Shown here: positions 1 through 64,000 of the stretch, in pieces
How positions within the stretch are numbered: position 1 is the first letter of the stretch
Layout: each line of letters starts with the position of its first letter
Notes under the pieces: model-generated
What the model was told of the DNA's origin: nothing
The model's input: only the letters and a program-made list of their open reading frames with translations
Databases searched by the model: none
Made by a program: the position numbers and the translations under genes
Assembly: GCF_964213995.1 (NCBI RefSeq)
Contig: NW_027591158.1
Location: forward strand, 1-64,000
DNA length: 64,000 nucleotides
Source of the DNA: Mustelus asterias
Lineage: Eukaryota
Direction: 5' to 3'

Positions 1-528
1 CACACACACACACTCTCACACACACACGCTCTCTCTCTCTCGCACACACACTCTCTCACACTCTCAGNNNNNNNNNNNNNNNNNNNNNNNNNNNNNNNNN
101 NNNNNNNNNNNNNNNNNNNNNNNNNNNNNNNNNNNNNNNNNNNNNNNNNNNNNNNNNNNNNNNNNNNNNNNNNNNNNNNNNNNNNNNNNNNNNNNNNNNN
201 NNNNNNNNNNNNNNNNNNNNNNNNNNNNNNNNNNNNNNNNNNNNNNNNNNNNNNCTCACACTCTCAGNNNNNNNNNNNNNNNNNNNNNNNNNNNNNNNNN
301 NNNNNNNNNNNNNNNNNNNNNNNNNNNNNNNNNNNNNNNNNNNNNNNNNNNNNNNNNNNNNNNNNNNNNNNNNNNNNNNNNNNNNNNNNNNNNNNNNNNN
401 NNNNNNNNNNNNNNNNNNNNNNNNNNGTCTCCATCACACATTGTCTCTCTTTCTCACACTCTCCCTCTCACACACACACACAAACTCATATTCTCTCTCT
501 CACACACACATTCTCTCTCACACACACA
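1..528. repeat. (CA)n/(CT)n low-complexity tract with N gaps
   Basis: Mixed cacaca/ctctct runs interrupted by N blocks; a similar tract lies at 1110-1590. Confidence 0.95.
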
Positions 529-3500
529 ATGTAGAGGGAGATATACGCTGTATCTCACCCGATGCTGTACCTGTCCGGGGTGTGTTTGATGTGTAGGCAG
601 CTTTTCCCTGCATCTATCCCCATGCTGTATCTGTCATTGGAATATTTGATTGTCATGATGTGGAGATTTGATAGTTATTTGATAGTGACAGTGTAGAGGG
701 AGCTTTATCTGTATCTAACCCCGTGCTGTACCTGTCCTGGAAGTGTTTCATGGGGACAGTGACGAGGGAGCTTTACTCTGTATCTAACCCCGTGCTGTAC
801 CTGTCCTGGGTGTGTTTGATGGGAACAGTGCAGAGGGAGCTTTACTCTGTATCTAACCCTGTGCTGTACCTGTCCTGGAAGTGTTTCATGGGGACAGTGA
901 CGAGGGAGCTTTACTCTGTATCTAACCCCGTGCTGTACCTGTCCTGGGAGTGTTGGATGGGGACAGTGTAGAGAGAACTTTACTCTGTATCGAACTCTGT
1001 GCTGTACCTGTACCTTTCCTGGGAGTGTTTGATGGGAACAGTGTCGAGGGAGCTTTACTTTGCATCTAATCCCGTGATTCAGTTACTGATAGACTGTAGA
1101 GGAAGATCAGGTCACACACACACTCTCCTTACACACTCTCAGACACACACACACACACACACACTCAAACACACACACATGCTATCTCTGTCTCTCACAC
1201 ACACATACACTATCTCTTACGCACTCTCTCACTCACACACATGCTCTTTCTCTCTGTCACACACACTCTTTCTCTCTCTCTCACACACTTTCTCTCTCAC
1301 ACACATTCTCTCACACACACTTTCACCCATGCATTCTCTCTCACTGACACACTCTCACACACATGCACTCAGTCTCTCACACACACACAGATACACTCAC
1401 TCTCTCGCACACACACACTCTCACACACACAATCACTCTCACACACACAATCACTCTCACACACACACTCTCTCTCTCGCACACACTCTCTCTCACACAC
1501 TCTCTCTCTCTCACACACACACTCTCTTTCTCACACACACACTCTTTCTCACACACACTCTCTCACACGCACACACTCTCTCTCGCACANNNNNNNNNNN
1601 NNNNNNNNNNNNNNNNNNNNNNNNNNNNNNNNNNNNNNNNNNNNNNNNNNNNNNNNNNNNNNNNNNNNNNNNNNNNNNNNNNNNNNNNNNNNNNNNNNNN
1701 NNNNNNNNNNNNNNNNNNNNNNNNNNNNNNNNNNAAGATTTGAGCTGTATCTAACCCCGTGCTGTACCTGTCCTGGGTCTGTTTGATGTGCACAATGTGG
1801 AGGCAGCTTTTCCATTAATCTCGCACCATGCTGTATCTGTCATTGGATTATTTGATGGGGACAGTGTATAGGGAGCTTCACTCTGTATCTCACCCCGTGC
1901 TGTACCTGTCCTGGGAGTGTTTGATGGGGACAGTGTCGAGGGAGCTTCAGTCTGTATCTAAACCTGTGCTGTACATGTCCTGGGAGTGTTTGATGGGGGT
2001 AGTGTAGAGGGAGCTTTACTCTGTATCTAACCCCGTGCTGTCCCTGTCCTGGGAGTGTTTGATGGGGACAGTGTAGAGGGAGCTTTACTCTGTATCTAAC
2101 CCCGTGCTGTCCCTGTCCTGGGAGTGTTTGATGGGGACAGTGTAGAGGGAGATTTTCTCTGTATCTAACCCCGTGCTGTACCTGTCCTGGGAGTGTTTGA
2201 TGGGGATAGTGTAGAGGGAGCTTCACTCTGCATCTAACCCTGTGCTGTACATGTCCTGGGAGTGTTTGATGAGGACAGTGAAGTGGGAGCTTTACTCTAT
2301 ATCTAACCACTTGCTGTATCTGTCGTGGGAGTGTTTGATGAGGACAGTGAAGTGGGAGCTTTACTCGATATCTAACCACGAGCTGTACCTGTGCTGGGAG
2401 TGTTTGATGGGGACAGTGGAGACGGAGATTTATTCTGTATCTCACCCCGTGCTGTATCTGTTAGAACATAAGAACATAAGAAATAGGAGCAGGAGTAGGC
2501 CATCTAGCCCCTCGAGCCTGCCCCGCCATTCAATAAGATCATGGCTGATCTGACGTGGATCAGTACCACTTACCCGCCTGATCCCCATAACCCTTAATTC
2601 CCTTACCGATCAGGAATCCATCCATCCGCGCTTTAAACATATTCAGCGAGGTAGCCTCCACCACCTCAGTGGGCAGAGAATTCCAGAGATTCACCACCCT
2701 CTGGGAGAAGACGTTCCTCCTCAACTCTGTCTTAAACCGACCCCCCTTTATTTTGAGGCTGTGTCCTCTAGTTTTAACTTCCTTACTAAGTGGAAAGAAT
2801 CTCTCCGCCTCCACCCTATCCAGCCCCCGCATTATCTTATAATATCTGTTCCGGGAGTGTTTGATGGGGACAGTGTCGAGGGAGATTTGCACTGTATCTA
2901 ACTCCATGCTGTAGCTGTCCTGGGAGTGTTTGATGGGGACAGTGTCAAGGGAGCTTTACTCTATATCTAACCACTTGCTGTACCTGTCCTGGGAGTGTTT
3001 CATGGGGACAGTGAAGAGGGAGCTTTACTCTGTATCTAACCCCGTGCTGTACCTGTCCTTGGTTTGTCTGATGGGGATATTGTAGAGGGAGCTTTACTCC
3101 ATATCTAACCCCCTGCTGTATCTGTTCTTGGAGTGTTTGATGGGGATAGTGCAGAGGGAGCTTTTCTTTGTATCTAACCCATGCTGTGCCTGTCCTGGGA
3201 GTGTTTGATGGGGACAGTATCGAGGGAACTTTACTCTGTATCTAACCCCGTGCTGTACCTGTCCTGGGAGTCTTTGATGGGGACAATGTCGAGGGAGCTT
3301 TACTCTGTATCTAAACCCGTGCTGTACCTGTCCTGGGAGTGTTTGATGGGGACAGTGGAGAGAGAGCTTTACTCTGTATCTAAACCCGTGCTGTACCTGT
3401 CCTGGGAGTGTTTGATGAGGACAGTGTAGAGGGAGCTTTACTCTGTATCTAACCCTGTGCTGTACCTGTCCTGGGAGTGTTTGATGGGGACAGTGTAGAG

Positions 3501-3816
3501 GGAGCTTTACTCTGTATCTAACCCCGTGTTGTACCTGTCCTGGGAGTGTTTGATGGGGACAGTCTCGAGGGAGCTTTACTCTGTATCTTACCCCGTGCTG
3601 TACCTGTCCTGGGAGTGTTTGATGGGGACAGTGTCGAGCGAGCTTCACTCTGTATCTAAACCCGTGCTGTCCCTGTCCTGGGAGTGTTTGATGGGGACAG
3701 TGTAGAGGGAGCTTTACTCTGTATCTAACCCCGTGCTGTACCTGTCCTGGGAGTGTTTGATGGGGACAGTGTAGAGGGAGCTTTACTCTGTATCTAACCC
3801 CGTGCTGTACCTGTCC
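529..3816 (+). repeat. 69-bp tandem satellite (ctgtatctaaccccgtgctgtacctgtcctgggagtgtttgatggggacagtgtagagggagctttact)n
   Basis: The unit repeats dozens of times and explains the 23-aa periodic ORFs. It is interrupted by a CA/CT tract, a gap and a CR1 fragment. Confidence 0.95.
2461..2842 (-). mobile_element. CR1-like LINE 3' fragment inserted in the satellite
   Basis: Translates to YKIMRGLDRV...TRGHSLKI...FSQRVVNLWNSLP (CR1 ORF2 C-terminus); (agaacata) tail. Confidence 0.9.
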
Positions 3817-3992
3817 ATTCCCCAAGTCCCTCTTTCCTCTCTGCTCCTCGCTGTCTTTCCGGAGGAAATGGGATGGGAAGCTGATGGGAAAAGATTTGCA
3901 GGGCTCCAGGGACAAGGTGGAGCAGTGGGACTGGCTCGATTGCTCTAGCAGAGAGTCGACACCAGCTGAATGGGCTGAATGGTTGACACACA

Positions 3993-4325
3993 ATAGATAG
4001 TCAATATCTTTTCCCAAAGGTAGGGGAGTCTAAAACTCGAGGGCATGGGTTGAAGGTGAGAGGGGAGAGATACAAAAGTGTCCGGAGGAGCAATCTTTTC
4101 ACACAGAGAGCGATGAGCGTCTGGAACAAGCTGCCAGAGGTAGTAGTAGAGACGGACACAATTTTATCTTTTAAAAAGCATTTAGACAGTTACATGGGTA
4201 AGATAGATGTAGAGGGATATGGGCCAAATGTGGGGAATTGGGACTAGCTTAGGGGTTATAAGAAAAAGGGCAGCATGACAAGTTGGGCCAAAGGGCCTGT
4301 TTCCATGCTGTAAACATCTATGACA
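3993..4325 (+). mobile_element. CR1-like LINE 3' fragment
   Basis: KVRGERYK...FTQR..SVWNKLP motif and CR1 3' UTR. Confidence 0.85.
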
Positions 4326-4344
4326 ACTTGTCATTTGGGTCTCA

Positions 4345-4982
4345 ACTTCAAGTTTCTAGGTGTCCAGATCACCAACAACCTGTCCTGGTCCCCCCATGCC
4401 GACACTATAATTGAGAAAGCCCACCAACACGTCTACTTTCTCAGGAGGCTAAGGAAATTTGGAATGTCAGCTACGACTCTCACCAACTTCTACAGATGCA
4501 CCATAGAAAGCATCCTTTCTGTATCACGGCTTGGTATGGTTTCTGCTCTGTCCAAGACTGCAAGAAATTACAAAAGGTCGTGAATGTAGCCCCGTCCATC
4601 ACGCAGACTAGCCTCCCATTCATTGACTCAGTCTACACTTCCTGCGGTCTTAGAAAAGCAGCCAGCATAATTAAGGACCTCATGCACACATTCTCTCTTC
4701 CACCTTCTTCCGTCAGGAAAAAGATACAAAGTCTGAGATCACGTACCAACCGACTCAAGAACTTCCCGGCTGTCCTCAGACTTTTGAATGGACCTGCTAC
4801 ATATTAGTTTTATCTTTCTCTACACCCTACCTATGACTGCAACACTACATTCTGCACCCTCTCTTTTACTTCTCCCCGATGTACTCTATGAACGGTATGT
4901 TTTGTCTGTACAGCATACAAGAAACAATACTTTTCACTGTATCCCAATACATGCGACAGTAATAAATCAAATCAGATCAAAA
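4345..4982 (+). mobile_element. Non-LTR retrotransposon 3' fragment (Rex1/Babar-like)
   Basis: FKFLGVQITNNLSW...FLRRLRKFGM...FYRCTIESIL with a frameshift; aataaatcaaatc tail. Confidence 0.8.
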
Positions 4983-5204
4983 TCCTCCCAATTCTTTCCT
5001 CCACGATAGGTCGCAGCATTTAAAGAACACGCCCAGGGCCCAGTGCTGAGTCTGAGGGTATCTGACTACAGTAAGGTGAGTGATACAGGAGGGTCTCACT
5101 GTCTGAGGGAGGTGAGTCTTAGCCGGGGGGGTGCGTGAGTGACCCAGGTTAATCTGACACTCCAGGGACAGTTGGAATGGAGCTTTCCCCCGGGCTGTCC
5201 CCTC

Positions 5205-5410
5205 CCCGTGTCTGCGTGGGTTTCCTCCGGGTGCTCCGGTTTCCTCCCACAGTCTGAAAGATGTGCCGGTTAGGGTGCATTGGCCGTGCTAAATTCTCCC
5301 TCAGTGTAACCCGAACAGGCGCCGGAGTGTGGGCGACTAGGGGATTCTCACAGTAACTTCATTGTAGTGTTAATGTAAGCCTACTTCTGACACTAATAAA
5401 TAAACTGAAA
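5205..5410 (+). mobile_element. Elasmobranch tRNA-derived SINE, 5'-truncated
   Basis: gtgtctgcgtgggtttcctccgggtgctccggtttcctcccacagtc core; aataaataaac tail. Confidence 0.85.
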
Positions 5411-5599
5411 CTGAAGGTCAAGGTGCTGCTGTGACAATGCACTCTTGTTTAAACACTCTGCAATGCTGAGACTGGGAGAAGTGACCACCAGGGGGCAGCA
5501 TTGCAGCTTCTGTCCCCCTATTGAAACTGGGATTGTTGCTCCATCTGCTGCACAATCCCAACCCCATCCACTGGGGGCAACCTGGACAATGGCTGCAGA

Positions 5600-5935
5600 C
5601 AGGACTCACTGCGCACGCGCAGCAATGACACCCACCGCCGGCGGCCATCTTGCGTTGCCAAGGGAGACGGCCAGCGGCCATATTCCGTTGCCAAGGGAGA
5701 CGGCGGCGGCGACCATCTTGCGTTGCCAGGGGAGACGGCATCAATGCGGCGGCGTCCCGCGCGCTGACCTCTGGGAGCATTCCCGTCCCGCACATGCGCA
5801 CAGGCAGCCCTTCCCCCTCGACTGACCCCCCTGTTGTCCCGCCAACGAGCATGGGCCGGGCCGGAGTGGGCAAGAGGTGACACTGGGGAGGAGCAGCCCC
5901 CCCGGGAGCGTTACAGCGACGCCTGGTGGCCAGGA
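5600..5935. promoter_or_regulatory. CpG island with repeated YY1-like, RFX X-box-like and NRF1-like motifs
   Basis: CpG-dense; GCGGCCATCTTG and three GTTGCCA(A/G)GG(G)AGAC repeats at about 5640-5740; tgcgcacgcgca at about 5610. Confidence 0.55.
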
Positions 5936-7074
5936 AGGGCAATAGCAGCAGCACAGTCTCTGCCCAAAGGCTTCCCCAGTTCAGCTGCTCAGAGACACTG
6001 GGAATGTCTTCAAGTGGAAACTTCAGCTTCTCACATTCACCCCCTGTGTTCAGTCATTGTTTCCTAGACAAAGCAGTGAAGAACATTGGGAGAACATGCT
6101 TCCAGCTGAAGAATTCCACAAAATCAGCAGAATTGTAAAATTATGTCAACTCTTGTACTCTGATGTAAAGAAGTAATTTTATATCATGGGCAGTCCTCAT
6201 TTATTGGGAGACTAAGAGGCGTTACCCAATGACAGGATTGGCTTGTTGCTCAGTGTTGTCAAGAATTGGCCACCGAACAACATTGGTTGTAGCCCAATAA
6301 CTTTACCTGCCCCTGCCTGTCTTTCTCTGCGCCTCTGGTTCTCTGTTCACCTCGGTGTCCATCCTGCACTCTCAATATTTTGGCGGCTAATGTCTGTCTC
6401 CTCTCTCTGTGTCTCAAAGCCCCTCTCTCCCTCAACCGTTTTCCAGCAACGTGCAGAATTTAGAACATGCAATTTCTCCCAGTCTCCTATTTCAATAAAT
6501 TCCCCAAGCCCCATTAGGGGACAGCTGATGTGTTAGCCAAAATATCATCATGACAACTCTGAGGAAAGTTTAAACTTGAAGCAGGTGCACTGAAATCCGA
6601 CAATCTGTCAGATAAATGTGAGGTTGGAGTCAAATTTACGTCCTTTCGATGTGTGGAGAGAACTTTATTGAGAGTTCGAATCTTAGCAGTATTGCTGTGG
6701 TTTCAAATGTTGTAACACGAGTATAGTTTAACAGAAAGGCCTGGAACACTCAAAACAGGTAAAGCAATTAATTGATGAGGATTCAGACTGAAGTTCGTAT
6801 TAGTTCCGTGCATGGGTCCACCTGAATTTAAGTATATTATAACAAGAATCATGAGAACAAGAAAAAATACAGCAGCAAAATCCTGCAACAAGATCCTTCA
6901 GTAATCTGAGAATTCACTGATCTCCCATTTACCTCACATCACCACCAGAGGGCGATCCCTCACCGTGTTTTTGTGTTCACTGTTTCAGGAGCGGGTTCCA
7001 TAACACATTGATATGTTGGGGAGCCACAATCCAAGAGAACAGGATGAATTATTCAATTACCCGGTTAAAGGATA

Positions 7075-7305
7075 GAGAGCAGTAATGCAGGAGAACTCTG
7101 CTTTAATTGTTGGAATACACAATGATATGTTACAGAGCAGAAATATAAGAGAACTGCATTGCTTGTTGGAATACACAGTGATATGTTACAGAGCAGTAAT
7201 CCAGGAGAATTGGATTCATTGTTAGATTACACAGTGATATGTCACAGAGCAGTAATCAAGGAGAACTGCATTAATTGTTAGAATACACTGTAATATTTAC
7301 AGAGC
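7075..7305 (+). repeat. 4-5 degenerate copies of the 56-bp unit expanded at 50.8-54.2 kb
   Basis: cacagtgatatgttacagagcagtaatccaggagaa... repeated about every 56 bp. Confidence 0.9.
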
Positions 7306-7940
7306 AGATATGGATGCTAAATTTGCAGACAACACAAAGATAGGTAGGACGATAAATGATGAAGTGCGTGTGAAGATACGAAAAAGAAACATAAATAGGT
7401 TAAGTGAATTGGCAAAGCTCCGCCAAATTGAGTATAATGTGGTCAAATGTGAAAATGCCCCTATTGGCAGGATGAATATAAAATACACTTAATATTTAAA
7501 CGGTGAAAGATTACAAAATTCTGAGGTACAGAGAGATTGGGCTGTCCTAGGGCACGAATCGAAAGGGGCTAAGGTACAGGTATAGTAATTAATTAAAAAC
7601 GTCATAAAATATGATCATTCACTACGAGGGGATCTATTATAAAATAGGAAGGGTATGTTTCCGTTGTACGGGGCATTGGTGAGACCACCACCTGGAGTAT
7701 TGCGGACAATACGTATCTCCTTATCTAAAGAAAGATGGCAATGCGTTAAAAAACGTTCAGAGAAGGTTTGCTGTAATAGTATCCAGGTACGTGCGGGTTA
7801 TCTGTATCCGCGGTAAGAATATTGATGTTGGGTTTGTATCCACTTGAGTTTCGAAGACTCAGAGATAACTTCATTGAAACCTTTGAAACCATAAGGGGTA
7901 TTAACGGTGTGGATGTGGAGCGGCTATTCCCTCGTGTCCG
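7305..7940 (+). mobile_element. Degenerate CR1-like RT fragment
   Basis: KFADNTKIG and LGLYPLEFRRLR motifs with stops and frameshifts. Confidence 0.8.
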
Positions 7941-8253
7941 TGTTGTAGCTGCACTGGGTATTTCTGGGTCTTTATATTTCTCGGCGTGTGTATATCTGGG
8001 CTCTTGTTTCTGCGTCTGTTCCCAATGCGGTTGTAATGTCCACGGGAGGGCGCTCTCTGATCACTTACCGAACATCACAGTTGCCTTCTGCAGAGAGTGA
8101 CTATTTGCAGATATAAAAATGGGTGGGGAAATAAACCCCAGCCAATCGCACCACACCTTGCTGACTCTTTCAACTTCTCACATTCCAGGTCCGGTACAGA
8201 CAGAGATCATTGTTTCCGTTTCTGGAGCTCAGACTGGAACGCTGGGGGTGAAA

Positions 8254-8724
8254 ATGTTCCTGATTCTAGTTATTGCACTGATCCCAGGTCAGTGATTCTG
8301 GTCACAGATTGTAAAGTATATCGCAAACCTTGTGCAATTTCCCTTTCCCAGCGCTGTGTGACTATCGTCTTCCTCTGTCTCCTAACCCGCTTTGTATCCG
8401 CTGTTTATTTTCAGAGATGAGTAATGGAGACTCAGTGTTCCAGTCAGAACCAGGAGTTGAAGCAGCAGAGGGTGAAGATTCAGCAATACCCTGCAGTTAC
8501 TCTGTGCCGAGTTCAGCTATACAACATGACCTGTTCTGGTATCGCCAGTATCCACACCGAGCTCCTCAGTATCTGCTCAGAGCCAATAGTTATGGGTTTA
8601 CCGATACGGCTCCCGGCTTTGGACACTTCAGCGGGAATCTCAACCAGACACAAAGCACTTTTCACTTGTCCATGAAAGATTTGAAGATGAGAGACAGCGC
8701 CGTGTATTACTGTGCACTGAGACC
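8254..8724 (+). CDS. TCR alpha/delta-type V segment V1 (leader 8254-8287, V exon 8415-8724)
   Basis: Leader MFLILVIALIP then G|gtcagt; acceptor ttttcag; DSVFQ...IPC...WYRQ...DSAVYYCALRP; 23-RSS follows. Confidence 0.92.
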
Positions 8725-8763
8725 CACAGTGAGTGAGGCTCCCGCGGGCCTCAGACAAAAAGT
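8725..8763 (+). other. RSS of V1: CACAGTG-23-ACAAAAAGT
   Basis: Heptamer, spacer and nonamer counted directly. Confidence 0.95.
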
Positions 8764-9164
8764 GACGCAGACGTTTCAGGGTCAGAGAAAAAGAGTCGGA
8801 TCTCAACGAAAATGCGCAGAAAATGAAGGCCACAATACAGCCCCAGCTGAATAATATTCCCCCCACTGAGCTCAGCCATTGTCAGTGTTGTGAAATGTCA
8901 CATTTGCCGTCCTATTATTCCCGGATCAAATCCAACCATTCTCCGATCCCATCCGCACAAAATCTGCAGATTATCCCGGGTGAATAACTTCCTTAATCTG
9001 TACTTAGAAAGATTCTGGATTCGGTGCCTATCTGTCAGGCAACACATTTTAAAAGTGATCTATTGTCAAATGCAGCCTCAGAATTGTCCCATTTTCAAGT
9101 CCGTGGAGCAGAAATAATAACTGATTGAAATCAGAGCTTTTCTATTTGGGGAATAGAGGGGTAC

Positions 9165-9622
9165 AGTGAAGATTTACCATGCTGATTCCTGGGATGGCAG
9201 CTCTGCCATATGAGGAGAGATTAAATCCGTTAGGATTATATTCACTGGGGTTTCGAAGAGTGAGAGGGGATCTCATAGAAACTTATAAAATTCGAACAGG
9301 GTTAGACAGGGTAGATTCAGGAGACTGTTCCCAATGGTGGAATCCAGAACTAGGCGTCATCTTTTGAAGATAAGGGATAAACTGAGGTGAAGGGAAATCC
9401 CTTCATCCAGAGAGTGTTGGATGCATGGAATTCAGTACCACCGAATGTAGTTGAGGCCAAAACGTTGTCTGATTTCAAGAAGAAATTTGATATAGCTCTT
9501 GGGGCTAAAGGGGTCGAGGGATATGGGCGAGGGGGAAGGGGGATCAGGATATTGAACTCCATGATCAGCTATGATTACGATGATTGGCGGAGAAGGCTCC
9601 TGCTTCTAGTTTCTATGTTATG
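9165..9622 (+). mobile_element. CR1-like LINE 3' fragment
   Basis: LIPGMAALPYEERL...RRVRGDLIETYKI. Confidence 0.85.
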
Positions 9623-9714
9623 AGTCCGTGAAATATTTCCTGGTGCAGAGTTGAGTGACTACTTATCCCCGGTATACTTACAGCACTAACTATTAATTAT
9701 GTTGAGTCATGGCC

Positions 9715-10002
9715 ATTAGGCTCAACGAGCCTGTCCCGACAACAATCCCACCCAGGCCCTATCCCCGTAACCCACATATTTAACCTGCTATCCCCTGACA
9801 CTTAGGGTAATCTTGCGTGGCCAATCCAGCAAACCTGCACAGTTTAGGAGTGTGGAAGGAAACTGGAGCACCTGAGGAAACCCACGCAGACACGGGGAGA
9901 AAGTGCAAACTCCACAGAGACAGTGACCCGAGGCTGGAATCGAACCCGTGTCCCTGGGGCTGTGAGGCAGCAATGCTAACCACTGCGCCACCGTGTCACC
10001 CA
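9715..10002 (-). mobile_element. tRNA-derived SINE (HE1-like)
   Basis: Reverse strand reads cacggtggcgcagtggttagcattgctgcc (A box) and gggttcgattcc (B box). Confidence 0.85.
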
Positions 10003-10249
10003 TAAATGATTAAATTAGTTTCACTTTTCACCTGAATTAGAAAAAAAGGATCTGCCTTCAGAAAGATTGATGGACTGAGTTCTGAGGAAAGCGAGTTCAC
10101 CAGTTAATGAGACACAATAACTGGTTATGTGGGAGAGAGCAGAGACAGAACAAGGAACTTAGAAATACGTTTACGGCCAGGGAAGGAATGTGATTGGAAA
10201 GTGCCAGCTATATTAAATCATTAACTAACAGTGATTGCTTCACTGGTTA

Positions 10250-10572
10250 CGGGGCGGCATGATGCCACAATGGTTAGCGCTGCTGTCTCACAGTGTCAGG
10301 GACCCGGGTTCAATTCCGGCTTCGGATCACTTTCTGTATGAAGTTTGCATGTTCTCCCCGTGTCTACGTGGGTCCCCTTCGGCTGCTGCTGATTCCTCCC
10401 ACAGTCCAAAGATGTGCAGGTTGGGTTGATTGGCCATGCTAAATTGACCCGAGTCTCAGGGGATACGCAGGGTAAATACACGGAGTTGCGGGAGTGGGGC
10501 CTGGGTGGGATTGTGACCGGTACAGACTCGATGGGGCGAATGGCCTCCTTCTGCACTGTAGGGATTTTATGA
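10250..10572 (+). mobile_element. tRNA-derived SINE (HE1-like)
   Basis: ggcggcat...tggttagcgctgctg...gggttcaattcc; CR1-type 3' tail. Confidence 0.85.
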
Positions 10573-10717
10573 TTCGCAGCTGACGTCAGCTCAGGGAGAT
10601 GAGCCAATCGCAGCACTGAGAAACGCCTCCCAGTTTCCTAATAATAGAAGCTGCCTCTGATCTGAGTTCACTCTGTGATATAAGACTAGAGGCAGCAACT
10701 TATTTTCCTTTCTTCTC

Positions 10718-11285
10718 TAGAACATAGAACAGTACAGCACAGAACAGGCCCTTCGGCCCACGATGTTGTGCCGAGCTTTATCTGAAACCAAGATAAAGCT
10801 ATACCACTCCCTATCATCCTGGTGTGCTCCATGTGCCTATCCAATAACCGCTTAAATGTTCCTAAAGTGTCTGACTCCACTATCACTGCAGGCAGTCCAT
10901 TCCACACCCCAACCACTCTCTGTGGAAAGAACCTACCTCTGACATCCTTCCTATATCTCCCATCATGAACCCCATAGTTATGCCCCTTGTAATAGCTCCA
11001 TCCACCCGAGGAAATAGTCTTTGAACGTTCACTCTATCTATCCCCTTCATCATTTTATAAACCTCTATTAAGTCTCCCCTCAGCCTCCTCCGCTCCAGAG
11101 AGAACAGCCCTAGCTCCCTCAACCTTTCCTCATAAGACCTACCCTCCAAACCAGGCAGCATCCTGGTAAATCTCCTCTGCACTCTTTCCAGCGCTTCCAC
11201 ATCCTTCTTATATTGAGGTGACCAGAACTGCACACAATATTCCAAATGTGGTTCACCAAGGTCCTGTACAGTTGCAGCATAACCC
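10718..11285 (-). mobile_element. CR1-like LINE 3' fragment
   Basis: [12 protein letters not shown]...[13 protein letters not shown]; (agaacat) tail. Confidence 0.9.
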
Positions 11286-11299
11286 CACTGACTCAAGTC

Positions 11300-11616
11300 G
11301 CGGAAAAGCAGCCAGCATAATTAAGGGCCGCATGCATCCCGACATTCTCTCTTCCACCTTCTGTTGGGAAAAAGATACAAAAGCCTGAGGCCACGTACTA
11401 ACAGACTTAAGAACAGCTTCTTCCATGTTGCCATCAGCGTGTTGAATGGACCAAAGTTGATCTTTCTCTCCATCCTACCTATGACCGTAGCCATACATGC
11501 TGTACTTTCCCCTTTCCTTCTTTAAGTACAATATGTTTATTCGGATAGTGTGCAAGAAACAACACTTTTCACTGTATGTTAATACATGTGACAATGATAA
11601 ATCAAATCAAATCAAA
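11300..11616 (+). mobile_element. Rex1/Babar-like LINE 3' fragment
   Basis: Homologous to 4650-4980; (aaatc)n tail. Confidence 0.75.
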
Positions 11617-12888
11617 AATGCAGTCTCGAGTTACTGAACTTTTCTGAGACTCACAAAGACCAGCGTCTGCAGCAGTTGTGGGTTGTCAGCAGATGGTAGC
11701 ATTGTATCATTTGTAGACTCAAGATAAATAAACAGTTTTGAGGTGATTTTCAATATAAATTTAATACCTTGCTTCCCCAGAAAGCAACGGCATCCGCATC
11801 CCTCTCAATAATATCCACAAGGAAATCTGGCCCAAGGATAGGGAATTTAATACTTGATTTATATTCATCCACTCGCGAATGAATGTGTCTCTTAACTGCT
11901 AATTATTTCTTTACATTCACTTTAATTTTTTGGAAGAGCTGGCTACTTTTTAAATCCAGATTTTATTAAGTATTATTTCATTATAATTGGACACAAATCT
12001 AATTTTCTCTGAGTTTTCCATTATTGAGTTCTAATGTGTTCCAGAGAGCCTTCACAACCCTGCCTGTATTCTGTTCCATCTATATTAAAATGTGTTTGCT
12101 TATTTGAAGATCACACTCCGGCACATTTGAGGCCTTAAGTCACTCTGACCTATAACACACTGCAAAATTCATGGGCGCATTGGACTGATTTGCTGTGCAG
12201 TTATTTGAGTTCTCAGTGAATTGAAGCAAGTGCGCTGTCGAATGCTGGCACTGGATTTTATTAAATGTCGTCGCAGCTGCAACATGACTCCGATTGCAAC
12301 TGAATGGATGTTTCGGGCTAATATTTTATGGACATTGTCGTCTCAGCACACGACAAATGACTCGCAACCGCCCACCACCCCTCCCTTCACTTCCTCTTCC
12401 CCAATACCAGCCTTCATTAATCTCACATCCACTTCTTTAATTCACCATCACTAGATACAATAGTGAAGATATCCCGAACGGGGTTGGGGGTGGGGGGGGG
12501 GGGGGGGCGGCGCAGGGGGACGTGTGATGTGAGAGATCGGGTGGTGGGGCCGGTACCGTGAGGCTGGTAGGGGTGGTGCTGGCAGATATTTTCGTTGTGG
12601 GATGAGTGTTGATGTAAAATGCTAAGGTCAGTAACTTCCTCCCGAATTTGACAGGCGAATATTTTATTCTGGAACTCAATGTGTCCAGCACATGTTAAAT
12701 CGCTGATTTTAACTGATTCAAATCCAGACAGCTTTGGATCTGAAGTCGTTTCCTTTTGAATTTCTACAATTGTTGTTCATGGATTTACCGGGATGAATAA
12801 AGCAAAATCGACATCAGTGTGTTTCTGATTGCGATGAGTTTCTGTAGCAAAACATCAGATAAATACATTGTGGTGATAGAATAGCTTA

Positions 12889-14557
12889 TTACTGTTTAAT
12901 GAATTTCAAAATTCCAGTTACTGGAAACATCACCACATTTTTCAGATCCTCTCTGAACTGTGTCTGTGTCACTGCATAGATGCATGTGTTGGTGCAGCAA
13001 CTCAGGAGTTGGAGCATAAATCCTAATTCCTGAAGAAAATGTGGTAAACGCGACAGAAATAATTTAAACATGTACAGTCGGTCATAAAAACAATAGAAGA
13101 GGAACACTGACCATAACAGGAGAAAATTTCCCGATATTGCAAACAGTATGATGATAGATTTTCTTCTTTTCTCTATCTCTGGGTCACTTGGACTTTCCCC
13201 ATTCTTGTGGGTCCGAAGTCTCCTGCGGACTTTACTCAACACCACAATGTATTTAACGGTTAAAACGTTGAACAGCACAACCAACAAAAAAGGAATAGTC
13301 GGGGTTAAAATATAGTGGAGACTTTCAGCTGCTGTCCATGCTGGTGAGGAGGTGACATCAAAATCTACAGAACAGAAATAGGGAGTATTGGAAAGCCAAT
13401 AGCTATTCTCACACATAAAGTACCAGAAAGTGTTTTTTACAGTGAATACCACACTCACTGTTCCTAGAACCACAGTTGCCGTTTCCTCAGTGCAGTATTT
13501 TATTTTCAGCTTCTGACAAGTAATGGCCACGAATCGATCAAAGGTAAAAGTGACAGTGAACCAGACAGAACAGTCAGTGACTGCGTAAAGCAGGACGGCA
13601 TGGATATTGCACACTTTAACATGATACATGAAGACAAATTGATCTCTGAAACTGATGGGAATTTGCCTCAATACGAGGTCGATGATGACGACGAGTAGAT
13701 CCGCCGCTGACATGGAAATTAGGTAACGTGAGACACATTTGGAAAGTCCACACCTCCCTCGAGACAGGATAAGAATCGTCAATAAGTTCACTGCAGGGAA
13801 GTGAGAGACAATTAACTCATATTTCAGACTGAGAACAGGAGCAGTAATCTGGCAGGTTTCTGGGGAACAGCTGCAGGATTTTGTTTTACAGAGTCCAGCC
13901 TCAGAAAAACATGGATTCACCTGTTCTGCTGAGACTGGGTTCACAGTAGGAAAGCATCGCACTGAGCTATCAAGAAACTAAATTTACCAACAGAGCAGAT
14001 CTCCAATTCCCTGCCTTCTCTTTATTTGTATTTGGGAGACACAATGGTACCAATGGGTTTGGACGAAATGTTCCTGGTCTGGGTCACTCTGCTGTGGCTG
14101 TGCTGCAGACTGTGCATCTGAAGATATTGCATAAGTTGATTTGGAATTGGCTGTAAATCACAAAACTGGAAATTATATATTTTATTTTACTGAGGCAGGA
14201 CCCTGTAGATATTAAGGCAGGAATAGTGGAAGTGGCCGGTGAAGGTGTGGTGGGAGTGAGGAGAGGGGGTTGGTAGTGGGGAAGGGGGAGAGTGGGAAAT
14301 AGAGAGCAACCACCAGGCAAGAGTAGGGAAAATGTCTGCTGGGAAGATAGAGAAATTTTCCCATTGCATTAGCACATATGCAACATGAAGTTTGCACATT
14401 ATAAAATTATTAATTGGGTCTCATGGACAAGTGCAATCAACAGAGTGAAATTTAACTCACCAGCTACACCAACTGCAGCGAGGAGTGGGTAGTAAATCCT
14501 TTGGATATCGTGAAGTACCCAAGCAACACGAAGCTCAAGTGGAATAATCCAGAACAT
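12889..14557 (-). CDS. Class A GPCR, GPR139/GPR142-like; exon 1 14557-14461, exon 2 13790-12889
   Basis: Exon 1 MFWIIPLELRVAWVLHDIQRIYYPLLAAVGVA then G|gtgagt; acceptor ttccctgcag|. Exon 2 VNLLTILILSRGRCGLS...ADLLV...FTFDRFVAI...SCCTNTCIYAVTQ. Seven hydrophobic segments, frame intact. The track ORF start at 13962 is intronic. Confidence 0.9.
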
Positions 14558-17397
14558 GGTTTAGTGACTCTGAGATTCAATGATCACTGGTTGTACTGGA
14601 GACCACTCTCACTTTTAACACTGATGCGCACAATGAAAACATTCTATATTTACCGAGTGAGGTATTTTATTGCAAAATATATGTTTATTGAAAGTCTTTT
14701 GCACTCATAGTATAGGAACTGACTGAAGGCAAACAGATTTGTCCAGCAGTTTGGTGAAAAAATATGAATATTGATTAACACTATGTACTGAACTGAAGTG
14801 AATTAAAGGAGTTACGAATATTTCTATCACATAATGTCAGTCTACAATTTCAGAATTTGAATGAAATTGTAATCATGAAATTAGTGCAGATTCGGGATTC
14901 TTCTGTTCATGCAAGAGAGGTGCCAGAAGCAGGATGATTGGAAACATCGCACTGCTGCTATTCAGCAAGAAACAGTTTAAAATCAATAAGACAGACATTT
15001 ACCCTCAAGTTGTTCACAGATAATATTTTATGGAGATTACTCCGAGAGAGGGGTAAATCACGTGTCCAAACTACTTTCGGAAACACATGTACAATTTCTG
15101 GTATCTTTGGAGATGAGTGAGGATGTGTCCTGTATCATTCATTCAAACTTTCATCTTCTTCCTTATGCCATGTTCCTTGCAGTCTGTGTGGAAGCTATTC
15201 CCTCGATCTTGAACTGTTGCATTCTCGAAATGTCTTGGACTTTCAACGAACTTATCCTGGTAATATTCAAAGCCTTCGATTACTTTTGATTGGTAGATTG
15301 AAAAAGAAAGTATCAGTCCAGAGTTTTTGTAAAACTGGCAATGAAATATTATTTAATCTGAAATATACCCGATATAATTTTATAAGTACCCTTTCAGTTT
15401 GCAAACCTCTGGTGAAAATAGAACAGTAGAAAGTCGATGGTGCGAACAGTGGTCATTCAGCTGATCGTGTGGCGCTGGACACAACAGCGACAAATGGAGC
15501 TAGTAGCTCCTTTTAATACCACACTCTAACAAGTGACCCGAGGCTTTGACGGTTGCATCACTGTGGATGGAGAACCCATATTAGAAATAATGTGTATACT
15601 CCTACGTCTCGTTATTTTATGGGAAATATAATTGCAGTCGAGGCGGTCCAGTTCAGATTTTCCAGATGATTTAACAGGAATCGGTGGGTTTCCTTTTGGA
15701 GATGGTTGGCCAGGTTCTCCCTGCACAACCACTAAACCTCCTCACGCCTGGACTAGTGCTGTATGTACATTCAGCATCAGCAATTGAGCTCCAACTTCTA
15801 TCAGTCACCTCTCCCCACTCCAACTCTGTAGAGAACTACAGAACCTTTGCCTCTCTTAATAAACCGCCCCACATCAACATCGTCCTCATACTCCTATCTT
15901 TTCCGCCTCTCTCTCATTCTGTTTTTCATCGGCCAGATTGTGTGTCATAATGCGTGTTTATTTTATTCATATCGGGCTCTGTATTGGGACCTCTGCTGTT
16001 TGTGATTTATATAAACGATCTAGAAGAAGGTGTAACTGGGGTGATCAGTAAGTTTGCGGACGACACGAGACAAGGTTAACGCTATTAATTAGAAACATTG
16101 CACTGATATTTTCCTACAGACTACCCTGTGACCGTTCGCCATGAAATGCAATGGTTTACAAAGTTCACTCTCTAAGTCTCTTCTGCCATAACATTGACAA
16201 TTCATCACAGGTGCTTGTCCTAAATATACCACTGTTCACAGTGAAATGTCACTTCGCAACATTATTTCCTGTAATTTACAGCTGTCACCTGTGGGAGCGG
16301 TGAACTGTAGTTTTATGTAGTTTCGGTTAAACATAAATTCTTGGAGAGCCACCTGGTGGAATGATCTGTGTAAACACAAATATTCTCGAATATTGCGGTA
16401 TGATGTTACTAAAATATTACTATGCCCGATTATTACGGATGTTATTGCTTTGATTTTATAATTCCTGCTGCTTATGCCTTTTTCATTGTTTTACTTTTGT
16501 TACGTTTACTATTTAATATTAATTCCGACATTAGTTTCCTCGTTTGCTGCCAACCAAAGTAACTAAAATTGAAACAGTACCATTTAATCTCGAACGAATG
16601 TGTGAACAGGGGGTCTATTTACATAATTTGTATGTGTTGGTATTTTAAAGTCGTGATTTCATTGGGATCTTGGCGGATTCATATTGCTAAAACGAGCTTC
16701 TTGGTCCAGAATGGCTGAGTCATTACAATAAATCGGCAGGGTTTAAAATAAAAGTGGAATTTTCTCTCATGTTCACTGCATTCATAGAAATCATAGAAAC
16801 CCTACAGTACAGAAAGAGGCCATTCGGCCCATCGAGTCTGCACCGACCACAATCCCACCCAGGCCCTACCCCCATATCCCTACATATTTACCCACTAATC
16901 CCTCTAACCTACGCATCTCAGGACACTAAGGGCAATTTTTAGCATAGCCAATCAACCTAATAATAACAATAATAGCAATAATAACAATATGTGCAAGAAT
17001 AATGCGGCAAAATCATGTAACAACATCTTTCAGGAACTTGAGAATTCGGTGATTTTCCAGGAATTAGCCTTAGATAGCCACTAGATGGAGCTGCCTCACC
17101 ATGTTTGTGTGTTTACTGCTGCGGGTTACAGTTTCATAAATACATTTATTTGGTATAATGCGGGCAAACGAAGGTATTACACTTTAAAACTTTGTGAGGT
17201 CTCAGCAGAATATATTATATTGCATGAAAATATAAACATTAGCTGGGCAGCAGCTGCGCAAATTTTATTTTTTGCAATCAATACAATTAATGTTAGAAAA
17301 ATCAAAGCAACTAATTGTTTCCCTGGAGCTTCACATGAAATATAAATCTTACCACACTCCAGTGTAATGCAGAAAGCACGTAGATTTTCTGATTGAA

Positions 17398-17467
17398 ATG
17401 CATATAGCACCAAAAGGTCTGCTGTTTGCCATTTACTATCCCGTCCTTGCAGCTATCGGGATTCCAG
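17398..17467 (+). pseudogene. Orphan exon 1 of a second GPR139-like gene
   Basis: MHIAPKGLLFAIYYPVLAAIGIP then G|gtaagg, homologous to IYYPLLAAVGVA of the intact gene; TATAAA at 17341; no exon 2 seen downstream. Confidence 0.75.
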
Positions 17468-17976
17468 GTAAGGTCTGTTAGTTCGCTTTATCTCATTAAT
17501 GACCCTCTCGTAATGTAATGCAGGCTAATAATAGGAATATTCTTTTTACGGTATAAGTGATACATTTGCTCATTGACCGATATGAATTCTAATGATTTAC
17601 TGATGTAACTTCCACTCTTTTAGAGTTTCATGTTTCACTTTTTGGCATTACTTCCCGAATTTTCTCCTCCCTCCAACAGTGTCTTCCATTTATCTCTACA
17701 CTCTCACATGTAAAGTGCACTCTTGGTGTTATTGGAAATACTGCCGTGGGAGTATTATTTTTAGGTTGTGGGTTGCAAAAATTGTCCATTTGGCATTACT
17801 GGTGTTGATGAATTCTCACTTGGATATCACTGCATCCGTACAAATGGCTGGCGCTATGTTTGTGGGTGAATTCCGACATTTGCATCACTGTTAAATTATT
17901 GATCTTGTTTATCGCTGACATTGACAGTGACGAAGTAAATTGCATAACTGGTTCAAGGTTTGAGGGATTAGTAATA

Positions 17977-18323
17977 TAGGTTTATAAAATGATGAAGGGG
18001 ATAGATAGAGTGAACGTTCAAAGACTATTTCCTCGGGTGGATGGAGCTATTACAAGGGGGCATAACTATAGGGTTCATGGTGGAGATACAGGAAGGATGT
18101 CCGAGGAGGTTCTTTATTCAGAGAGTGGTTGGGGTGTGGAATGGACTGCCTGCAGCGATAGTGGAGACAGACACTTGAGGAACATTTAAGCGGTTATTGG
18201 ATAGGCACATGGAGCACACCAGGATGATAGGGAGTGGGATAGCTTGATCTTGGTTTCAGATAAAGCTCGGCACAACATCGTGGGCCGAAGGGCCTGTACT
18301 GTGCTGCACTGTTCTATGTTCTA
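17977..18323 (+). mobile_element. CR1-like LINE 3' fragment
   Basis: Near-identical in reverse to 10720-11060; ttctatgttcta tail. Confidence 0.9.
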
Positions 18324-18627
18324 TACACCCTGAATCCACTCAACATCAAAATCTGAGCGTGTAATTAAAAAGCATTTGCCGACAAGACGGCGCCAAATTC
18401 AAACCCCAGCGTCACAACTTAAACCTGTGTGGATGGTAGGCTCGTGAGGTCACGATGGACTCCTCCCCCCCCCGCTCCCACCCCCCACCCCCCCAACCCC
18501 CACCGCCCTCTCTCTCTCTCTCTCACACACACACACTCACTGCAATCAGCTGAACCAAGCCCGGGTTCTCTCCTTCTCAGTCTCTGACTCATTCCATTCC
18601 CATTCACTGAGGGGGATTCACTCAGAC

Positions 18628-19116
18628 ATGTTTCTGCTCATACTGGCGGCGCTCTTGCACAGTAAGTACTGGAAAACGTTCATCAAACCAGATAAACATA
18701 TTGATGGCAACTTAATTAACCATCTGAAATATCCCTGTAATGCGTAGAATAGGTTCCTCAAACTATCGCAGATACAAGCACATTTACATTAACTCTTGAC
18801 ATTTAATTCCTCTATCTTCACAGGTGGACTGTGCGCAGATCCAGTAACTCAGTCACCGGTGACAAAAACCGCATCAGACGGGGATTCGGTGCAGTTGGAT
18901 TGTAACTATACAGACAAGGATATGTACAGCATGCAATGGTATCAGCAGAAACCCGCACAACCACCGACATGGATTATTTCTAAAATATTAGCAACGAAGG
19001 ATGATGAAGTTTCAGGACGATACCTGGCGGCTGCTGACAGGTCGAAGCAGAACGGTTACCTCAATATCAGCGCCCTCAGTGTGGAGGACAGGGCGGTCTA
19101 TTACTGTGCAGTGAGG
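18628..19116 (+). CDS. TCR alpha/delta-type V segment V2 (leader 18628-18661, V exon 18824-19116)
   Basis: MFLLILAALLH then A|gtaagt; DPVTQSP...LDC...WYQQKP...EDRAVYYCAVR. Confidence 0.92.
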
Positions 19117-19155
19117 CACAGCGTTAGATTCCAGCTAAACCCCCGTACAAAAACC
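19117..19155 (+). other. RSS of V2: CACAGCG-23-ACAAAAACC
   Basis: Counted directly. Confidence 0.93.
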
Positions 19156-19579
19156 TCAGCGAGTATTTACAGCTCCACTATGTTTCCTTCTGCGCGAATG
19201 CGGTCCGGTGTATTTACCGGGTATTTTGTCCTGATTGAGATCGGCAGTGGAGCGGTTTGGGAAAACTCGATGCTAATCCCAATGCCGCGATTTATGTAGT
19301 AAACAGAAACAATGAGTATCTCGCTACCAGCTCAAGGATGCACTTAGAAGTGGAGTTAATATGGCAGAAAATTTGCAGGCTGTTCTTTCTGAATTGTTAG
19401 CTCCAATAAGCCCAAGGACATCTGTCACAAAATGCAGAACAGACAAAAATCTACTGTCGTATTTAACAAATGAGATGTCGAATAGCCGCCACAGAGACTC
19501 ACCCAGCAACACGACTATTATTACAACTCTGGGACACAGAAACTCACCCAACAGCACGAAGATAGTCGAGTGTATTGTG

Positions 19580-19945
19580 TGGTGGTGAGCTGCCTTCCTG
19601 AAGCTCTGCGGTCCCTGAGGTGCAGGTACACCCACTGTGCTGTTAGTGAGGGAGTTCCAGGGTTTGACCCAGTGACGGTGAAGGAACAGCGATATATTTC
19701 CAAGAAAGGATGTGGAATAACTTGGAAGGGAATCTCTAGGTGGTGATGTTCCCATGTGCCCGCTGCCCTTGTCCTCCTAAATGGCAGTGGTCGTGTTTTT
19801 GGATTGTGCTGCCTAAAAAAAGTTTAGTGAGTTGCTGCAGTGCTTCAGTAGGTGTTGCACACGGCTGCCACTGTTCGTCGGTGGTGGCAGGAATGGATGT
19901 TTACGGAATGGTGAACAATCAAGCGGACTGCTTTGTCCTGTATCA
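19580..19945 (-). mobile_element. LINE 3' fragment (second CR1/L2-type family)
   Basis: Homologous to 28280-28650. Confidence 0.75.
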
Positions 19946-20591
19946 TGCAATGGTTCAAAGAGATGCAAAAGGGCATCGTGGACAGGCCTCCATACACAAA
20001 GTGTGTTTATAATCTGTACATCACTCCCACAAGGGAAGCTAAACAAAGAGATGATGCAGAAAGAAATGGATGGAAATTCTGAGAGATTGAGACGAAGTCA
20101 GGCGAATTACGCTCTCGAGGATGTAAAACAGACAGATCAATTTTGTAGAAAGTTTATTTTTCTAAGGTCTGTACTCCAACTTTTTGTATGTGATACTAAC
20201 CACTAATTGTCACATTTCAGTTCAGTTGATTATTTGCAGTTTTTTAACCGTGTGTTCCAGATCAGAGCGATGGAGATTCTGTTACTCAGCGGGAATCCTC
20301 ACTCACACCGCCAGAGGGAAAATAGACAAGGATCCTTCGAATATTGACTCACCGAATAGCACGATGATTTCAATCTGGAAGCACCGTGGAACACGTACTC
20401 CCCGGATGACATTTCCACAGAAAATAATCGAATTTAAATATATTTTGTCCTTTCTCTTTTGATATTAAACAGTAAACCCAAATCAGGGACAGGTCTCGCT
20501 GATCGGGTGACTGTGGTGCGTATCCAAGGGAGAGAGTGATTAAAGTCCCAGCTCTCTACACAGGCTGTACACGTTCCGGGTGATCGCGGCA

Positions 20592-20630
20592 GGTTTTTGT
20601 GCGGCCCTGTACGGTCTTTGCTACACTGTG
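20592..20630 (-). other. RSS of V3: CACAGTG-23-ACAAAAACC
   Basis: The + strand reads ggtttttgt-23-cactgtg; perfect consensus. Confidence 0.95.
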
Positions 20631-21133
20631 CCTCCATCGCACAGAAATAGGTGGCGGTGTCTGTCAGCCGAGCTTCACTAACATTCAGAACGCTGTGTTT
20701 CTCTGAGAAAGTATACCGAGCCGTGATCCTGCCCTGATCGCTGGTACCGCTCACCAGGTGCTGCACGGTTCTGTCTGGATTTTGTCTGTACCATTGAAGG
20801 ATCTTTCCAGTTACTGTAGCTGAACAGTTCAACGATGCAGTGGCTCCCTCGGTAACAACCACTGACTCCGGAGACTGTGATAGCTCTTCACTGCCAGCGG
20901 CATCTGGGAAGAATATGTACATTTGCAGTAAGAACATATCGTACTATAATGTAGCACAATAAAGTACCATTGTATTCACAATTCGAGATAATACAATAAA
21001 GCTGAGTACAATTTAACAGAACATAACATTGCTGAGGTGTGAAATATTGCTGTCAGAAATAGTGACCACACTTACACTGAGGGAACAGTAAGAAATCCAG
21101 GAAAATAATCACCAAAGTGAAGCTCAGAAACAT
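20631..21133 (-). CDS. TCR alpha/delta-type V segment V3 (leader 21133-21076, V exon 20903-20631), short CDR2
   Basis: MFLSFTLVIIFLDFLLFPQ then T|gtaagt; EELSQSP...LNC...WYRQ...TDTATYFCAME. Confidence 0.92.
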
Positions 21134-21361
21134 GTTGGATCCTATCGGCTTGTGTGAAACAGCTGTCAGCAGATCCCAGGCTGAGAGAAGCTCCTGGGAA
21201 AGCAATGCTATTGGATATCAAACCGAGCCCCAAACCAGTCACAGAGTGGCGGTGAGAGCCGGGTCGCTGGGACTTGTGATCACAAAGTGAATCAGTGAGG
21301 GAGCTTCAGCATTGATAGTGCGGGGGAGGAGAGTGCGCATGCGGCAGAGCATCCGGTATTG

Positions 21362-21438
21362 TGACGTCAGAACATCCGGCATTCTGACGTCAGAACATCC
21401 GGCATTCTGACGTCAGAACATCCGGCATTCTGACGTCA
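21362..21438. promoter_or_regulatory. Tandem CRE (TGACGTCA) array with 23-bp period, upstream of V3
   Basis: TGACGTCA at 21362, 21385, 21408 and 21431; two more at 21853 and 21875. Confidence 0.7.
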
Positions 21439-21461
21439 GAGCATCCGCAACATTGGAACCT

Positions 21462-21785
21462 CATAGAATCATAGAATGCCTACAGTGCAGAAAGAGACCA
21501 TTCGGCCCATTGAACCCGCACCGACCACAGCCCCACCCAGACCCTCTCCCCGTAACCTCACATCTTTACCCCGCGAATCCCCCTGACACGAGGGGGCAAT
21601 TCAACATGGCCAGTCAACCTAACCCGCACATCTTTGGACTGTGGGAGGAAACCGGAGCACCCGGAGGAAACCCACGCAGACACGGGGAGAACATCCAAAC
21701 TCCAGACAGACAGTGACCCGAGGCTGGAATCGAACCGGGGGCGCTGTGAGGCAGCTGTGCTAACCACTGTGGCACCGTGACGCCC
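21462..21785 (-). mobile_element. tRNA-derived SINE inserted in the CRE array
   Basis: A/B-box head at about 21730-21780; (catagaat) tail. Confidence 0.88.
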
Positions 21786-23047
21786 AACGTCAGACGTCAG
21801 AACATCGTGTATTGTGACGTCGGAATGCGGATATGTGTGGCGTCAGAATGTGTGACGTCACCCTGTAGCCCATGTGACGTCACTGTGAACTGCGAGTGAC
21901 GCCAGTGGGTCTGGATTGTGGGTCAGAGACATCTCTCCTGGAGCTGATCTGAATATTCAGCCCTGAGTTGATGGGAATTAACAGCTGATCTGAAACATCT
22001 CTCCCGGAGCTGATGTGAATATCCAGCCCTGAGGTTGCGGAATTAAGATCTAATCAGAAGCAGGGAGTCCTGCCTTCATGTGGGCCAGTGGTACAAGCAA
22101 CACCGGGATCCACAGCCAAGGTTTATGAGAAAAAGCTCTGTTTTGAAACAAATATAAGGAAGGTTTTGCTAATACAGGTCTCCCAGTAGAATCTATCTAC
22201 CAGTTAAGCTTCCTTTTCTGCTTCCCATGAATTGTTTATTCCTTTAAAACCAAGGTTTGATGTTCAGGTCAACTCCGGGAAAGTGTTTCCGCCGGCAGAA
22301 CTTTGGAAAACACAAGCGTCTACTTTAGGAGGGGAGAGTGCAATGGAAAGATTAGATTAATTGATTACTCTCCGATTTGTTAAACTTGGAAGGTGGTCAT
22401 CGGATCCCTACAGTGCAAAAGGAGGCCATTCGGCCCATCAAGTCTGCACCGACTATTATCTAGGCCCTATCCCTGCGGTGTTGAAAGAGATGGCGGAAGA
22501 AGAGATAATAGTAAGTTTCAGAAGGGATTGAGAGATAAATTGAAAGCAGAAAAGTGCAGTCACTGTGAGAGATGCGGGGTTTGAAAGCTGAATTGACGAA
22601 TTCTGTAATTCTGAATTCTCACATCAATTCTGCATTCTGTCAGGCAAAGATACCATGGGCCGAGTGGCCTCATCTCCTGCATTGATACGCTATGTTTCTA
22701 TTTTGTTCATGTCCCTGGCCCCGTTATGCCCCTCCCTCTCTATTTCTTCTCAGTCACTTGGACAGTGAGCAGGTGCAGAATGGTGACAGATTCCGGAGAT
22801 GGAAGTCTCGCTATTTCCGTTCCGGGTGCAGCTGAATCTGCCGCACACTTCACTCAATATTTTGTCTACTGCATCCCCGCCCACGACTTCCGTTTTCTGC
22901 TCTCACTCTGAACCTGTTGTGTGATTGGACGGATTGCTGCCGCTGCTCCATTCCTCTCATTGGTTGGATCAGCAGTGCAGTGGAACAGTGTCTTTCTGTC
23001 TCTGACAGGATTTCTCTCATTGCAGAGTTACAGACTCAGGAAGCATC

Positions 23048-23545
23048 ATGGTGAACTATCTCACTCCCATCCTCATCATTATCTCACTTCTCAGTAAGTA
23101 TTTTCTTCCCAGTAAAACTACAAGCTCCTCCTGACTGCTGTAACCCAGATATTCTTGTTGATAAAACAATAGTGATGATGATAATTGTATCGTTTAATCT
23201 GAGGCTAACTCTGATTGTCATATTGCTGTTGTTTCTGTTAGAATGGAGCCACCAAGACGAAGTGGAACAATTGGATCCTGGAATAAAGGTTAAAGAGGAA
23301 AATGATGTCACACTAACCTGCGCTTTGAAAACAAGCGATTCCAACCCTTATGTGTACTGGTACAGTCAGCAGCCCGGGAAAGCTCCAGTGTACATGTTTC
23401 AGCTTATTGGAGAGATTGTGCAAAGGAATACCGACCTCAATGATCGGTTTTCTTCCAAATTTGATAAAAAGAACAAGACTAGCGAGCTAACGATCAGTAA
23501 CACACTGATTTCCGACAGCGCCGGGTACTTCTGTGCCATGAAGCC
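23048..23545 (+). CDS. TCR alpha/delta-type V segment V4 (leader 23048-23093, V exon 23242-23545)
   Basis: MVNYLTPILIIISLL then A|gtaagt; DEVEQ...LTC...WYSQQPG...SDSAGYFCAMKP. Confidence 0.92.
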
Positions 23546-23585
23546 CACACTGCTGCAGAGACATAGCGAATGCCGTACAAAAACC
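23546..23585 (+). other. RSS of V4: CACACTG-24-ACAAAAACC
   Basis: Spacer counted as 24 bp. Confidence 0.88.
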
Positions 23586-23899
23586 CCACACTGGCAGTTC
23601 CAGTTAGTTCCCAGCAGGGTGCGCGCGCACACACGCGGGTAATTCAATTTCCACAGAGAGAGTGACAGAGATTCTTAACATTGCAACAAAAGACAACACT
23701 CAAAAACAGCAACTGGTGTGGTCCAGTTGCAGTTACATTAGTTAATGGTCGGAGCTTACATTTGCAATATCGATCTGAGCTACTTCAACACTTTTTCTTT
23801 CGTTTTCGATGCCCTTCTCTGCCTATTTGTTGCAAACTGTCCTTGTCTGCTGATTTATGGAAATTCTGCACATTTCCTTTCAAGTCTTTAACATAAGCA

Positions 23900-25710
23900 T
23901 TAAAGTTGTTGGAGAAGATTCTTAAAGATAGGATGTATGCGCATTTAGAAAGGAATATACTCATTAACGATAGTCAACATGGTTTTGTGAGAGGGAGGTC
24001 ATGCCTCACTAACCTGGTGGTGTTTTTTGAAGAAGTGACCAAAATGGTTGACGAAGGAAGGGCCGTGGATGTTGTCTATATGGACTTTAGTAAAGCGTTT
24101 GACAAAGTCCCTCATGGTCGGCTAGTGAAAAAGGTTGGATCCCATGGGATAAAGGGGGAGGTGGCTAGATGGGTGGAGAACTGGCTTGGTCATAGAAGAC
24201 AGAGGGTGGTAGTGGAAGGGTCTTTTTCCGGCTGGAGGCCTGTGACTAGTGGTGTACCGCAGGGCTCTGTATTGGGACCTCTGCTGTTTGTGATTTATAT
24301 AAATGATCTGGAAGAAGGAGTAACTGGGGTGATCAGTAAGTTTGCGGACGACACAAAACTGGCAGGACTTGCAGATAGTGAGGAACATTGTCAGAGGCTA
24401 CAGAAGGATATAGATAGGCTGGAAATTTGGGCAAGGAAATGGCAGATGGAGTTCAATCCTGATAAATGCGAAGTGATGCATTTTGGTGGGAATAATGTAG
24501 GGAGGAGCTACACGATAAATGGAAGAACCATAAAGGGTGTAGAGACGCAGAGGGACCTGGGTGTGCAAGTCCACAGATCTTTGAAGGTGACGTCACAGGT
24601 GGAGAAGGTGGTGAAGAAGGCATATGGCATGCTTGCCTTTATAGGACGGGGCATAGAGTATAAAAGTTGGGGTCTGATGTTGCAGATGTATAGAACGTTG
24701 GTTCGGCCGCATTTGGAATACTGCGTCCAGTTCTGGTCGCCGCACTACCAGAAGGACGTGGAGGCTTTGGAGAGAGTACAGAGGAGGTTTACCAGGATGT
24801 TGCCTGGTATGGAGGGGCTTGGTTATGAGGAGAGATTGGGGAAACTGGGGTTGTTCTCCTTGGAAAGACGGAGGATGAGGGGAGACTTAATAGAGGTGTA
24901 TAAAATTATGAAAGGCATAGATAGGGTGAACGGTGGGAAGCTTTTCCCCGGGTCGGTGGTGACGTTCACGAGGGGTCATAGGTTCAAGGTGAAGGGGGGG
25001 AGGTTTAACACGGATATCAGAAGGACATATTTCACACAGAGGGTCGTGGGGGCCTGGAATGTGTTGCCGGGCAAGGTGGTGGAGGCGGACACACTGGGAA
25101 CGTTTAAGACTTATCTAGACAGCTATATGAACGGAGTGGGAATGGAGGGATACAAAAGAGTGGTCTAGTTTGGACCAGGGAGCGGCGCGGGCTAATTGTT
25201 CCTGGTTTCTCGTTTCAAGGCTTCATTCTAAGATCATCTTGCTGGTGCCAGTACAGAGCGAGACTGCGGATAGTTGGGAACCTGTCTCGGGGGCAGGGAA
25301 TTCATATGGTTTTCGTGGAAGTGGAAATGACTCGGGTTGGGAAGCATTTTCCGATCAGGGCCATTGTGATCTCCTGGACTCGTTTCGATCGCCTCAGGGG
25401 GTCGGAGAGGAATTTCCCAGATTTTTTTTTTCCCCATATTGGCCCTGGGGTTTTTCACTCTGGGTTTTCGCCTCTCCCTGGAGATCACATGGTCTAGAAT
25501 GGGGGGGTGGGGGTGAGTTAATAGGTTGTAATGAACAAAGCATCGTAGCTGTGAGGGACAGCTCGGTGGATAGGATATTGGTATGTAGATAGGCTGGAAA
25601 ATTGGGCGGGGATCCTGGATTCAGGATTCAATCCTGGACCGGGGAGCGGAGCGGGCTTGGAGGGCCGAAGGGCCTGTTCCTGTGCTGTATTGTTCTTTGT
25701 TGTTCTTTTT
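23900..25710 (+). mobile_element. Young 5'-truncated CR1-clade LINE with an open RT frame (23906-25168) and long 3' UTR
   Basis: QHGF, DFSKAFDKVPH, GVPQGSVLGP and KFADD RT motifs uninterrupted over 420 aa; tgttcttt tail. Confidence 0.95.
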
Positions 25711-26464
25711 CTGTTCCCTTGTACATTAAATCAGGACCTCTCCAATCCGGTTGCTCAGCTATTGGGTCCCATTTTCAATCCACGTCACTGATGAGGATTT
25801 CGCTTTGTACTGAATCACTTACTAATCCGATACTCCTGGTGCAAGAATGCTGGTCCGCAGTATGGAATGGACATTCAGCTGCCTCTCATATAGAGAGACA
25901 AAGTTACAGAATTTCCAGTAACTGGTTTGCTTGTATCCAAAGCAGCTCAGAAATCCTTGGTAAAAGCCCGAAATTGTTGAACAAACGCAGCACGTTCGTA
26001 TTTTGCTAACTCGACTGTTTGGAACTGGGCGCTGTCGTGTATAAAATACAGATGTTACCCGCTACACGACACAAAGAATGTCGAGCGCCAAACTGAATGA
26101 ACGTGAATATTTTCTTATGAGTCCACCTCCTCCAAAGACAACCTTTTCCCAGATATGGGTCACTGAGATTCTGTCACTCAGCCGCTGTCCTCAGCAGTAA
26201 AATAAGAAGTCTCACAACACCAGGTTAAAGTAAGAAGTCTCACAACGCCGGCATCTCCACATCATCTCAGCAGTAAAGACAGAAGGAGAAGCGGTGACTT
26301 TACAATGTATCTATAATATTAAATGTTACTCTCTGAAAAGGGGAAAATTCTCAACATGTCAACGGAGTCGCCTTTGTACCTTCTTGTTTGTAAGGAAAAT
26401 AAACCAAATTAGTCTGTTGATCCCTGGCATTATTCTGATTTATAACCATAAGCCTTTAAGACGA

Positions 26465-26765
26465 TAAGATATAGGAATAGCATTAGACCATTCGACCCAT
26501 CGAGTCTGCTCCGCCATTCAATTGTGGCTGCTAAGTTTCTCATCCCCGTTCTCCCGCCTTTTCCCGGAAACTTTGATCCCCTTGCAAATCAAAAGCATAT
26601 CTACTCAATGACCTGACCTCCACATCCTTCTGTGGCAATGAATTCCATCGATTCACCACCCACTGGCTGAAGAAATTCCTCCTCATCTCTACTTTAAAGA
26701 ATCGTCCCTTTCCTCTGAGGGTGTGCCCTTGGATCCTCGTCTCTCTTACATGGAAATATCTTCCC
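26465..26765 (-). mobile_element. CR1-like LINE 3' fragment
   Basis: GHTLRGKGRFFK.EMRRNFFSQWVVNRWNSLPQ. Confidence 0.8.
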
Positions 26766-27293
26766 CAGCACCGCGCACTTTTCCCAAAGTCTTGGTATGC
26801 TCTGGACTTCGGTGTACCCGGGATTTGAACAGAGAATTCCAGCAATGATGCCCGCATCATTTTACGATGTAAGTAGGAAACGTAACAAGGACTTTCTACA
26901 GAGCACCCATTCGGATTCCTGGGCAGCATTTGTGCCTTGGTATGTGTTGGAGTGAACCCTGAATCGACTCAGCAGCCAAATGCGAACTTGCATTAAACAA
27001 CATTTGTCAGCAGAGGGCGCCAATCTCGAGCCCGGTTTTGGAGTGGGGAGGGATGCCGGGGGGAGGGGGGGCGGTGCTACAATCTCACGTGACATTATCA
27101 CTGGAGCCTGTATGGATGGTAGGCTGCTGAGGTCACAATAGACTCCACTTCCCCTCCCCACACTCACACCCACACAGACAAACTGACTCACACTCACTCA
27201 CACTGCAATCAACGGAGCAGAGCCTGGGTTCCCGCTCCCTTCCTCACTCTCTGACTCCTCCATTCTCACTCACTGGAATAAATCCACTCGGAC

Positions 27294-27781
27294 ATGTTTC
27301 TGATCATTCTGCTGGCGCTCTTGCACAGTAAGTACCGGACAACGTTCATCAAACCACGGAAACATATTTATACACAAAGATGCCAATTTAATTAACCATC
27401 AAAAATATCCATGTGAGGTGGAGATGGGAGGTTCCACAAACTATAAATTTACATGAACTCTTGATATTTCATTCCTCTACCTTTACAGGCGGACTGTGCG
27501 CAGATCCAGTAACTCAGTCACCGGTGACAATAACAGCATCAGAAGGGGATTCGGTGCAGTTGGATTGTAACTATACAGACAAGGAAATGAGCTTCATGCA
27601 ATGGTATCAGCAGAAACCGGCACAGCCACTGAGAGGGATTATTACCACAACATTAGTAGTGAAGGAAAATAAAGTTTTAGGACGATATCTGGCGGCTGCT
27701 GACAAGTCCACACAGAGCGGCTCCCTCAATATAAGCGCCCTCAGTTTGGAGGACGGGGCGGTCTATTACTGTGCAGTGAGG
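27294..27781 (+). CDS. TCR alpha/delta-type V segment V5 (leader 27294-27327, V exon 27489-27781), paralog of V2
   Basis: MFLIILLALLH then A|gtaagt; DPVTQSP...LDC...WYQQKP...EDGAVYYCAVR. Confidence 0.92.
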
Positions 27782-27820
27782 CACAGTGTTGGGTTACAGC
27801 GAAAACCCTGTACAAAAACC
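27782..27820 (+). other. RSS of V5: CACAGTG-23-ACAAAAACC
   Basis: Perfect consensus, counted directly. Confidence 0.95.
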
Positions 27821-28279
27821 TCAGCGAGTATTTACAACTCCATGAAGATGTTTTGATCACGAGTTCACGAAGGCGGCGATTCTATTTACCAGACAATTTG
27901 ACCTTGTTCAAATCATCATAGAAGCACTTTGGTAAATCTCGAGATTAAACCCCAGGCCGCGAATTATATAGTAAGCAGATACCAGGAGTATCCAGCTATC
28001 AGCTGAAGGATGCGCTCAGAAGTGGAGGTAATATAGCAGAAAATTACCGGCTGTTCATCCAGAATTGTTAACTCAGCTGAGCCCACGGACACCGACTCCT
28101 CGGCATTCGTTCCTATAACTCAATGCAGAATGGATCAAAGTCTGCTGAAGTTCATAACAAATGAGATGTAGAATAACCTCCACACAGACTCACTTAGCAA
28201 CACGACTATTGTTATAAATCCGGGACACAGAGACTCACCTCGCAGCACGAAGATAGTCTATTCCCACAGCTGACATTGG

Positions 28280-28875
28280 TGTATTGTGTGGTGGTGAACT
28301 GCCTTCTTGTGGTACCTGAGGTGCAGGTACACACACTGTGCTGTTAGTGAGGGAGTTCTAGTGATTTGACCCAGTGACCGTGAAGGAACATCGATATATT
28401 TCCATGTAGGGATGTAGAATAACTTGGAAGGGAACCTCGAGGTTGTGGTGTTCCCATGTGCCCGCTGCCCTTCTTCTCCTAGATGGCAGTGCTCGTGTGT
28501 TTGGATTGTGCTGCCTAAAAAAAAAACCTTGGTGAGTTGCTGCAGTGTATCCTGCAGATGGTGCACGCGGCTGTCACTGTTCGTCTGTGGTGGCAGGAAT
28601 GAATGTTCATGCAATGGGTAGCAATCAAGCGGGCTGATTTGTCCTGCATTCTGTCGAGCCTCTCGAGTGTGGTTGCAGCTACACTCATCCAAGCAAGTAG
28701 AGGGTATTCCATCTCACTCCTGACTTGTACCTTGTAGATGGTGGACAGGCTTTGGGGAGTCAGGAGGTGAGTTACTCGCCGCAGGATTCCTAACCTTTGA
28801 TCAGCTCTGGAAGCCATTGTATTTATATTCCTGGGTCCAGTTCAGTTTTCTGTCAACTCCCAGGATGTTGATGGG
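28280..28875 (-). mobile_element. LINE fragment (second CR1/L2-type family)
   Basis: QRLGILRRVTHLLTPQSLSTIYKVQVRSEMEY; a related piece lies at 36300-36640. Confidence 0.8.
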
Positions 28876-31089
28876 GTGGTGGTTGAATATCTGTTAAGTC
28901 CCATCTCATGTGTACCCATATACAGATGGATAGACATAAGATGGTTGCCTGGCACACAAACAGTCACCTGGGAAAGAGACATTAAAGTCAAATCGGTTCT
29001 CTAGTGCAGTCCCTCTATTCTGGGGGTGTGTGCCGTGTGCTAGATTCTCCTACTAATGGAAATATCTTCTCCACATCCACTCTGTCCAGGATTTTCAGTC
29101 TGCTGTATTTTTCAATGACATTCCCCCCTCATCTCTCTAAACTCCATCGAATGCAGATCCAAAGTCCTCAGCTGTCTGCGGTTTTATTTGATCGGCCTAA
29201 CACGCTCATATTGAATGTTATTTATTTTTTGTGACGGTTTCTCAAGAACACTAATCTCATTGTGCGTGACCTGGTGACGCTGAACTCTTTATCCTCCGCG
29301 GTAGATTTCAGAGAGTTGCGATTGTAAATAAAACAATACGCGATTTGTACAACAGTGGATTTAGATGTTGATCCCGTGAGGGGAATAAATGCAGCAACAC
29401 AAAAAACTTCAAGCTGAGGAATGAAGATAAACAAAGAACAAAGAACACAGAACAGTACAGCACAGGAAACAGGCCCTTCGGCCCTCCAAGCCTGTGCCGC
29501 TCATTGGTCCAACTAGACGAATGGAAAGACAGTGGGTGAATTCGAGCCCGAGACCGTGATAGAAGTCAAGGCACAGATTAGGAGGGACAGATGGAGTTAC
29601 AGGGATATAAACACGAGGAAAGGGAATGAGAGAAATGTGCGAGAGGCAAGGAGATAAATAGAGGGACAGACAGTAAGATAAATGAGGGAGAGACGGAGAC
29701 AGGAAGGGAAATAGATGAAGGTTCGGTGAAGGAACTGTGAAGGGAGCAGTTGCAGATTTATGGAGACAGTACAGACGAAAACATAAAGAGAGACCAAAGA
29801 TGTGCGGGTTCGGTTGATTGGCCGTGCTAAAAATTGCCCTCAGTGTCCTGAGATGTGTAGGTTAGAGGGATTAGCCGGTAAATGTGTAGGGATATGGGGG
29901 TAGAGCCTGGGTGGGATTGTGGTCGGTGCAGACTCGATGGGCCGAATGGCCTCTTTCTGTACTGTAGGGTTTCTATGATTTCTCCATCTGTCCCTCCTAA
30001 TCTGTGCCTTGACTTCTATCACGGCCTCGGCCTCGAGTTCACCCACTGTCTTTCCATTCGTTCATCTTCATTCCTTAACACAACATAATATAACATAGTA
30101 CATGATACCGACAGGGTTATTTCCGAGAGCCTCTGGACGCCTTGGGAAACCAGACCAGCAGCAGAACCGCCGAGTAAAGCTTCCCGGACCCGCTGCAGTA
30201 AACACACAAACATGGTGAGGCACCGCCATCTGGCGGCAATCTGAGGTAACTGGTCATTTCCTGCAAAATCATCGAATTCTCAAATTACAGAAGGTCGTTA
30301 CTACTGGTGATTATGTTGCATTATTCTTGTTCATCCTTTTACTATTCCAATGCAATTGAACACAGTTGAACGTATACATGAGAGATAATAACATCGTTAT
30401 TTTAATTGCTGGCGATTCGCTTTATTTAATTAATAGTGGTTATAAAACTCATTCTAAACAATATGAAGCCCTCAAGATTCCGATAAGATGCCTTTTCTAA
30501 AATAACAACACAAGATGTAAATATGACCCTGGATTCACATTCATCTCCTATCTTCTTTAGTTATTTACATTTAAATATTTCCATCATAATGTTACCTCGT
30601 AACTTCTGGTTATTAACGTTTTCTACATTTGTTGCACCAAAAGAATGAGTAACTTAGTGGATTCATTGAAATAGGAGAGTGAGGGAAATCGGATTGTCTG
30701 AACTCTGAATTTTAGGGAGAAGGGGAGAAAGATAAGAACGGAGAGCCAGTGCGAAGACAGAGACGGTCAGAAGCAGAGCAATGGGGGCGAGACAAACAGA
30801 GGCGGAATGACAGAGCGAGATAGACAGGCCACAGACGGAGAGAGAGCAGGGGAATCTGAGAAAGACAGGGAGAAAGAGAAACTCAGAACTTATTAGTCGA
30901 GCTAACGCTGATTGATGCCCGACGATCATCAATCCTGAGAAAGCGGCCAATCCTGTCGCTGGGAAACGCCCCATAATTTCTGAGTAAATTACGTTTCCGC
31001 TGATGTGAATTTCCGCTTGAATATTAGAACAGAAATGTCAACACATTTCAAATACTGCTTCATTTCTGCCGAACCCGAAACCAGACACC

Positions 31090-31632
31090 ATGTGCTCCTT
31101 ACTTTGTTTGCTGATAATAATGGTCTTGCTGCCCGGTGAGTCAATAAACTCTGACAAAGTGCCATCCTGACTTGAAACATTATCTCTGTTCGCCTCTCAC
31201 AGATGTTGTCAGATCTACTGAAAATTTCGAGCATTTTCTTTTTTTGAGTCAATGTTTAAATGATCAGTGTCTGTCCCATGGGCTCTCTTCCCTCCCAGAT
31301 ATTGAGTGTGTTCTGTGTTTTGTTACAGGGGCAAATGCTGAAGATTCAGTGTTTCAAGATCGATCTGAATTATCGGTTCTGGAAGGACAGAACGTAACAC
31401 TGGACTGTAAATGCTCGACAGCTGCTTTTCAAGCTGTGTTCTGGTACATCCAGTATCCCGGGCAAGCTCTGAGATATTTGATGAAGATATATGGCTCGGG
31501 CAATACCGATAAGTCTCCGGATTTCTCAGATAGATTCTCGGCTGCTTTGCACAAAGGAAACAATACTGTTCCTTTAAATATCGCCAGAGCTGTTCTGTCC
31601 GACAGCGCCGTGTATTTCTGTGCCATGAAGCC
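31090..31632 (+). CDS. TCR alpha/delta-type V segment V6 (leader 31090-31135, V exon 31329-31632)
   Basis: MCSLLCLLIIMVLLP then G|gtgagt; EDSVFQ...LDCKC...WYIQYPG...SDSAVYFCAMKP. Confidence 0.92.
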
Positions 31633-31670
31633 CACACTGGGACAGATGAAGCGAACACCGCACAAAAACC
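31633..31670 (+). other. RSS of V6: CACACTG-22-ACAAAAACC
   Basis: Spacer counted as 22 bp. Confidence 0.88.
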
Positions 31671-34600
31671 CCAGACTGGGAGTTCCGGTTAGTGATCAGC
31701 AGAGGGCGCTCCCGCACAGGATCACAAACAAAATATCAAAACAAAACACAACACTCAACACGAACATCTGAGCCACAGTTGAATTTTTAACTTGCAACAA
31801 TACTAAAAATACATTCACAGTTCCTTAACTCACGCTTCAACCTTTGATGACATTTTCTTGCCTGTGTGAATTATTGTGCAGCACTTTCCCCATCTTCACT
31901 CTCCTTTTCAAGGTCTCTTTGATCAACGGGTCTATTTGATCAGAGTATTTTGCTGCCTAAGGGACAGTTTATATTGGCATATACATTTCGCAAGGTTGTC
32001 ATTGTGCTATTTAAAACAATCACTGAGAACAAGTTGCCATCAATGTTCATTCTCATTTTGAATGTCTGTCAAATGTTTTCTGACACAAATCACAACCCAG
32101 TGTTTCTCTGTTACAATAATCAGACCAGCGACTTCATTCCCACCCCTGGCCCCCAACAATATAGCGATTTTCCGAATGAGCAAACTGATTATATCTCAGC
32201 TTGGGATATTTCTGCTCACTGAAACCCAGGTCTCCAGCTATAGGGCTAAAAACACCACTGCGACACGTTTTTTTTTCTTTCAAAAATATACTTTATTCAC
32301 AAAAAAAAACTCTCCAATAAAACATTGCAAAATGGCACTGTAAGGCAGCAGTAACCACTGTGCCACTGTGTTCAGTAAACCTTTTTCATTCGACAAACTT
32401 CTTTTTAAATTTACTGTCCAGAGAATTCTGCCTTTACCACAAAGAGGTCAGGGAACAGATAGAGAGAAACCATTTGTGTCCAGAACATTGTGAACATCCT
32501 TTTACTCTGGTTGTCTTTGATCCTCAAGTCTTTTTCTGTTTGTTTTAATCATGTTCTGTTTCATTAATAAACTTTTATCAGTAAAAATATTTGATTTTTC
32601 TGGACTTTTCCTGATGAGATTGATGCACTTTCGGGAAAGTGGGTGAGAGGGGTTGGCAGGCTCTTTAACAGAAAGTGAGTCCCTCTAAGGTAATTGACAA
32701 AGGAGCCAGAGGGGGAGATGAGATTTTATTTTATTTTTTGACGCAGTGAGTTGTTCTGATCTGCCTGAAAGCAGATTCAATAGAATCGTTCCAAAGGGTA
32801 AAGACTTGAAAGGAAAGAATTTGCAGGGCTGTGGGGAAAGAACAGAGCAGTTGGATGAATCAGAGAGTCCTTTCAAAGAGATAGCAGAACATGATGGGCT
32901 GAATGGACTCCTCCTGCAGCCTGGCAATCTCAGCCTCCTGCTTTTGTGCAGGTTAAAAGGGACAGATTTCATTGCAGCCTCTTCCCTGTATCTGTATTTA
33001 AAGAGACAGGTTTCTCTTTAGTTCTGAGTGACCGATATAATTGGTTGGAGGCCCATTTCCCAGTCAGTCCTCCAGCACCTTCCTGTCTCTCTATTAGTGC
33101 GTCGCCCATGGCAGTTTCCCAACTGGGGCGCAGGCCCCATTATTCTCAGCTAAATTCAGCCCTCAGCTCCGTCGCCTGGCTGTCATTAACACGAGCAATA
33201 GAGAGACAGAAAGGTGCCACAGGCTCAAATGGGAAGTCGAAACGTGTGGCTTTAAATGAACTGTTAGCATCTCTGACGATCAACAATTTTTAAAAATGAA
33301 TTCTGAACCCAGTAAACAAATTAAAGAATCACATGACAAAACTTCAAGTTTTCTGATGTTTATTCCAACAAACTGGAGGCAACAATGATTAAACACTTTT
33401 TTATAGGGAACATAGCCCTGAAACTGTAAAATTAAACTTTGCCCTTTTACTCTTAACACCATTAAATATCCACTCAATGGATATATTTTATTTTGCCTTG
33501 GAATGTTGACACTCCTTCTCCAAAAACCAGCCCAAAGTGATTCTTTCCTCCCCAAGGGTTTATTTCCATTGTTTTCCTTTTCCAGTCTGGCAACCTTTAA
33601 TCCCAGAACTGTCCTTCACAGTGATGGTTCTCCTGGACATTTTCCCACTAACACAAGCAAGGCGAATCTTCCAGCCTTGGTTCACAATTCTCAGGAATTT
33701 GTGACCAACATTCGACATCGGAGCAGAAGTCGGCCATTTGGCCCTTTGAGTCTGCTCCCCCATTTATTTACATCATGGCTGATCTATTTGTGTAGATTTC
33801 CACATTCCCGTTCTACACCCGATATTTTTGATTCCCTTATCCAACAAGAATTGGTATAAAGGCAAAATTCTGCTGTTGTTGGAATCTGAAACAAAAACAG
33901 AAAATGCTGGACAATCTCAGCAAGTCTGACAGCATCTGTAGAGAGAGAATGGAGGCAACATTTTGAGTCAGGATTACTCTTTGTCAGAGGTGAAGGCAAG
34001 GAAAATCGGAAAAAATTGGGAAGCAATCTATTAAACCTCCTCTGAACCACTTTCAATGCATTTGTGTCATTTCTTAAATAGGAGACAAAGCTGCACCCAG
34101 TGTTCAAGATGCAGTCTCAGCAACGCCCTGTATAACTGAAGCAGTGATGTGGAGATGCCGGCGTTGGACTGGGGTAAGCACAGTAAGAAGTCTCACAACA
34201 CCAGGTTAAAGTCCAACAGGTTTATTTGGTAGCAAATACCATAAGCTTTCGGTAACAGAATCTCCATGACCCAGATCGGAAAAACATGTTCGAACGGAAA
34301 CAGAGCAGACCGACTGAATCCGTAAGATTCAGTTCAAAAACAAGTTTGTAAAATTAAAGTGAATATGAAATGCGTTTGGTCCATAAGTACCTGTCAGGAA
34401 GGTTCCCCGCACAATCGAGATGCTGAGTAGCAGCATCGTTGTTGTCTGCTCTGTAAAAGGGGAGTTGGATATTTGAAGACACCCTTTCCAAACTTCACCC
34501 TGTATATGTTGCTGCCGTGTCTCGGGATGCTCTCACTGCATTTCCCTGTGTCCGCGGGGGTGCTGTGGGGTTGGCAGCTGGTGAACTGTCTGCCAGTGAA

Positions 34601-34949
34601 TGGATTCACCCCGAGCTGGGTTCACTCAGTGTTCTGATAGGGCGAATGGTTCCCCAGTTAGACACGTGGGACGAGATTTGTAACCGGAAACATGGGGTCA
34701 CTGATGGGGTTTATTTATTCCGGCTTCAATTCTTCATCTCCGATTCCAGTAGAATCGATGCCAGTGAATGTGGGCGGATAAAACCCGAGTCTCAGCTTCT
34801 TTCATCAGTTCGACAGAGAGACGCCCCAGTTGGACACGAAGCAGGTGTTTGACTCCTTGTAAATTCTTCCGAATATTAAACCCAGGTCCTGGTTCTGATC
34901 TGAACTCCCTGGACAATTACTTCAGCAGAAATTTCATATGATCTGAAAA

Positions 34950-35282
34950 ATGCTCCGAATTTACAGACTCTCTTTGCTGTGTTTCACTCTGACCTGCACT
35001 GGGGTGACTGGAGCAGATGAGGTGATGCAGCTTCCTCGGCGGAAGGTTGTTAGTGAAGGGGGAACCGTATCCATGAACTGCACCACGATCACTACATTTA
35101 GCAACCTACATTGGTACAGACAGTCCCCGAATCAGCCACCCCAGCATCTGGTGATGGCCACAAGAGAAACCGATCTACACGAGGGGATCACAGCCTCAAT
35201 CGGCGGAGGCTACAAATTCAGCGCCCTGACTGTGAGAGACGCCGGAGTTACAGACACCGCCACCTATCTCTGCGCCGTGAGC
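34950..35282 (+). CDS. TCR V segment V7, single-exon leader+V
   Basis: Continuous ORF MLRIYRLSLLCFTLTCTGVTG-ADEVMQ...MNC...WYRQSP...TDTATYLCAVS with no intron. Confidence 0.88.
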
Positions 35283-35321
35283 CACAGTGTGACAAACACA
35301 GGGAGAGCCCATGCAAAAACC
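35283..35321 (+). other. RSS of V7: CACAGTG-23-GCAAAAACC
   Basis: Counted directly. Confidence 0.93.
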
Positions 35322-36931
35322 TGCATCGACAGTGAGAGCCACTCTGCTGTGTCTGCAGGAGCGGCAGAGTGAGTGATGGGATTATTTTTTAAAATCCGTA
35401 AAGAAAGGAAATGAGCGCAACACAAAATAAAACATACAATCTATTTATTGAAATCCCGTTAAAATGAAGATAGTTGAAAACAGATGGAGAAGAGGAACGA
35501 GGGAACATGTAAACTAGACTGAGTGAGAGGAAAACAGAACATAGGAAAGTTCAGTTATCATAGGAGAAGTGGACAGAAAATGAATAAACTGTTGAAATAG
35601 AAATGGAAGAGATTGGAAAGTGTGATAGACAGTTTAAAAATCAGGTAATATCATGAATAAAGAGGGGATGGCCTAGTGGCATCATCGTGAGATTATTAAC
35701 CCAGAAACTCAGTTAATATTCTGGGGACCCCGGTCCGAATTCCTGCACGGCAGGTGGTGAAACTTGAATTCAATAACAATTTAGAATCTACTGAAACCAT
35801 GAAACCATTGTAGATTGTCGGAAACACCCATCTGGTTCACTGATGTACTTTAGGGAAGGAAATCTGCCGCCCTTACCTTGTCTGGCCGACATGTGACTCC
35901 AGAGCCACCGCAATGTGGTTGACTCTCAACTGCCCTCCAACGAGAGCCCGTGACGCCTAAGTCTCACAAATGACTAAAATAAACGCTGATATTTACGAGA
36001 TATTTAAACGGCTGAATTTCCTGAAACATCTCCTAAAATCCGGGCACTGGAAACTGCCCTATCGACAAATTTGCACTTTGCTCATTATCCGCACATTGAA
36101 AGTTTCACAACCTGTGAACCTGTGATGGGTGTGTCGAGCTGCGGTTCCTAAGGGACCGTGTGAGAGAACTGGAACTGCAGCTCCGGGATCATCGTCTGGT
36201 TAGGGAAAATGAGGAGGTGACAGACAGGAGCTATCAGCAGGTGGTCACACCAGGGCCAAGGGAGGCAGACAAGTGGGTAAGTCTGGAGAATTCAATTCAC
36301 ACCCCTGACTTGTACCTTGGAGATGGTGGACAGGCTTTGGGGAGTCACGAGGCGAGTTACTCGCCACAGGATTCCTAACCTTTGATCTGCTCCGGTAGCC
36401 ACGGTATTCATATTCTTCGGTCCAGTTCAGCTTTCGGTCAACTCCCAGGATGTTGTTGGGGGTGGGGGAGAGGAAGGGGGGGAGCAGAGGGGAGGATTCC
36501 GCGATGGCAATGCCATTGAATATCAAGCAAAGTTCGTCAGATCCTCTTCTTTTGGAGACGGTCATTGCCTGGAACCTGTGTGACCTGAACGTTGCTTCCA
36601 CTTATCAGTCCAAACCTGAATATTGTCCAGGTCTTTCTGTATTTGTGCAGAGACCAAATGTCTGATTCCAGACAGTGTAGTATCATGTTTAAATTAAAGA
36701 ATGCGGATGATTTCCTCACCATAAAGCCCACACTCACTGAGCGACTGTTCCTTCAATCGGATTAGTTACATCCTGACTCTCAATATGTCTGAGAAAAGGA
36801 AAGTCGCTGTCAGGAATTGCAAAGCCCCGGGTAACCCCGCTCACCTGCTCCATTTCCTGCTCTAGTTCTGGCAGCTATTGCCTGCAGTCTGCTATTTGTA
36901 GGATTGCTGCAGCAACTGAAAACAGGCGTGA

Positions 36932-36970
36932 GGTTTTTGTACAGTGACGAGCGTCTTTCCTCTCAGTGTG
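36932..36970 (-). other. RSS of V8: CACACTG-23-ACAAAAACC
   Basis: The + strand reads ggtttttgt-23-cagtgtg. Confidence 0.93.
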
Positions 36971-37380
36971 GGCTGTATCGCACAGTAATACAGAGCGGCA
37001 TCCGCGCTCTCCGTGTTTTCAATAACCAACTGGCCCCGTTTGCCCGCAGTGGAAAGTTCCAATTCGAACCGGTCTTTTCTCTCTTTGCCATTCGATGATC
37101 TGCTTATTATCCACTCGAGTCTCTGACCGGGTTTTTGTCTGTACCAATACATTCCATAAATGCTGGACATCTCATAACTGCAGTTTATCAGCACCGAATC
37201 CCCGCTCTGGACTGTTCTCGCTGTGGGAGTTTGTGAAACTTGGTCCGAGCGACACCGATCTATAAAAAAACATTCATACAGTGAGACACTGGAGCAAAAT
37301 TATTATAAATAAATAGCTCCACAAATAAATATCCTGCGCTTACAAGTTAGCACCACCAGAATGATAAGGAACAGTTTCAT
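36971..37380 (-). CDS. TCR alpha/delta-type V segment V8 (leader 37380-37344, V exon 37259-36971)
   Basis: MKLFLIILVVLT then T|gtaagc; DQVSQTP...INC...WYRQKPG...ADAALYYCAIQP. Confidence 0.92.
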
Positions 37381-37879
37381 TTGCACCGTGTGATATAATA
37401 ACAATGTCAGTAAGAATACGGAGCACAGCTCACAGCAGAAGAGCATGGATTGAATCAACGTCTTCAACATTTGGCAAATGTAAGATGCACCAGATAAAGT
37501 TTCAGACACTTGGGTTTTCTGCAATCTGATTGGCTGGAATCAGACTCCGTGCTTCCGGTATCAGGATGTGGTTGTTGATCCGAAGCTGCTTCTCTTCCGG
37601 GTCACGTGTGAACAAATCAATTGTCCAAAAAACAGGACACTGCTTTACTGCAGTAACTGTCATTTATAAAAGTGGTTAAAGTTTAACTTCACCAATAAAG
37701 GCATGATTTTAAAATGAGGTTGCCCTCATTTTAAAGTTATGTATGATAAATGCGTGACCAATAATATGTTGGAAATATTGTTTCTCGATTTACTTTTGCG
37801 AAATATAATTGATTCCCCTTGTGTTTCAAACAGTCACATTTTCGCCACCTCTGAGGCACTCCACATGTCATTGCTATTT

Positions 37880-38455
37880 GTCATGTGGAGTTCTGGCGTT
37901 GGACTGGGGTAGGAACAGTAAGTAGTCTCACAACACCAGGTTAAAGTCCAACAGGTTTATTTGGTGGCACGAGCTTTCGGAGCACTGCCCCTTCATCAGG
38001 TGAGTGAAGAGTTCGGTTCACAAACAGGGCATATATAGACACAAACTAAATTACAAGATAATGGTTGGAATGCGAGTTTTAACAGGTAATCAAGTCTTTA
38101 CAGGTGCAGACAATGTGAGTGGAGAGAGGGTTAAGCACAGGTTAAAGTCGTGTGAATTGTCTCCAGCCGGGACAGTTATTGAGATTTTGCAAGCCCAGGC
38201 AAGTCATGGGGGTGACAGATAGTGTGACATGAACCCAAGATCCCGGTTGAGGCCGTCCCCATGTGTGCGGAACTTGGCTATCAGTTTCTGCTCAGCGATT
38301 CTGCGTTGTCGTGTGTCGTGAAGGCCACCTTGGAGAACGCTTACCCGAAGATCAGAGGCTGAATGTCCCTGACTGCTAAAGTGTTCCCCGACAGGTAGGG
38401 AACACTGCTGCCTGGTGATTGTCGAGCGGTGTCCATTCACCCATTGTCGTAGCAT
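37880..38455 (-). mobile_element. Penelope-like element fragment (GIY-YIG endonuclease C-terminus plus terminal repeat)
   Basis: LRQWVNGHRS...PVGEHFS..GHS...RRIAEQKLI..F.T...GLNRD; terminal sequence also at 26205-26265 and 34145-34252. Confidence 0.8.
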
Positions 38456-38514
38456 TTTGTTCTCATTTTATTACAACCAAGATTATCATCTCCCTGAGCT
38501 GACGTCAGCTGCGA

Positions 38515-38838
38515 ATCATAAAATCCCTACAGTGCAGAAGGAGGCCATTCGCCCCATCGAGTCTGTACCGGTCACAATCCCACCCAGGCCCCACTCCCGC
38601 AACTCCGTGCATTTACCCTGCGTATCCCCTGACACTCGGGTCAATTTAGCATGGCCAATCAACCTAACCTGCACATCTTTGGACTGTGGGAGGAATCAGC
38701 AGCAGCCGAAGGGGACCCACGTAGACAAGGGGAGAACATGCAAACTTCATACAGAAAGTGATCCGAAGCCGGAATTGAACCCGGGTCCCTGACACTGTGA
38801 GACAGCAGCGCTAACCATTGTGGCATCATGCCGCCCCG
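38515..38838 (-). mobile_element. tRNA-derived SINE (duplicate of 10250-10572)
   Basis: Near-identical reverse complement. Confidence 0.88.
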
Positions 38839-39083
38839 TAACCAGTGAAGCAATCACTGTTAGTTAATGATTTAATATAGCTGGCATTTTCCAATCACAT
38901 TCCTTCCCTGGCCGTAAACGTATTTCTAAAGTCTTTGCTCTCTCTCTGCTCTCTCCCACATAACCAGTTATTCTGTCTCATTAACTGGTTAACTCGCTTT
39001 CCTCAGAACTCAGTCCATCAATCTTTCTGAAGGCAGATCCTTTTTTTCTAATTCAGGTGAAAAGTGAAATTAATATAATTTAT

Positions 39084-39408
39084 GGGCGACACGGTGGCAC
39101 AGTGGTTCGCATTGCTGTCTCACAGCCCCAGGCACCCGGCTTCAATTCCAACCTCGGGTCACTGCCTGTGTGGAGTTTGCACATTCTTCCCGTGCCGGCG
39201 TGGGTGTCCTCCGGGTGCTCCGGGTTTCTGCCACAGTCCTAAGATGTGCAGGTTTGCTGGATTGGTCATGCTGAATTGTCCCTTAATGTCAAGGGGATTA
39301 GCAGGCTAAATATGTGGGGTTACGGGGATAAGGCCTGGGTGGGATTGTTGTCGGTACAGGCTCGTTGGGCGTAATGGCTCCTTTCTGTACTGTAGGGATT
39401 CTATGATT
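39084..39408 (+). mobile_element. tRNA-derived SINE (duplicate of 9715-10002)
   Basis: A/B-box head; gattctatgat tail. Confidence 0.85.
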
Positions 39409-39539
39409 ATCAGCAGCCTAACGGACAGGTATTAATGAGTAACATCCACGACTTAACATAATTAATACTTCGTGCTTTAAGTATACCGAGAATAAGCAGT
39501 CACCCAACTCTGCACCAGGAAATCTTTCACGTACCCAAA

Positions 39540-40032
39540 ACATAGAAACTAGAAGGAGGAGTAGGCCATTCGGCCCTTTGAGCCTTCTCCGCCATTCAGC
39601 GTGTTCATGGCTGATCATCGAATTCAATATTCTGATCCCCCCTTCCTCCCATTAACCGTTCAAATTTCTTCCTGAAATCAGGCAACGTTTTGGCCTCAAG
39701 TACATTCTGTGGTAATGAATTCCACACATTCATCACTTTCTGGGTGAAAATATTTATCCTCACCTCAGTTCTGAAAGGTTTACCCCTTATCCTCAAACTA
39801 TGACCCTCGTTCTGGACTCCCCTACCATTGGGAACATTCTTTCTGAAGCTACCCTGTCTAACCCTGTCAGAATTTTGTAAATTTTTATGAGATCCGTTCT
39901 CACTCTTCTAAACTCCAGTGAATATAATCCTAACAGAGTTAGCCTCTCCTCATATAACAAACCTGCCATCCCAGGAATCAGCCTGGTAAACCTTCGCTCT
40001 ACTCCCTCTATAGCAAGGACATCCTTCCTCAA
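39540..40032 (-). mobile_element. CR1-like LINE 3' fragment
   Basis: ERRFTRLIPGMAGLLYEERL; paralog of 9165-9622. Confidence 0.85.
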
Positions 40033-40416
40033 ATAGTAAAGTTCTGATTTCAATCAGTCAATCTTTCTTCTCCACAAATTTAAAATGGGACAATTCTGAA
40101 GCTGCATTTGATAATAGATCACTTTTAAACTGTGTCGCCTGACAGAAAGGCACCTGATCCGGATTTTTTTCTAAGTACAGATTAACGAAGTTATTCACCC
40201 GGGGTAATCTGCAAATTTGTGCGAATTTGATCGGAGAATGATTGGATTTGATCCGGGAATAATATGACCGCCAAATGTGACATTACTGATAATGGATGAG
40301 CTCTGCGGGGAATATCGTTCAGCTGGGGCTGTATTGTCCCCTTCCCTTTCTGGGCATTTTCGATGAGATCCGACTCTTTTTTCCTGACACAGAACACCTG
40401 ATTATCGACCTGCGCT

Positions 40417-40455
40417 AGTTTTTGTATGAGGCCCGCGGGAGCCTCATTCACTGTG
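40417..40455 (-). other. RSS of V9: CACAGTG-23-ACAAAAACT
   Basis: The + strand reads agtttttgt-23-cactgtg. Confidence 0.95.
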
Positions 40456-40938
40456 GGTCTCAGTGCACAGTAATACACGGCGCTGTCTGGCATCTTCAAA
40501 TCTTTCATTGACAAGTGAAAAGTGCTTTGTGTCTGGTTGAGGTTCCCGCTGAAATGTTCAAAGCCGGGAGCCGTATCGTTAAACCCATAACTATCGGCTC
40601 TGAGGAGATACTGAGGAGCTCGGTGTGGATACTGGCGATACCAGAACAGGTCATGTTGTATAGCTGAACTCGGTACAGAGTAACTGCAGGGTATTGCTGA
40701 ATCTTCACCCTCTGCTGCTTCAACTCTTGGTTCTGACTGGAACACTGAGTCTCCATTGCTCATCTCTGAAAATAAACAGCGGACGCACAGCGGGTTAGGA
40801 GACAGAGGAAGACGATAGTCACACAGAGCTGGGAAAGGGAAATTGCACAAGGGTTGAAATATACTTTACAATCTGTGACCAGAATCACTGACCTGGGATC
40901 AGAGCAATAACCAGGGTCAGGAACATTTTCACCCCCAT
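40456..40938 (-). CDS. TCR alpha/delta-type V segment V9 (leader 40938 or 40926 to 40893, V exon 40765-40456), inverted paralog of V1
   Basis: MGVKMFLTLVIALIP then G|gtcagt; the V domain differs from V1 at about 5 residues. Confidence 0.92.
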
Positions 40939-41596
40939 GGTTCCAATCTGAGCTCCAGAATTAGGGAGGGTGATCTCTGTCTGAACGGGACCTGGAATGT
41001 GAGAAATTGAAAGAGTTAGCAAGGTGTGACGCGATTGGCTGGGATTTATTTTCCTCGCCCATTTTTATATCTGCAAAAAGTCACTCTGCAGAAGGCGACT
41101 GTGATGTTTGGTAAGTGATCAGAGAGCGCCCTCCCGTGGACAGTACCAGCGCATTGGAAACAGATGCAGAACGAAGAGCCCAGATATGTACAGTCTGAGA
41201 AATATAAAGACCCAGAAATATCTAGTTCAGGTACAACACGGACAAGAGGAAATAGCCGCTCCACATCCACACCATTAATACCCCTTCGGGTTTTAAGGCT
41301 TTGAGAAAGTTATCTCTCAATCTTCGAAACTCAGTGGATACAAATCCAGCATCAGTACCCTTCTGCTTATCCAGAAAACCCGCTCATACCTGGTAATACC
41401 TTCTCTGGACGTTTGCTAACGCATTACCGTCTTTCTATAGATAAGGAATCAAGTATTGTGCACAATACTCCAGATGTGATCTCTCCAATGCCCTACACAA
41501 CGGAAACATACTGGAATTTAGAAGAATGGGTGGAGATCAAATTGAGGAATACAAGATGACAAAAGGTATGGATAAAGTAGACGTGGAGTAGACGAC

Positions 41597-41795
41597 GGCG
41601 GCACGGTAGCACAGTGGTTAGCACTGCTGCTTCCCAGCTCCAATGTCCCGGGTTCGATGCTCGGGTCACTGTCTGTGTGGAGTTTGCACATTCTCCTCGT
41701 GTCTGCGTGGGTTTCCTCCGGGTGCTCCGGTTTCCTCCCACAGTCCAAAGATGTGCGGGTTAGGTTGATGGGCCAGGTTTAAAACATTGCCCCTT
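41597..41795 (+). mobile_element. tRNA-derived SINE, 5' part
   Basis: ggcggcacggtagcacagtggttagcactgctgc...gggttcgat. Confidence 0.88.
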
Positions 41796-42346
41796 AGAGC
41801 TTCGCTGTACATGGTGGCAGCATCTGCCCGAGATTCTACACTAACCCCAGCAGACATGTCGATCATTTGGCTAAGATCAAGCGTTAGATCAAGCCCAATA
41901 TCAGGTGCACGGCCTTTTCTTGTCACCTCGGATCTTGGTTTTATATATATATATATCTTGCGGGGACCATGTCTTAGATTCAATTTGAATTGGTTTTTGC
42001 AGCAATTAAGAGATTCTGGCCTGTGCGCTCTGCGTATTGGCTTTGTAACGTTAAGGAATTACTATTTTTAATCCAGCAGACAGGAGCTCCCGGACACAAA
42101 GCAGAGTGCAATTGTGGGACTGCTTTCCATTATAAACTCAGGCGATGAGTTCTTCTGATCAACTGTTCAGAGTGCAAATTCTCCACCTGGAGATGGAGAG
42201 AGGTTTGGCTGCCTGGACGGTGCTGTTGCCGCTGCTTATCTCACCGATTGTCTGCTGACATGAGTAAGACTCCTTATGAGTGCAGCTCATCGGGATTAGC
42301 GAGGAGCAGAATAATACAAAATCACTCCATGTAATACCATAGGTGA

Positions 42347-43232
42347 AACAAAGAACAAAGAACAATACAGCACAGGAACAGGCCCTTCGGCCCTCCAAGC
42401 CCGCGCCGCTCCCCGGTCCAGGATTGAATCCTGAATCCAGGATCCCCGCCCAATTTTCCAGCCTATCTACATCCTAATATCCTATCCACCGAGCTGTCCC
42501 TCACAGCTACGATGCATTGTTCATCACAACCTATTAACTCACCCCCACCCCCCCATTCCAGACCATGTGATCTCCAGGGAGAGGCGAAAACCCAGAGTGA
42601 AAACCCCAGGGCCAATATGGGGAGAAAAAAACATCTGGGAAATTCCTCTCCGACCCCCTGTGGCGATCGAAACGAGTCCAGGAGATCACACTGGCCCTGA
42701 TCAGAAAATGCTTCCCAACCCTATTCATTTCCACTTCTGCTTTACGAACACCATCTGAATTCCCTGCCCCCGAGACAGGTTCCCAACTATCCGCAGTCTC
42801 GCTCTGTACTGGCACCAGCAAGATGATCATAGAATGAAGCCTTGAAACGAGAAACAAGGAACAATTAGCCCGCGCCGCTCCCTGGTCCAAACTAGACCAC
42901 TCTTTTGTATCCCTCCATTCCCACTCCATTCATATAGCTGTCTAGATAAGTCTTAAACGTTCCCAGTGTGTCCGCCTCCACCACCTTGCCCGGCAACACA
43001 TTCCAGGCCCCCACGACCATCTGTGTAAAATATGTCCTTCTGATATCTGTGTTAAACCTCCCCCCCTTCACCTTGAACCTATGACCCCTCGTGAACGTCA
43101 CCACCGACCCGGGGAAAAGCTTCCCACCGTTCACCCTATCTATGCCTTTCATAATTTTATACACCTCTATTAAGTCTCCCCTCATCCTCCGTCTTTCCAA
43201 GGAGAACAACCCCAGTTTCCCCAATCTCTCCT
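42347..43232 (-). mobile_element. CR1-clade LINE 3' fragment, same young subfamily as 23900-25710
   Basis: Near-identical to 24830-25705 in reverse. Confidence 0.93.
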
Positions 43233-44685
43233 TTAAAAATAAACAACTTGTCACTCTGTCTTATCATTTGAGGACAGTAGATAATTTCCATGACTCAGAT
43301 TTGAAATACACCTTCAAACAGGAATTGATCATATTGGAGTGTTTTTAAACGTTAGGTTGAAATTACGATTGGGAAATGAGATTAAATGCGTTGATTCCAC
43401 AATTGCCTCTCTGAAATTCCCCCTCCCACCCCCAGGCTACACAGCACATTGTCGCTGTCCGCTCTGTAAAAGGGAAGCTGAAGTAAGAGAAGTCTCGATC
43501 TCATCTGCACTCTCGTTAATCTGCTCTAGTTTGATTGCATCCTCATGTTATTCGCATGTTTCCCCTGTAACTCCATCTGTTTTTCCTAATCTGTGCCTTG
43601 ACTTCTATCACGATCTCGGCCTCGAGTTCACCCACTGTCTTTCCATTCGTTCATTTTCATTCCTTAACACAACATAATATAACATAGTACATGATACCGA
43701 CAGGATTATTTCCGAGAGCTTCTGGATGCCCGAGGAAACCAGACCAGCAGCATAACCGCCTCGTAAAGCTTCCCGGACCCGCTGCAGTAAACACACAAAC
43801 ATGGTGAGGCACCGCCATCTGGCGGCAATCTGAGGTAACTGGTCATTTCCTGGAAAATCAACCTGTCAGGCGGAGTGAGAACAGGAAATCGGTTAATTTT
43901 TAACTGTTCTCTTCCTTTTATTCCTTTATTGTCTTTCCTATCCGCCTCCTACGCTTTCCCCTTTCCATTTCTTTCCTCCTCCTTTGCTTCCCTTTCCCCC
44001 CATTTTCTCAATTTTACCTCTTTTCCACCCATCTCCCCCCTCCCTCCTTATCTTCATCTGTCACAGCTTACCCTCTGATTTCAGTTTCTCTGTCGTTTGG
44101 CCATTCACACCTACTATTCTCTCTTTGGACTGCCATTTGCAGCTTTTCCCTTTGTTTTTGTGGCTATGACTCATATTTCATTCCCTCACCAAAAAGTATA
44201 AACATCTCCCACTTCTCATGCCTTTTAGCTTTGACAAAGGGTCATCCGGACTCGAAACGTCAGCTCTTTTCTCTCCTTATAGGTGCTGCCAAAGCAGCAG
44301 AGATATTCCAGCATTTTTCTTTTGGTTTCAGATTCCAGCATCAACAGTAATTTGCTTTTATTTTAAATTAGTTAATGGTGTTCCTGAATCATAGCCGGAG
44401 CCCAAATTAAAAGAGCTGATCTGGAACTGTGAAAACTCCCCGTAGCTGATGCAGGAGGCCACTGAGTCCTGAGAGAATTGAATACAACAATGTGGTAAAT
44501 AGCCAAACACCATCTTTTAAATGGGATGAATGGAGGGCTAGAATTAGCTATTTAATAGATTTACGCAGAATGAGAGTGGATGGACATTCCATGTAGACCC
44601 TGACCTTAGGATCTCGATCACTTGCAATATTCGCAGCATTGTTACACAAAAAATCGTGTTCACGGTAAAGGGGTGGTTCGTCCAA

Positions 44686-45286
44686 ACTATGTTTCTGCAT
44701 TTGTTCCTTCAATCAACTTTTCTTCAATAAAGACACGCGCTCCGATAATGAACTTAATACAATGTCCTTCTGCCCTCTCCTAGTGGAAAAAAAGCACTAC
44801 AATATACAACTTTAATCGGTATTTTGTCAGAATTAACACTGGCTCTGTTTCATGATGTTAGATCCAGTTTCCACTATTCCCCCCAACCCGCATCTTGTAT
44901 TAGAAATAGATTTTATGTCATCCATTCTACTTCTACCTGAACTCCTGAAGATAGAGGTGGAGTGACACAATATCCATGATCCGCTCTAAAAAGATTGTTG
45001 GAACATCGGATGATCAATGAGTTCCAACAATGAAAATCAGATTTAATACCACCAGGCGCAATCAAAAAGAAAAGAAAGTAAAAATATACTTCATACTGAG
45101 GAGAATGATCAGCAGTTGTTGGAATCAATCTTGATTCCAAAATGAAACAGGTTGTTTTAAAGCTGTATATTGTAGTGCTTTTTTTCCACCAGGAGAGGGC
45201 AGAAGGACATTGCATTAAGTTCATTATCGGAGCGCGTGTCTTTATTGAAGAAAATTTGATTGAAGGAACAAATGCAGAAACATAGT
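44686..45286. repeat. Inverted repeat with 130-bp arms (44686-44815 and 45157-45286)
   Basis: actatgtttctgcatttg...aatatacaactttaa pairs with ttaaagctgtatatt...gcagaaacatagt with few mismatches. Confidence 0.9.
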
Positions 45287-45927
45287 GTTAACACTGATAA
45301 CAAACTTATTATTTTTTAAAATATTCTTATGAGTTGTCAATGTTGCCACTCCTGTAGTTATGTACCAACTATTCGATGGATAGACTAGTTCCCATTGCAC
45401 AAGTTCCCAAATTATCCAACGATATTTTAGGACTAACATCAGGACCTTCTTCTTGTCAGACCGGGACTGGTCACAGTGTGGAATGAAACTTCAGAAAGAA
45501 CGAGAGAGCAAAATGCACTGAAATCGTTGGATCGTAGAACAGAAGGAACGTTGTAAGCTCTCCCGCAATGAAAGAGCTATAACAAGAAGGAGGAAACAGC
45601 TCTTCTCATTTATAACTATCTCGTGAACTGCAACTTGTCGAAGATCCAAGTGAAGAATTGCACCCTGGAATTACCAGTATTCACCAGTAGAGAGCAGTGT
45701 GTCGCGTGAGAAATATTTAATCTGGGCGTGTCAGGTGTGTCCTCAGAGGTTGTGTGGGTCTGTGTCAGTGTGAAACGCTCAGTATGGGTGGCTAAAGTAG
45801 AACCCGCCTAATGTTGTCAGTTCAACATAAACACGGCACTGAACTGAACCCGAAGAGAATACTTGGTTCCGGGTTAATTTCCATCTCCTGGTTCAAAGCT
45901 GATCTCGGTGTTGTGTGTGAACTGAGA

Positions 45928-46260
45928 ATGGTCAGGATTGGCATCGACGTTTTGTTGTTTATCACTCTGATCTGCACGGGGATGACCGGAGAAGCTGAGT
46001 TGCTGCAGCTCCCTCCACGGATGGTTATCAGTGAAGCGAGAAATATATCCATGAACTGCACTATTTCCATTACGTTTGACATCGTGCGTTGGTACAAACA
46101 GCTCCCGAATCAGTCACCCCAGCATCTGGTGATGGCCACAAGAGGAACCGATCAACACGGGAGGATCACTGCTTCGATCGGTGAAGGCAGCAAACTCAGC
46201 ATCCTGACTGTGAGGGACGTACAGGTTTCAGACACTGCCACCTATCTCTGCGCCGTGAGG
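45928..46260 (+). CDS. TCR V segment V10, single-exon leader+V (paralog of V7)
   Basis: MVRIGIDVLLFITLICTGMTG-EAELLQ...MNC...WYKQLP...SDTATYLCAVR with no intron. Confidence 0.88.
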
Positions 46261-46299
46261 CACAGTGTAAAAAACACAGGCAGGTCCCGTGCCAAAACC
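46261..46299 (+). other. RSS of V10: CACAGTG-23-GCCAAAACC
   Basis: Counted directly. Confidence 0.9.
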
Positions 46300-46929
46300 T
46301 GCACCGCTTTCAAAAACCGCTCCGCAGAAATATCAGTGTTTCAACAAGCGCGGTATTAAATTCCAATGGTAAGGGGAATGAGAGCGAAACATTTCTTGAA
46401 TCAGAAAATTTTAAAAAGCTTAAAATGAAGAGAGTTGGGAATGTATTCAAAGAAAATGGAAGAGGTTACATGCAAATCAGAATGAAAGAAAGACAAAGCG
46501 AAAAAGTGCAGTAAGAATACGTAAAGAGCCGGACTGTATGACCTGAAGCCAACAGACAGCACGGCCTCCCAGTCTTTCCTGTCGTCTATCACACAAGTCT
46601 TGGACGACGGCGAGCGGGAGAGCCTGACAGACCGGTAGCTCTGGATGAGCTGACAAAGTCCCGTGTCTGCGTGGGTCTCCTCCGGGTGCTCCAGTTTCCT
46701 TCAACAGTCCAAAGATGTGCAGGTTAGTTTGATTGGCCATGATAAATTGACCCTAGTGTCAGGGGGATTAGCGGGGCAAATGTATGAGGCTACGGGACTA
46801 GGGCCTGGGTAGACTTGCGATAGGTACAGACTCGGTGGGCCGAATGGCATTTTTCTGTACTGTACAAATTCTATGATCTATGATTCTATTATGTGGATAT
46901 GTGCCAGTCTTTCCAGGTGACCGTGCGTG

Positions 46930-47533
46930 AACCTGTTTCCAATATGCGGCAGTGCTGTCCACGGGAGGGCGCTCTCTGATCACTTATGAAAAATCACGAT
47001 TCCCTTCAGAGGGAGCGACTTTTTGGTTGACTTTGGTTGACTTTTTGGTTCGGTTGATTGGCCATGCTAAAATTGCCCTTAGTGTCCTGAGATGTGTAGG
47101 TTAGAGGGATTAGTGGGTAAATATGTAGGGATATGGAGGTAGGGCCTGGGTGGGATTGTGGTCGGTGCAGACTCGATGGGCCGAATGGCCTCTTTCTGTC
47201 CTGTAGGGTTTCTTTTCTATGATTGAAGATGTAAAAATGGGCGGAGAGACGGAGTCACTTTCGACCTCATAACATCCCCCTGACTGTTTCAACTTCTCCA
47301 TTTCCAGGTCTTATGCAGACAGTGATCACTGCCTCTGTTTCTGGTGTTCAGACTGGAACTATGGGGGTGAAAGTCTGTCTGTCTCTGGCTATTGTCCTGA
47401 TCACAGGTTGGTCATTTTGAACCTTTGACTGAAATCCGCCAATCACCATATTCATTGCCCATTTCCATTTCTAGGCGATTATTCCGTTGTTGTTACTCCT
47501 TCTAACCCGCTGCGTGTCTGTTGTCTATTTTCA
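46930..47533 (+). pseudogene. Orphan V1-family promoter, leader (47361-47406) and intron; V exon missing
   Basis: Homologous to 8015-8413; MGVKVCLSLAIVLIT then G|gttggt; SINE piece inserted at about 47045-47225. Confidence 0.8.
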
Positions 47534-48006
47534 CTCAGTTATCCAGCCTGCAGACACACCAGCGAGTTCACACTGGGGAGAGGCCGTTCACCTGCTCTCA
47601 GTGTGGGGTGGGATTCACTCAGTCATCCCACCTGTGGATACACCAGCGAGTTCACACTGGGGAGAGGCCCTTCACCTGCTCTCAGTGTGGGGTGGGATTC
47701 ACTCAGTCATCCCACCTGTGGATACACCAGCGAGTTCACACTGGGGAGAGGCCGTTCACCTGCTCTCAGTGTGGGAAGGGATTCTGTGATTCATCCAGCC
47801 TGCTGAGACACCAGCGAGTTCACACTGGGGAGAGGTCATTCACCTGCTCTCAGTGTGGGAAGGGATTCTGTGATTCATCCAGCCTGCTGAGACACCAGCG
47901 AGTTCACACTGGGGAGAGGGCATTCACCTGCTCTCAGTGTGGGAAGGGATTCTGTGATTCATCCAGCCTGCTGAGACACCAGCGAGTTCACACTGGGGAG
48001 AGACCA
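47530..48006 (+). pseudogene. C2H2 zinc-finger array fragment (5 full and 1 partial finger, 84-bp repeats)
   Basis: ([28 protein letters not shown])n; no ATG in frame; both ends abut V-derived sequence. Confidence 0.85.
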
Positions 48007-48284
48007 CTTTTATAAATGACAGTTACTGCAGTAAAGCAGTGTCCTGTTTTTTGGACAATTGATTTGTTCACACGTGACCCGGAAGAGAAGCAGCTTCGGA
48101 TCAACAACCCACATCCTGATACCGGAAGCACGGAGTCTGATTCCAGCCAATCAGATTGCAGAAAACCCAAGTGTCTGAAACTTTATCTGGTGCATATGTT
48201 GAGACGTTGATTCAATCCATGGTCTTCTGCTGTGAGCTGTGCTCCGTATTCTTACTGACATTGTTATTATATCACACGGTGCAA

Positions 48285-48694
48285 ATGAAACTGTTCCTTA
48301 TCATTCTGGTGGTGTTAACTTGTAAGCGCAGGATATTTATTTCTGGAGCTATTTATTTATAATAATTTTGCTCCAGTGTCTCACTGTATGAATGTTTTTT
48401 TATAGATCGGTGTCGCTCGGACCAAGTTTCACAAACTCCCACAGCGAGAACAGTCCAGAGCGGGGATTCGGCGCTGATAAACTGCAGTTATGAGATGTCC
48501 AGCATTGATGGAATGTATTGGTACAGACAAAAACCCGGTCAGGGACTGGAGTGGATAATAAGCAGATCATCGAATGGCAAAGAGAGAAAAGACCGGTTCG
48601 AATTGGAACTTTCCACTGCGGGCAAACGGGGCCAGTTGGTTATTGGAAACACGGAGAGCGCGGATGCCGCTCTGTATTACTGTGCGATAGAGCC
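48285..48694 (+). CDS. TCR alpha/delta-type V segment V11 (leader 48285-48321, V exon 48406-48694), inverted duplicate of V8
   Basis: MKLFLIILVVLT then T|gtaagc; ...INC...WYRQKPGQGLEWII...YYCAIEP. Confidence 0.92.
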
Positions 48695-48733
48695 CACACT
48701 GAGAGGAAAGACGCTCGTCACTGTACAAAAACC
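48695..48733 (+). other. RSS of V11: CACACTG-23-ACAAAAACC
   Basis: Counted directly. Confidence 0.93.
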
Positions 48734-49343
48734 TCACGCCTGTTTTCAGTTGCTGCAGCAATCCTACAAATAGCAGACTGCAGGCAATAGCTGCCAGAAC
48801 TAGAGCAGGAAATGGAGCAGGTGAGCGGGGTTACCCGGGGCTTTACAATTCCTGACAGCGACTTCGCTTTTCTCAGACATATTGACAGTCATGATGTAAC
48901 TAATCCGATTGAAGAAACAGTCGCTCAGTGAGTGTGGGCTTTATGGTGAGGAAATCATCCGCATTCTTTAATTTAAACATGATACTACACTGTCTGGAAT
49001 CAGACATTTGGTCTCTGCAAAAATGTTTATCAATGATTTGGATGTGGGGACCTAATGTAATATTTCCAAGTTTGCGGATGACACAAAGCTAGGTGGGAAT
49101 GTGAGTTGTGAGGAAAATGCAAAGTGGCTTCAAGAGGATTTGGACAGACATTGTCTCTCAGTGCCTCTCTCAATCTGGCTCTCTTTCTCTCACTCCCCTT
49201 GACTCTGTCATCTGTTGGTCTCTGCATCTCTCGCTCCCTGTGTCTAACCATCCTCTGAGGCTTGTAACTCTTTACAATGTTGATGTCCTGTTTTGACGGT
49301 GGACTAAAATTGCAGATGCCCACATTCCCATATTGACCATAAG

Positions 49344-50018
49344 TGGCACGGTGGCACAGTGGGTTAGCACTGCTACCTCACAGCGTCAGGGACCTGGGTT
49401 CGGTTCCAGGCTCGAGTCCCTGTCTGTGCGGAGTTTGCACGTTCTCCCCGTGTCTGTGTGGGTTTCCTCCGCGTGCTCTGGTTTCCTCACACATTCCGAA
49501 ATACGTGCTGGTTCGGTGCACTGGCCTTGCCAGATTCATCCGCTGTGTACCGGAACAGGCGCCAGGGTGTGGTGGCTGGGGGACTCTCACAGCTACTTCA
49601 TTGCAGTGTTAATGTAAGTCTAAATGTAACTAATAAATAAACTTTAACTTAGAACAAAGTAAGCATAAATTACATTTAAAATATGAGCATACATGTTTTA
49701 TAAGGCGGCACGGTAGCACAGTGGTTAGCACTGCTGCTTCACAGCTCCAGGGACTTGGGTTCGATTCCCGGCTTGGGTCACTGTCTGGAGTTTGCACATT
49801 CTCCTCGTGTCTGCATGGGTTTCCTCCCACAGTCCAAAGATGTGCGGCTTAGGTTGATAGGCTATGCTGAAAAATTGCCCTTAGTGTCCTGGGATGCGTG
49901 GATTAGTGGGTAAATATGTAAGGATGTGGGGATAGGGCCTGGGTGGGATTGTGGTCAGTGCAGACTCGATGGGCCGAATGGCCTCTTTCTGTGCTGTAGA
50001 GTTTCTAAGATTTCTAAG
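49344..50018 (+). mobile_element. Two adjacent tRNA-derived SINEs (49344-49645 and 49703-50018)
   Basis: Each starts ggcacggt(g/a)gcacagt..ttagcactgct; they have different 3' tails. Confidence 0.85.
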
Positions 50019-50199
50019 ATAAGCATAGTTATTTATTTAATTCTCTTATTGCATCCACATATTTGTAAAGTATTTGTTTCATTCCCTTATTATCCTTGTT
50101 TCAAGAATCATTTAACTCTTTGTTTGTAGTGTCTTATGTATTCTGTCAAAAACATTGTAAATTGGTTAATAATTTTCCCCTTCAGCCGTATTTCAGATA

Positions 50200-50570
50200 A
50201 GCACTGGAGTTGGGACGTCTTGTTGAAGTTGGACAAGACATTGGTAAGGTCACACTTGGAATTCTGTGTACAGTTCTGGTCACCCTATTATAGAAAGGAT
50301 ATTATTAAATTAGAAGGACTGCAGAAAAGATTTACGAGGATGCGACCGGGACTTGATTGTTTGAGTTATAAGGAGAGGCTGGATAGACTGGGACTTTTTT
50401 CTCTGGAGCGTAGGAGGCTGAGGTGTGATGTTATAGAGGTCTATAAAATAATGAGGGGCACAGATCAGCTCGATAGTCAATATATTTTCCCAAAGATAAG
50501 GAAGTCTAAAACCAGAGGGCATAGGTTTAAGGTGAGAGGGGAGAGATACAAAAGTTCCAGAGGGGCAATT
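50200..50570 (+). mobile_element. CR1-like LINE fragment
   Basis: KTLVRSHLEFCVQFWSP...TRGHRFKVRGERYK. Confidence 0.88.
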
Positions 50571-50576
50571 TATAAT

Positions 50577-50670
50577 TACTGGAGGATCTTGTTGCAGGAT
50601 TACGCTGCTGTATTTTTCTTATTCCTAAGAAAAATACAGCAGTGTATTCCTGCAACAAGATCCTCCAGTA
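50577..50670. repeat. Fold-back palindrome: 45-bp arms, 4-nt loop, 2 mismatches
   Basis: tactggaggatc...tttttctta-ttcc-taagaaaaat...gatcctccagta. Confidence 0.93.
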
Positions 50671-50794
50671 GTCTGAGAATTCACTGATCTCCCAAGCAGA
50701 GGCCATTTACCTCAGATCACCACCAGAGGGAGCGCCCTCACCGTGTTTGTGTGATCACGGTATCAGGAGTGGGTTCCATTACACATTGATACAG

Positions 50795-53700
50795 GGAAAC
50801 ATAAACCAGGAGAACTGGGTTAATTGTTGGATTACACAGTGATATGTCACAGAGCAGTAATCCAGGGGAACTGGATTAATTGTTGGATTACACAGTGATA
50901 TGTTACAGAGCAGTAATCCAGGGGAACTGGATTAATTGTTAGATTACACAGTGATATGTTACAGAGCAGTAATCCAGGGGAACTGGATTAATTGTTAGAT
51001 TACACAGTGATATGTTACAGAGCAGTAATCCAGGGGAACTGGATTAATTGTTAGATTACACAGTGATATGTTACAGAGCAGTAATCCAGGGGAACTGGAT
51101 TAATTGTTAGATTACACAGTGATATGTTACAGAGCAGTAATCCAGGGGAACTGGATTAATTGTTAGATTACACAGTGATATGTTACAGAGCAGTAATCCA
51201 GGGGAACTGGATTAATTGTTAGATTACACAGTGATATGTTACAGAGCAGTAATCCAGGGGAACTGGATTAATTGTTAGATTACACAGTGATATGTTACAG
51301 AGCAGTAATCCAGGGGAACTGGATTAATTGTTAGATTACACAGTGATATGTTACAGAGCAGTAATCCAGGGGAACTGGATTAATTGTTAGATTACACAGT
51401 GATATGTTACAGAGCAGTAATCCAGGGGAACTGGATTAATTGTTAGATTACACAGTGATATGTTACAGAGCAGGAATCCAGGGGAACTGGATTAATTGTT
51501 AGATTACACAGTGATATGTTACAGAGCAGTAATCCAGGAGAACTGGATTAATTGTTAGATTACACAGTGATATGTCACAGAGCAGTAATCCAGGGGAACT
51601 GGATTAATTGTTAGATTACACAGTGATATGTTACAGAGCAGTAATCCAGGGGAACTGGATTAATTGTTAGATTACACAGTGATATGTTACAGAGCAGTAA
51701 TCCAGGGGAACTGGATTAATTGTTGGATTACACAGTGATATGTTACAGAGCAGTAATCCAGGGGAACTGGATTAATTGTTAGATTACACAGTGATATGTT
51801 ACAGAGCAGTAATCCAGGGGAACTGGATTAATTGTTAGATTACACAGTGATATGTTACAGAGCAGTAATCCAGGGGAACTGGATTAATTGTTAGATTACA
51901 CAGTGATATGTTACAGAGCAGTAATCCAGGGGAACTGGATTAATTGTTAGATTACACAGTGATATGTTACAGAGCAGTAATCCAGGGGAACTGGATTAAT
52001 TGTTAGATTACACAGTGATATGTTACAGAGCAGTAATCCAGGGGAACTGGAGTAATTGTTAGATTACACAGTGATATGTTACAGAGCAGTAATCCAGGGG
52101 AACTGGATTAATTGTTAGATTACACAGTGATATGTTACAGAGCAGGAATCCAGGGGAACTGGATTAATTGTTAGATTACACAGTGATATGTTACAGAGCA
52201 GTAATCCAGGGGAACTGGATTAATTGTTAGATTACACAGTGATATGTTACAGAGCAGTATTCCAGGGGAACTGGATTAATTGTTAGATTACACAGTGATA
52301 TGTTACAGAGCAGTAATCCAGGAGAACTGGATTAATTGTTAGATTACACAGTGATATGTTACAGAGCAGTAATCCAGGAGAACTGGATTAATTGTTAGAT
52401 TACACAGTGATATGTTACAGAGCAGTAATCCAGGAGAACTGGATTAATTGTTAGATTACACAGTGATATGTCACAGAGCAGTAATCCAGGGGAACTGGAT
52501 TAATTGTTAGATTACACAGTGATATGTTACAGAGCAGTAATCCAGGGGAACTGGATTAATTGTTAGATTACACAGTGATATGTTACAGAGCAGTAATCCA
52601 GGGGAACTGGATTAATTGTTGGATTACACAGTGATATGTTACAGAGCAGTAATCCAGGGGAACTGGATTAATTGTTAGATTACACAGTGATATGTCACAG
52701 AGCAGTAATCCAGGGGAACTGGATTAATTGTTAGATTACACAGTGATATGTCACAGAGCAGTAATCCAGGGGAACTGGATTAATTGTTAGATTACACAGT
52801 GAAATGTCACAGAGCAGTAATCCAGGGGAACTGGATTAATTGTTAGATTACACAGTGATATGTCACAGAGCAGTAATCCAGGTGAACTGGATTAATTGTT
52901 AGATTACACAGTGATATGTCACAGAGCAGTAATCCAGGGGAACTGGATTAATTGTTAGATTACACAGTGATATGTCACAGAGCAGTAATCCAGGGGAACT
53001 GGATTAATTGTTAGATTTCACAGTGATATGTTACAGAGCAGTAATCCAGGGGAACTGGATTAATTGTTAGATTACACAGTGATATGTTACAGAGCAGTAA
53101 TCCAGGAGAACTGGATTAATTGTTAGATTACACAGTGATATGTCACAGAGCAGTAATCCAGGGGAACTGGATTAATTGTTGGATTACACAGTGATATGTT
53201 ACAGAGCAGTAATCCAGGGGAACTGGATTAATTGTTAGATTACACAGTGATATGTCACAGAGCAGTAATCCAGGGGAACTGGATTAATTGTTGGATTACA
53301 CAGTGATATGTCACAGAGCAGTAATCCAGGGGAACTGGATTAATTGTTGGATTACACAGTGATATGTTACAGAGCAGTAATCCAGGGGAACTGGATTAAT
53401 TGTTAGATTACACAGTGATATGTTACAGAGCAGTAATCCAGGGGAACTGGATTAATTGTTAGATTACACAGTGATATGTTACAGACCAGTAATCCAGGGG
53501 AACTGGATTAATTGTTAGATTACACAGTGATATGTCACAGAGCAGTAATCCAGGGGAACTGGATTAATTGTTAGATTACACAGTGATATGTTACAGAGCA
53601 GTAATCCAGGGGAACTGGATTAATTGTTGGATTACACAGTGATATGTCACAGAGCAGTAATCCAGGGGAACTGGATTAATTGTTAGATTACACAGTGATA

Positions 53701-54162
53701 TGTTACAGAGCAGTAATCCAGGGGAACTGGATTAATTGTTAGATTACACAGTGATATGTTACAGAGCAGTAATCCAGGGGAACTGGATTAATTGTTGGAT
53801 TACACAGTGATATGTTACAGAGCAGTAATCCAGGGGAACTGGATTAATTGTTAGATTACACAGTGATATGTTACAGAGCAGTAATCCAGGGGAACTGGAT
53901 TAATTGTTAGATTACACAGTGATATGTTACAGAGCAGTAATCCAGGGGAACTGGAGTAATTGTTAGATTACACAGTGATATGTTACAGAGCAGTAATCCA
54001 GGGGAACTGGAGTAATTGTTAGATTACACAGTGATATGTCACAGAGCAGTAATCCAGGGGAACTGGGTTAATTGTTAGATTACACAGTGATATGTTACAG
54101 AGCAGTAATCCAGGGGAACTGGATTAATTGTTAGATTACACAGTGATATGTCACAGAGCAGA
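50795..54162 (+). repeat. 56-bp tandem satellite, 60 copies, each containing CACAGTG
   Basis: Unit cacagtgatatgttacagagcagtaatccaggggaactggattaattgttagatta; heptamers run from 50835 to 54139, exactly 59 x 56 bp apart. Confidence 0.97.
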
Positions 54163-55003
54163 AATGGATGTTAAGTTTGCTGATGACACAACGATAGATT
54201 GGAAAATAAATGGTGATGAGGATGTAAGGGGACGATGAAGGGACATAAATAGTTCAGTGAATTGGCAAAGCTTCGCCAAATTGTGTTTAATGTGGGCGGA
54301 TGTGAAAATGTACATTTTGGCCTGATGAATATAAAATACACTTAATAACTAAATGGTGCGAGATCACAACATTCTGAGGGACAGAGGGATTGGGCCGTCC
54401 TTGGGCATGAATCAAAAGGGGCTAATATACAAGTACAGCAATTAATTAGAAATGTCATAAAATGTTACCATTTATGACGAGGGAATGAATTATTAAATAG
54501 GACGGGTCAGAAATTCCTCAGAAATAGGAGCACAATTAGGCCATTTGGCCCATCGAGTCCGTTCCGTCATTCCATCATGGCTGATATGCTCCTCATCCCC
54601 ATTTTCCTGCCTTCTCCCCATAACCCTTCAACCCATCACCAATTAAAAATCTGTCTAGCCCCTCCTTAAATTTACTCACTGTCCCAGCCTCCTCCGCTCA
54701 TTGGGGTAGCGAGTTCCACAGATTCACAACCCTTTGGGAGAAGTAGTTTCTCCTCAACTCTGTTTTAAATTTGCTGCCCCTTATCCTAAGACTGTGATCT
54801 CTCGTCCTAGAATGTCCCACAAGAGGAAGCATCCTCTCCACGTCTACTTTATCCGTACCTTTTATCATCTTGTCAATTTGATCTCTCATTCTTCTAAATT
54901 CACGTATGTTTCCATTGTGCAAGGCATTGGAGAGACCACATCTGGAGTATTGTGTACAATACTTGATTCCTTATCTATAGAAAGATGGTAATGTGTTAGA
55001 AAA
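54163..55003. mobile_element. Degenerate CR1 fragment (+) with a nested CR1 fragment (-, about 54520-54900)
   Basis: Paralog of 7305-7755; nested piece encodes FKTELRRNYFSQRVVNLWNSLPQ. Confidence 0.8.
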
Positions 55004-57194
55004 CTGCCCCAGGCTCCTGTGAATTCCTCCAACTCGTATTTAATGTAGACTCGAATTGATTTATTTTAAAACGGTTTATTTTAAACATATTGAGACCGGC
55101 CTGAAAGTGGTAGACTGGGGACTATCACACAGATACTCTCAATCTGATGGTGTGGTGGTGTTGTCACTGGACTGGGAGCCCAGAGTCCGAGGGTAATGCA
55201 CTGGGCAGCCAGCTTCCAATCACACCACAGCAAATAGTGAAATCTCAATTCAATAAAAAACTGTCATTAAAGGCCTGGTGATGACCATGAAACCATTGCC
55301 GTTAAAACCCATTTGGTTCCCCGATGCCCTTTAGAGAAGGAATTTATCCGACTCCAGAATAAGACCAGAGGATGCTGGAAAATCTCAGCAGGTCTGGTAG
55401 GACCTGTAAGTCTTTCATGTGAATCTAGGTCCACACGATGTGGTTGACTCTGGAATGGCCCAGCAAGCAAGCTGCTCAGTTCAAGGGCAGTTAGGGATAG
55501 ACCACAAGCAAGGAACTGGGAACAATCTGCACTAAATATTGGCCAGTTATTTTCAGTCTGGAAATGTAAAGCTGCCGTTTCGCTCTCAGTCAGGAACAGA
55601 TCCCAGTTTTACACCAATCTCTGATTTAACAGCACATTGGAGAGCTGGTGCAGACACGATGGGCCAAATGGCCTCCTGCACCAACACTATTCTGTGAAAT
55701 CTTAGAAAAACAGGGAAATGCTGGAATTAAACTCAGCAGGTTCGGCAGCATCTGTGCAGAGAGAGAGAGAGAAACAGAGTTAACATTTCAGCTCTGTGAC
55801 CTTTCCTGTGAACTGGGGAAAGTTCGAAATGTAACAGGTTTGGAGAAAGGGGCGGGTGGGACAGGGACTAAAGGAAGGTCTGTGAGAGGGTGGAAGACAG
55901 GAGAGATTGAATGAGAGAAAAGTGAACCCCCCCCCCCCGAGCCAAAGGGAATGGAGATGGAGCGAGAGAAGGAACAGAGAAACAGAAGCTGTGTCTGGAG
56001 CAGGGGGGCTGCCGACTGAAAGAAAGAAAAATGAAACAAGCAAAGAAAAAGAAGCAGAACGGGCTGAGAGTTCACTCTCTGAAACTGTTGGACTGAATCT
56101 TGAGTCCAGAAGGCTGTAAAGTGTGGAGGGGGTGGGTGAGTGGGGGGGGATGTTCTCCTGGACCTGCTCCAGACCCTGGTTAAAACAGTAACCAGTAGAT
56201 CCAGGATGGGGGGGGGGGGTCACTCTGGCTGATCTGCTGTGGTCTTGTCTGTGCCCAGCTCAATCTGATCTGTGCAACTCAAACACACTGGAGAGTGTTT
56301 GATAGGAAATGAAGATTGTGAATCTAACTCAGTGTGTGAACTCCCTCAGAGGCTCCCACACTGCATTCCAACAAACTGAGCTGGATTGGACTGAATGGGA
56401 AGTCATGGGAATGGAGCCCTCACTGACTTCATGCATCAAGTACATTTCTGGATGGAAATTAGCTGCATCGACTCCAGCCTGGTTGTTGGTGTGAAACAGG
56501 AGCTGATGTCTATCTGTGTGTGTGTGTGTGTGTGTGAGTCCCTGCGTGCAGCTCCCAGAGAGTTTAAAATCCTGCATCTGTCTCTCTGCAGAGCTGCTGG
56601 TTAAAGACACACTTACAGCATTTATCAGACAGAAACTTCACTCTCATTCTCTCCCTCCCCTCCCCCAGCCAGTGCTTCTGTTTAAAAAACAGTTTAAACG
56701 CTTTATGTTGCAGCTCTGATCTCTGGTGAATCATTAACCACACACACACATTCAGACACCCGGACAGACAGATTGTAAATCAGAAGTGGGAGTTGTAAAT
56801 GCAGCAACAAAGAACTTTGCAAGATATTGTTTCAGTTCAGGCAACTTAAGGAAAAGTGAATTTTGCAAGAATCAGCAAAGGGTGCAAACCTGTAGCCGAT
56901 GGAGTCCTGGATGAACAAGTTGTACAATCCACATTCAGACCTGGCCTCTCTCTCTCTCTGGCAGTGCAGGGCTGCGAGTTAATTGAAAGCCATCTTCTCT
57001 CAGCTCCCAGTGCTGGTGATGTGAAGCTGGGAGTGGGGGGGGAGGGAGAGCCTTGGGATAAACCATTTGCCTGGTGCTCACTAACCCCCACACACACAAA
57101 CACCCCCCACACACTCAGAGACAGGTTGGTGTTGGACTGGCCCATACCTGGAGGAGGTGTGTTCAGGTGAGGTGTAGGAGATGTGGTTGGATAA

Positions 57195-57470
57195 GGATTG
57201 ATTGGGGAGGTGTGGGACTCAGTGAGGTTATAAAAAGGCTGGCGATGCATTGTCCAGTCTCTCTCTACACGTGGGTTGGTAAGTATCAGGTAAGCTGTGT
57301 CTTTGTGAGTGAGTGAGTCAGTGTGTGCTTGCATGGAGTTCCAGCTCTGATATTTTAACCCCCCCTTTCCCAGCACAAAACCCCTGGCCAAGGATCTGTC
57401 TCCCCCACCATGGGAGAGGGGATGGAAGGAGTTGGAGAGATCACCGAGGGAAAACATGTGCGATGGTGAG
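57195..57470 (+). promoter_or_regulatory. Candidate TATA promoter and first exons of an unidentified gene
   Basis: ATTGG at 57201, TATAAAA at 57229, donors ggtaagt and caggtaag at about 57278-57294, acceptor ccctttcccag ending 57373, ccaccATGG at 57410, donor gtgagt at 57466. Confidence 0.4.
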
Positions 57471-58470
57471 TATGAACCTCTTCACTTTCTGTCTACACCT
57501 TTCCCGCCTCAGCCCTGCTTTTCTCTCTGTTTGCAGCCTCCTCTCAATCTCCCTCTCCATCTTTCTCTCTCTCAACCTTTCTCTCTCTCAATCTCTCTGT
57601 CTTTCTCTCTCTAAATCTTTCTCTCTCTAAATCTTTCTCTCTCTAAATCTNNNNNNNNNNNNNNNNNNNNNNNNNNNNNNNNNNNNNNNNNNNNNNNNNN
57701 NNNNNNNNNNNNNNNNNNNNNNNNNNNNNNNNNNNNNNNNNNNNNNNNNNNNNNNNNNNNNNNNNNNNNNNNNNNNNNNNNNNNNNNNNNNNNNNNNNNN
57801 NNNNNNNNNNNNNNNNNNNNNNNNNNNNNNNNNNNNNNNNNNNNNNNNNNNNNNNNNNNNNNNNNNNNNNNNNNNNNNNNNNNNNNNNNNNNNNNNNNNN
57901 NNNNNNNNNNNNNNNNNNNNNNNNNNNNNNNNNNNNNNNNNNNNNNNNNNNNNNNNNNNNNNNNNNNNNNNNNNNNNNNNNNNNNNNNNNNNNNNNNNNN
58001 NNNNNNNNNNNNNNNNNNNNNNNNNNNNNNNNNNNNNNNNNNNNNNNNNNNNNNNNNNNNNNNNNNNNNNNNNNNNNNNNNNNNNNNNNNNNNNNNNNNN
58101 NNNNNNNNNNNNNNNNNNNNNNNNNNNNNNNNNNNNNNNNNNNNNNNNNNNNNNNNNNNNNNNNNNNNNNNNNNNNNNNNNNNNNNNNNNNNNNNNNNNN
58201 NNNNNNNNNNNNNNNNNNNNNNNNNNNNNNNNNNNNNNNNNNNNNNNNNNNNNNNNNNNNNNNNNNNNNNNNNNNNNNNNNNNNNNNNNNNNNNNNNNNN
58301 NNNNNNNNNNNNNNNNNNNNNNNNNNNNNNNNNNNNNNNNNNNNNNNNNNNNNNNNNNNNNNNNNNNNNNNNNNNNNNNNNNNNNNNNNNNNNNNNNNNN
58401 NNNNNNNNNNNNNNNNNNNNNNNNNNNNNNNNNNNNNNNNNNNNNNNNNNNNNNNNNNNNNNNNNNNNNN

Positions 58471-60129
58471 CCCCCCCTCCTGAGCTTTGCCCCCCCCCCC
58501 TCCTGGCTTTGCCCCCCCCCCCTCCTGGGCTTGCCCCCCCCCCTCCTGGGCTTTGCCCCCCCCCTCCTGGGCTTTGCCCCCCCCCTCCTGGGCTTTGCCC
58601 CCCCCCTCCTGGGCTTTGCCCCCCCCCTCCTGGGCTTTGCCCCCCCCCCCTCCTGGGCTTTGCCCCCCCCCCCTCCTGGGCTTTGCCCCCCCCCTCCTGG
58701 GCTTTGCCCCCCCCCTCCTGGGCTTTGCCCCCCCCTCCTGGGCTTTGCCCCCCCTCCTGGGCTTTGCCCCCCCCCCCTCCTGGGCTTTGCCCCCCCCCCT
58801 CCTGGCTTTGCCCCCCCCCCTCCTGGGCTTTGCCCCCCCTCCTGGGCTTTGCCCCCCCCTCCAGGGCTTTGCCCCCCCCCCTCCAGGGCTTTGCCCCCCC
58901 CCCCCCTCCTGGGCTTTGCCCCCCCCCCCTCCTGGGCTTTGCCCCCCCCCCCCCTCCTGGGCTTTGCCCCCCCCCCCTCCTGGGCTTTGCCCCCCCCCCT
59001 CCTGGGCTTTGCCCCCCCCCTCCTGGGCTTTGCCCCCCCCCTCCTGGGCTTTGCCCCCCCCCCCTCCTGGGCTTTGCCCCCCCCTCCTGGGCATTGCCCC
59101 CCCGCCCCTGGGCATTGCCCCCTCCTGGGCATTGCCCCCCCCGCCCCTGGGCATTGCCCCCCCCGCTTGCCCCCCCCCCCGCTTGCCCCCCCCCCCGCTT
59201 GCCCCCCCCGCTTGCCCCCCCCCCGGACTGCCCGCCCCCCGACTGCCCGCCCCCCCCGACTGCCCGCCCCCCCCCGACTGCCCGNNNNNNNNNNNNNNNN
59301 NNNNNNNNNNNNNNNNNNNNNNNNNNNNNNNNNNNNNNNNNNNNNNNNNNNNNNNNNNNNNNNNNNNNNNNNNNNNNNNNNNNNNNNNNNNNNNNNNNNN
59401 NNNNNNNNNNNNNNNNNNNNNNNNNNNNNNNNNNNNNNNNNNGACTGCCCGCCCCCGACTGCCCGCCCCCCGACTGCCCGCCCCCCGACTGCCCGCCCCC
59501 GACTGCCCGCCCCCCGACTGCCCGCCCCCCGACTGCCCGCCCCCCGACTGCCCGCCCCCGACTGCCCGCCCCCCGACTGCCCGCCCCCCGACTGCCCGCC
59601 CCCCGACTGCCCGCCCCCCGACTGCCCGCCCCCCGACTGCCCGCCCCCCGACTGCCCGCCCCCCGACTGCCCGCCCCCGACTGCCCGCCCCCCGACTGCN
59701 NNNNNNNNNNNNNNNNNNNNNNNNNNNNNNNNNNNNNNNNNNNNNNNNNNNNNNNNNNNNNNNNNNNNNNNNNNNNNNNNNNNNNNNNNNNNNNNNNNNN
59801 NNNNNNNNNNNNNNNNNNNNNNNNNNNNNNNNNNNNNNNNNNNNNNNNNNNNNNNNNNNNNNNNNNNNNNNNNNNNNNNNNNNNNNGACTGCCCGCCCCC
59901 CGACTGCCCGCCCCCCGACTGCCCGCCCCCCGACTGCCCGCCCCCCGACTGCCCGCCCCCCGACTGCCCGCCCCCGACTGCCCGCCCCCCGACTGCCCGC
60001 CCCCCGACTGCCCGCCCCCCCGACTGCCCGCCCCCGACTGCCCGCCCCCCGACTGCCCGCCCCCCGACTGCCCGCCCCCCGACTGCCCGCCCCCCGACTG
60101 CCCGCCCCCCGACTGCCCGCCCCCCGACT
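58471..60129. repeat. C-rich minisatellites (Cn-tcctgggctttg)n and (gactgcccgccccc(c))n with gaps
   Basis: Directly visible tandem units flanked by N runs. Confidence 0.95.
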
Positions 60130-61077
60130 CCTGAACCCACTCCCAATCCTAAACCTGCCGCACTCAATCTCTCACCCCCAAATTCCCCTCTCCCCTCCAG
60201 GTTCCCCACCCCCCAAAACCCCCTTTAAATCCCCACTGCCCAAACCCACTCTCAGTCCCTCCACTTAAACACCTCTGAACCTCCCCTCTGCCCAATCTCT
60301 CTCTGCCCCTCCTCCCGATCCTCTCTGCCCCTCCCCCTGATCCTCTCTGCCCAATCTCTCCAATCCCAATTCCCCCCCCCCCCCCCCACTCCAGCCAAAT
60401 CTGTTGTCCCTCCTCACAATCCCTCTAAATCTCCCGATCGTTCCCTCTGAGCCCCGTACCCCGCTCCCCCACTGCCCAAACCATCTTCAAAGCCCCCCGG
60501 CTGAATATCCCTCTAAGTTCCCCTCTTTCCCCCCACCCCTCTCAACCTGGCAAATTCCCACTCCCTCCCTGTGAACAGCCTCTGGACTGACAGATCCCCC
60601 CCCTTCTAATTAGTAACCCCCCCCCCCCACCACACATCTATCCCCGTCCACCACCCCCCTGTAAACAGCTCCTGGTGGAGTTGGATGTGGAAACTCTGCC
60701 CATTTTAAACATTAACGTTCAAACGACTAATTCCCCTGACACTGAGCAGCCTGTGTTATAACATCCCGCACCCCCATCCTGTACAACAGACCCCCTGTCT
60801 GATTCCCCCCCCCCCCCTCAATTGCCCCCTTTCTCTGATAACCCCTGACTCTGGTCAGCCTGTGTTATAATATTCCCCCCTCTTGTACAACAGCCTCCCC
60901 CACCAGCCCCTTCCCTCTCTGTCTAATAGCCCCTGGCTCTGAACAAGCCCCTGTATTACACACTCCCCCCTTTCAGCAGTGCTGAATCCCTCTGAATTGC
61001 CCCCGATTCCCTCCCTCTGCGTTCCTGGGCCTTTGCTGCTTGTGAACAGCAAACCCGTGATCTGGCCCGTCCCCCAC

Positions 61078-61960
61078 GAGAGAGCAGAGAGGGAGATAAG
61101 AGGCAGAGAAGCAGAGAGATATAGAGATGGAGTTAGAGAGAATGCTACTGTAATTCAGACAGAATGATTCACAGAGAGAGGGAAGCAGAGATCAGATACA
61201 GAGAGAGATAAGAGGCAGAGAGATATAGAGATGGAGATAGGATGCGACTGTAATTCAGACATTGATTCACAGAGAAGGGAGGGAGCAGAGATAAGAGACA
61301 GAGATATAGAGATGGAGTTAGTGAGGAATCTGCTGTGATTCAGACAATGATTCACAGAGAGAGGGAAGCAGAGAACAGATAGAGATATAGAGACAGAGGA
61401 TGCTACTTTAATTCAAACAGACTGAGTCAGGGGGAGGCAGAGATAGAGAGAGGGGGAAGCAGAGAGAGATAGAGAGAGTCAAGCAGATAGCTAGAGAGAT
61501 AAGACAGAGAAGCAGAGTTAAAGTTCAAATTTTATTCGTCACAAGTAGGCTTACATTAACACTGCAATGAAGTTACTGTGAAAAGATGGAGATAGAGAGA
61601 ATGCTGCTGTACTTCAGACAGAATGAGTCAGAGAGGGAGCAGAGATAGATAGAGCGAGAGAGAGATGGAGAGGAGGCTGCTGTGATTGAGATAAAATGAT
61701 CCACAGAGAGGGAGAGAGAGATGTGCAGAGAGGCTGAGATACAAAGTGAGATGTCGAGATAAATAGAAAGTGGGGCTTTGGCAAGACAGTGACAAAGTTT
61801 CAGAGAGAGAGTGAAAGATAGAGAGAATGAGAGAAAAGGGAGAAAGATGCTGCCATTTTGAGAGGCTGAGGTATAAAGGATGGGGAGAGACAGGGATTGG
61901 AAAGATGTGGAGAAACAGTTCTGAGGATGGGGGAGTTGCACAGACAGAGCTTCAGGGAGA
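61078..61960 (+). repeat. Purine-rich (GA) degenerate tandem repeat
   Basis: Recurring agagatggag...gct(a/g)ctgt(a/g)attcagac...gattcacagagag units. Confidence 0.75.
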
Positions 61961-64000
61961 GGGATTGAAATCTGGGATTACATTGGAGCAGGGATCACTG
62001 GGAATACCCCCTCCCCCTGACACACAGACCACTAACCCTCCGTGTAAAAGCCCCACCAGTCTATCTGTGAATAAAAATGAACGACCAAGACACGGGGACT
62101 TTTATTAATATTTTTCTCTCTGGTTATAGCTCTTGTCCGAGGATTCCTCACGGCAAAACTATTCGCTCTCTGCATCGCCAAAGTTTCCAAAGGAATTCTC
62201 CTTGGAAGAGAGAAAGAGAAAATAAAGTGAAATTTGATTAAACACAAAACAAAAGCTGATTTAAAAACAATAAAAGGCACAGCAAGATCCCAGGACTTGC
62301 TGAAATTCACAATCTCACTGGGGGAGGTGGGGGAAACATTCATTTTCACCTCCTCATTATTAAACCCTGACAAAATGGGAACACGTTTCAAATGCAATGA
62401 ACTTCCAACTGCCTCCTGACTGTCCCGATATTGAATTTATTAAACACTTCAAAGCATTCTGGGGGCTTTACTCCAGAGACAGGCCAGTGAATAAACACAG
62501 GAGACCCCAATGAAGTTCCCACTTCTATCAGTCACCTCTCTCCCCTCACTCTGTTTCTCCCTCTCCGTCTCTTCCACACTTCCCCCCCAGATCTCTATCT
62601 GTCCAATACCCCGTCTCTGCTCCTGTCTCTGGATAACCTGTCCTGATCTCTGCTCTGTTTCTCTATCTCGAGGCGAATCTGGATTGAAATGCTCTCTCTA
62701 AGTTTCTGTCTGACCGTTTAAAATAAAACTCACAATCAAAAGGGAAATGAGAAGGGGGCGGGAGCTGGAAAATCCACAATCCCACCCTGAAGCGGCTGCT
62801 TCACATTTTATTGAACCATTGAATTCAGTCACTTAAACCCTGTTGGGGAATTAAGCGAATGCAAAAGTGCTGCTGAGATTTAGGCCGTGAAGTGAGGTCT
62901 AGTCACAGAGGCTGCATTATTCCTCAGGTAGAAAGAACGAACCCCCCTCTCTCCCACCCCCCAGTTAAACAGAACAATCTTCTCCATCCACACCCACAAA
63001 TCCCAGCGCCCTGTCTAAAAACACAAGCAGGACTCTGGGATTGAGAACAAGCCTTTCCCCCAGGCTCAGGAATTTGAATTTCAGCTCCCTCTCCCTCCCG
63101 AGTGCTTCACAGTGAGAGAGAGAGAGAGACTGGGAATGCTGCAATCAGGATCCCACAGGGAGTCCCACACTGCAGGAGGACACCCCCCACCCCCAGAGAC
63201 TCTGTCTCTATCCCCCTACCCCCCCTCCCCTGAGCCCCCCCACACTCCCCACCCATTCTCTGTTCCTCTCTCTCTACCCCACCCTCCTTCCTCTCCATCT
63301 TTTCATGTTTAAAGTGTGGGGCGCTGTCACAGTGCAGGGAATATGGGGCGGGGAGGAGGGCACAGCAAGATCCCACACACACAGTCTGGGCAGGGCCAGA
63401 TACAAAGTGATTTTTAAGTGAGGATTGGGCTAAAGTGAGTGGGCAATGAGGGAACCACACTTCTCCCTCTCTCTCCCTTGCTCCCCCCCTCCATCTCTTC
63501 CCCCACCCCAAATAAAAATAATGACAAGTCACTCCAGGATTGGGGCTGTTTGTACATTCAATATGAACAGGGAACCTTCCACTTCGAGCACAGTCACACC
63601 TCTCCCATTCCCTCTGTCTCTCGCTGTTTCTTTCTCTCTGCCTGTTTCTCTGCCTCTATCTCTGAACCTGTCCAGCCCCCTCTGTGTCTCTTTTGCTTTC
63701 CCCCCAGATCTATATATATCCAAACCCCATCTCTGCCCCGGTCTCTCCTACTCTGGATAATCTGTCCTGATCTCTGCTCTGTTTCTCCGTCTGGGGATGA
63801 ATGGGGATTAAAATGCTCTCTCTGATAAGTTTCTGTCTGACCGTTTCAAATAATGACGTGTTGTGGGCCACGCTTGCTATTTCTCAGTGATTTCCGTGGG
63901 GAAATGGGGAGGGAAGCTCCTCCTGCAAAGCCAGATCTCTCTCTCACTGCAATGTATTTTCAAACACAACAGCACAGATTCAGCCTCAGTTACACAGTCG

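Follow-up and report, generated by a model that had tools for sequence, protein, structure and literature searches.

The window, i.e. the whole 64,000-nucleotide stretch of DNA analysed here, contains eleven V segments with RSS spacers of 22-24 nt; the RSS scan returned 12 matches, 11 of them lying behind a V end and one being spurious. Two of the segments, V7 and V10, carry leader and V domain in one exon, and the intron-bearing V3 serves as comparator:

34950..35282, plus strand: V7, single exon with a predicted leader of about 21 codons and a TCR-alpha V domain (V-set; nearest Atlas clusters named TRAV)
35001..35003, plus strand: V7 Gly codon, split by the leader intron in other V genes, with no AG preceding it
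35283..35321, plus strand: V7 23-RSS from the RSS scan (heptamer, 23-nt spacer, nonamer)
34853..34949, plus strand: V7 5' untranslated sequence, continuous with the ATG in related-shark contigs from probable RNA runs
45928..46260, plus strand: V10, single exon with leader and TCR-alpha V domain, 63% identity to V7
45979..45981, plus strand: V10 Gly codon at the equivalent position, unsplit
46261..46299, plus strand: V10 23-RSS from the RSS scan, nonamer with two mismatches
21076..21133, minus strand: V3 leader exon 1 (comparator), 19 codons and one base
20904..21075, minus strand: V3 phase-1 leader intron (comparator), 172 nt, with an in-frame ATG 11 codons ahead of the acceptor
20631..20903, minus strand: V3 V exon (comparator), a perfect 23-RSS following from 20630

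We confirm that V7 and V10 each combine a signal-peptide-like leader and a TCR-alpha V domain in a single open frame with a 23-RSS; open frames and RSS scan agree with the first-pass annotation, which had described both as single-exon leader-V genes retaining an RSS. The V7 frame starts with an ATG at 34950, is open to 35282 and is followed by the heptamer at 35283, the nonamer having 1 mismatch. The V10 frame runs from an ATG at 45928 to 46260, with the heptamer at 46261, a 23-nt spacer and the nonamer at 46291-46299. In both genes the ATG lies 17 codons upstream of the phase-1 site in the same unbroken frame. Both encode V-set domains with both Cys and the Trp, and the nearest named relatives of these domains are TCR alpha. 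Of the features of a TRAV gene, V7 and V10 thus show the V-set domain and the 3' 23-spacer RSS and lack the leader split by a phase-1 intron. Their N-termini are predicted signal peptides: they start with basic residues, continue into a hydrophobic core and have small residues ahead of the V domain; the best 8-residue window reaches a hydrophobicity of 2.38 in V7, at the low edge of the range of the spliced leaders (2.41-3.95), and of 3.34 in V10.

In each of the nine other V genes of the window, a phase-1 AG acceptor lies 26 codons ahead of the first Cys and a first exon encoding a hydrophobic peptide precedes the V exon by 84-193 nt, in line with the leader intron the annotation had assigned to them. 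At this site V7 has TG and V10 GG instead of AG, scoring -2.3 and 0.5, respectively, with an acceptor matrix built from 17 true acceptors (self-scored minimum 6.0, mean 16.9). We rejected cryptic acceptors downstream of the phase-1 site, the AGs there scoring -9.6 or lower and being far under true acceptors. An AG 116 bases upstream in V7 (score 6.3) was likewise rejected as acceptor since it precedes the ATG and contigs read through it.

V7 and V10 belong to a large family. A V7 search of the 3.68-Gb genome yielded at least 77 places on 44 contigs with at least 56% identity to V7, 77 being a lower bound with 150 of 152 matches listed, and some pairs may be alleles. The annotation had recognised two intronless genes, both real, but had understated the scale of a family of dozens. 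For parsing, the 30 best V7 matches and 40 further regions were fetched, resulting in 82 V records, i.e. 56 of the V7/V10 family (53 distinct places) and 26 of other families. AG at the phase-1 site is found in none of the 56 family records compared to all 26 records of other families, and in 55 of the 56 the frame is uninterrupted from an ATG 17 or 19 codons before the site, a recurrence excluding a chance origin of the structure. Eight further copies, most of them pseudogenes, escaped the parser; aligned to the family, all eight are likewise colinear and intronless, so that all 64 parsed or aligned copies lack the intron. The split codon lies at the same distance from the first Cys as in the intron-bearing genes. 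On contig C71 twelve family copies are arrayed in tandem with a repeat unit near 2.46 kb, and flanks are common to most subfamilies; tandem units and shared flanks indicate that the family probably spread by ordinary DNA duplication, which supports the duplication after loss that the annotation had postulated. In the window, family copies are mixed with intron-bearing V genes, and on C71 they flank the J-C block on both sides. Compared to a retrocopy, the family therefore shares the absence of the intron and differs in lacking an insertion away from the parent locus. Seven family representatives show no poly(A) tail in the 260 bases after the RSS, these being purine-rich only, and age would erase such a tail as well as any target-site duplication.

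Contigs of a related shark from the runs X1-X4 cover 34853-35283 and nothing past the RSS. They span the border of leader and V domain ungapped and without joints (e.g. 34950-35139), supporting the single-exon structure noted in the annotation, and one of them passes from the V end into J-like sequence. V10-like contigs (45914-46077 and 45915-46221) behave in the same way as the V7-like contigs, unlike the DNA-like runs X5 and X6, which carry on beyond the RSS. X1-X4 represent one study with two data sets filed twice from this other species and are guessed to be RNA, none of the listed runs being recorded as RNA. The J motif of the joined contig occurs at 29 genome places in two J clusters. 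At C71:18.38-18.42 Mb, 26 J segments with 12-RSS are followed by a C1-set exon, the arrangement being that of TCR-alpha. A TRAV gene is expected to rearrange to one of many J segments that carry 12-RSS and precede a C exon, as is seen in the J-joined contig of the relative. These data show that the family is transcribed and rearranging in a related shark, provided that the runs are RNA.

V3 is the nearest intron-bearing family by searches in both directions and sister in the tree, in agreement with the annotation, which had named it as the closest relative keeping its intron; the reciprocal V3 genome search returned 55 V3-family places and, after a gap, the V7/V10 family at 41-49%. In the tree, for which chimaera and catshark domains were taken from a HMMER search, the V7/V10 family forms a clade (98/99) adjoining V3 and three chimaera genes, the bootstrap being not fully settled. 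Its monophyly varies with the outgroups, being found in 12% of bootstrap trees or with 71/93, and 98/99 is reached only with the chimaera rows.

Orthologues of the family occur in bamboo shark and among nurse-shark TCR-alpha cDNAs. A protein search with V7 alone gave no match and a longer protein search returned distant multi-domain proteins only. Bamboo-shark P0007, known as a gene model alone, and the metagenome ORF P0006 each begin with a leader that is homologous to that of the family and in register with it, and both continue through the RSS; two metagenome scans turned up no DNA of P0006 or of its relatives. Nurse-shark TCR-alpha cDNAs labelled aV9 are given in the Table 1 source data of PMC5931798. 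Judged by eye, 7/19 of these rows match the V domain of the V7/V10 family and 1/19 matches V3, the seven being rearranged. The label aV9 is a mixed bin, and the table is without leaders; the passages of PMC5931798 covered here contain no statement on leader exon structure. Since every other sampled shark V family has a leader intron, it is most parsimonious to assume a single loss before nurse and bamboo sharks separated. The intron-bearing state would accordingly be ancestral and the loss likely predates this split.

We consider one old loss followed by DNA duplication likely. How the intron disappeared is a separate matter, for which three routes fit the data equally: reverse transcription, deletion in the genome, and use of the 3' end of the intron as a new leader. 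We give about an even chance to a model in which an early shark lost the intron of this family in place, in a single event, by recombination with reverse-transcribed spliced RNA. An ancestral V gene with a phase-1 leader intron would have been transcribed and spliced, the RNA reverse-transcribed and the cDNA recombined with the genomic V gene, resulting in removal of the leader intron in place. Recombination of the cDNA at the 5' end would leave the genomic RSS as it is, and the intronless copies would then have multiplied by DNA duplication. The encoded product would not differ from a normal TCR-alpha chain, the splicing step alone being skipped. We put this route first only because it matches the general pattern of vertebrate intron loss; germ-cell transcription is not expected of T-cell V genes, which counts against it. 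That the loss occurred in place is what we infer, as no upstream homology of the family to V3 is left (flank z up to 4.6 compared to up to 5.2 for unrelated pairs).

The annotation had gone further in proposing a precise loss through reverse transcription of an unrearranged transcript in a region rich in CR1 RT copies. The leader resembles the V3 first exon no more than it resembles the intron 3' end or unrelated leaders, which leaves precise loss by this route unsupported. Retention of the RSS would not demand an unrearranged template, as a cDNA recombining at its 5' end would spare it. A CR1-type RT copy does exist in the window, yet it cannot serve as evidence for the mechanism because LINE RT works in trans and the intron was likely lost before nurse and bamboo sharks diverged. 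Nucleotide identity of the leader is 0.39 to the V3 first exon and 0.36 to the V3 intron end, and among 75 unrelated leaders the V3 leaders rank 8th-30th against the family leader at the protein level (BLOSUM rank). Nucleotide identity, BLOSUM rank and offset scan do not discriminate among the sources of the leader. A five-residue match of V3 and V10-type leaders was rejected as chance.

An in-frame deletion at the DNA level via a short sequence common to donor and acceptor, possibly aided by germ-cell breaks near V genes, is possible albeit rather unlikely. It would reach the same end state with germline RNA being unnecessary, and donors and acceptors of the V3 family both end in CAG. Deletion is the alternative offered for marsupial TRMVj in a figure legend of PMC2275272, and PMC2193156 deals with RAG activity in shark germ cells, as far as the available parts of these papers go. 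Against it, an intron remnant is not demonstrable: a match to the V3 first exon at a 4-codon offset is equalled or exceeded by 14-27 of 74 unrelated leaders and is limited to derived subfamilies.

We judge it unlikely that a new ATG in the pyrimidine-rich 3' end of the intron was recruited to encode the signal peptide, the old first exon being abandoned and the acceptor AG having decayed. This route is live because 10/12 V3-family genes hold, 11 codons ahead of the acceptor, an in-frame ATG that begins an open hydrophobic frame. Compared with the V3 intron end, the leader is most similar when no offset is applied (identity 0.41 compared to 0.23-0.37 at 30 other offsets), but the V3 first exon at zero offset scores alike (0.40). 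The last 13 leader bases agree with V3-family acceptors at 5.4-7.4 positions; however, V2-type acceptors fit equally (7.3) and the terminal consensus is common to donors and acceptors. Moreover, the ATG of the family at -17 or -19 lies past stops found in most V3 introns, and no relic first exon is seen upstream of the family genes. If recruitment were true, the signal peptide would have arisen de novo with its hydrophobic core made from the acceptor tract, V3 would still carry the raw material, and unsplit leaders of antigen receptors would need no retroposition.

The annotation had pointed to chicken and marsupial precedents, which PMC10972964 and PMC2275272 substantiate in the portions available. 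According to PMC10972964, the 48 chicken TRAV1 (Valpha1) genes have a single-exon leader with 3 exceptions, and so do most chicken TRGV1, the chicken case being credited there to Gobel 1994 and Parra and Miller 2012. As described in that source, TRAV1 resembles the V7/V10 family in having leader and V in one exon, in being unrearranged with RSS, in belonging to TCR-alpha and in being expanded. The shark family differs in sharing its locus with a sister family that has the intron and in being J-joined in a relative, and in the best tree TRAV1 represents a separate V lineage. A single-exon state older than the shark/bird split, owing to one event common to chicken TRAV1, would account for the same chain and the same anatomy (as presented in PMC10972964), and a forced joint clade is not rejected (AU p=0.23). 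We nevertheless regard a shared origin as very unlikely. The best tree places curlew P0123, the sole bird TRAV1-type domain included and chosen by the TRAV1 motif given in PMC10972964, with sheep TRAV (96/87) and the shark family with V3, and the chicken TCR structure 6LIR, whichever V family it carries, is absent among the best 60 PDB matches listed. Of the characteristics of bird TRAV1, the family shows the single-exon leader with RSS, whereas the N-terminal motif is absent. The tree thus favours an origin independent of chicken TRAV1.

It is hardly credible that the copies are decayed genes with a lost acceptor, the hydrophobic frame being just a polypyrimidine tract: some are pseudogenes with stops or frameshifts, and pN/pS of full-length copies with ATG at -17 is 0.77 for the leader and 0.73 for the V domain, neither with clear constraint, but ATG and frame are conserved across subfamilies of 57-65% identity and in two other data sources, and, if the runs are RNA, the colinear J-joined contigs contradict decay.

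A split leader counts as a hallmark of V genes; a passage of the 2025 paper PMC12227049 calls it universal in antigen-receptor V genes. Its lack has been taken to indicate retroposition. The V7/V10 family is real, expressed and rearranging and probably unreported in sharks; the literature covered describes no shark TCR V gene with leader and V in one exon, key shark TCR papers lying outside this coverage and a prior mention being possible. This large, old and working TCR-alpha family represents a second case beside chicken TRAV1, likely a convergent one, and offers with V3 an intron-bearing sister family for comparison. The intronless leader is of a kind already known from birds; gene architecture alone is altered and a change in receptor function is not expected. 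V-gene finders requiring an acceptor would miss or misjudge dozens of shark genes.

The passages available from duck, axolotl, salmonid and catfish papers mention no unsplit leaders. Marsupial TRMVj, for which PMC2275272 and PMC6170632 propose retrotransposition or intron deletion in the parts available, resembles V7 and V10 in lacking the leader intron, but it is a germline-joined VDJ without RSS as described there, while V7 and V10 are unjoined and rearranging. Neither V7 nor V10 is fused to a (D)J segment, and both have an RSS. Leader-intron loss may also have occurred elsewhere in the same animal group, as the germline-joined lambda (type II) light chains of cartilaginous fish probably have an unsplit leader. 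These are Ig light chains with pre-joined VJ and no RSS, in contrast to the unjoined TCR-alpha genes V7 and V10 with their RSS.

The promoter region of V3, the intron-bearing comparator gene on the minus strand of the window, contains 4.5 copies of a 23-base repeat (window 21345-21447), each copy carrying a CRE palindrome, and this CRE-bearing repeat was also found at other V3-family genes. No CRE palindrome was found within 400 bases of seven representatives of the single-exon family, to which V7 and V10 belong. Ten of 12 V3-family introns (window 20904-20937, minus strand; L052-L062) show an in-frame ATG 11 codons upstream of the acceptor together with a hydrophobic frame, and unspliced transcripts of these genes could thereby provide a short alternative leader.

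Within the single-exon family, one subfamily (L037 on G000:C88, a contig of the searched assembly, and L031, L032, L045, L046 and L050) has an upstream region unrelated to that of the other subfamilies, L037 being the member tested. This L037-type subfamily shows an acceptor-like tract about 100 bases 5' of the ATG, and its upstream region may represent a distinct promoter or a 5' UTR that undergoes splicing.

Contig C71 of G000 carries a tandem array of 12 single-exon V genes on the minus strand at 19.36-19.40 Mb, roughly 1 Mb downstream from the J-C block, an arrangement in which rearrangement would proceed by inversion. Differences among these 12 genes cluster in CDR1. Across 44 contigs of this assembly, the TCR-alpha V region shows massive amplification or duplication: on C71 the V genes extend over a span exceeding 12 Mb, and two contigs, C71 and C546, carry J clusters.

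V domains of the clade comprising V7, V10 and V3 are 2-12 residues shorter than those of other shark V families (85-88 versus 90-97 residues), mainly around CDR2. In the Table 1 source data of PMC5931798 on nurse-shark cDNAs, at least four V types that are unrelated to one another are grouped under the label aV9.

Two other genes or gene fragments are situated between V genes of the window:
12889-13977, minus strand, intact single-exon rhodopsin-family GPCR
47506-48015, plus strand, C2H2 zinc-finger fragment

Follow-up and report, generated by a model that had tools for sequence, protein, structure and literature searches.

Within a 64,000-nucleotide stretch of Mustelus asterias DNA (contig NW_027591158.1, hereafter called the window), a long tandem array of 56-bp units, each containing a cryptic 12-RSS-like sequence, probably arose as a neutral, locus-born minisatellite (VNTR) expansion in which the resemblance to an RSS is fortuitous. 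An earlier note on this DNA had kept a neutral satellite as its fallback, and this proves to be the best reading, on grounds other than weakness of the nonamer. The functions that it put forward (RAG sink, decoy, or deleting element) are not supported, the array being a copy-number expansion of an older repeat in a duplicated, V-less cassette, the sister array of which shows no preferential conservation of heptamer or nonamer; the sink idea had, moreover, already been published for another repeat (PMC2193808).

Perfect CACAGTG heptamers occur 60 times on the plus strand, from 50835 to 54139, and are spaced exactly 56 bp apart in 59/59 intervals. TRF delimits the repeat at 50802-54165, with 60.1 copies, 98% matches, and 0% indels, in agreement with the earlier count of 60 units and with the statement that there is no net length change over 59 periods. 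Each unit is laid out as CACAGTG, 12 bp, and GCAGTAATC (the cryptic 12-RSS-like half), followed by a 28-bp linker, and the 60th unit ends after ~23 bp, continuing as LINE sequence (Table 1). The spacer is ATATGTTACAGA in 44/60 units, ATATGTCACAGA in 15/60, and AAATGTCACAGA in 1/60, and the nonamer position reads GCAGTAATC in 55/60, matching the consensus at five of nine positions, just as had been described for most units. Matches to the unit within the 64-kb window number 62, all of them inside two paralogous arrays.

Table 1. Coordinates of the long array, its flanks, and related features in the window
Feature	Position	Strand	Remarks
Paralogous block	6863..7654	+	CTCF-like module (core 6942), short sister array, LINE fragment
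V1 exon and 23-RSS	8429..8763	+	Heptamer at 8725; gene after the short sister array
V9 cassette	40452..41588	-	Inverted V1 duplicate, 90% over 1.2 kb; no array
V11 exon and 23-RSS	48417..48733	+	Heptamer at 48695; nearest V
45-bp fold-back inverted repeat	50577..50670	.	96% complementary, 4-nt loop; left end of the duplicated block
~150-bp conserved module	50627..50781	+	CTCF-like core 50720-50733; 89% identical to 6863-7000
Degenerate unit 0	50782..50834	+	CACATTG, 10 bp, ACATAAACC (8/9 nonamer)
Expanded 56-bp minisatellite	50835..54161	+	59 complete units and a truncated 60th
Decayed 5'-truncated LINE RT fragment	54162..54507	+	Begins immediately before KFADD; 80% identical to 7309-7654
Nested antisense LINE 3' fragment	54510..54903	-	Right junction common to the copy at 41411-41588
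Resumed LINE fragment	54904..55004	+	Last stretch homologous to the V1/V9 cassettes, up to 55004

Units of the long array diverge pairwise by 2.0%, and 28/59 are identical to the consensus. Ten columns vary, with variants that are private or clustered and irregular in order; neighboring units share variants above the level of shuffled order (10 shared, p=0.010), which fits local duplication, and the recurrent variants C14, A33, and G51 are present also in the units at 7 kb. That the copy number is an artefact, a short array having been over-expanded by the assembler, seems to us barely credible: the window does contain six N gaps in repetitive sequence, and nearly half of the units are identical, but the array itself is gap-free, its variable columns hold the private, clustered, and irregularly ordered variants just described, and both of its ends join unique flanks that match the paralog.

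The 8-bp hairpin that the earlier note had seen in each unit is real, although both arms are intact in only 52/59 complete units, with variants at unit positions 24, 26, 41, and 42 breaking it. It spans unit positions 24-44 and is the minimum-energy structure of the unit (-6.4 kcal/mol, z=-2.9, with 0/200 shuffles equaling it; the z=-4.9 obtained from a dimer fold is inflated by repetition, and the single-unit value is used instead), and its left arm shares bases with the last five nonamer positions. As a separate matter, a structured RNA in the array was considered and dropped: Rfam over 50400-55200 yielded no match in the array, and the nine matches returned all fall on the 45-bp fold-back and all score below the gathering threshold.

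Overlooked in the earlier note is a second, older array of the same 56-bp unit, with the same flanks, at 7004-7307 (~5.5 units). The left flanks of the two arrays are identical at 123/138 positions and the right flanks at 277/345. Unit 0 has its paralog in the unit that opens the 7-kb array. Both of these first units carry CACATTG, and the last units of both arrays enter the LINE at an identical point; a repeat of ~6 units is therefore older than the duplication. With 2.0% divergence among units against 11-20% between the paralogous flanks, and with variants shared by neighbors, the 60-mer is, by these sequence comparisons, a recent expansion of internal units within a V-less duplicate. The duplicate is called V-less since it can be aligned with the V cassettes only as far as 55004, short of the V promoter; the 7-kb block continues into the V1 promoter and then the V1 gene. 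A further copy of the LINE flank, the third and in inverted orientation, runs into V9, and the V9 cassette shares the LINE flank and the nested insertion with 54836-55004 (92%). Both the nested antisense insertion and the 45-bp fold-back are missing from the 7-kb copy. The RT fragment beside the arrays, which we take to be of a CR1-type LINE, was also tried as the source of the unit, and an origin from LINE ORF2 was rejected: local alignments with two further RT copies of the window open at KFADD or a few bases ahead of it, and none reaches into the unit.

Interstitial minisatellites, or VNTRs, have units of 10 to 100 bp in tens of copies, unique flanks, and clustered variants. The shark array resembles them in unit size, in its tens of copies, in its clustered variants, and in having a short paralog of the repeat: its 56-bp units run head to tail at an interstitial position, between unique flanks common to one paralog, and its variant units are clustered by local duplication. 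It differs from typical members in being AT-rich (38% GC) and in carrying an RSS look-alike. A single haplotype was analyzed, such that ~5.5 versus 60 units represents a difference between paralogs rather than allelic variation.

The ~150-bp module to the left of the arrays exists in five copies in the window (the more distant ones near 17078, 30236, and 43825), all of which contain a CTCF-like core and have a V exon 1.1-2.2 kb away. Scored with a CTCF consensus, the window has 12 matches versus 1.24 expected, all of which are predicted sites; the one beside the long array lies 102 bp from its first perfect heptamer.

By tblastn and HMM, the window contains 11 V exons, eight on the plus strand and three on the minus strand. 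All 11 have RSSs of the 23 type, as the earlier note had stated, with spacers of 23 bp in 9/11, 22 bp in one, and 24 bp in one; the heptamer is CACAGTG in 6/11, and the nonamers match the consensus at seven to nine of nine positions. The first perfect heptamer of the array lies 2140 bp to the right of the V11 heptamer, and neither search detected a V exon right of 48698 in the window. The array therefore lies at the edge of the V genes, as had been claimed, a placement that holds for the window and is limited to it. The V exons match Scyliorhinus proteins at 68-77%, one of them named "T cell receptor alpha chain-like"; from the names of these matches and the 23-RSS pattern, we infer that the locus is TCR alpha/delta. 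They also match, at 94%, a Mustelus asterias gene model that itself matches 57374-57466 and 62131-62238 at 97-100%, suggesting that on a related scaffold this right-hand block, shared with the window, is preceded by a V gene. V11 alone, used as a query, found no homologue, and a PDB search gave generic Ig V matches only. Every named best match of a GPCR ORF in the window is from a shark or ray.

How good is the RSS-like half as a signal? On a PWM built from the 11 V RSSs of the window (all of them 23-RSSs) without spacer terms, the unit scores 12.4 bits, of which 0.2 come from the nonamer, and the V RSSs score 20-27 in leave-one-out comparison; at 12-bp spacing, the unit ranks above all but 1 of 2,195 non-array CAC sites. 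A perfect heptamer with a nonamer of at least 5/9 at 12 or 23 bp is found in 0.13% of 100,000 shuffled 56-bp units and in 0.27% of 8,092 window 56-mers, and the unit is the best of seven long-period repeat families compared (12/16 matches; next best, 10/16). The near-top rank under the PWM (1/2,195 better), the rarity of 0.1-0.3%, and the first place among seven families are observations that count against a neutral reading. Counting for that reading are the 12.4 bits against 20-27 for the V RSSs and the density reported for mammalian DNA, 4,746 RIC-passing 12-cRSSs in >10.5 Mb, or roughly one per 2.2 kb (PMC2193808), which by our own arithmetic amounts to ~2.5% of 56-bp units. An RSS-like unit of this kind is uncommon, yet unremarkable after a genome scan, and its 60 copies constitute one event.

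The earlier note had called the nonamer weak; moderate is the better word. GCAGTAATC keeps C2, A3, A6, A7, and C9, together with a purine-A/T-purine (RWR) at positions 4-6 (G-T-A), and its positions 8-9 (TC) disagree with the noncanonical NNNRWRWCT consensus. Neither it nor its shifted registers appear in the top 1000 of 262,144 predicted nonamers given in PMC12711392 Table S2, a screen done in the 23-RSS context, where ACAGTAATC, one mismatch away, ranks about 360th and where 4/5 of the distinct V nonamers of the window are found. If additivity is assumed, GCAGTAATC would score about -37.4 in the 23-RSS context (ACAGTAATC, -36.7; A1-to-G, 0.7); for functional cryptic 12-RSSs, the criterion is a RIC12 score at or above about -40. 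On the heptamer side, the unit pairs CACAGTG with a favorable heptamer-proximal AT in its spacer, alongside RWR at nonamer positions 4-6, and CACAGTGAT is second among the AT-spacer sequences in SARP-seq Table 1 (PMC9723617). The retained nonamer positions and the top-1000 neighbor make occasional RAG cutting plausible, and each unit is probably a moderate cryptic 12-RSS that is cleavable at a low level.

As a bona fide 12-RSS, the unit has the CAC-initiated consensus heptamer (CACAGTG in 60/60), but nothing near ACAAAAACC at 12+/-1 bp (5/9; 0.2 bits), and its coding side is the linker of the previous unit or, for unit 0, the CTCF-like module. The V search and a J-motif scan of the window (five matches, none with an RSS visible upstream) found no V or J coding segment abutting the array signals. 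Two further candidates were set aside: the minus-strand and 23-bp registers of the unit, all of whose nonamer scores are negative, with those searched falling outside the top-1000 list, and the reading of the array as RSSs belonging to some hidden V, D, or J, since the window yielded no such segment.

It is quite unlikely, though conceivable, that the repeat began with a true 12-RSS (from a vanished D or J, or a relic of germline rearrangement), which decayed and was then neutrally amplified, a reading that concerns origin only and is compatible with the neutral expansion. Across 189 heptamer-like sites outside the V genes, with spacers of 9-14 bp, unit 0 (CACATTG-10-ACATAAACC) alone has an 8/9 nonamer; its paralog in the sister array, s1, has a 6/9 nonamer at 13 bp; and the setting is an antigen-receptor locus in a shark, a group for which germ-line rearrangement has been reported (PMC2193156). 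However, 0.2 such 8/9 nonamers are expected, and the find is hence not significant. In the nonamer region, s1 and the amplified unit have two non-consensus bases in common, so that the better nonamer of unit 0 is, by parsimony, derived; the spacer of unit 0, moreover, has been cut by deletion to 10 bp, less than a 12-RSS requires. Its coding side, too, offers the CTCF-like module only, with no V, D, or J sequence or second RSS. The array as a relic of a signal joint was likewise tried and rejected, as no germline heptamer-to-heptamer joint was found among the nine GTG-CAC sites in the window.

Selection on the RSS-like part is not detectable from the patterns of substitution, at low power. In the sister array, where five of the six units were counted and the truncated sixth was omitted, differences fall in heptamers at 5/35 positions (14%), nonamers at 6/45 (13%), spacers at 8/60 (13%), and linkers at 27/140 (19%), and divergence of heptamer plus nonamer does not differ from that of the rest (p=0.48, low power). 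In the long array, 0/7 heptamer columns vary (p=0.23), as do 3/9 nonamer columns; none of the nonamer variants in the 59 complete units is toward the consensus, and the only signal-improving variant sits in the truncated last unit. The signal is thus not conserved above its flanks in either array (low power in both), as it would be in a deleting element. The sister array has a perfect heptamer in 2/6 slots and keeps CAC in 5/6, and since its variants CACAATGAT and CACATTGAT are also active in SARP-seq Table 1 (PMC9723617), "only 2 of 6 perfect" overstates its decay. In a post hoc subset, the 28-bp RSS halves of sister units s4 and s5 show 0 and 1 differences from the long array (the latter a shared variant), and their linkers differ at 3 and 4 sites, a pattern that could also be explained by gene conversion. 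Among the side observations, the CAC retained in 5/6 slots, the intact s4/s5 halves, and the 8/9 nonamer of unit 0 point toward selection; all three, together with the CTCF-like site at 102 bp, also stand against the neutral reading.

Kappa RS/Kde and TCR deltaRec/psiJalpha each consist of one conserved, regulated signal, which serves to delete a C region or locus. In common with the signals of the shark array, these RSSs lie in antigen-receptor loci and adjoin no coding segment. We consider it very improbable that the array is a selected counterpart of these, a multimerized signal acting as decoy or deleting element where the V array ends. Its 12/23 complementarity to all 11 V RSSs, a heptamer invariant in 60/60 units, the position at the end of the V run adjoining a CTCF-like predicted site, and the conserved s4/s5 halves would all suit such an element, but the invariance is what recency predicts (p=0.23), the sister array lacks motif conservation (p=0.48), the duplicate that holds the expansion is broken, has no V, and is itself one piece in a patchwork of rearranged sequence, and the V9 cassette carries no array. 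The deleting elements that we know of are single signals, and the array, unlike them, shows no sign of conservation, regulation, or a defined partner. Judged by its sequence, the array is a VNTR in the features examined, departs from a bona fide 12-RSS in nonamer and coding side, and is not classed as a deleting element.

Neutral origin does not in itself preclude use, and it is possible, if unlikely, that the array is an unselected RAG hotspot, an accidental fragile site whose 60 tandem moderate 12-RSSs together draw enough cutting for V genes to be lost or inverted in a measurable proportion of thymocytes. The heptamer plus AT is near optimal, and the nonamer has RWR at 4-6 and a top-1000 neighbor; RWR alone, however, is present by chance in 13% of sites. 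Multiplicity is 60-fold, beside a CTCF-like predicted site and 2 kb from V genes. In plasmids, 12-cRSSs with poor nonamers recombined at 0.4-0.6%, versus 0.7% for Jbeta2-2 (PMC2193808 Table III), and RAG-induced cells show cleavage of satellite cRSSs (PMC2193808). Paired-complex measurements cut both ways: with C changed to T at spacer position 4, the base that the unit has there, paired complexes formed at twice the level, but a broken A-tract and a C-to-T change at nonamer position 8, both present here, lower their formation (PMC7337519). Against a hotspot are also the position of GCAGTAATC and its shifted registers outside the top-1000 list that includes 4/5 of the distinct V nonamers (PMC12711392) and the behavior of mouse Tcrd, where off-target CAC joins total ~1% of junctions and start at the recombination center rather than from pairing within the V region (PMC4995090). 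A more elaborate account has a decayed 12-RSS by a CTCF site amplified into 60 RAG targets at the end of the V array. By catching RAG as it scans, or by pairing with V 23-RSSs, such a satellite-type deleting or decoy element would invert or delete V genes often enough to shape the repertoire or buffer off-target cutting; this account strikes us as decidedly doubtful.

The sequence comparisons show that a ~6-unit 56-bp repeat originally lay with the CTCF-like module on one side and an old LINE fragment on the other, ahead of a V1-family gene. This cassette was then duplicated, leaving copies at 7 kb, 41 kb, and 51 kb, and in the 51-kb duplicate, which stops short of the V gene, internal units recently grew to 60 copies. 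Under the neutral minisatellite reading, they would have done so by slippage or unequal exchange, perhaps tolerated because no V promoter follows, and the RSS resemblance would be a chance property of the unit, passively amplified. RAG biochemistry suggests that an array 12-RSS may occasionally be paired with a V 23-RSS in thymocytes. As the array signals face right, the 12/23 rule and orientation predict that pairing with the eight plus-strand V RSSs would invert the intervening DNA and that pairing with V3, V8, or V9, on the opposite strand, would delete it; 12/12 pairing inside the array would be disfavored. All array/V products would presumably be nonproductive, low in frequency, and of little consequence.

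Cryptic RSSs in satellites, and the sink hypothesis with them, are already in print for the mouse gamma-satellite. Plasmid recombination and RAG-induced signal ends were shown for it, and it was proposed either to act as a substrate in illegitimate rearrangement or to give RAG a place to break DNA safely (Cowell et al. 2003, PMC2193808). The shark array is like it in being a tandem repeat with a cryptic RSS in the unit; the gamma-satellite, as described there, is a 234-bp repeat making up ~6% of the mouse genome with 23-type signals, whereas the array is 3.4 kb, interstitial, and inside a TCR V cluster, with a predicted 12-type signal. Off-targets at cRSSs in TCR loci are reported as low in frequency and dependent on orientation and on CTCF loop domains or boundaries (PMC4995090; bioRxiv 10.64898/2026.09.01.748595), and local features are said to predict the use of cryptic sites poorly (bioRxiv 10.64898/2026.09.01.748595). 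Those off-targets are, like the array, non-gene RSS-like sites inside a TCR locus (PMC4995090), but as described they are dispersed single sites, in contrast to 60 near-identical tandem sites on one strand. We found no report of the array in the literature on shark TCR loci, shark satellites, cryptic RSSs in repeats, and shark CTCF (subscription papers on nurse shark TCR alpha/delta lay outside this scope), and short words from the unit retrieved only papers unrelated by title and abstract.

If neutral, the array would be an ordinary VNTR and one more case of a repeat that carries cryptic RSSs. Even so, 60 tandem 12-type sites and a paralog with two perfect units in one locus would provide a natural test of whether multiplicity and CTCF proximity make a hotspot of a moderate cryptic RSS, one that bears on the 2003 proposal of satellites as a "safe sink." Heavy use of the array would instead make repeat expansion a path by which new V(D)J regulatory elements can arise.

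Several V cassettes of the cluster are duplicated, with copies in both orientations (see table). Among the 11 V exons (V1 to V11), V8 and V11 form an inverted pair with 97% identity, a duplication that, judged from sequence, is recent. The promoter of V11 lies directly 3′ of a V1-family remnant whose V exon has been replaced by a C2H2 zinc-finger repeat with a period of 84 bp; as judged by eye, splicing at the nearest acceptors puts the remnant's leader and the zinc fingers in different reading frames. The left arm of the fold-back palindrome is nearer than the right arm to the 7-kb paralog (the block upstream of V1 that holds the short sister array and shares the flanks of the 56-bp minisatellite), so the fold-back is old rather than an assembly echo. 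Rfam returned miRNA-type matches to it, every one below the gathering score.

Features located in the window
Feature	Position	Strand or orientation	Remarks
Duplicated V cassettes	7653-9712 vs 41511-39446	opposite
Duplicated V cassettes	36641-37676 vs 49024-48003	opposite
Duplicated V cassettes	18424-19943 vs 27107-28649	same
Duplicated V cassettes	34973-35328 vs 45951-46306	same
V1-family promoter, leader and intron, then C2H2 zinc-finger repeat	46950-48006	+	sequence comparison
45-bp fold-back palindrome	50577-50670		at duplication junction
V4 RSS	23546		24-bp spacer, perfect nonamer
V6 RSS	31633		22-bp spacer, perfect nonamer
Top 12-RSS-like site outside the 56-bp array	57298-57325	-	CACACTG-12-ACAAAGACA, 17.9 bits
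GPR139-like GPCR	12889-13977	-	intact single ORF within V array
Matches to Mustelus asterias gene model (P0135, LOC144489293)	57374-57466, 62131-62238
69-bp tandem repeat arrays	678-1076, 1745-3816
C-rich tandem repeats, periods 15 and 21 bp	57651-60129		interrupted by N gaps
CTCF-like motifs	5485, 6942, 16346, 17078, 23611, 27007, 30223, 31696, 43812, 45189, 45684, 50720		motif matches
Weaker CTCF-like motifs	8040, 20308, 41139, 46959		motif matches

Five V heptamers depart from CACAGTG (CACACTG in four genes, CACAGCG in one). The top non-array 12-RSS-like site, scored on a matrix built from the 11 V RSSs, sits within simple-repeat sequence, and no J motif adjoins it. The 69-bp arrays are more diverged than the 56-bp array, and the strand opposite to the C-rich repeats is G-rich.

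The GPCR belongs to a large shark-specific expansion (2050 matches). The LOC144489293 model, which links a V6-like exon to pieces matching the two tabulated segments, is probably a spurious prediction; it shows a locus order common to its scaffold and the window.

CTCF-like motifs, so labelled from their match to a CTCF consensus, are enriched in the window (12 observed vs 1.24 expected), and five of them share a ~150-bp module. Their positions are either 5′ of V promoters or at most ~65 bp away from the RSS heptamers of V4 and V6. This pattern suggests putative CTCF sites associated with the V genes of a shark TCR locus, in a mouse-like arrangement.
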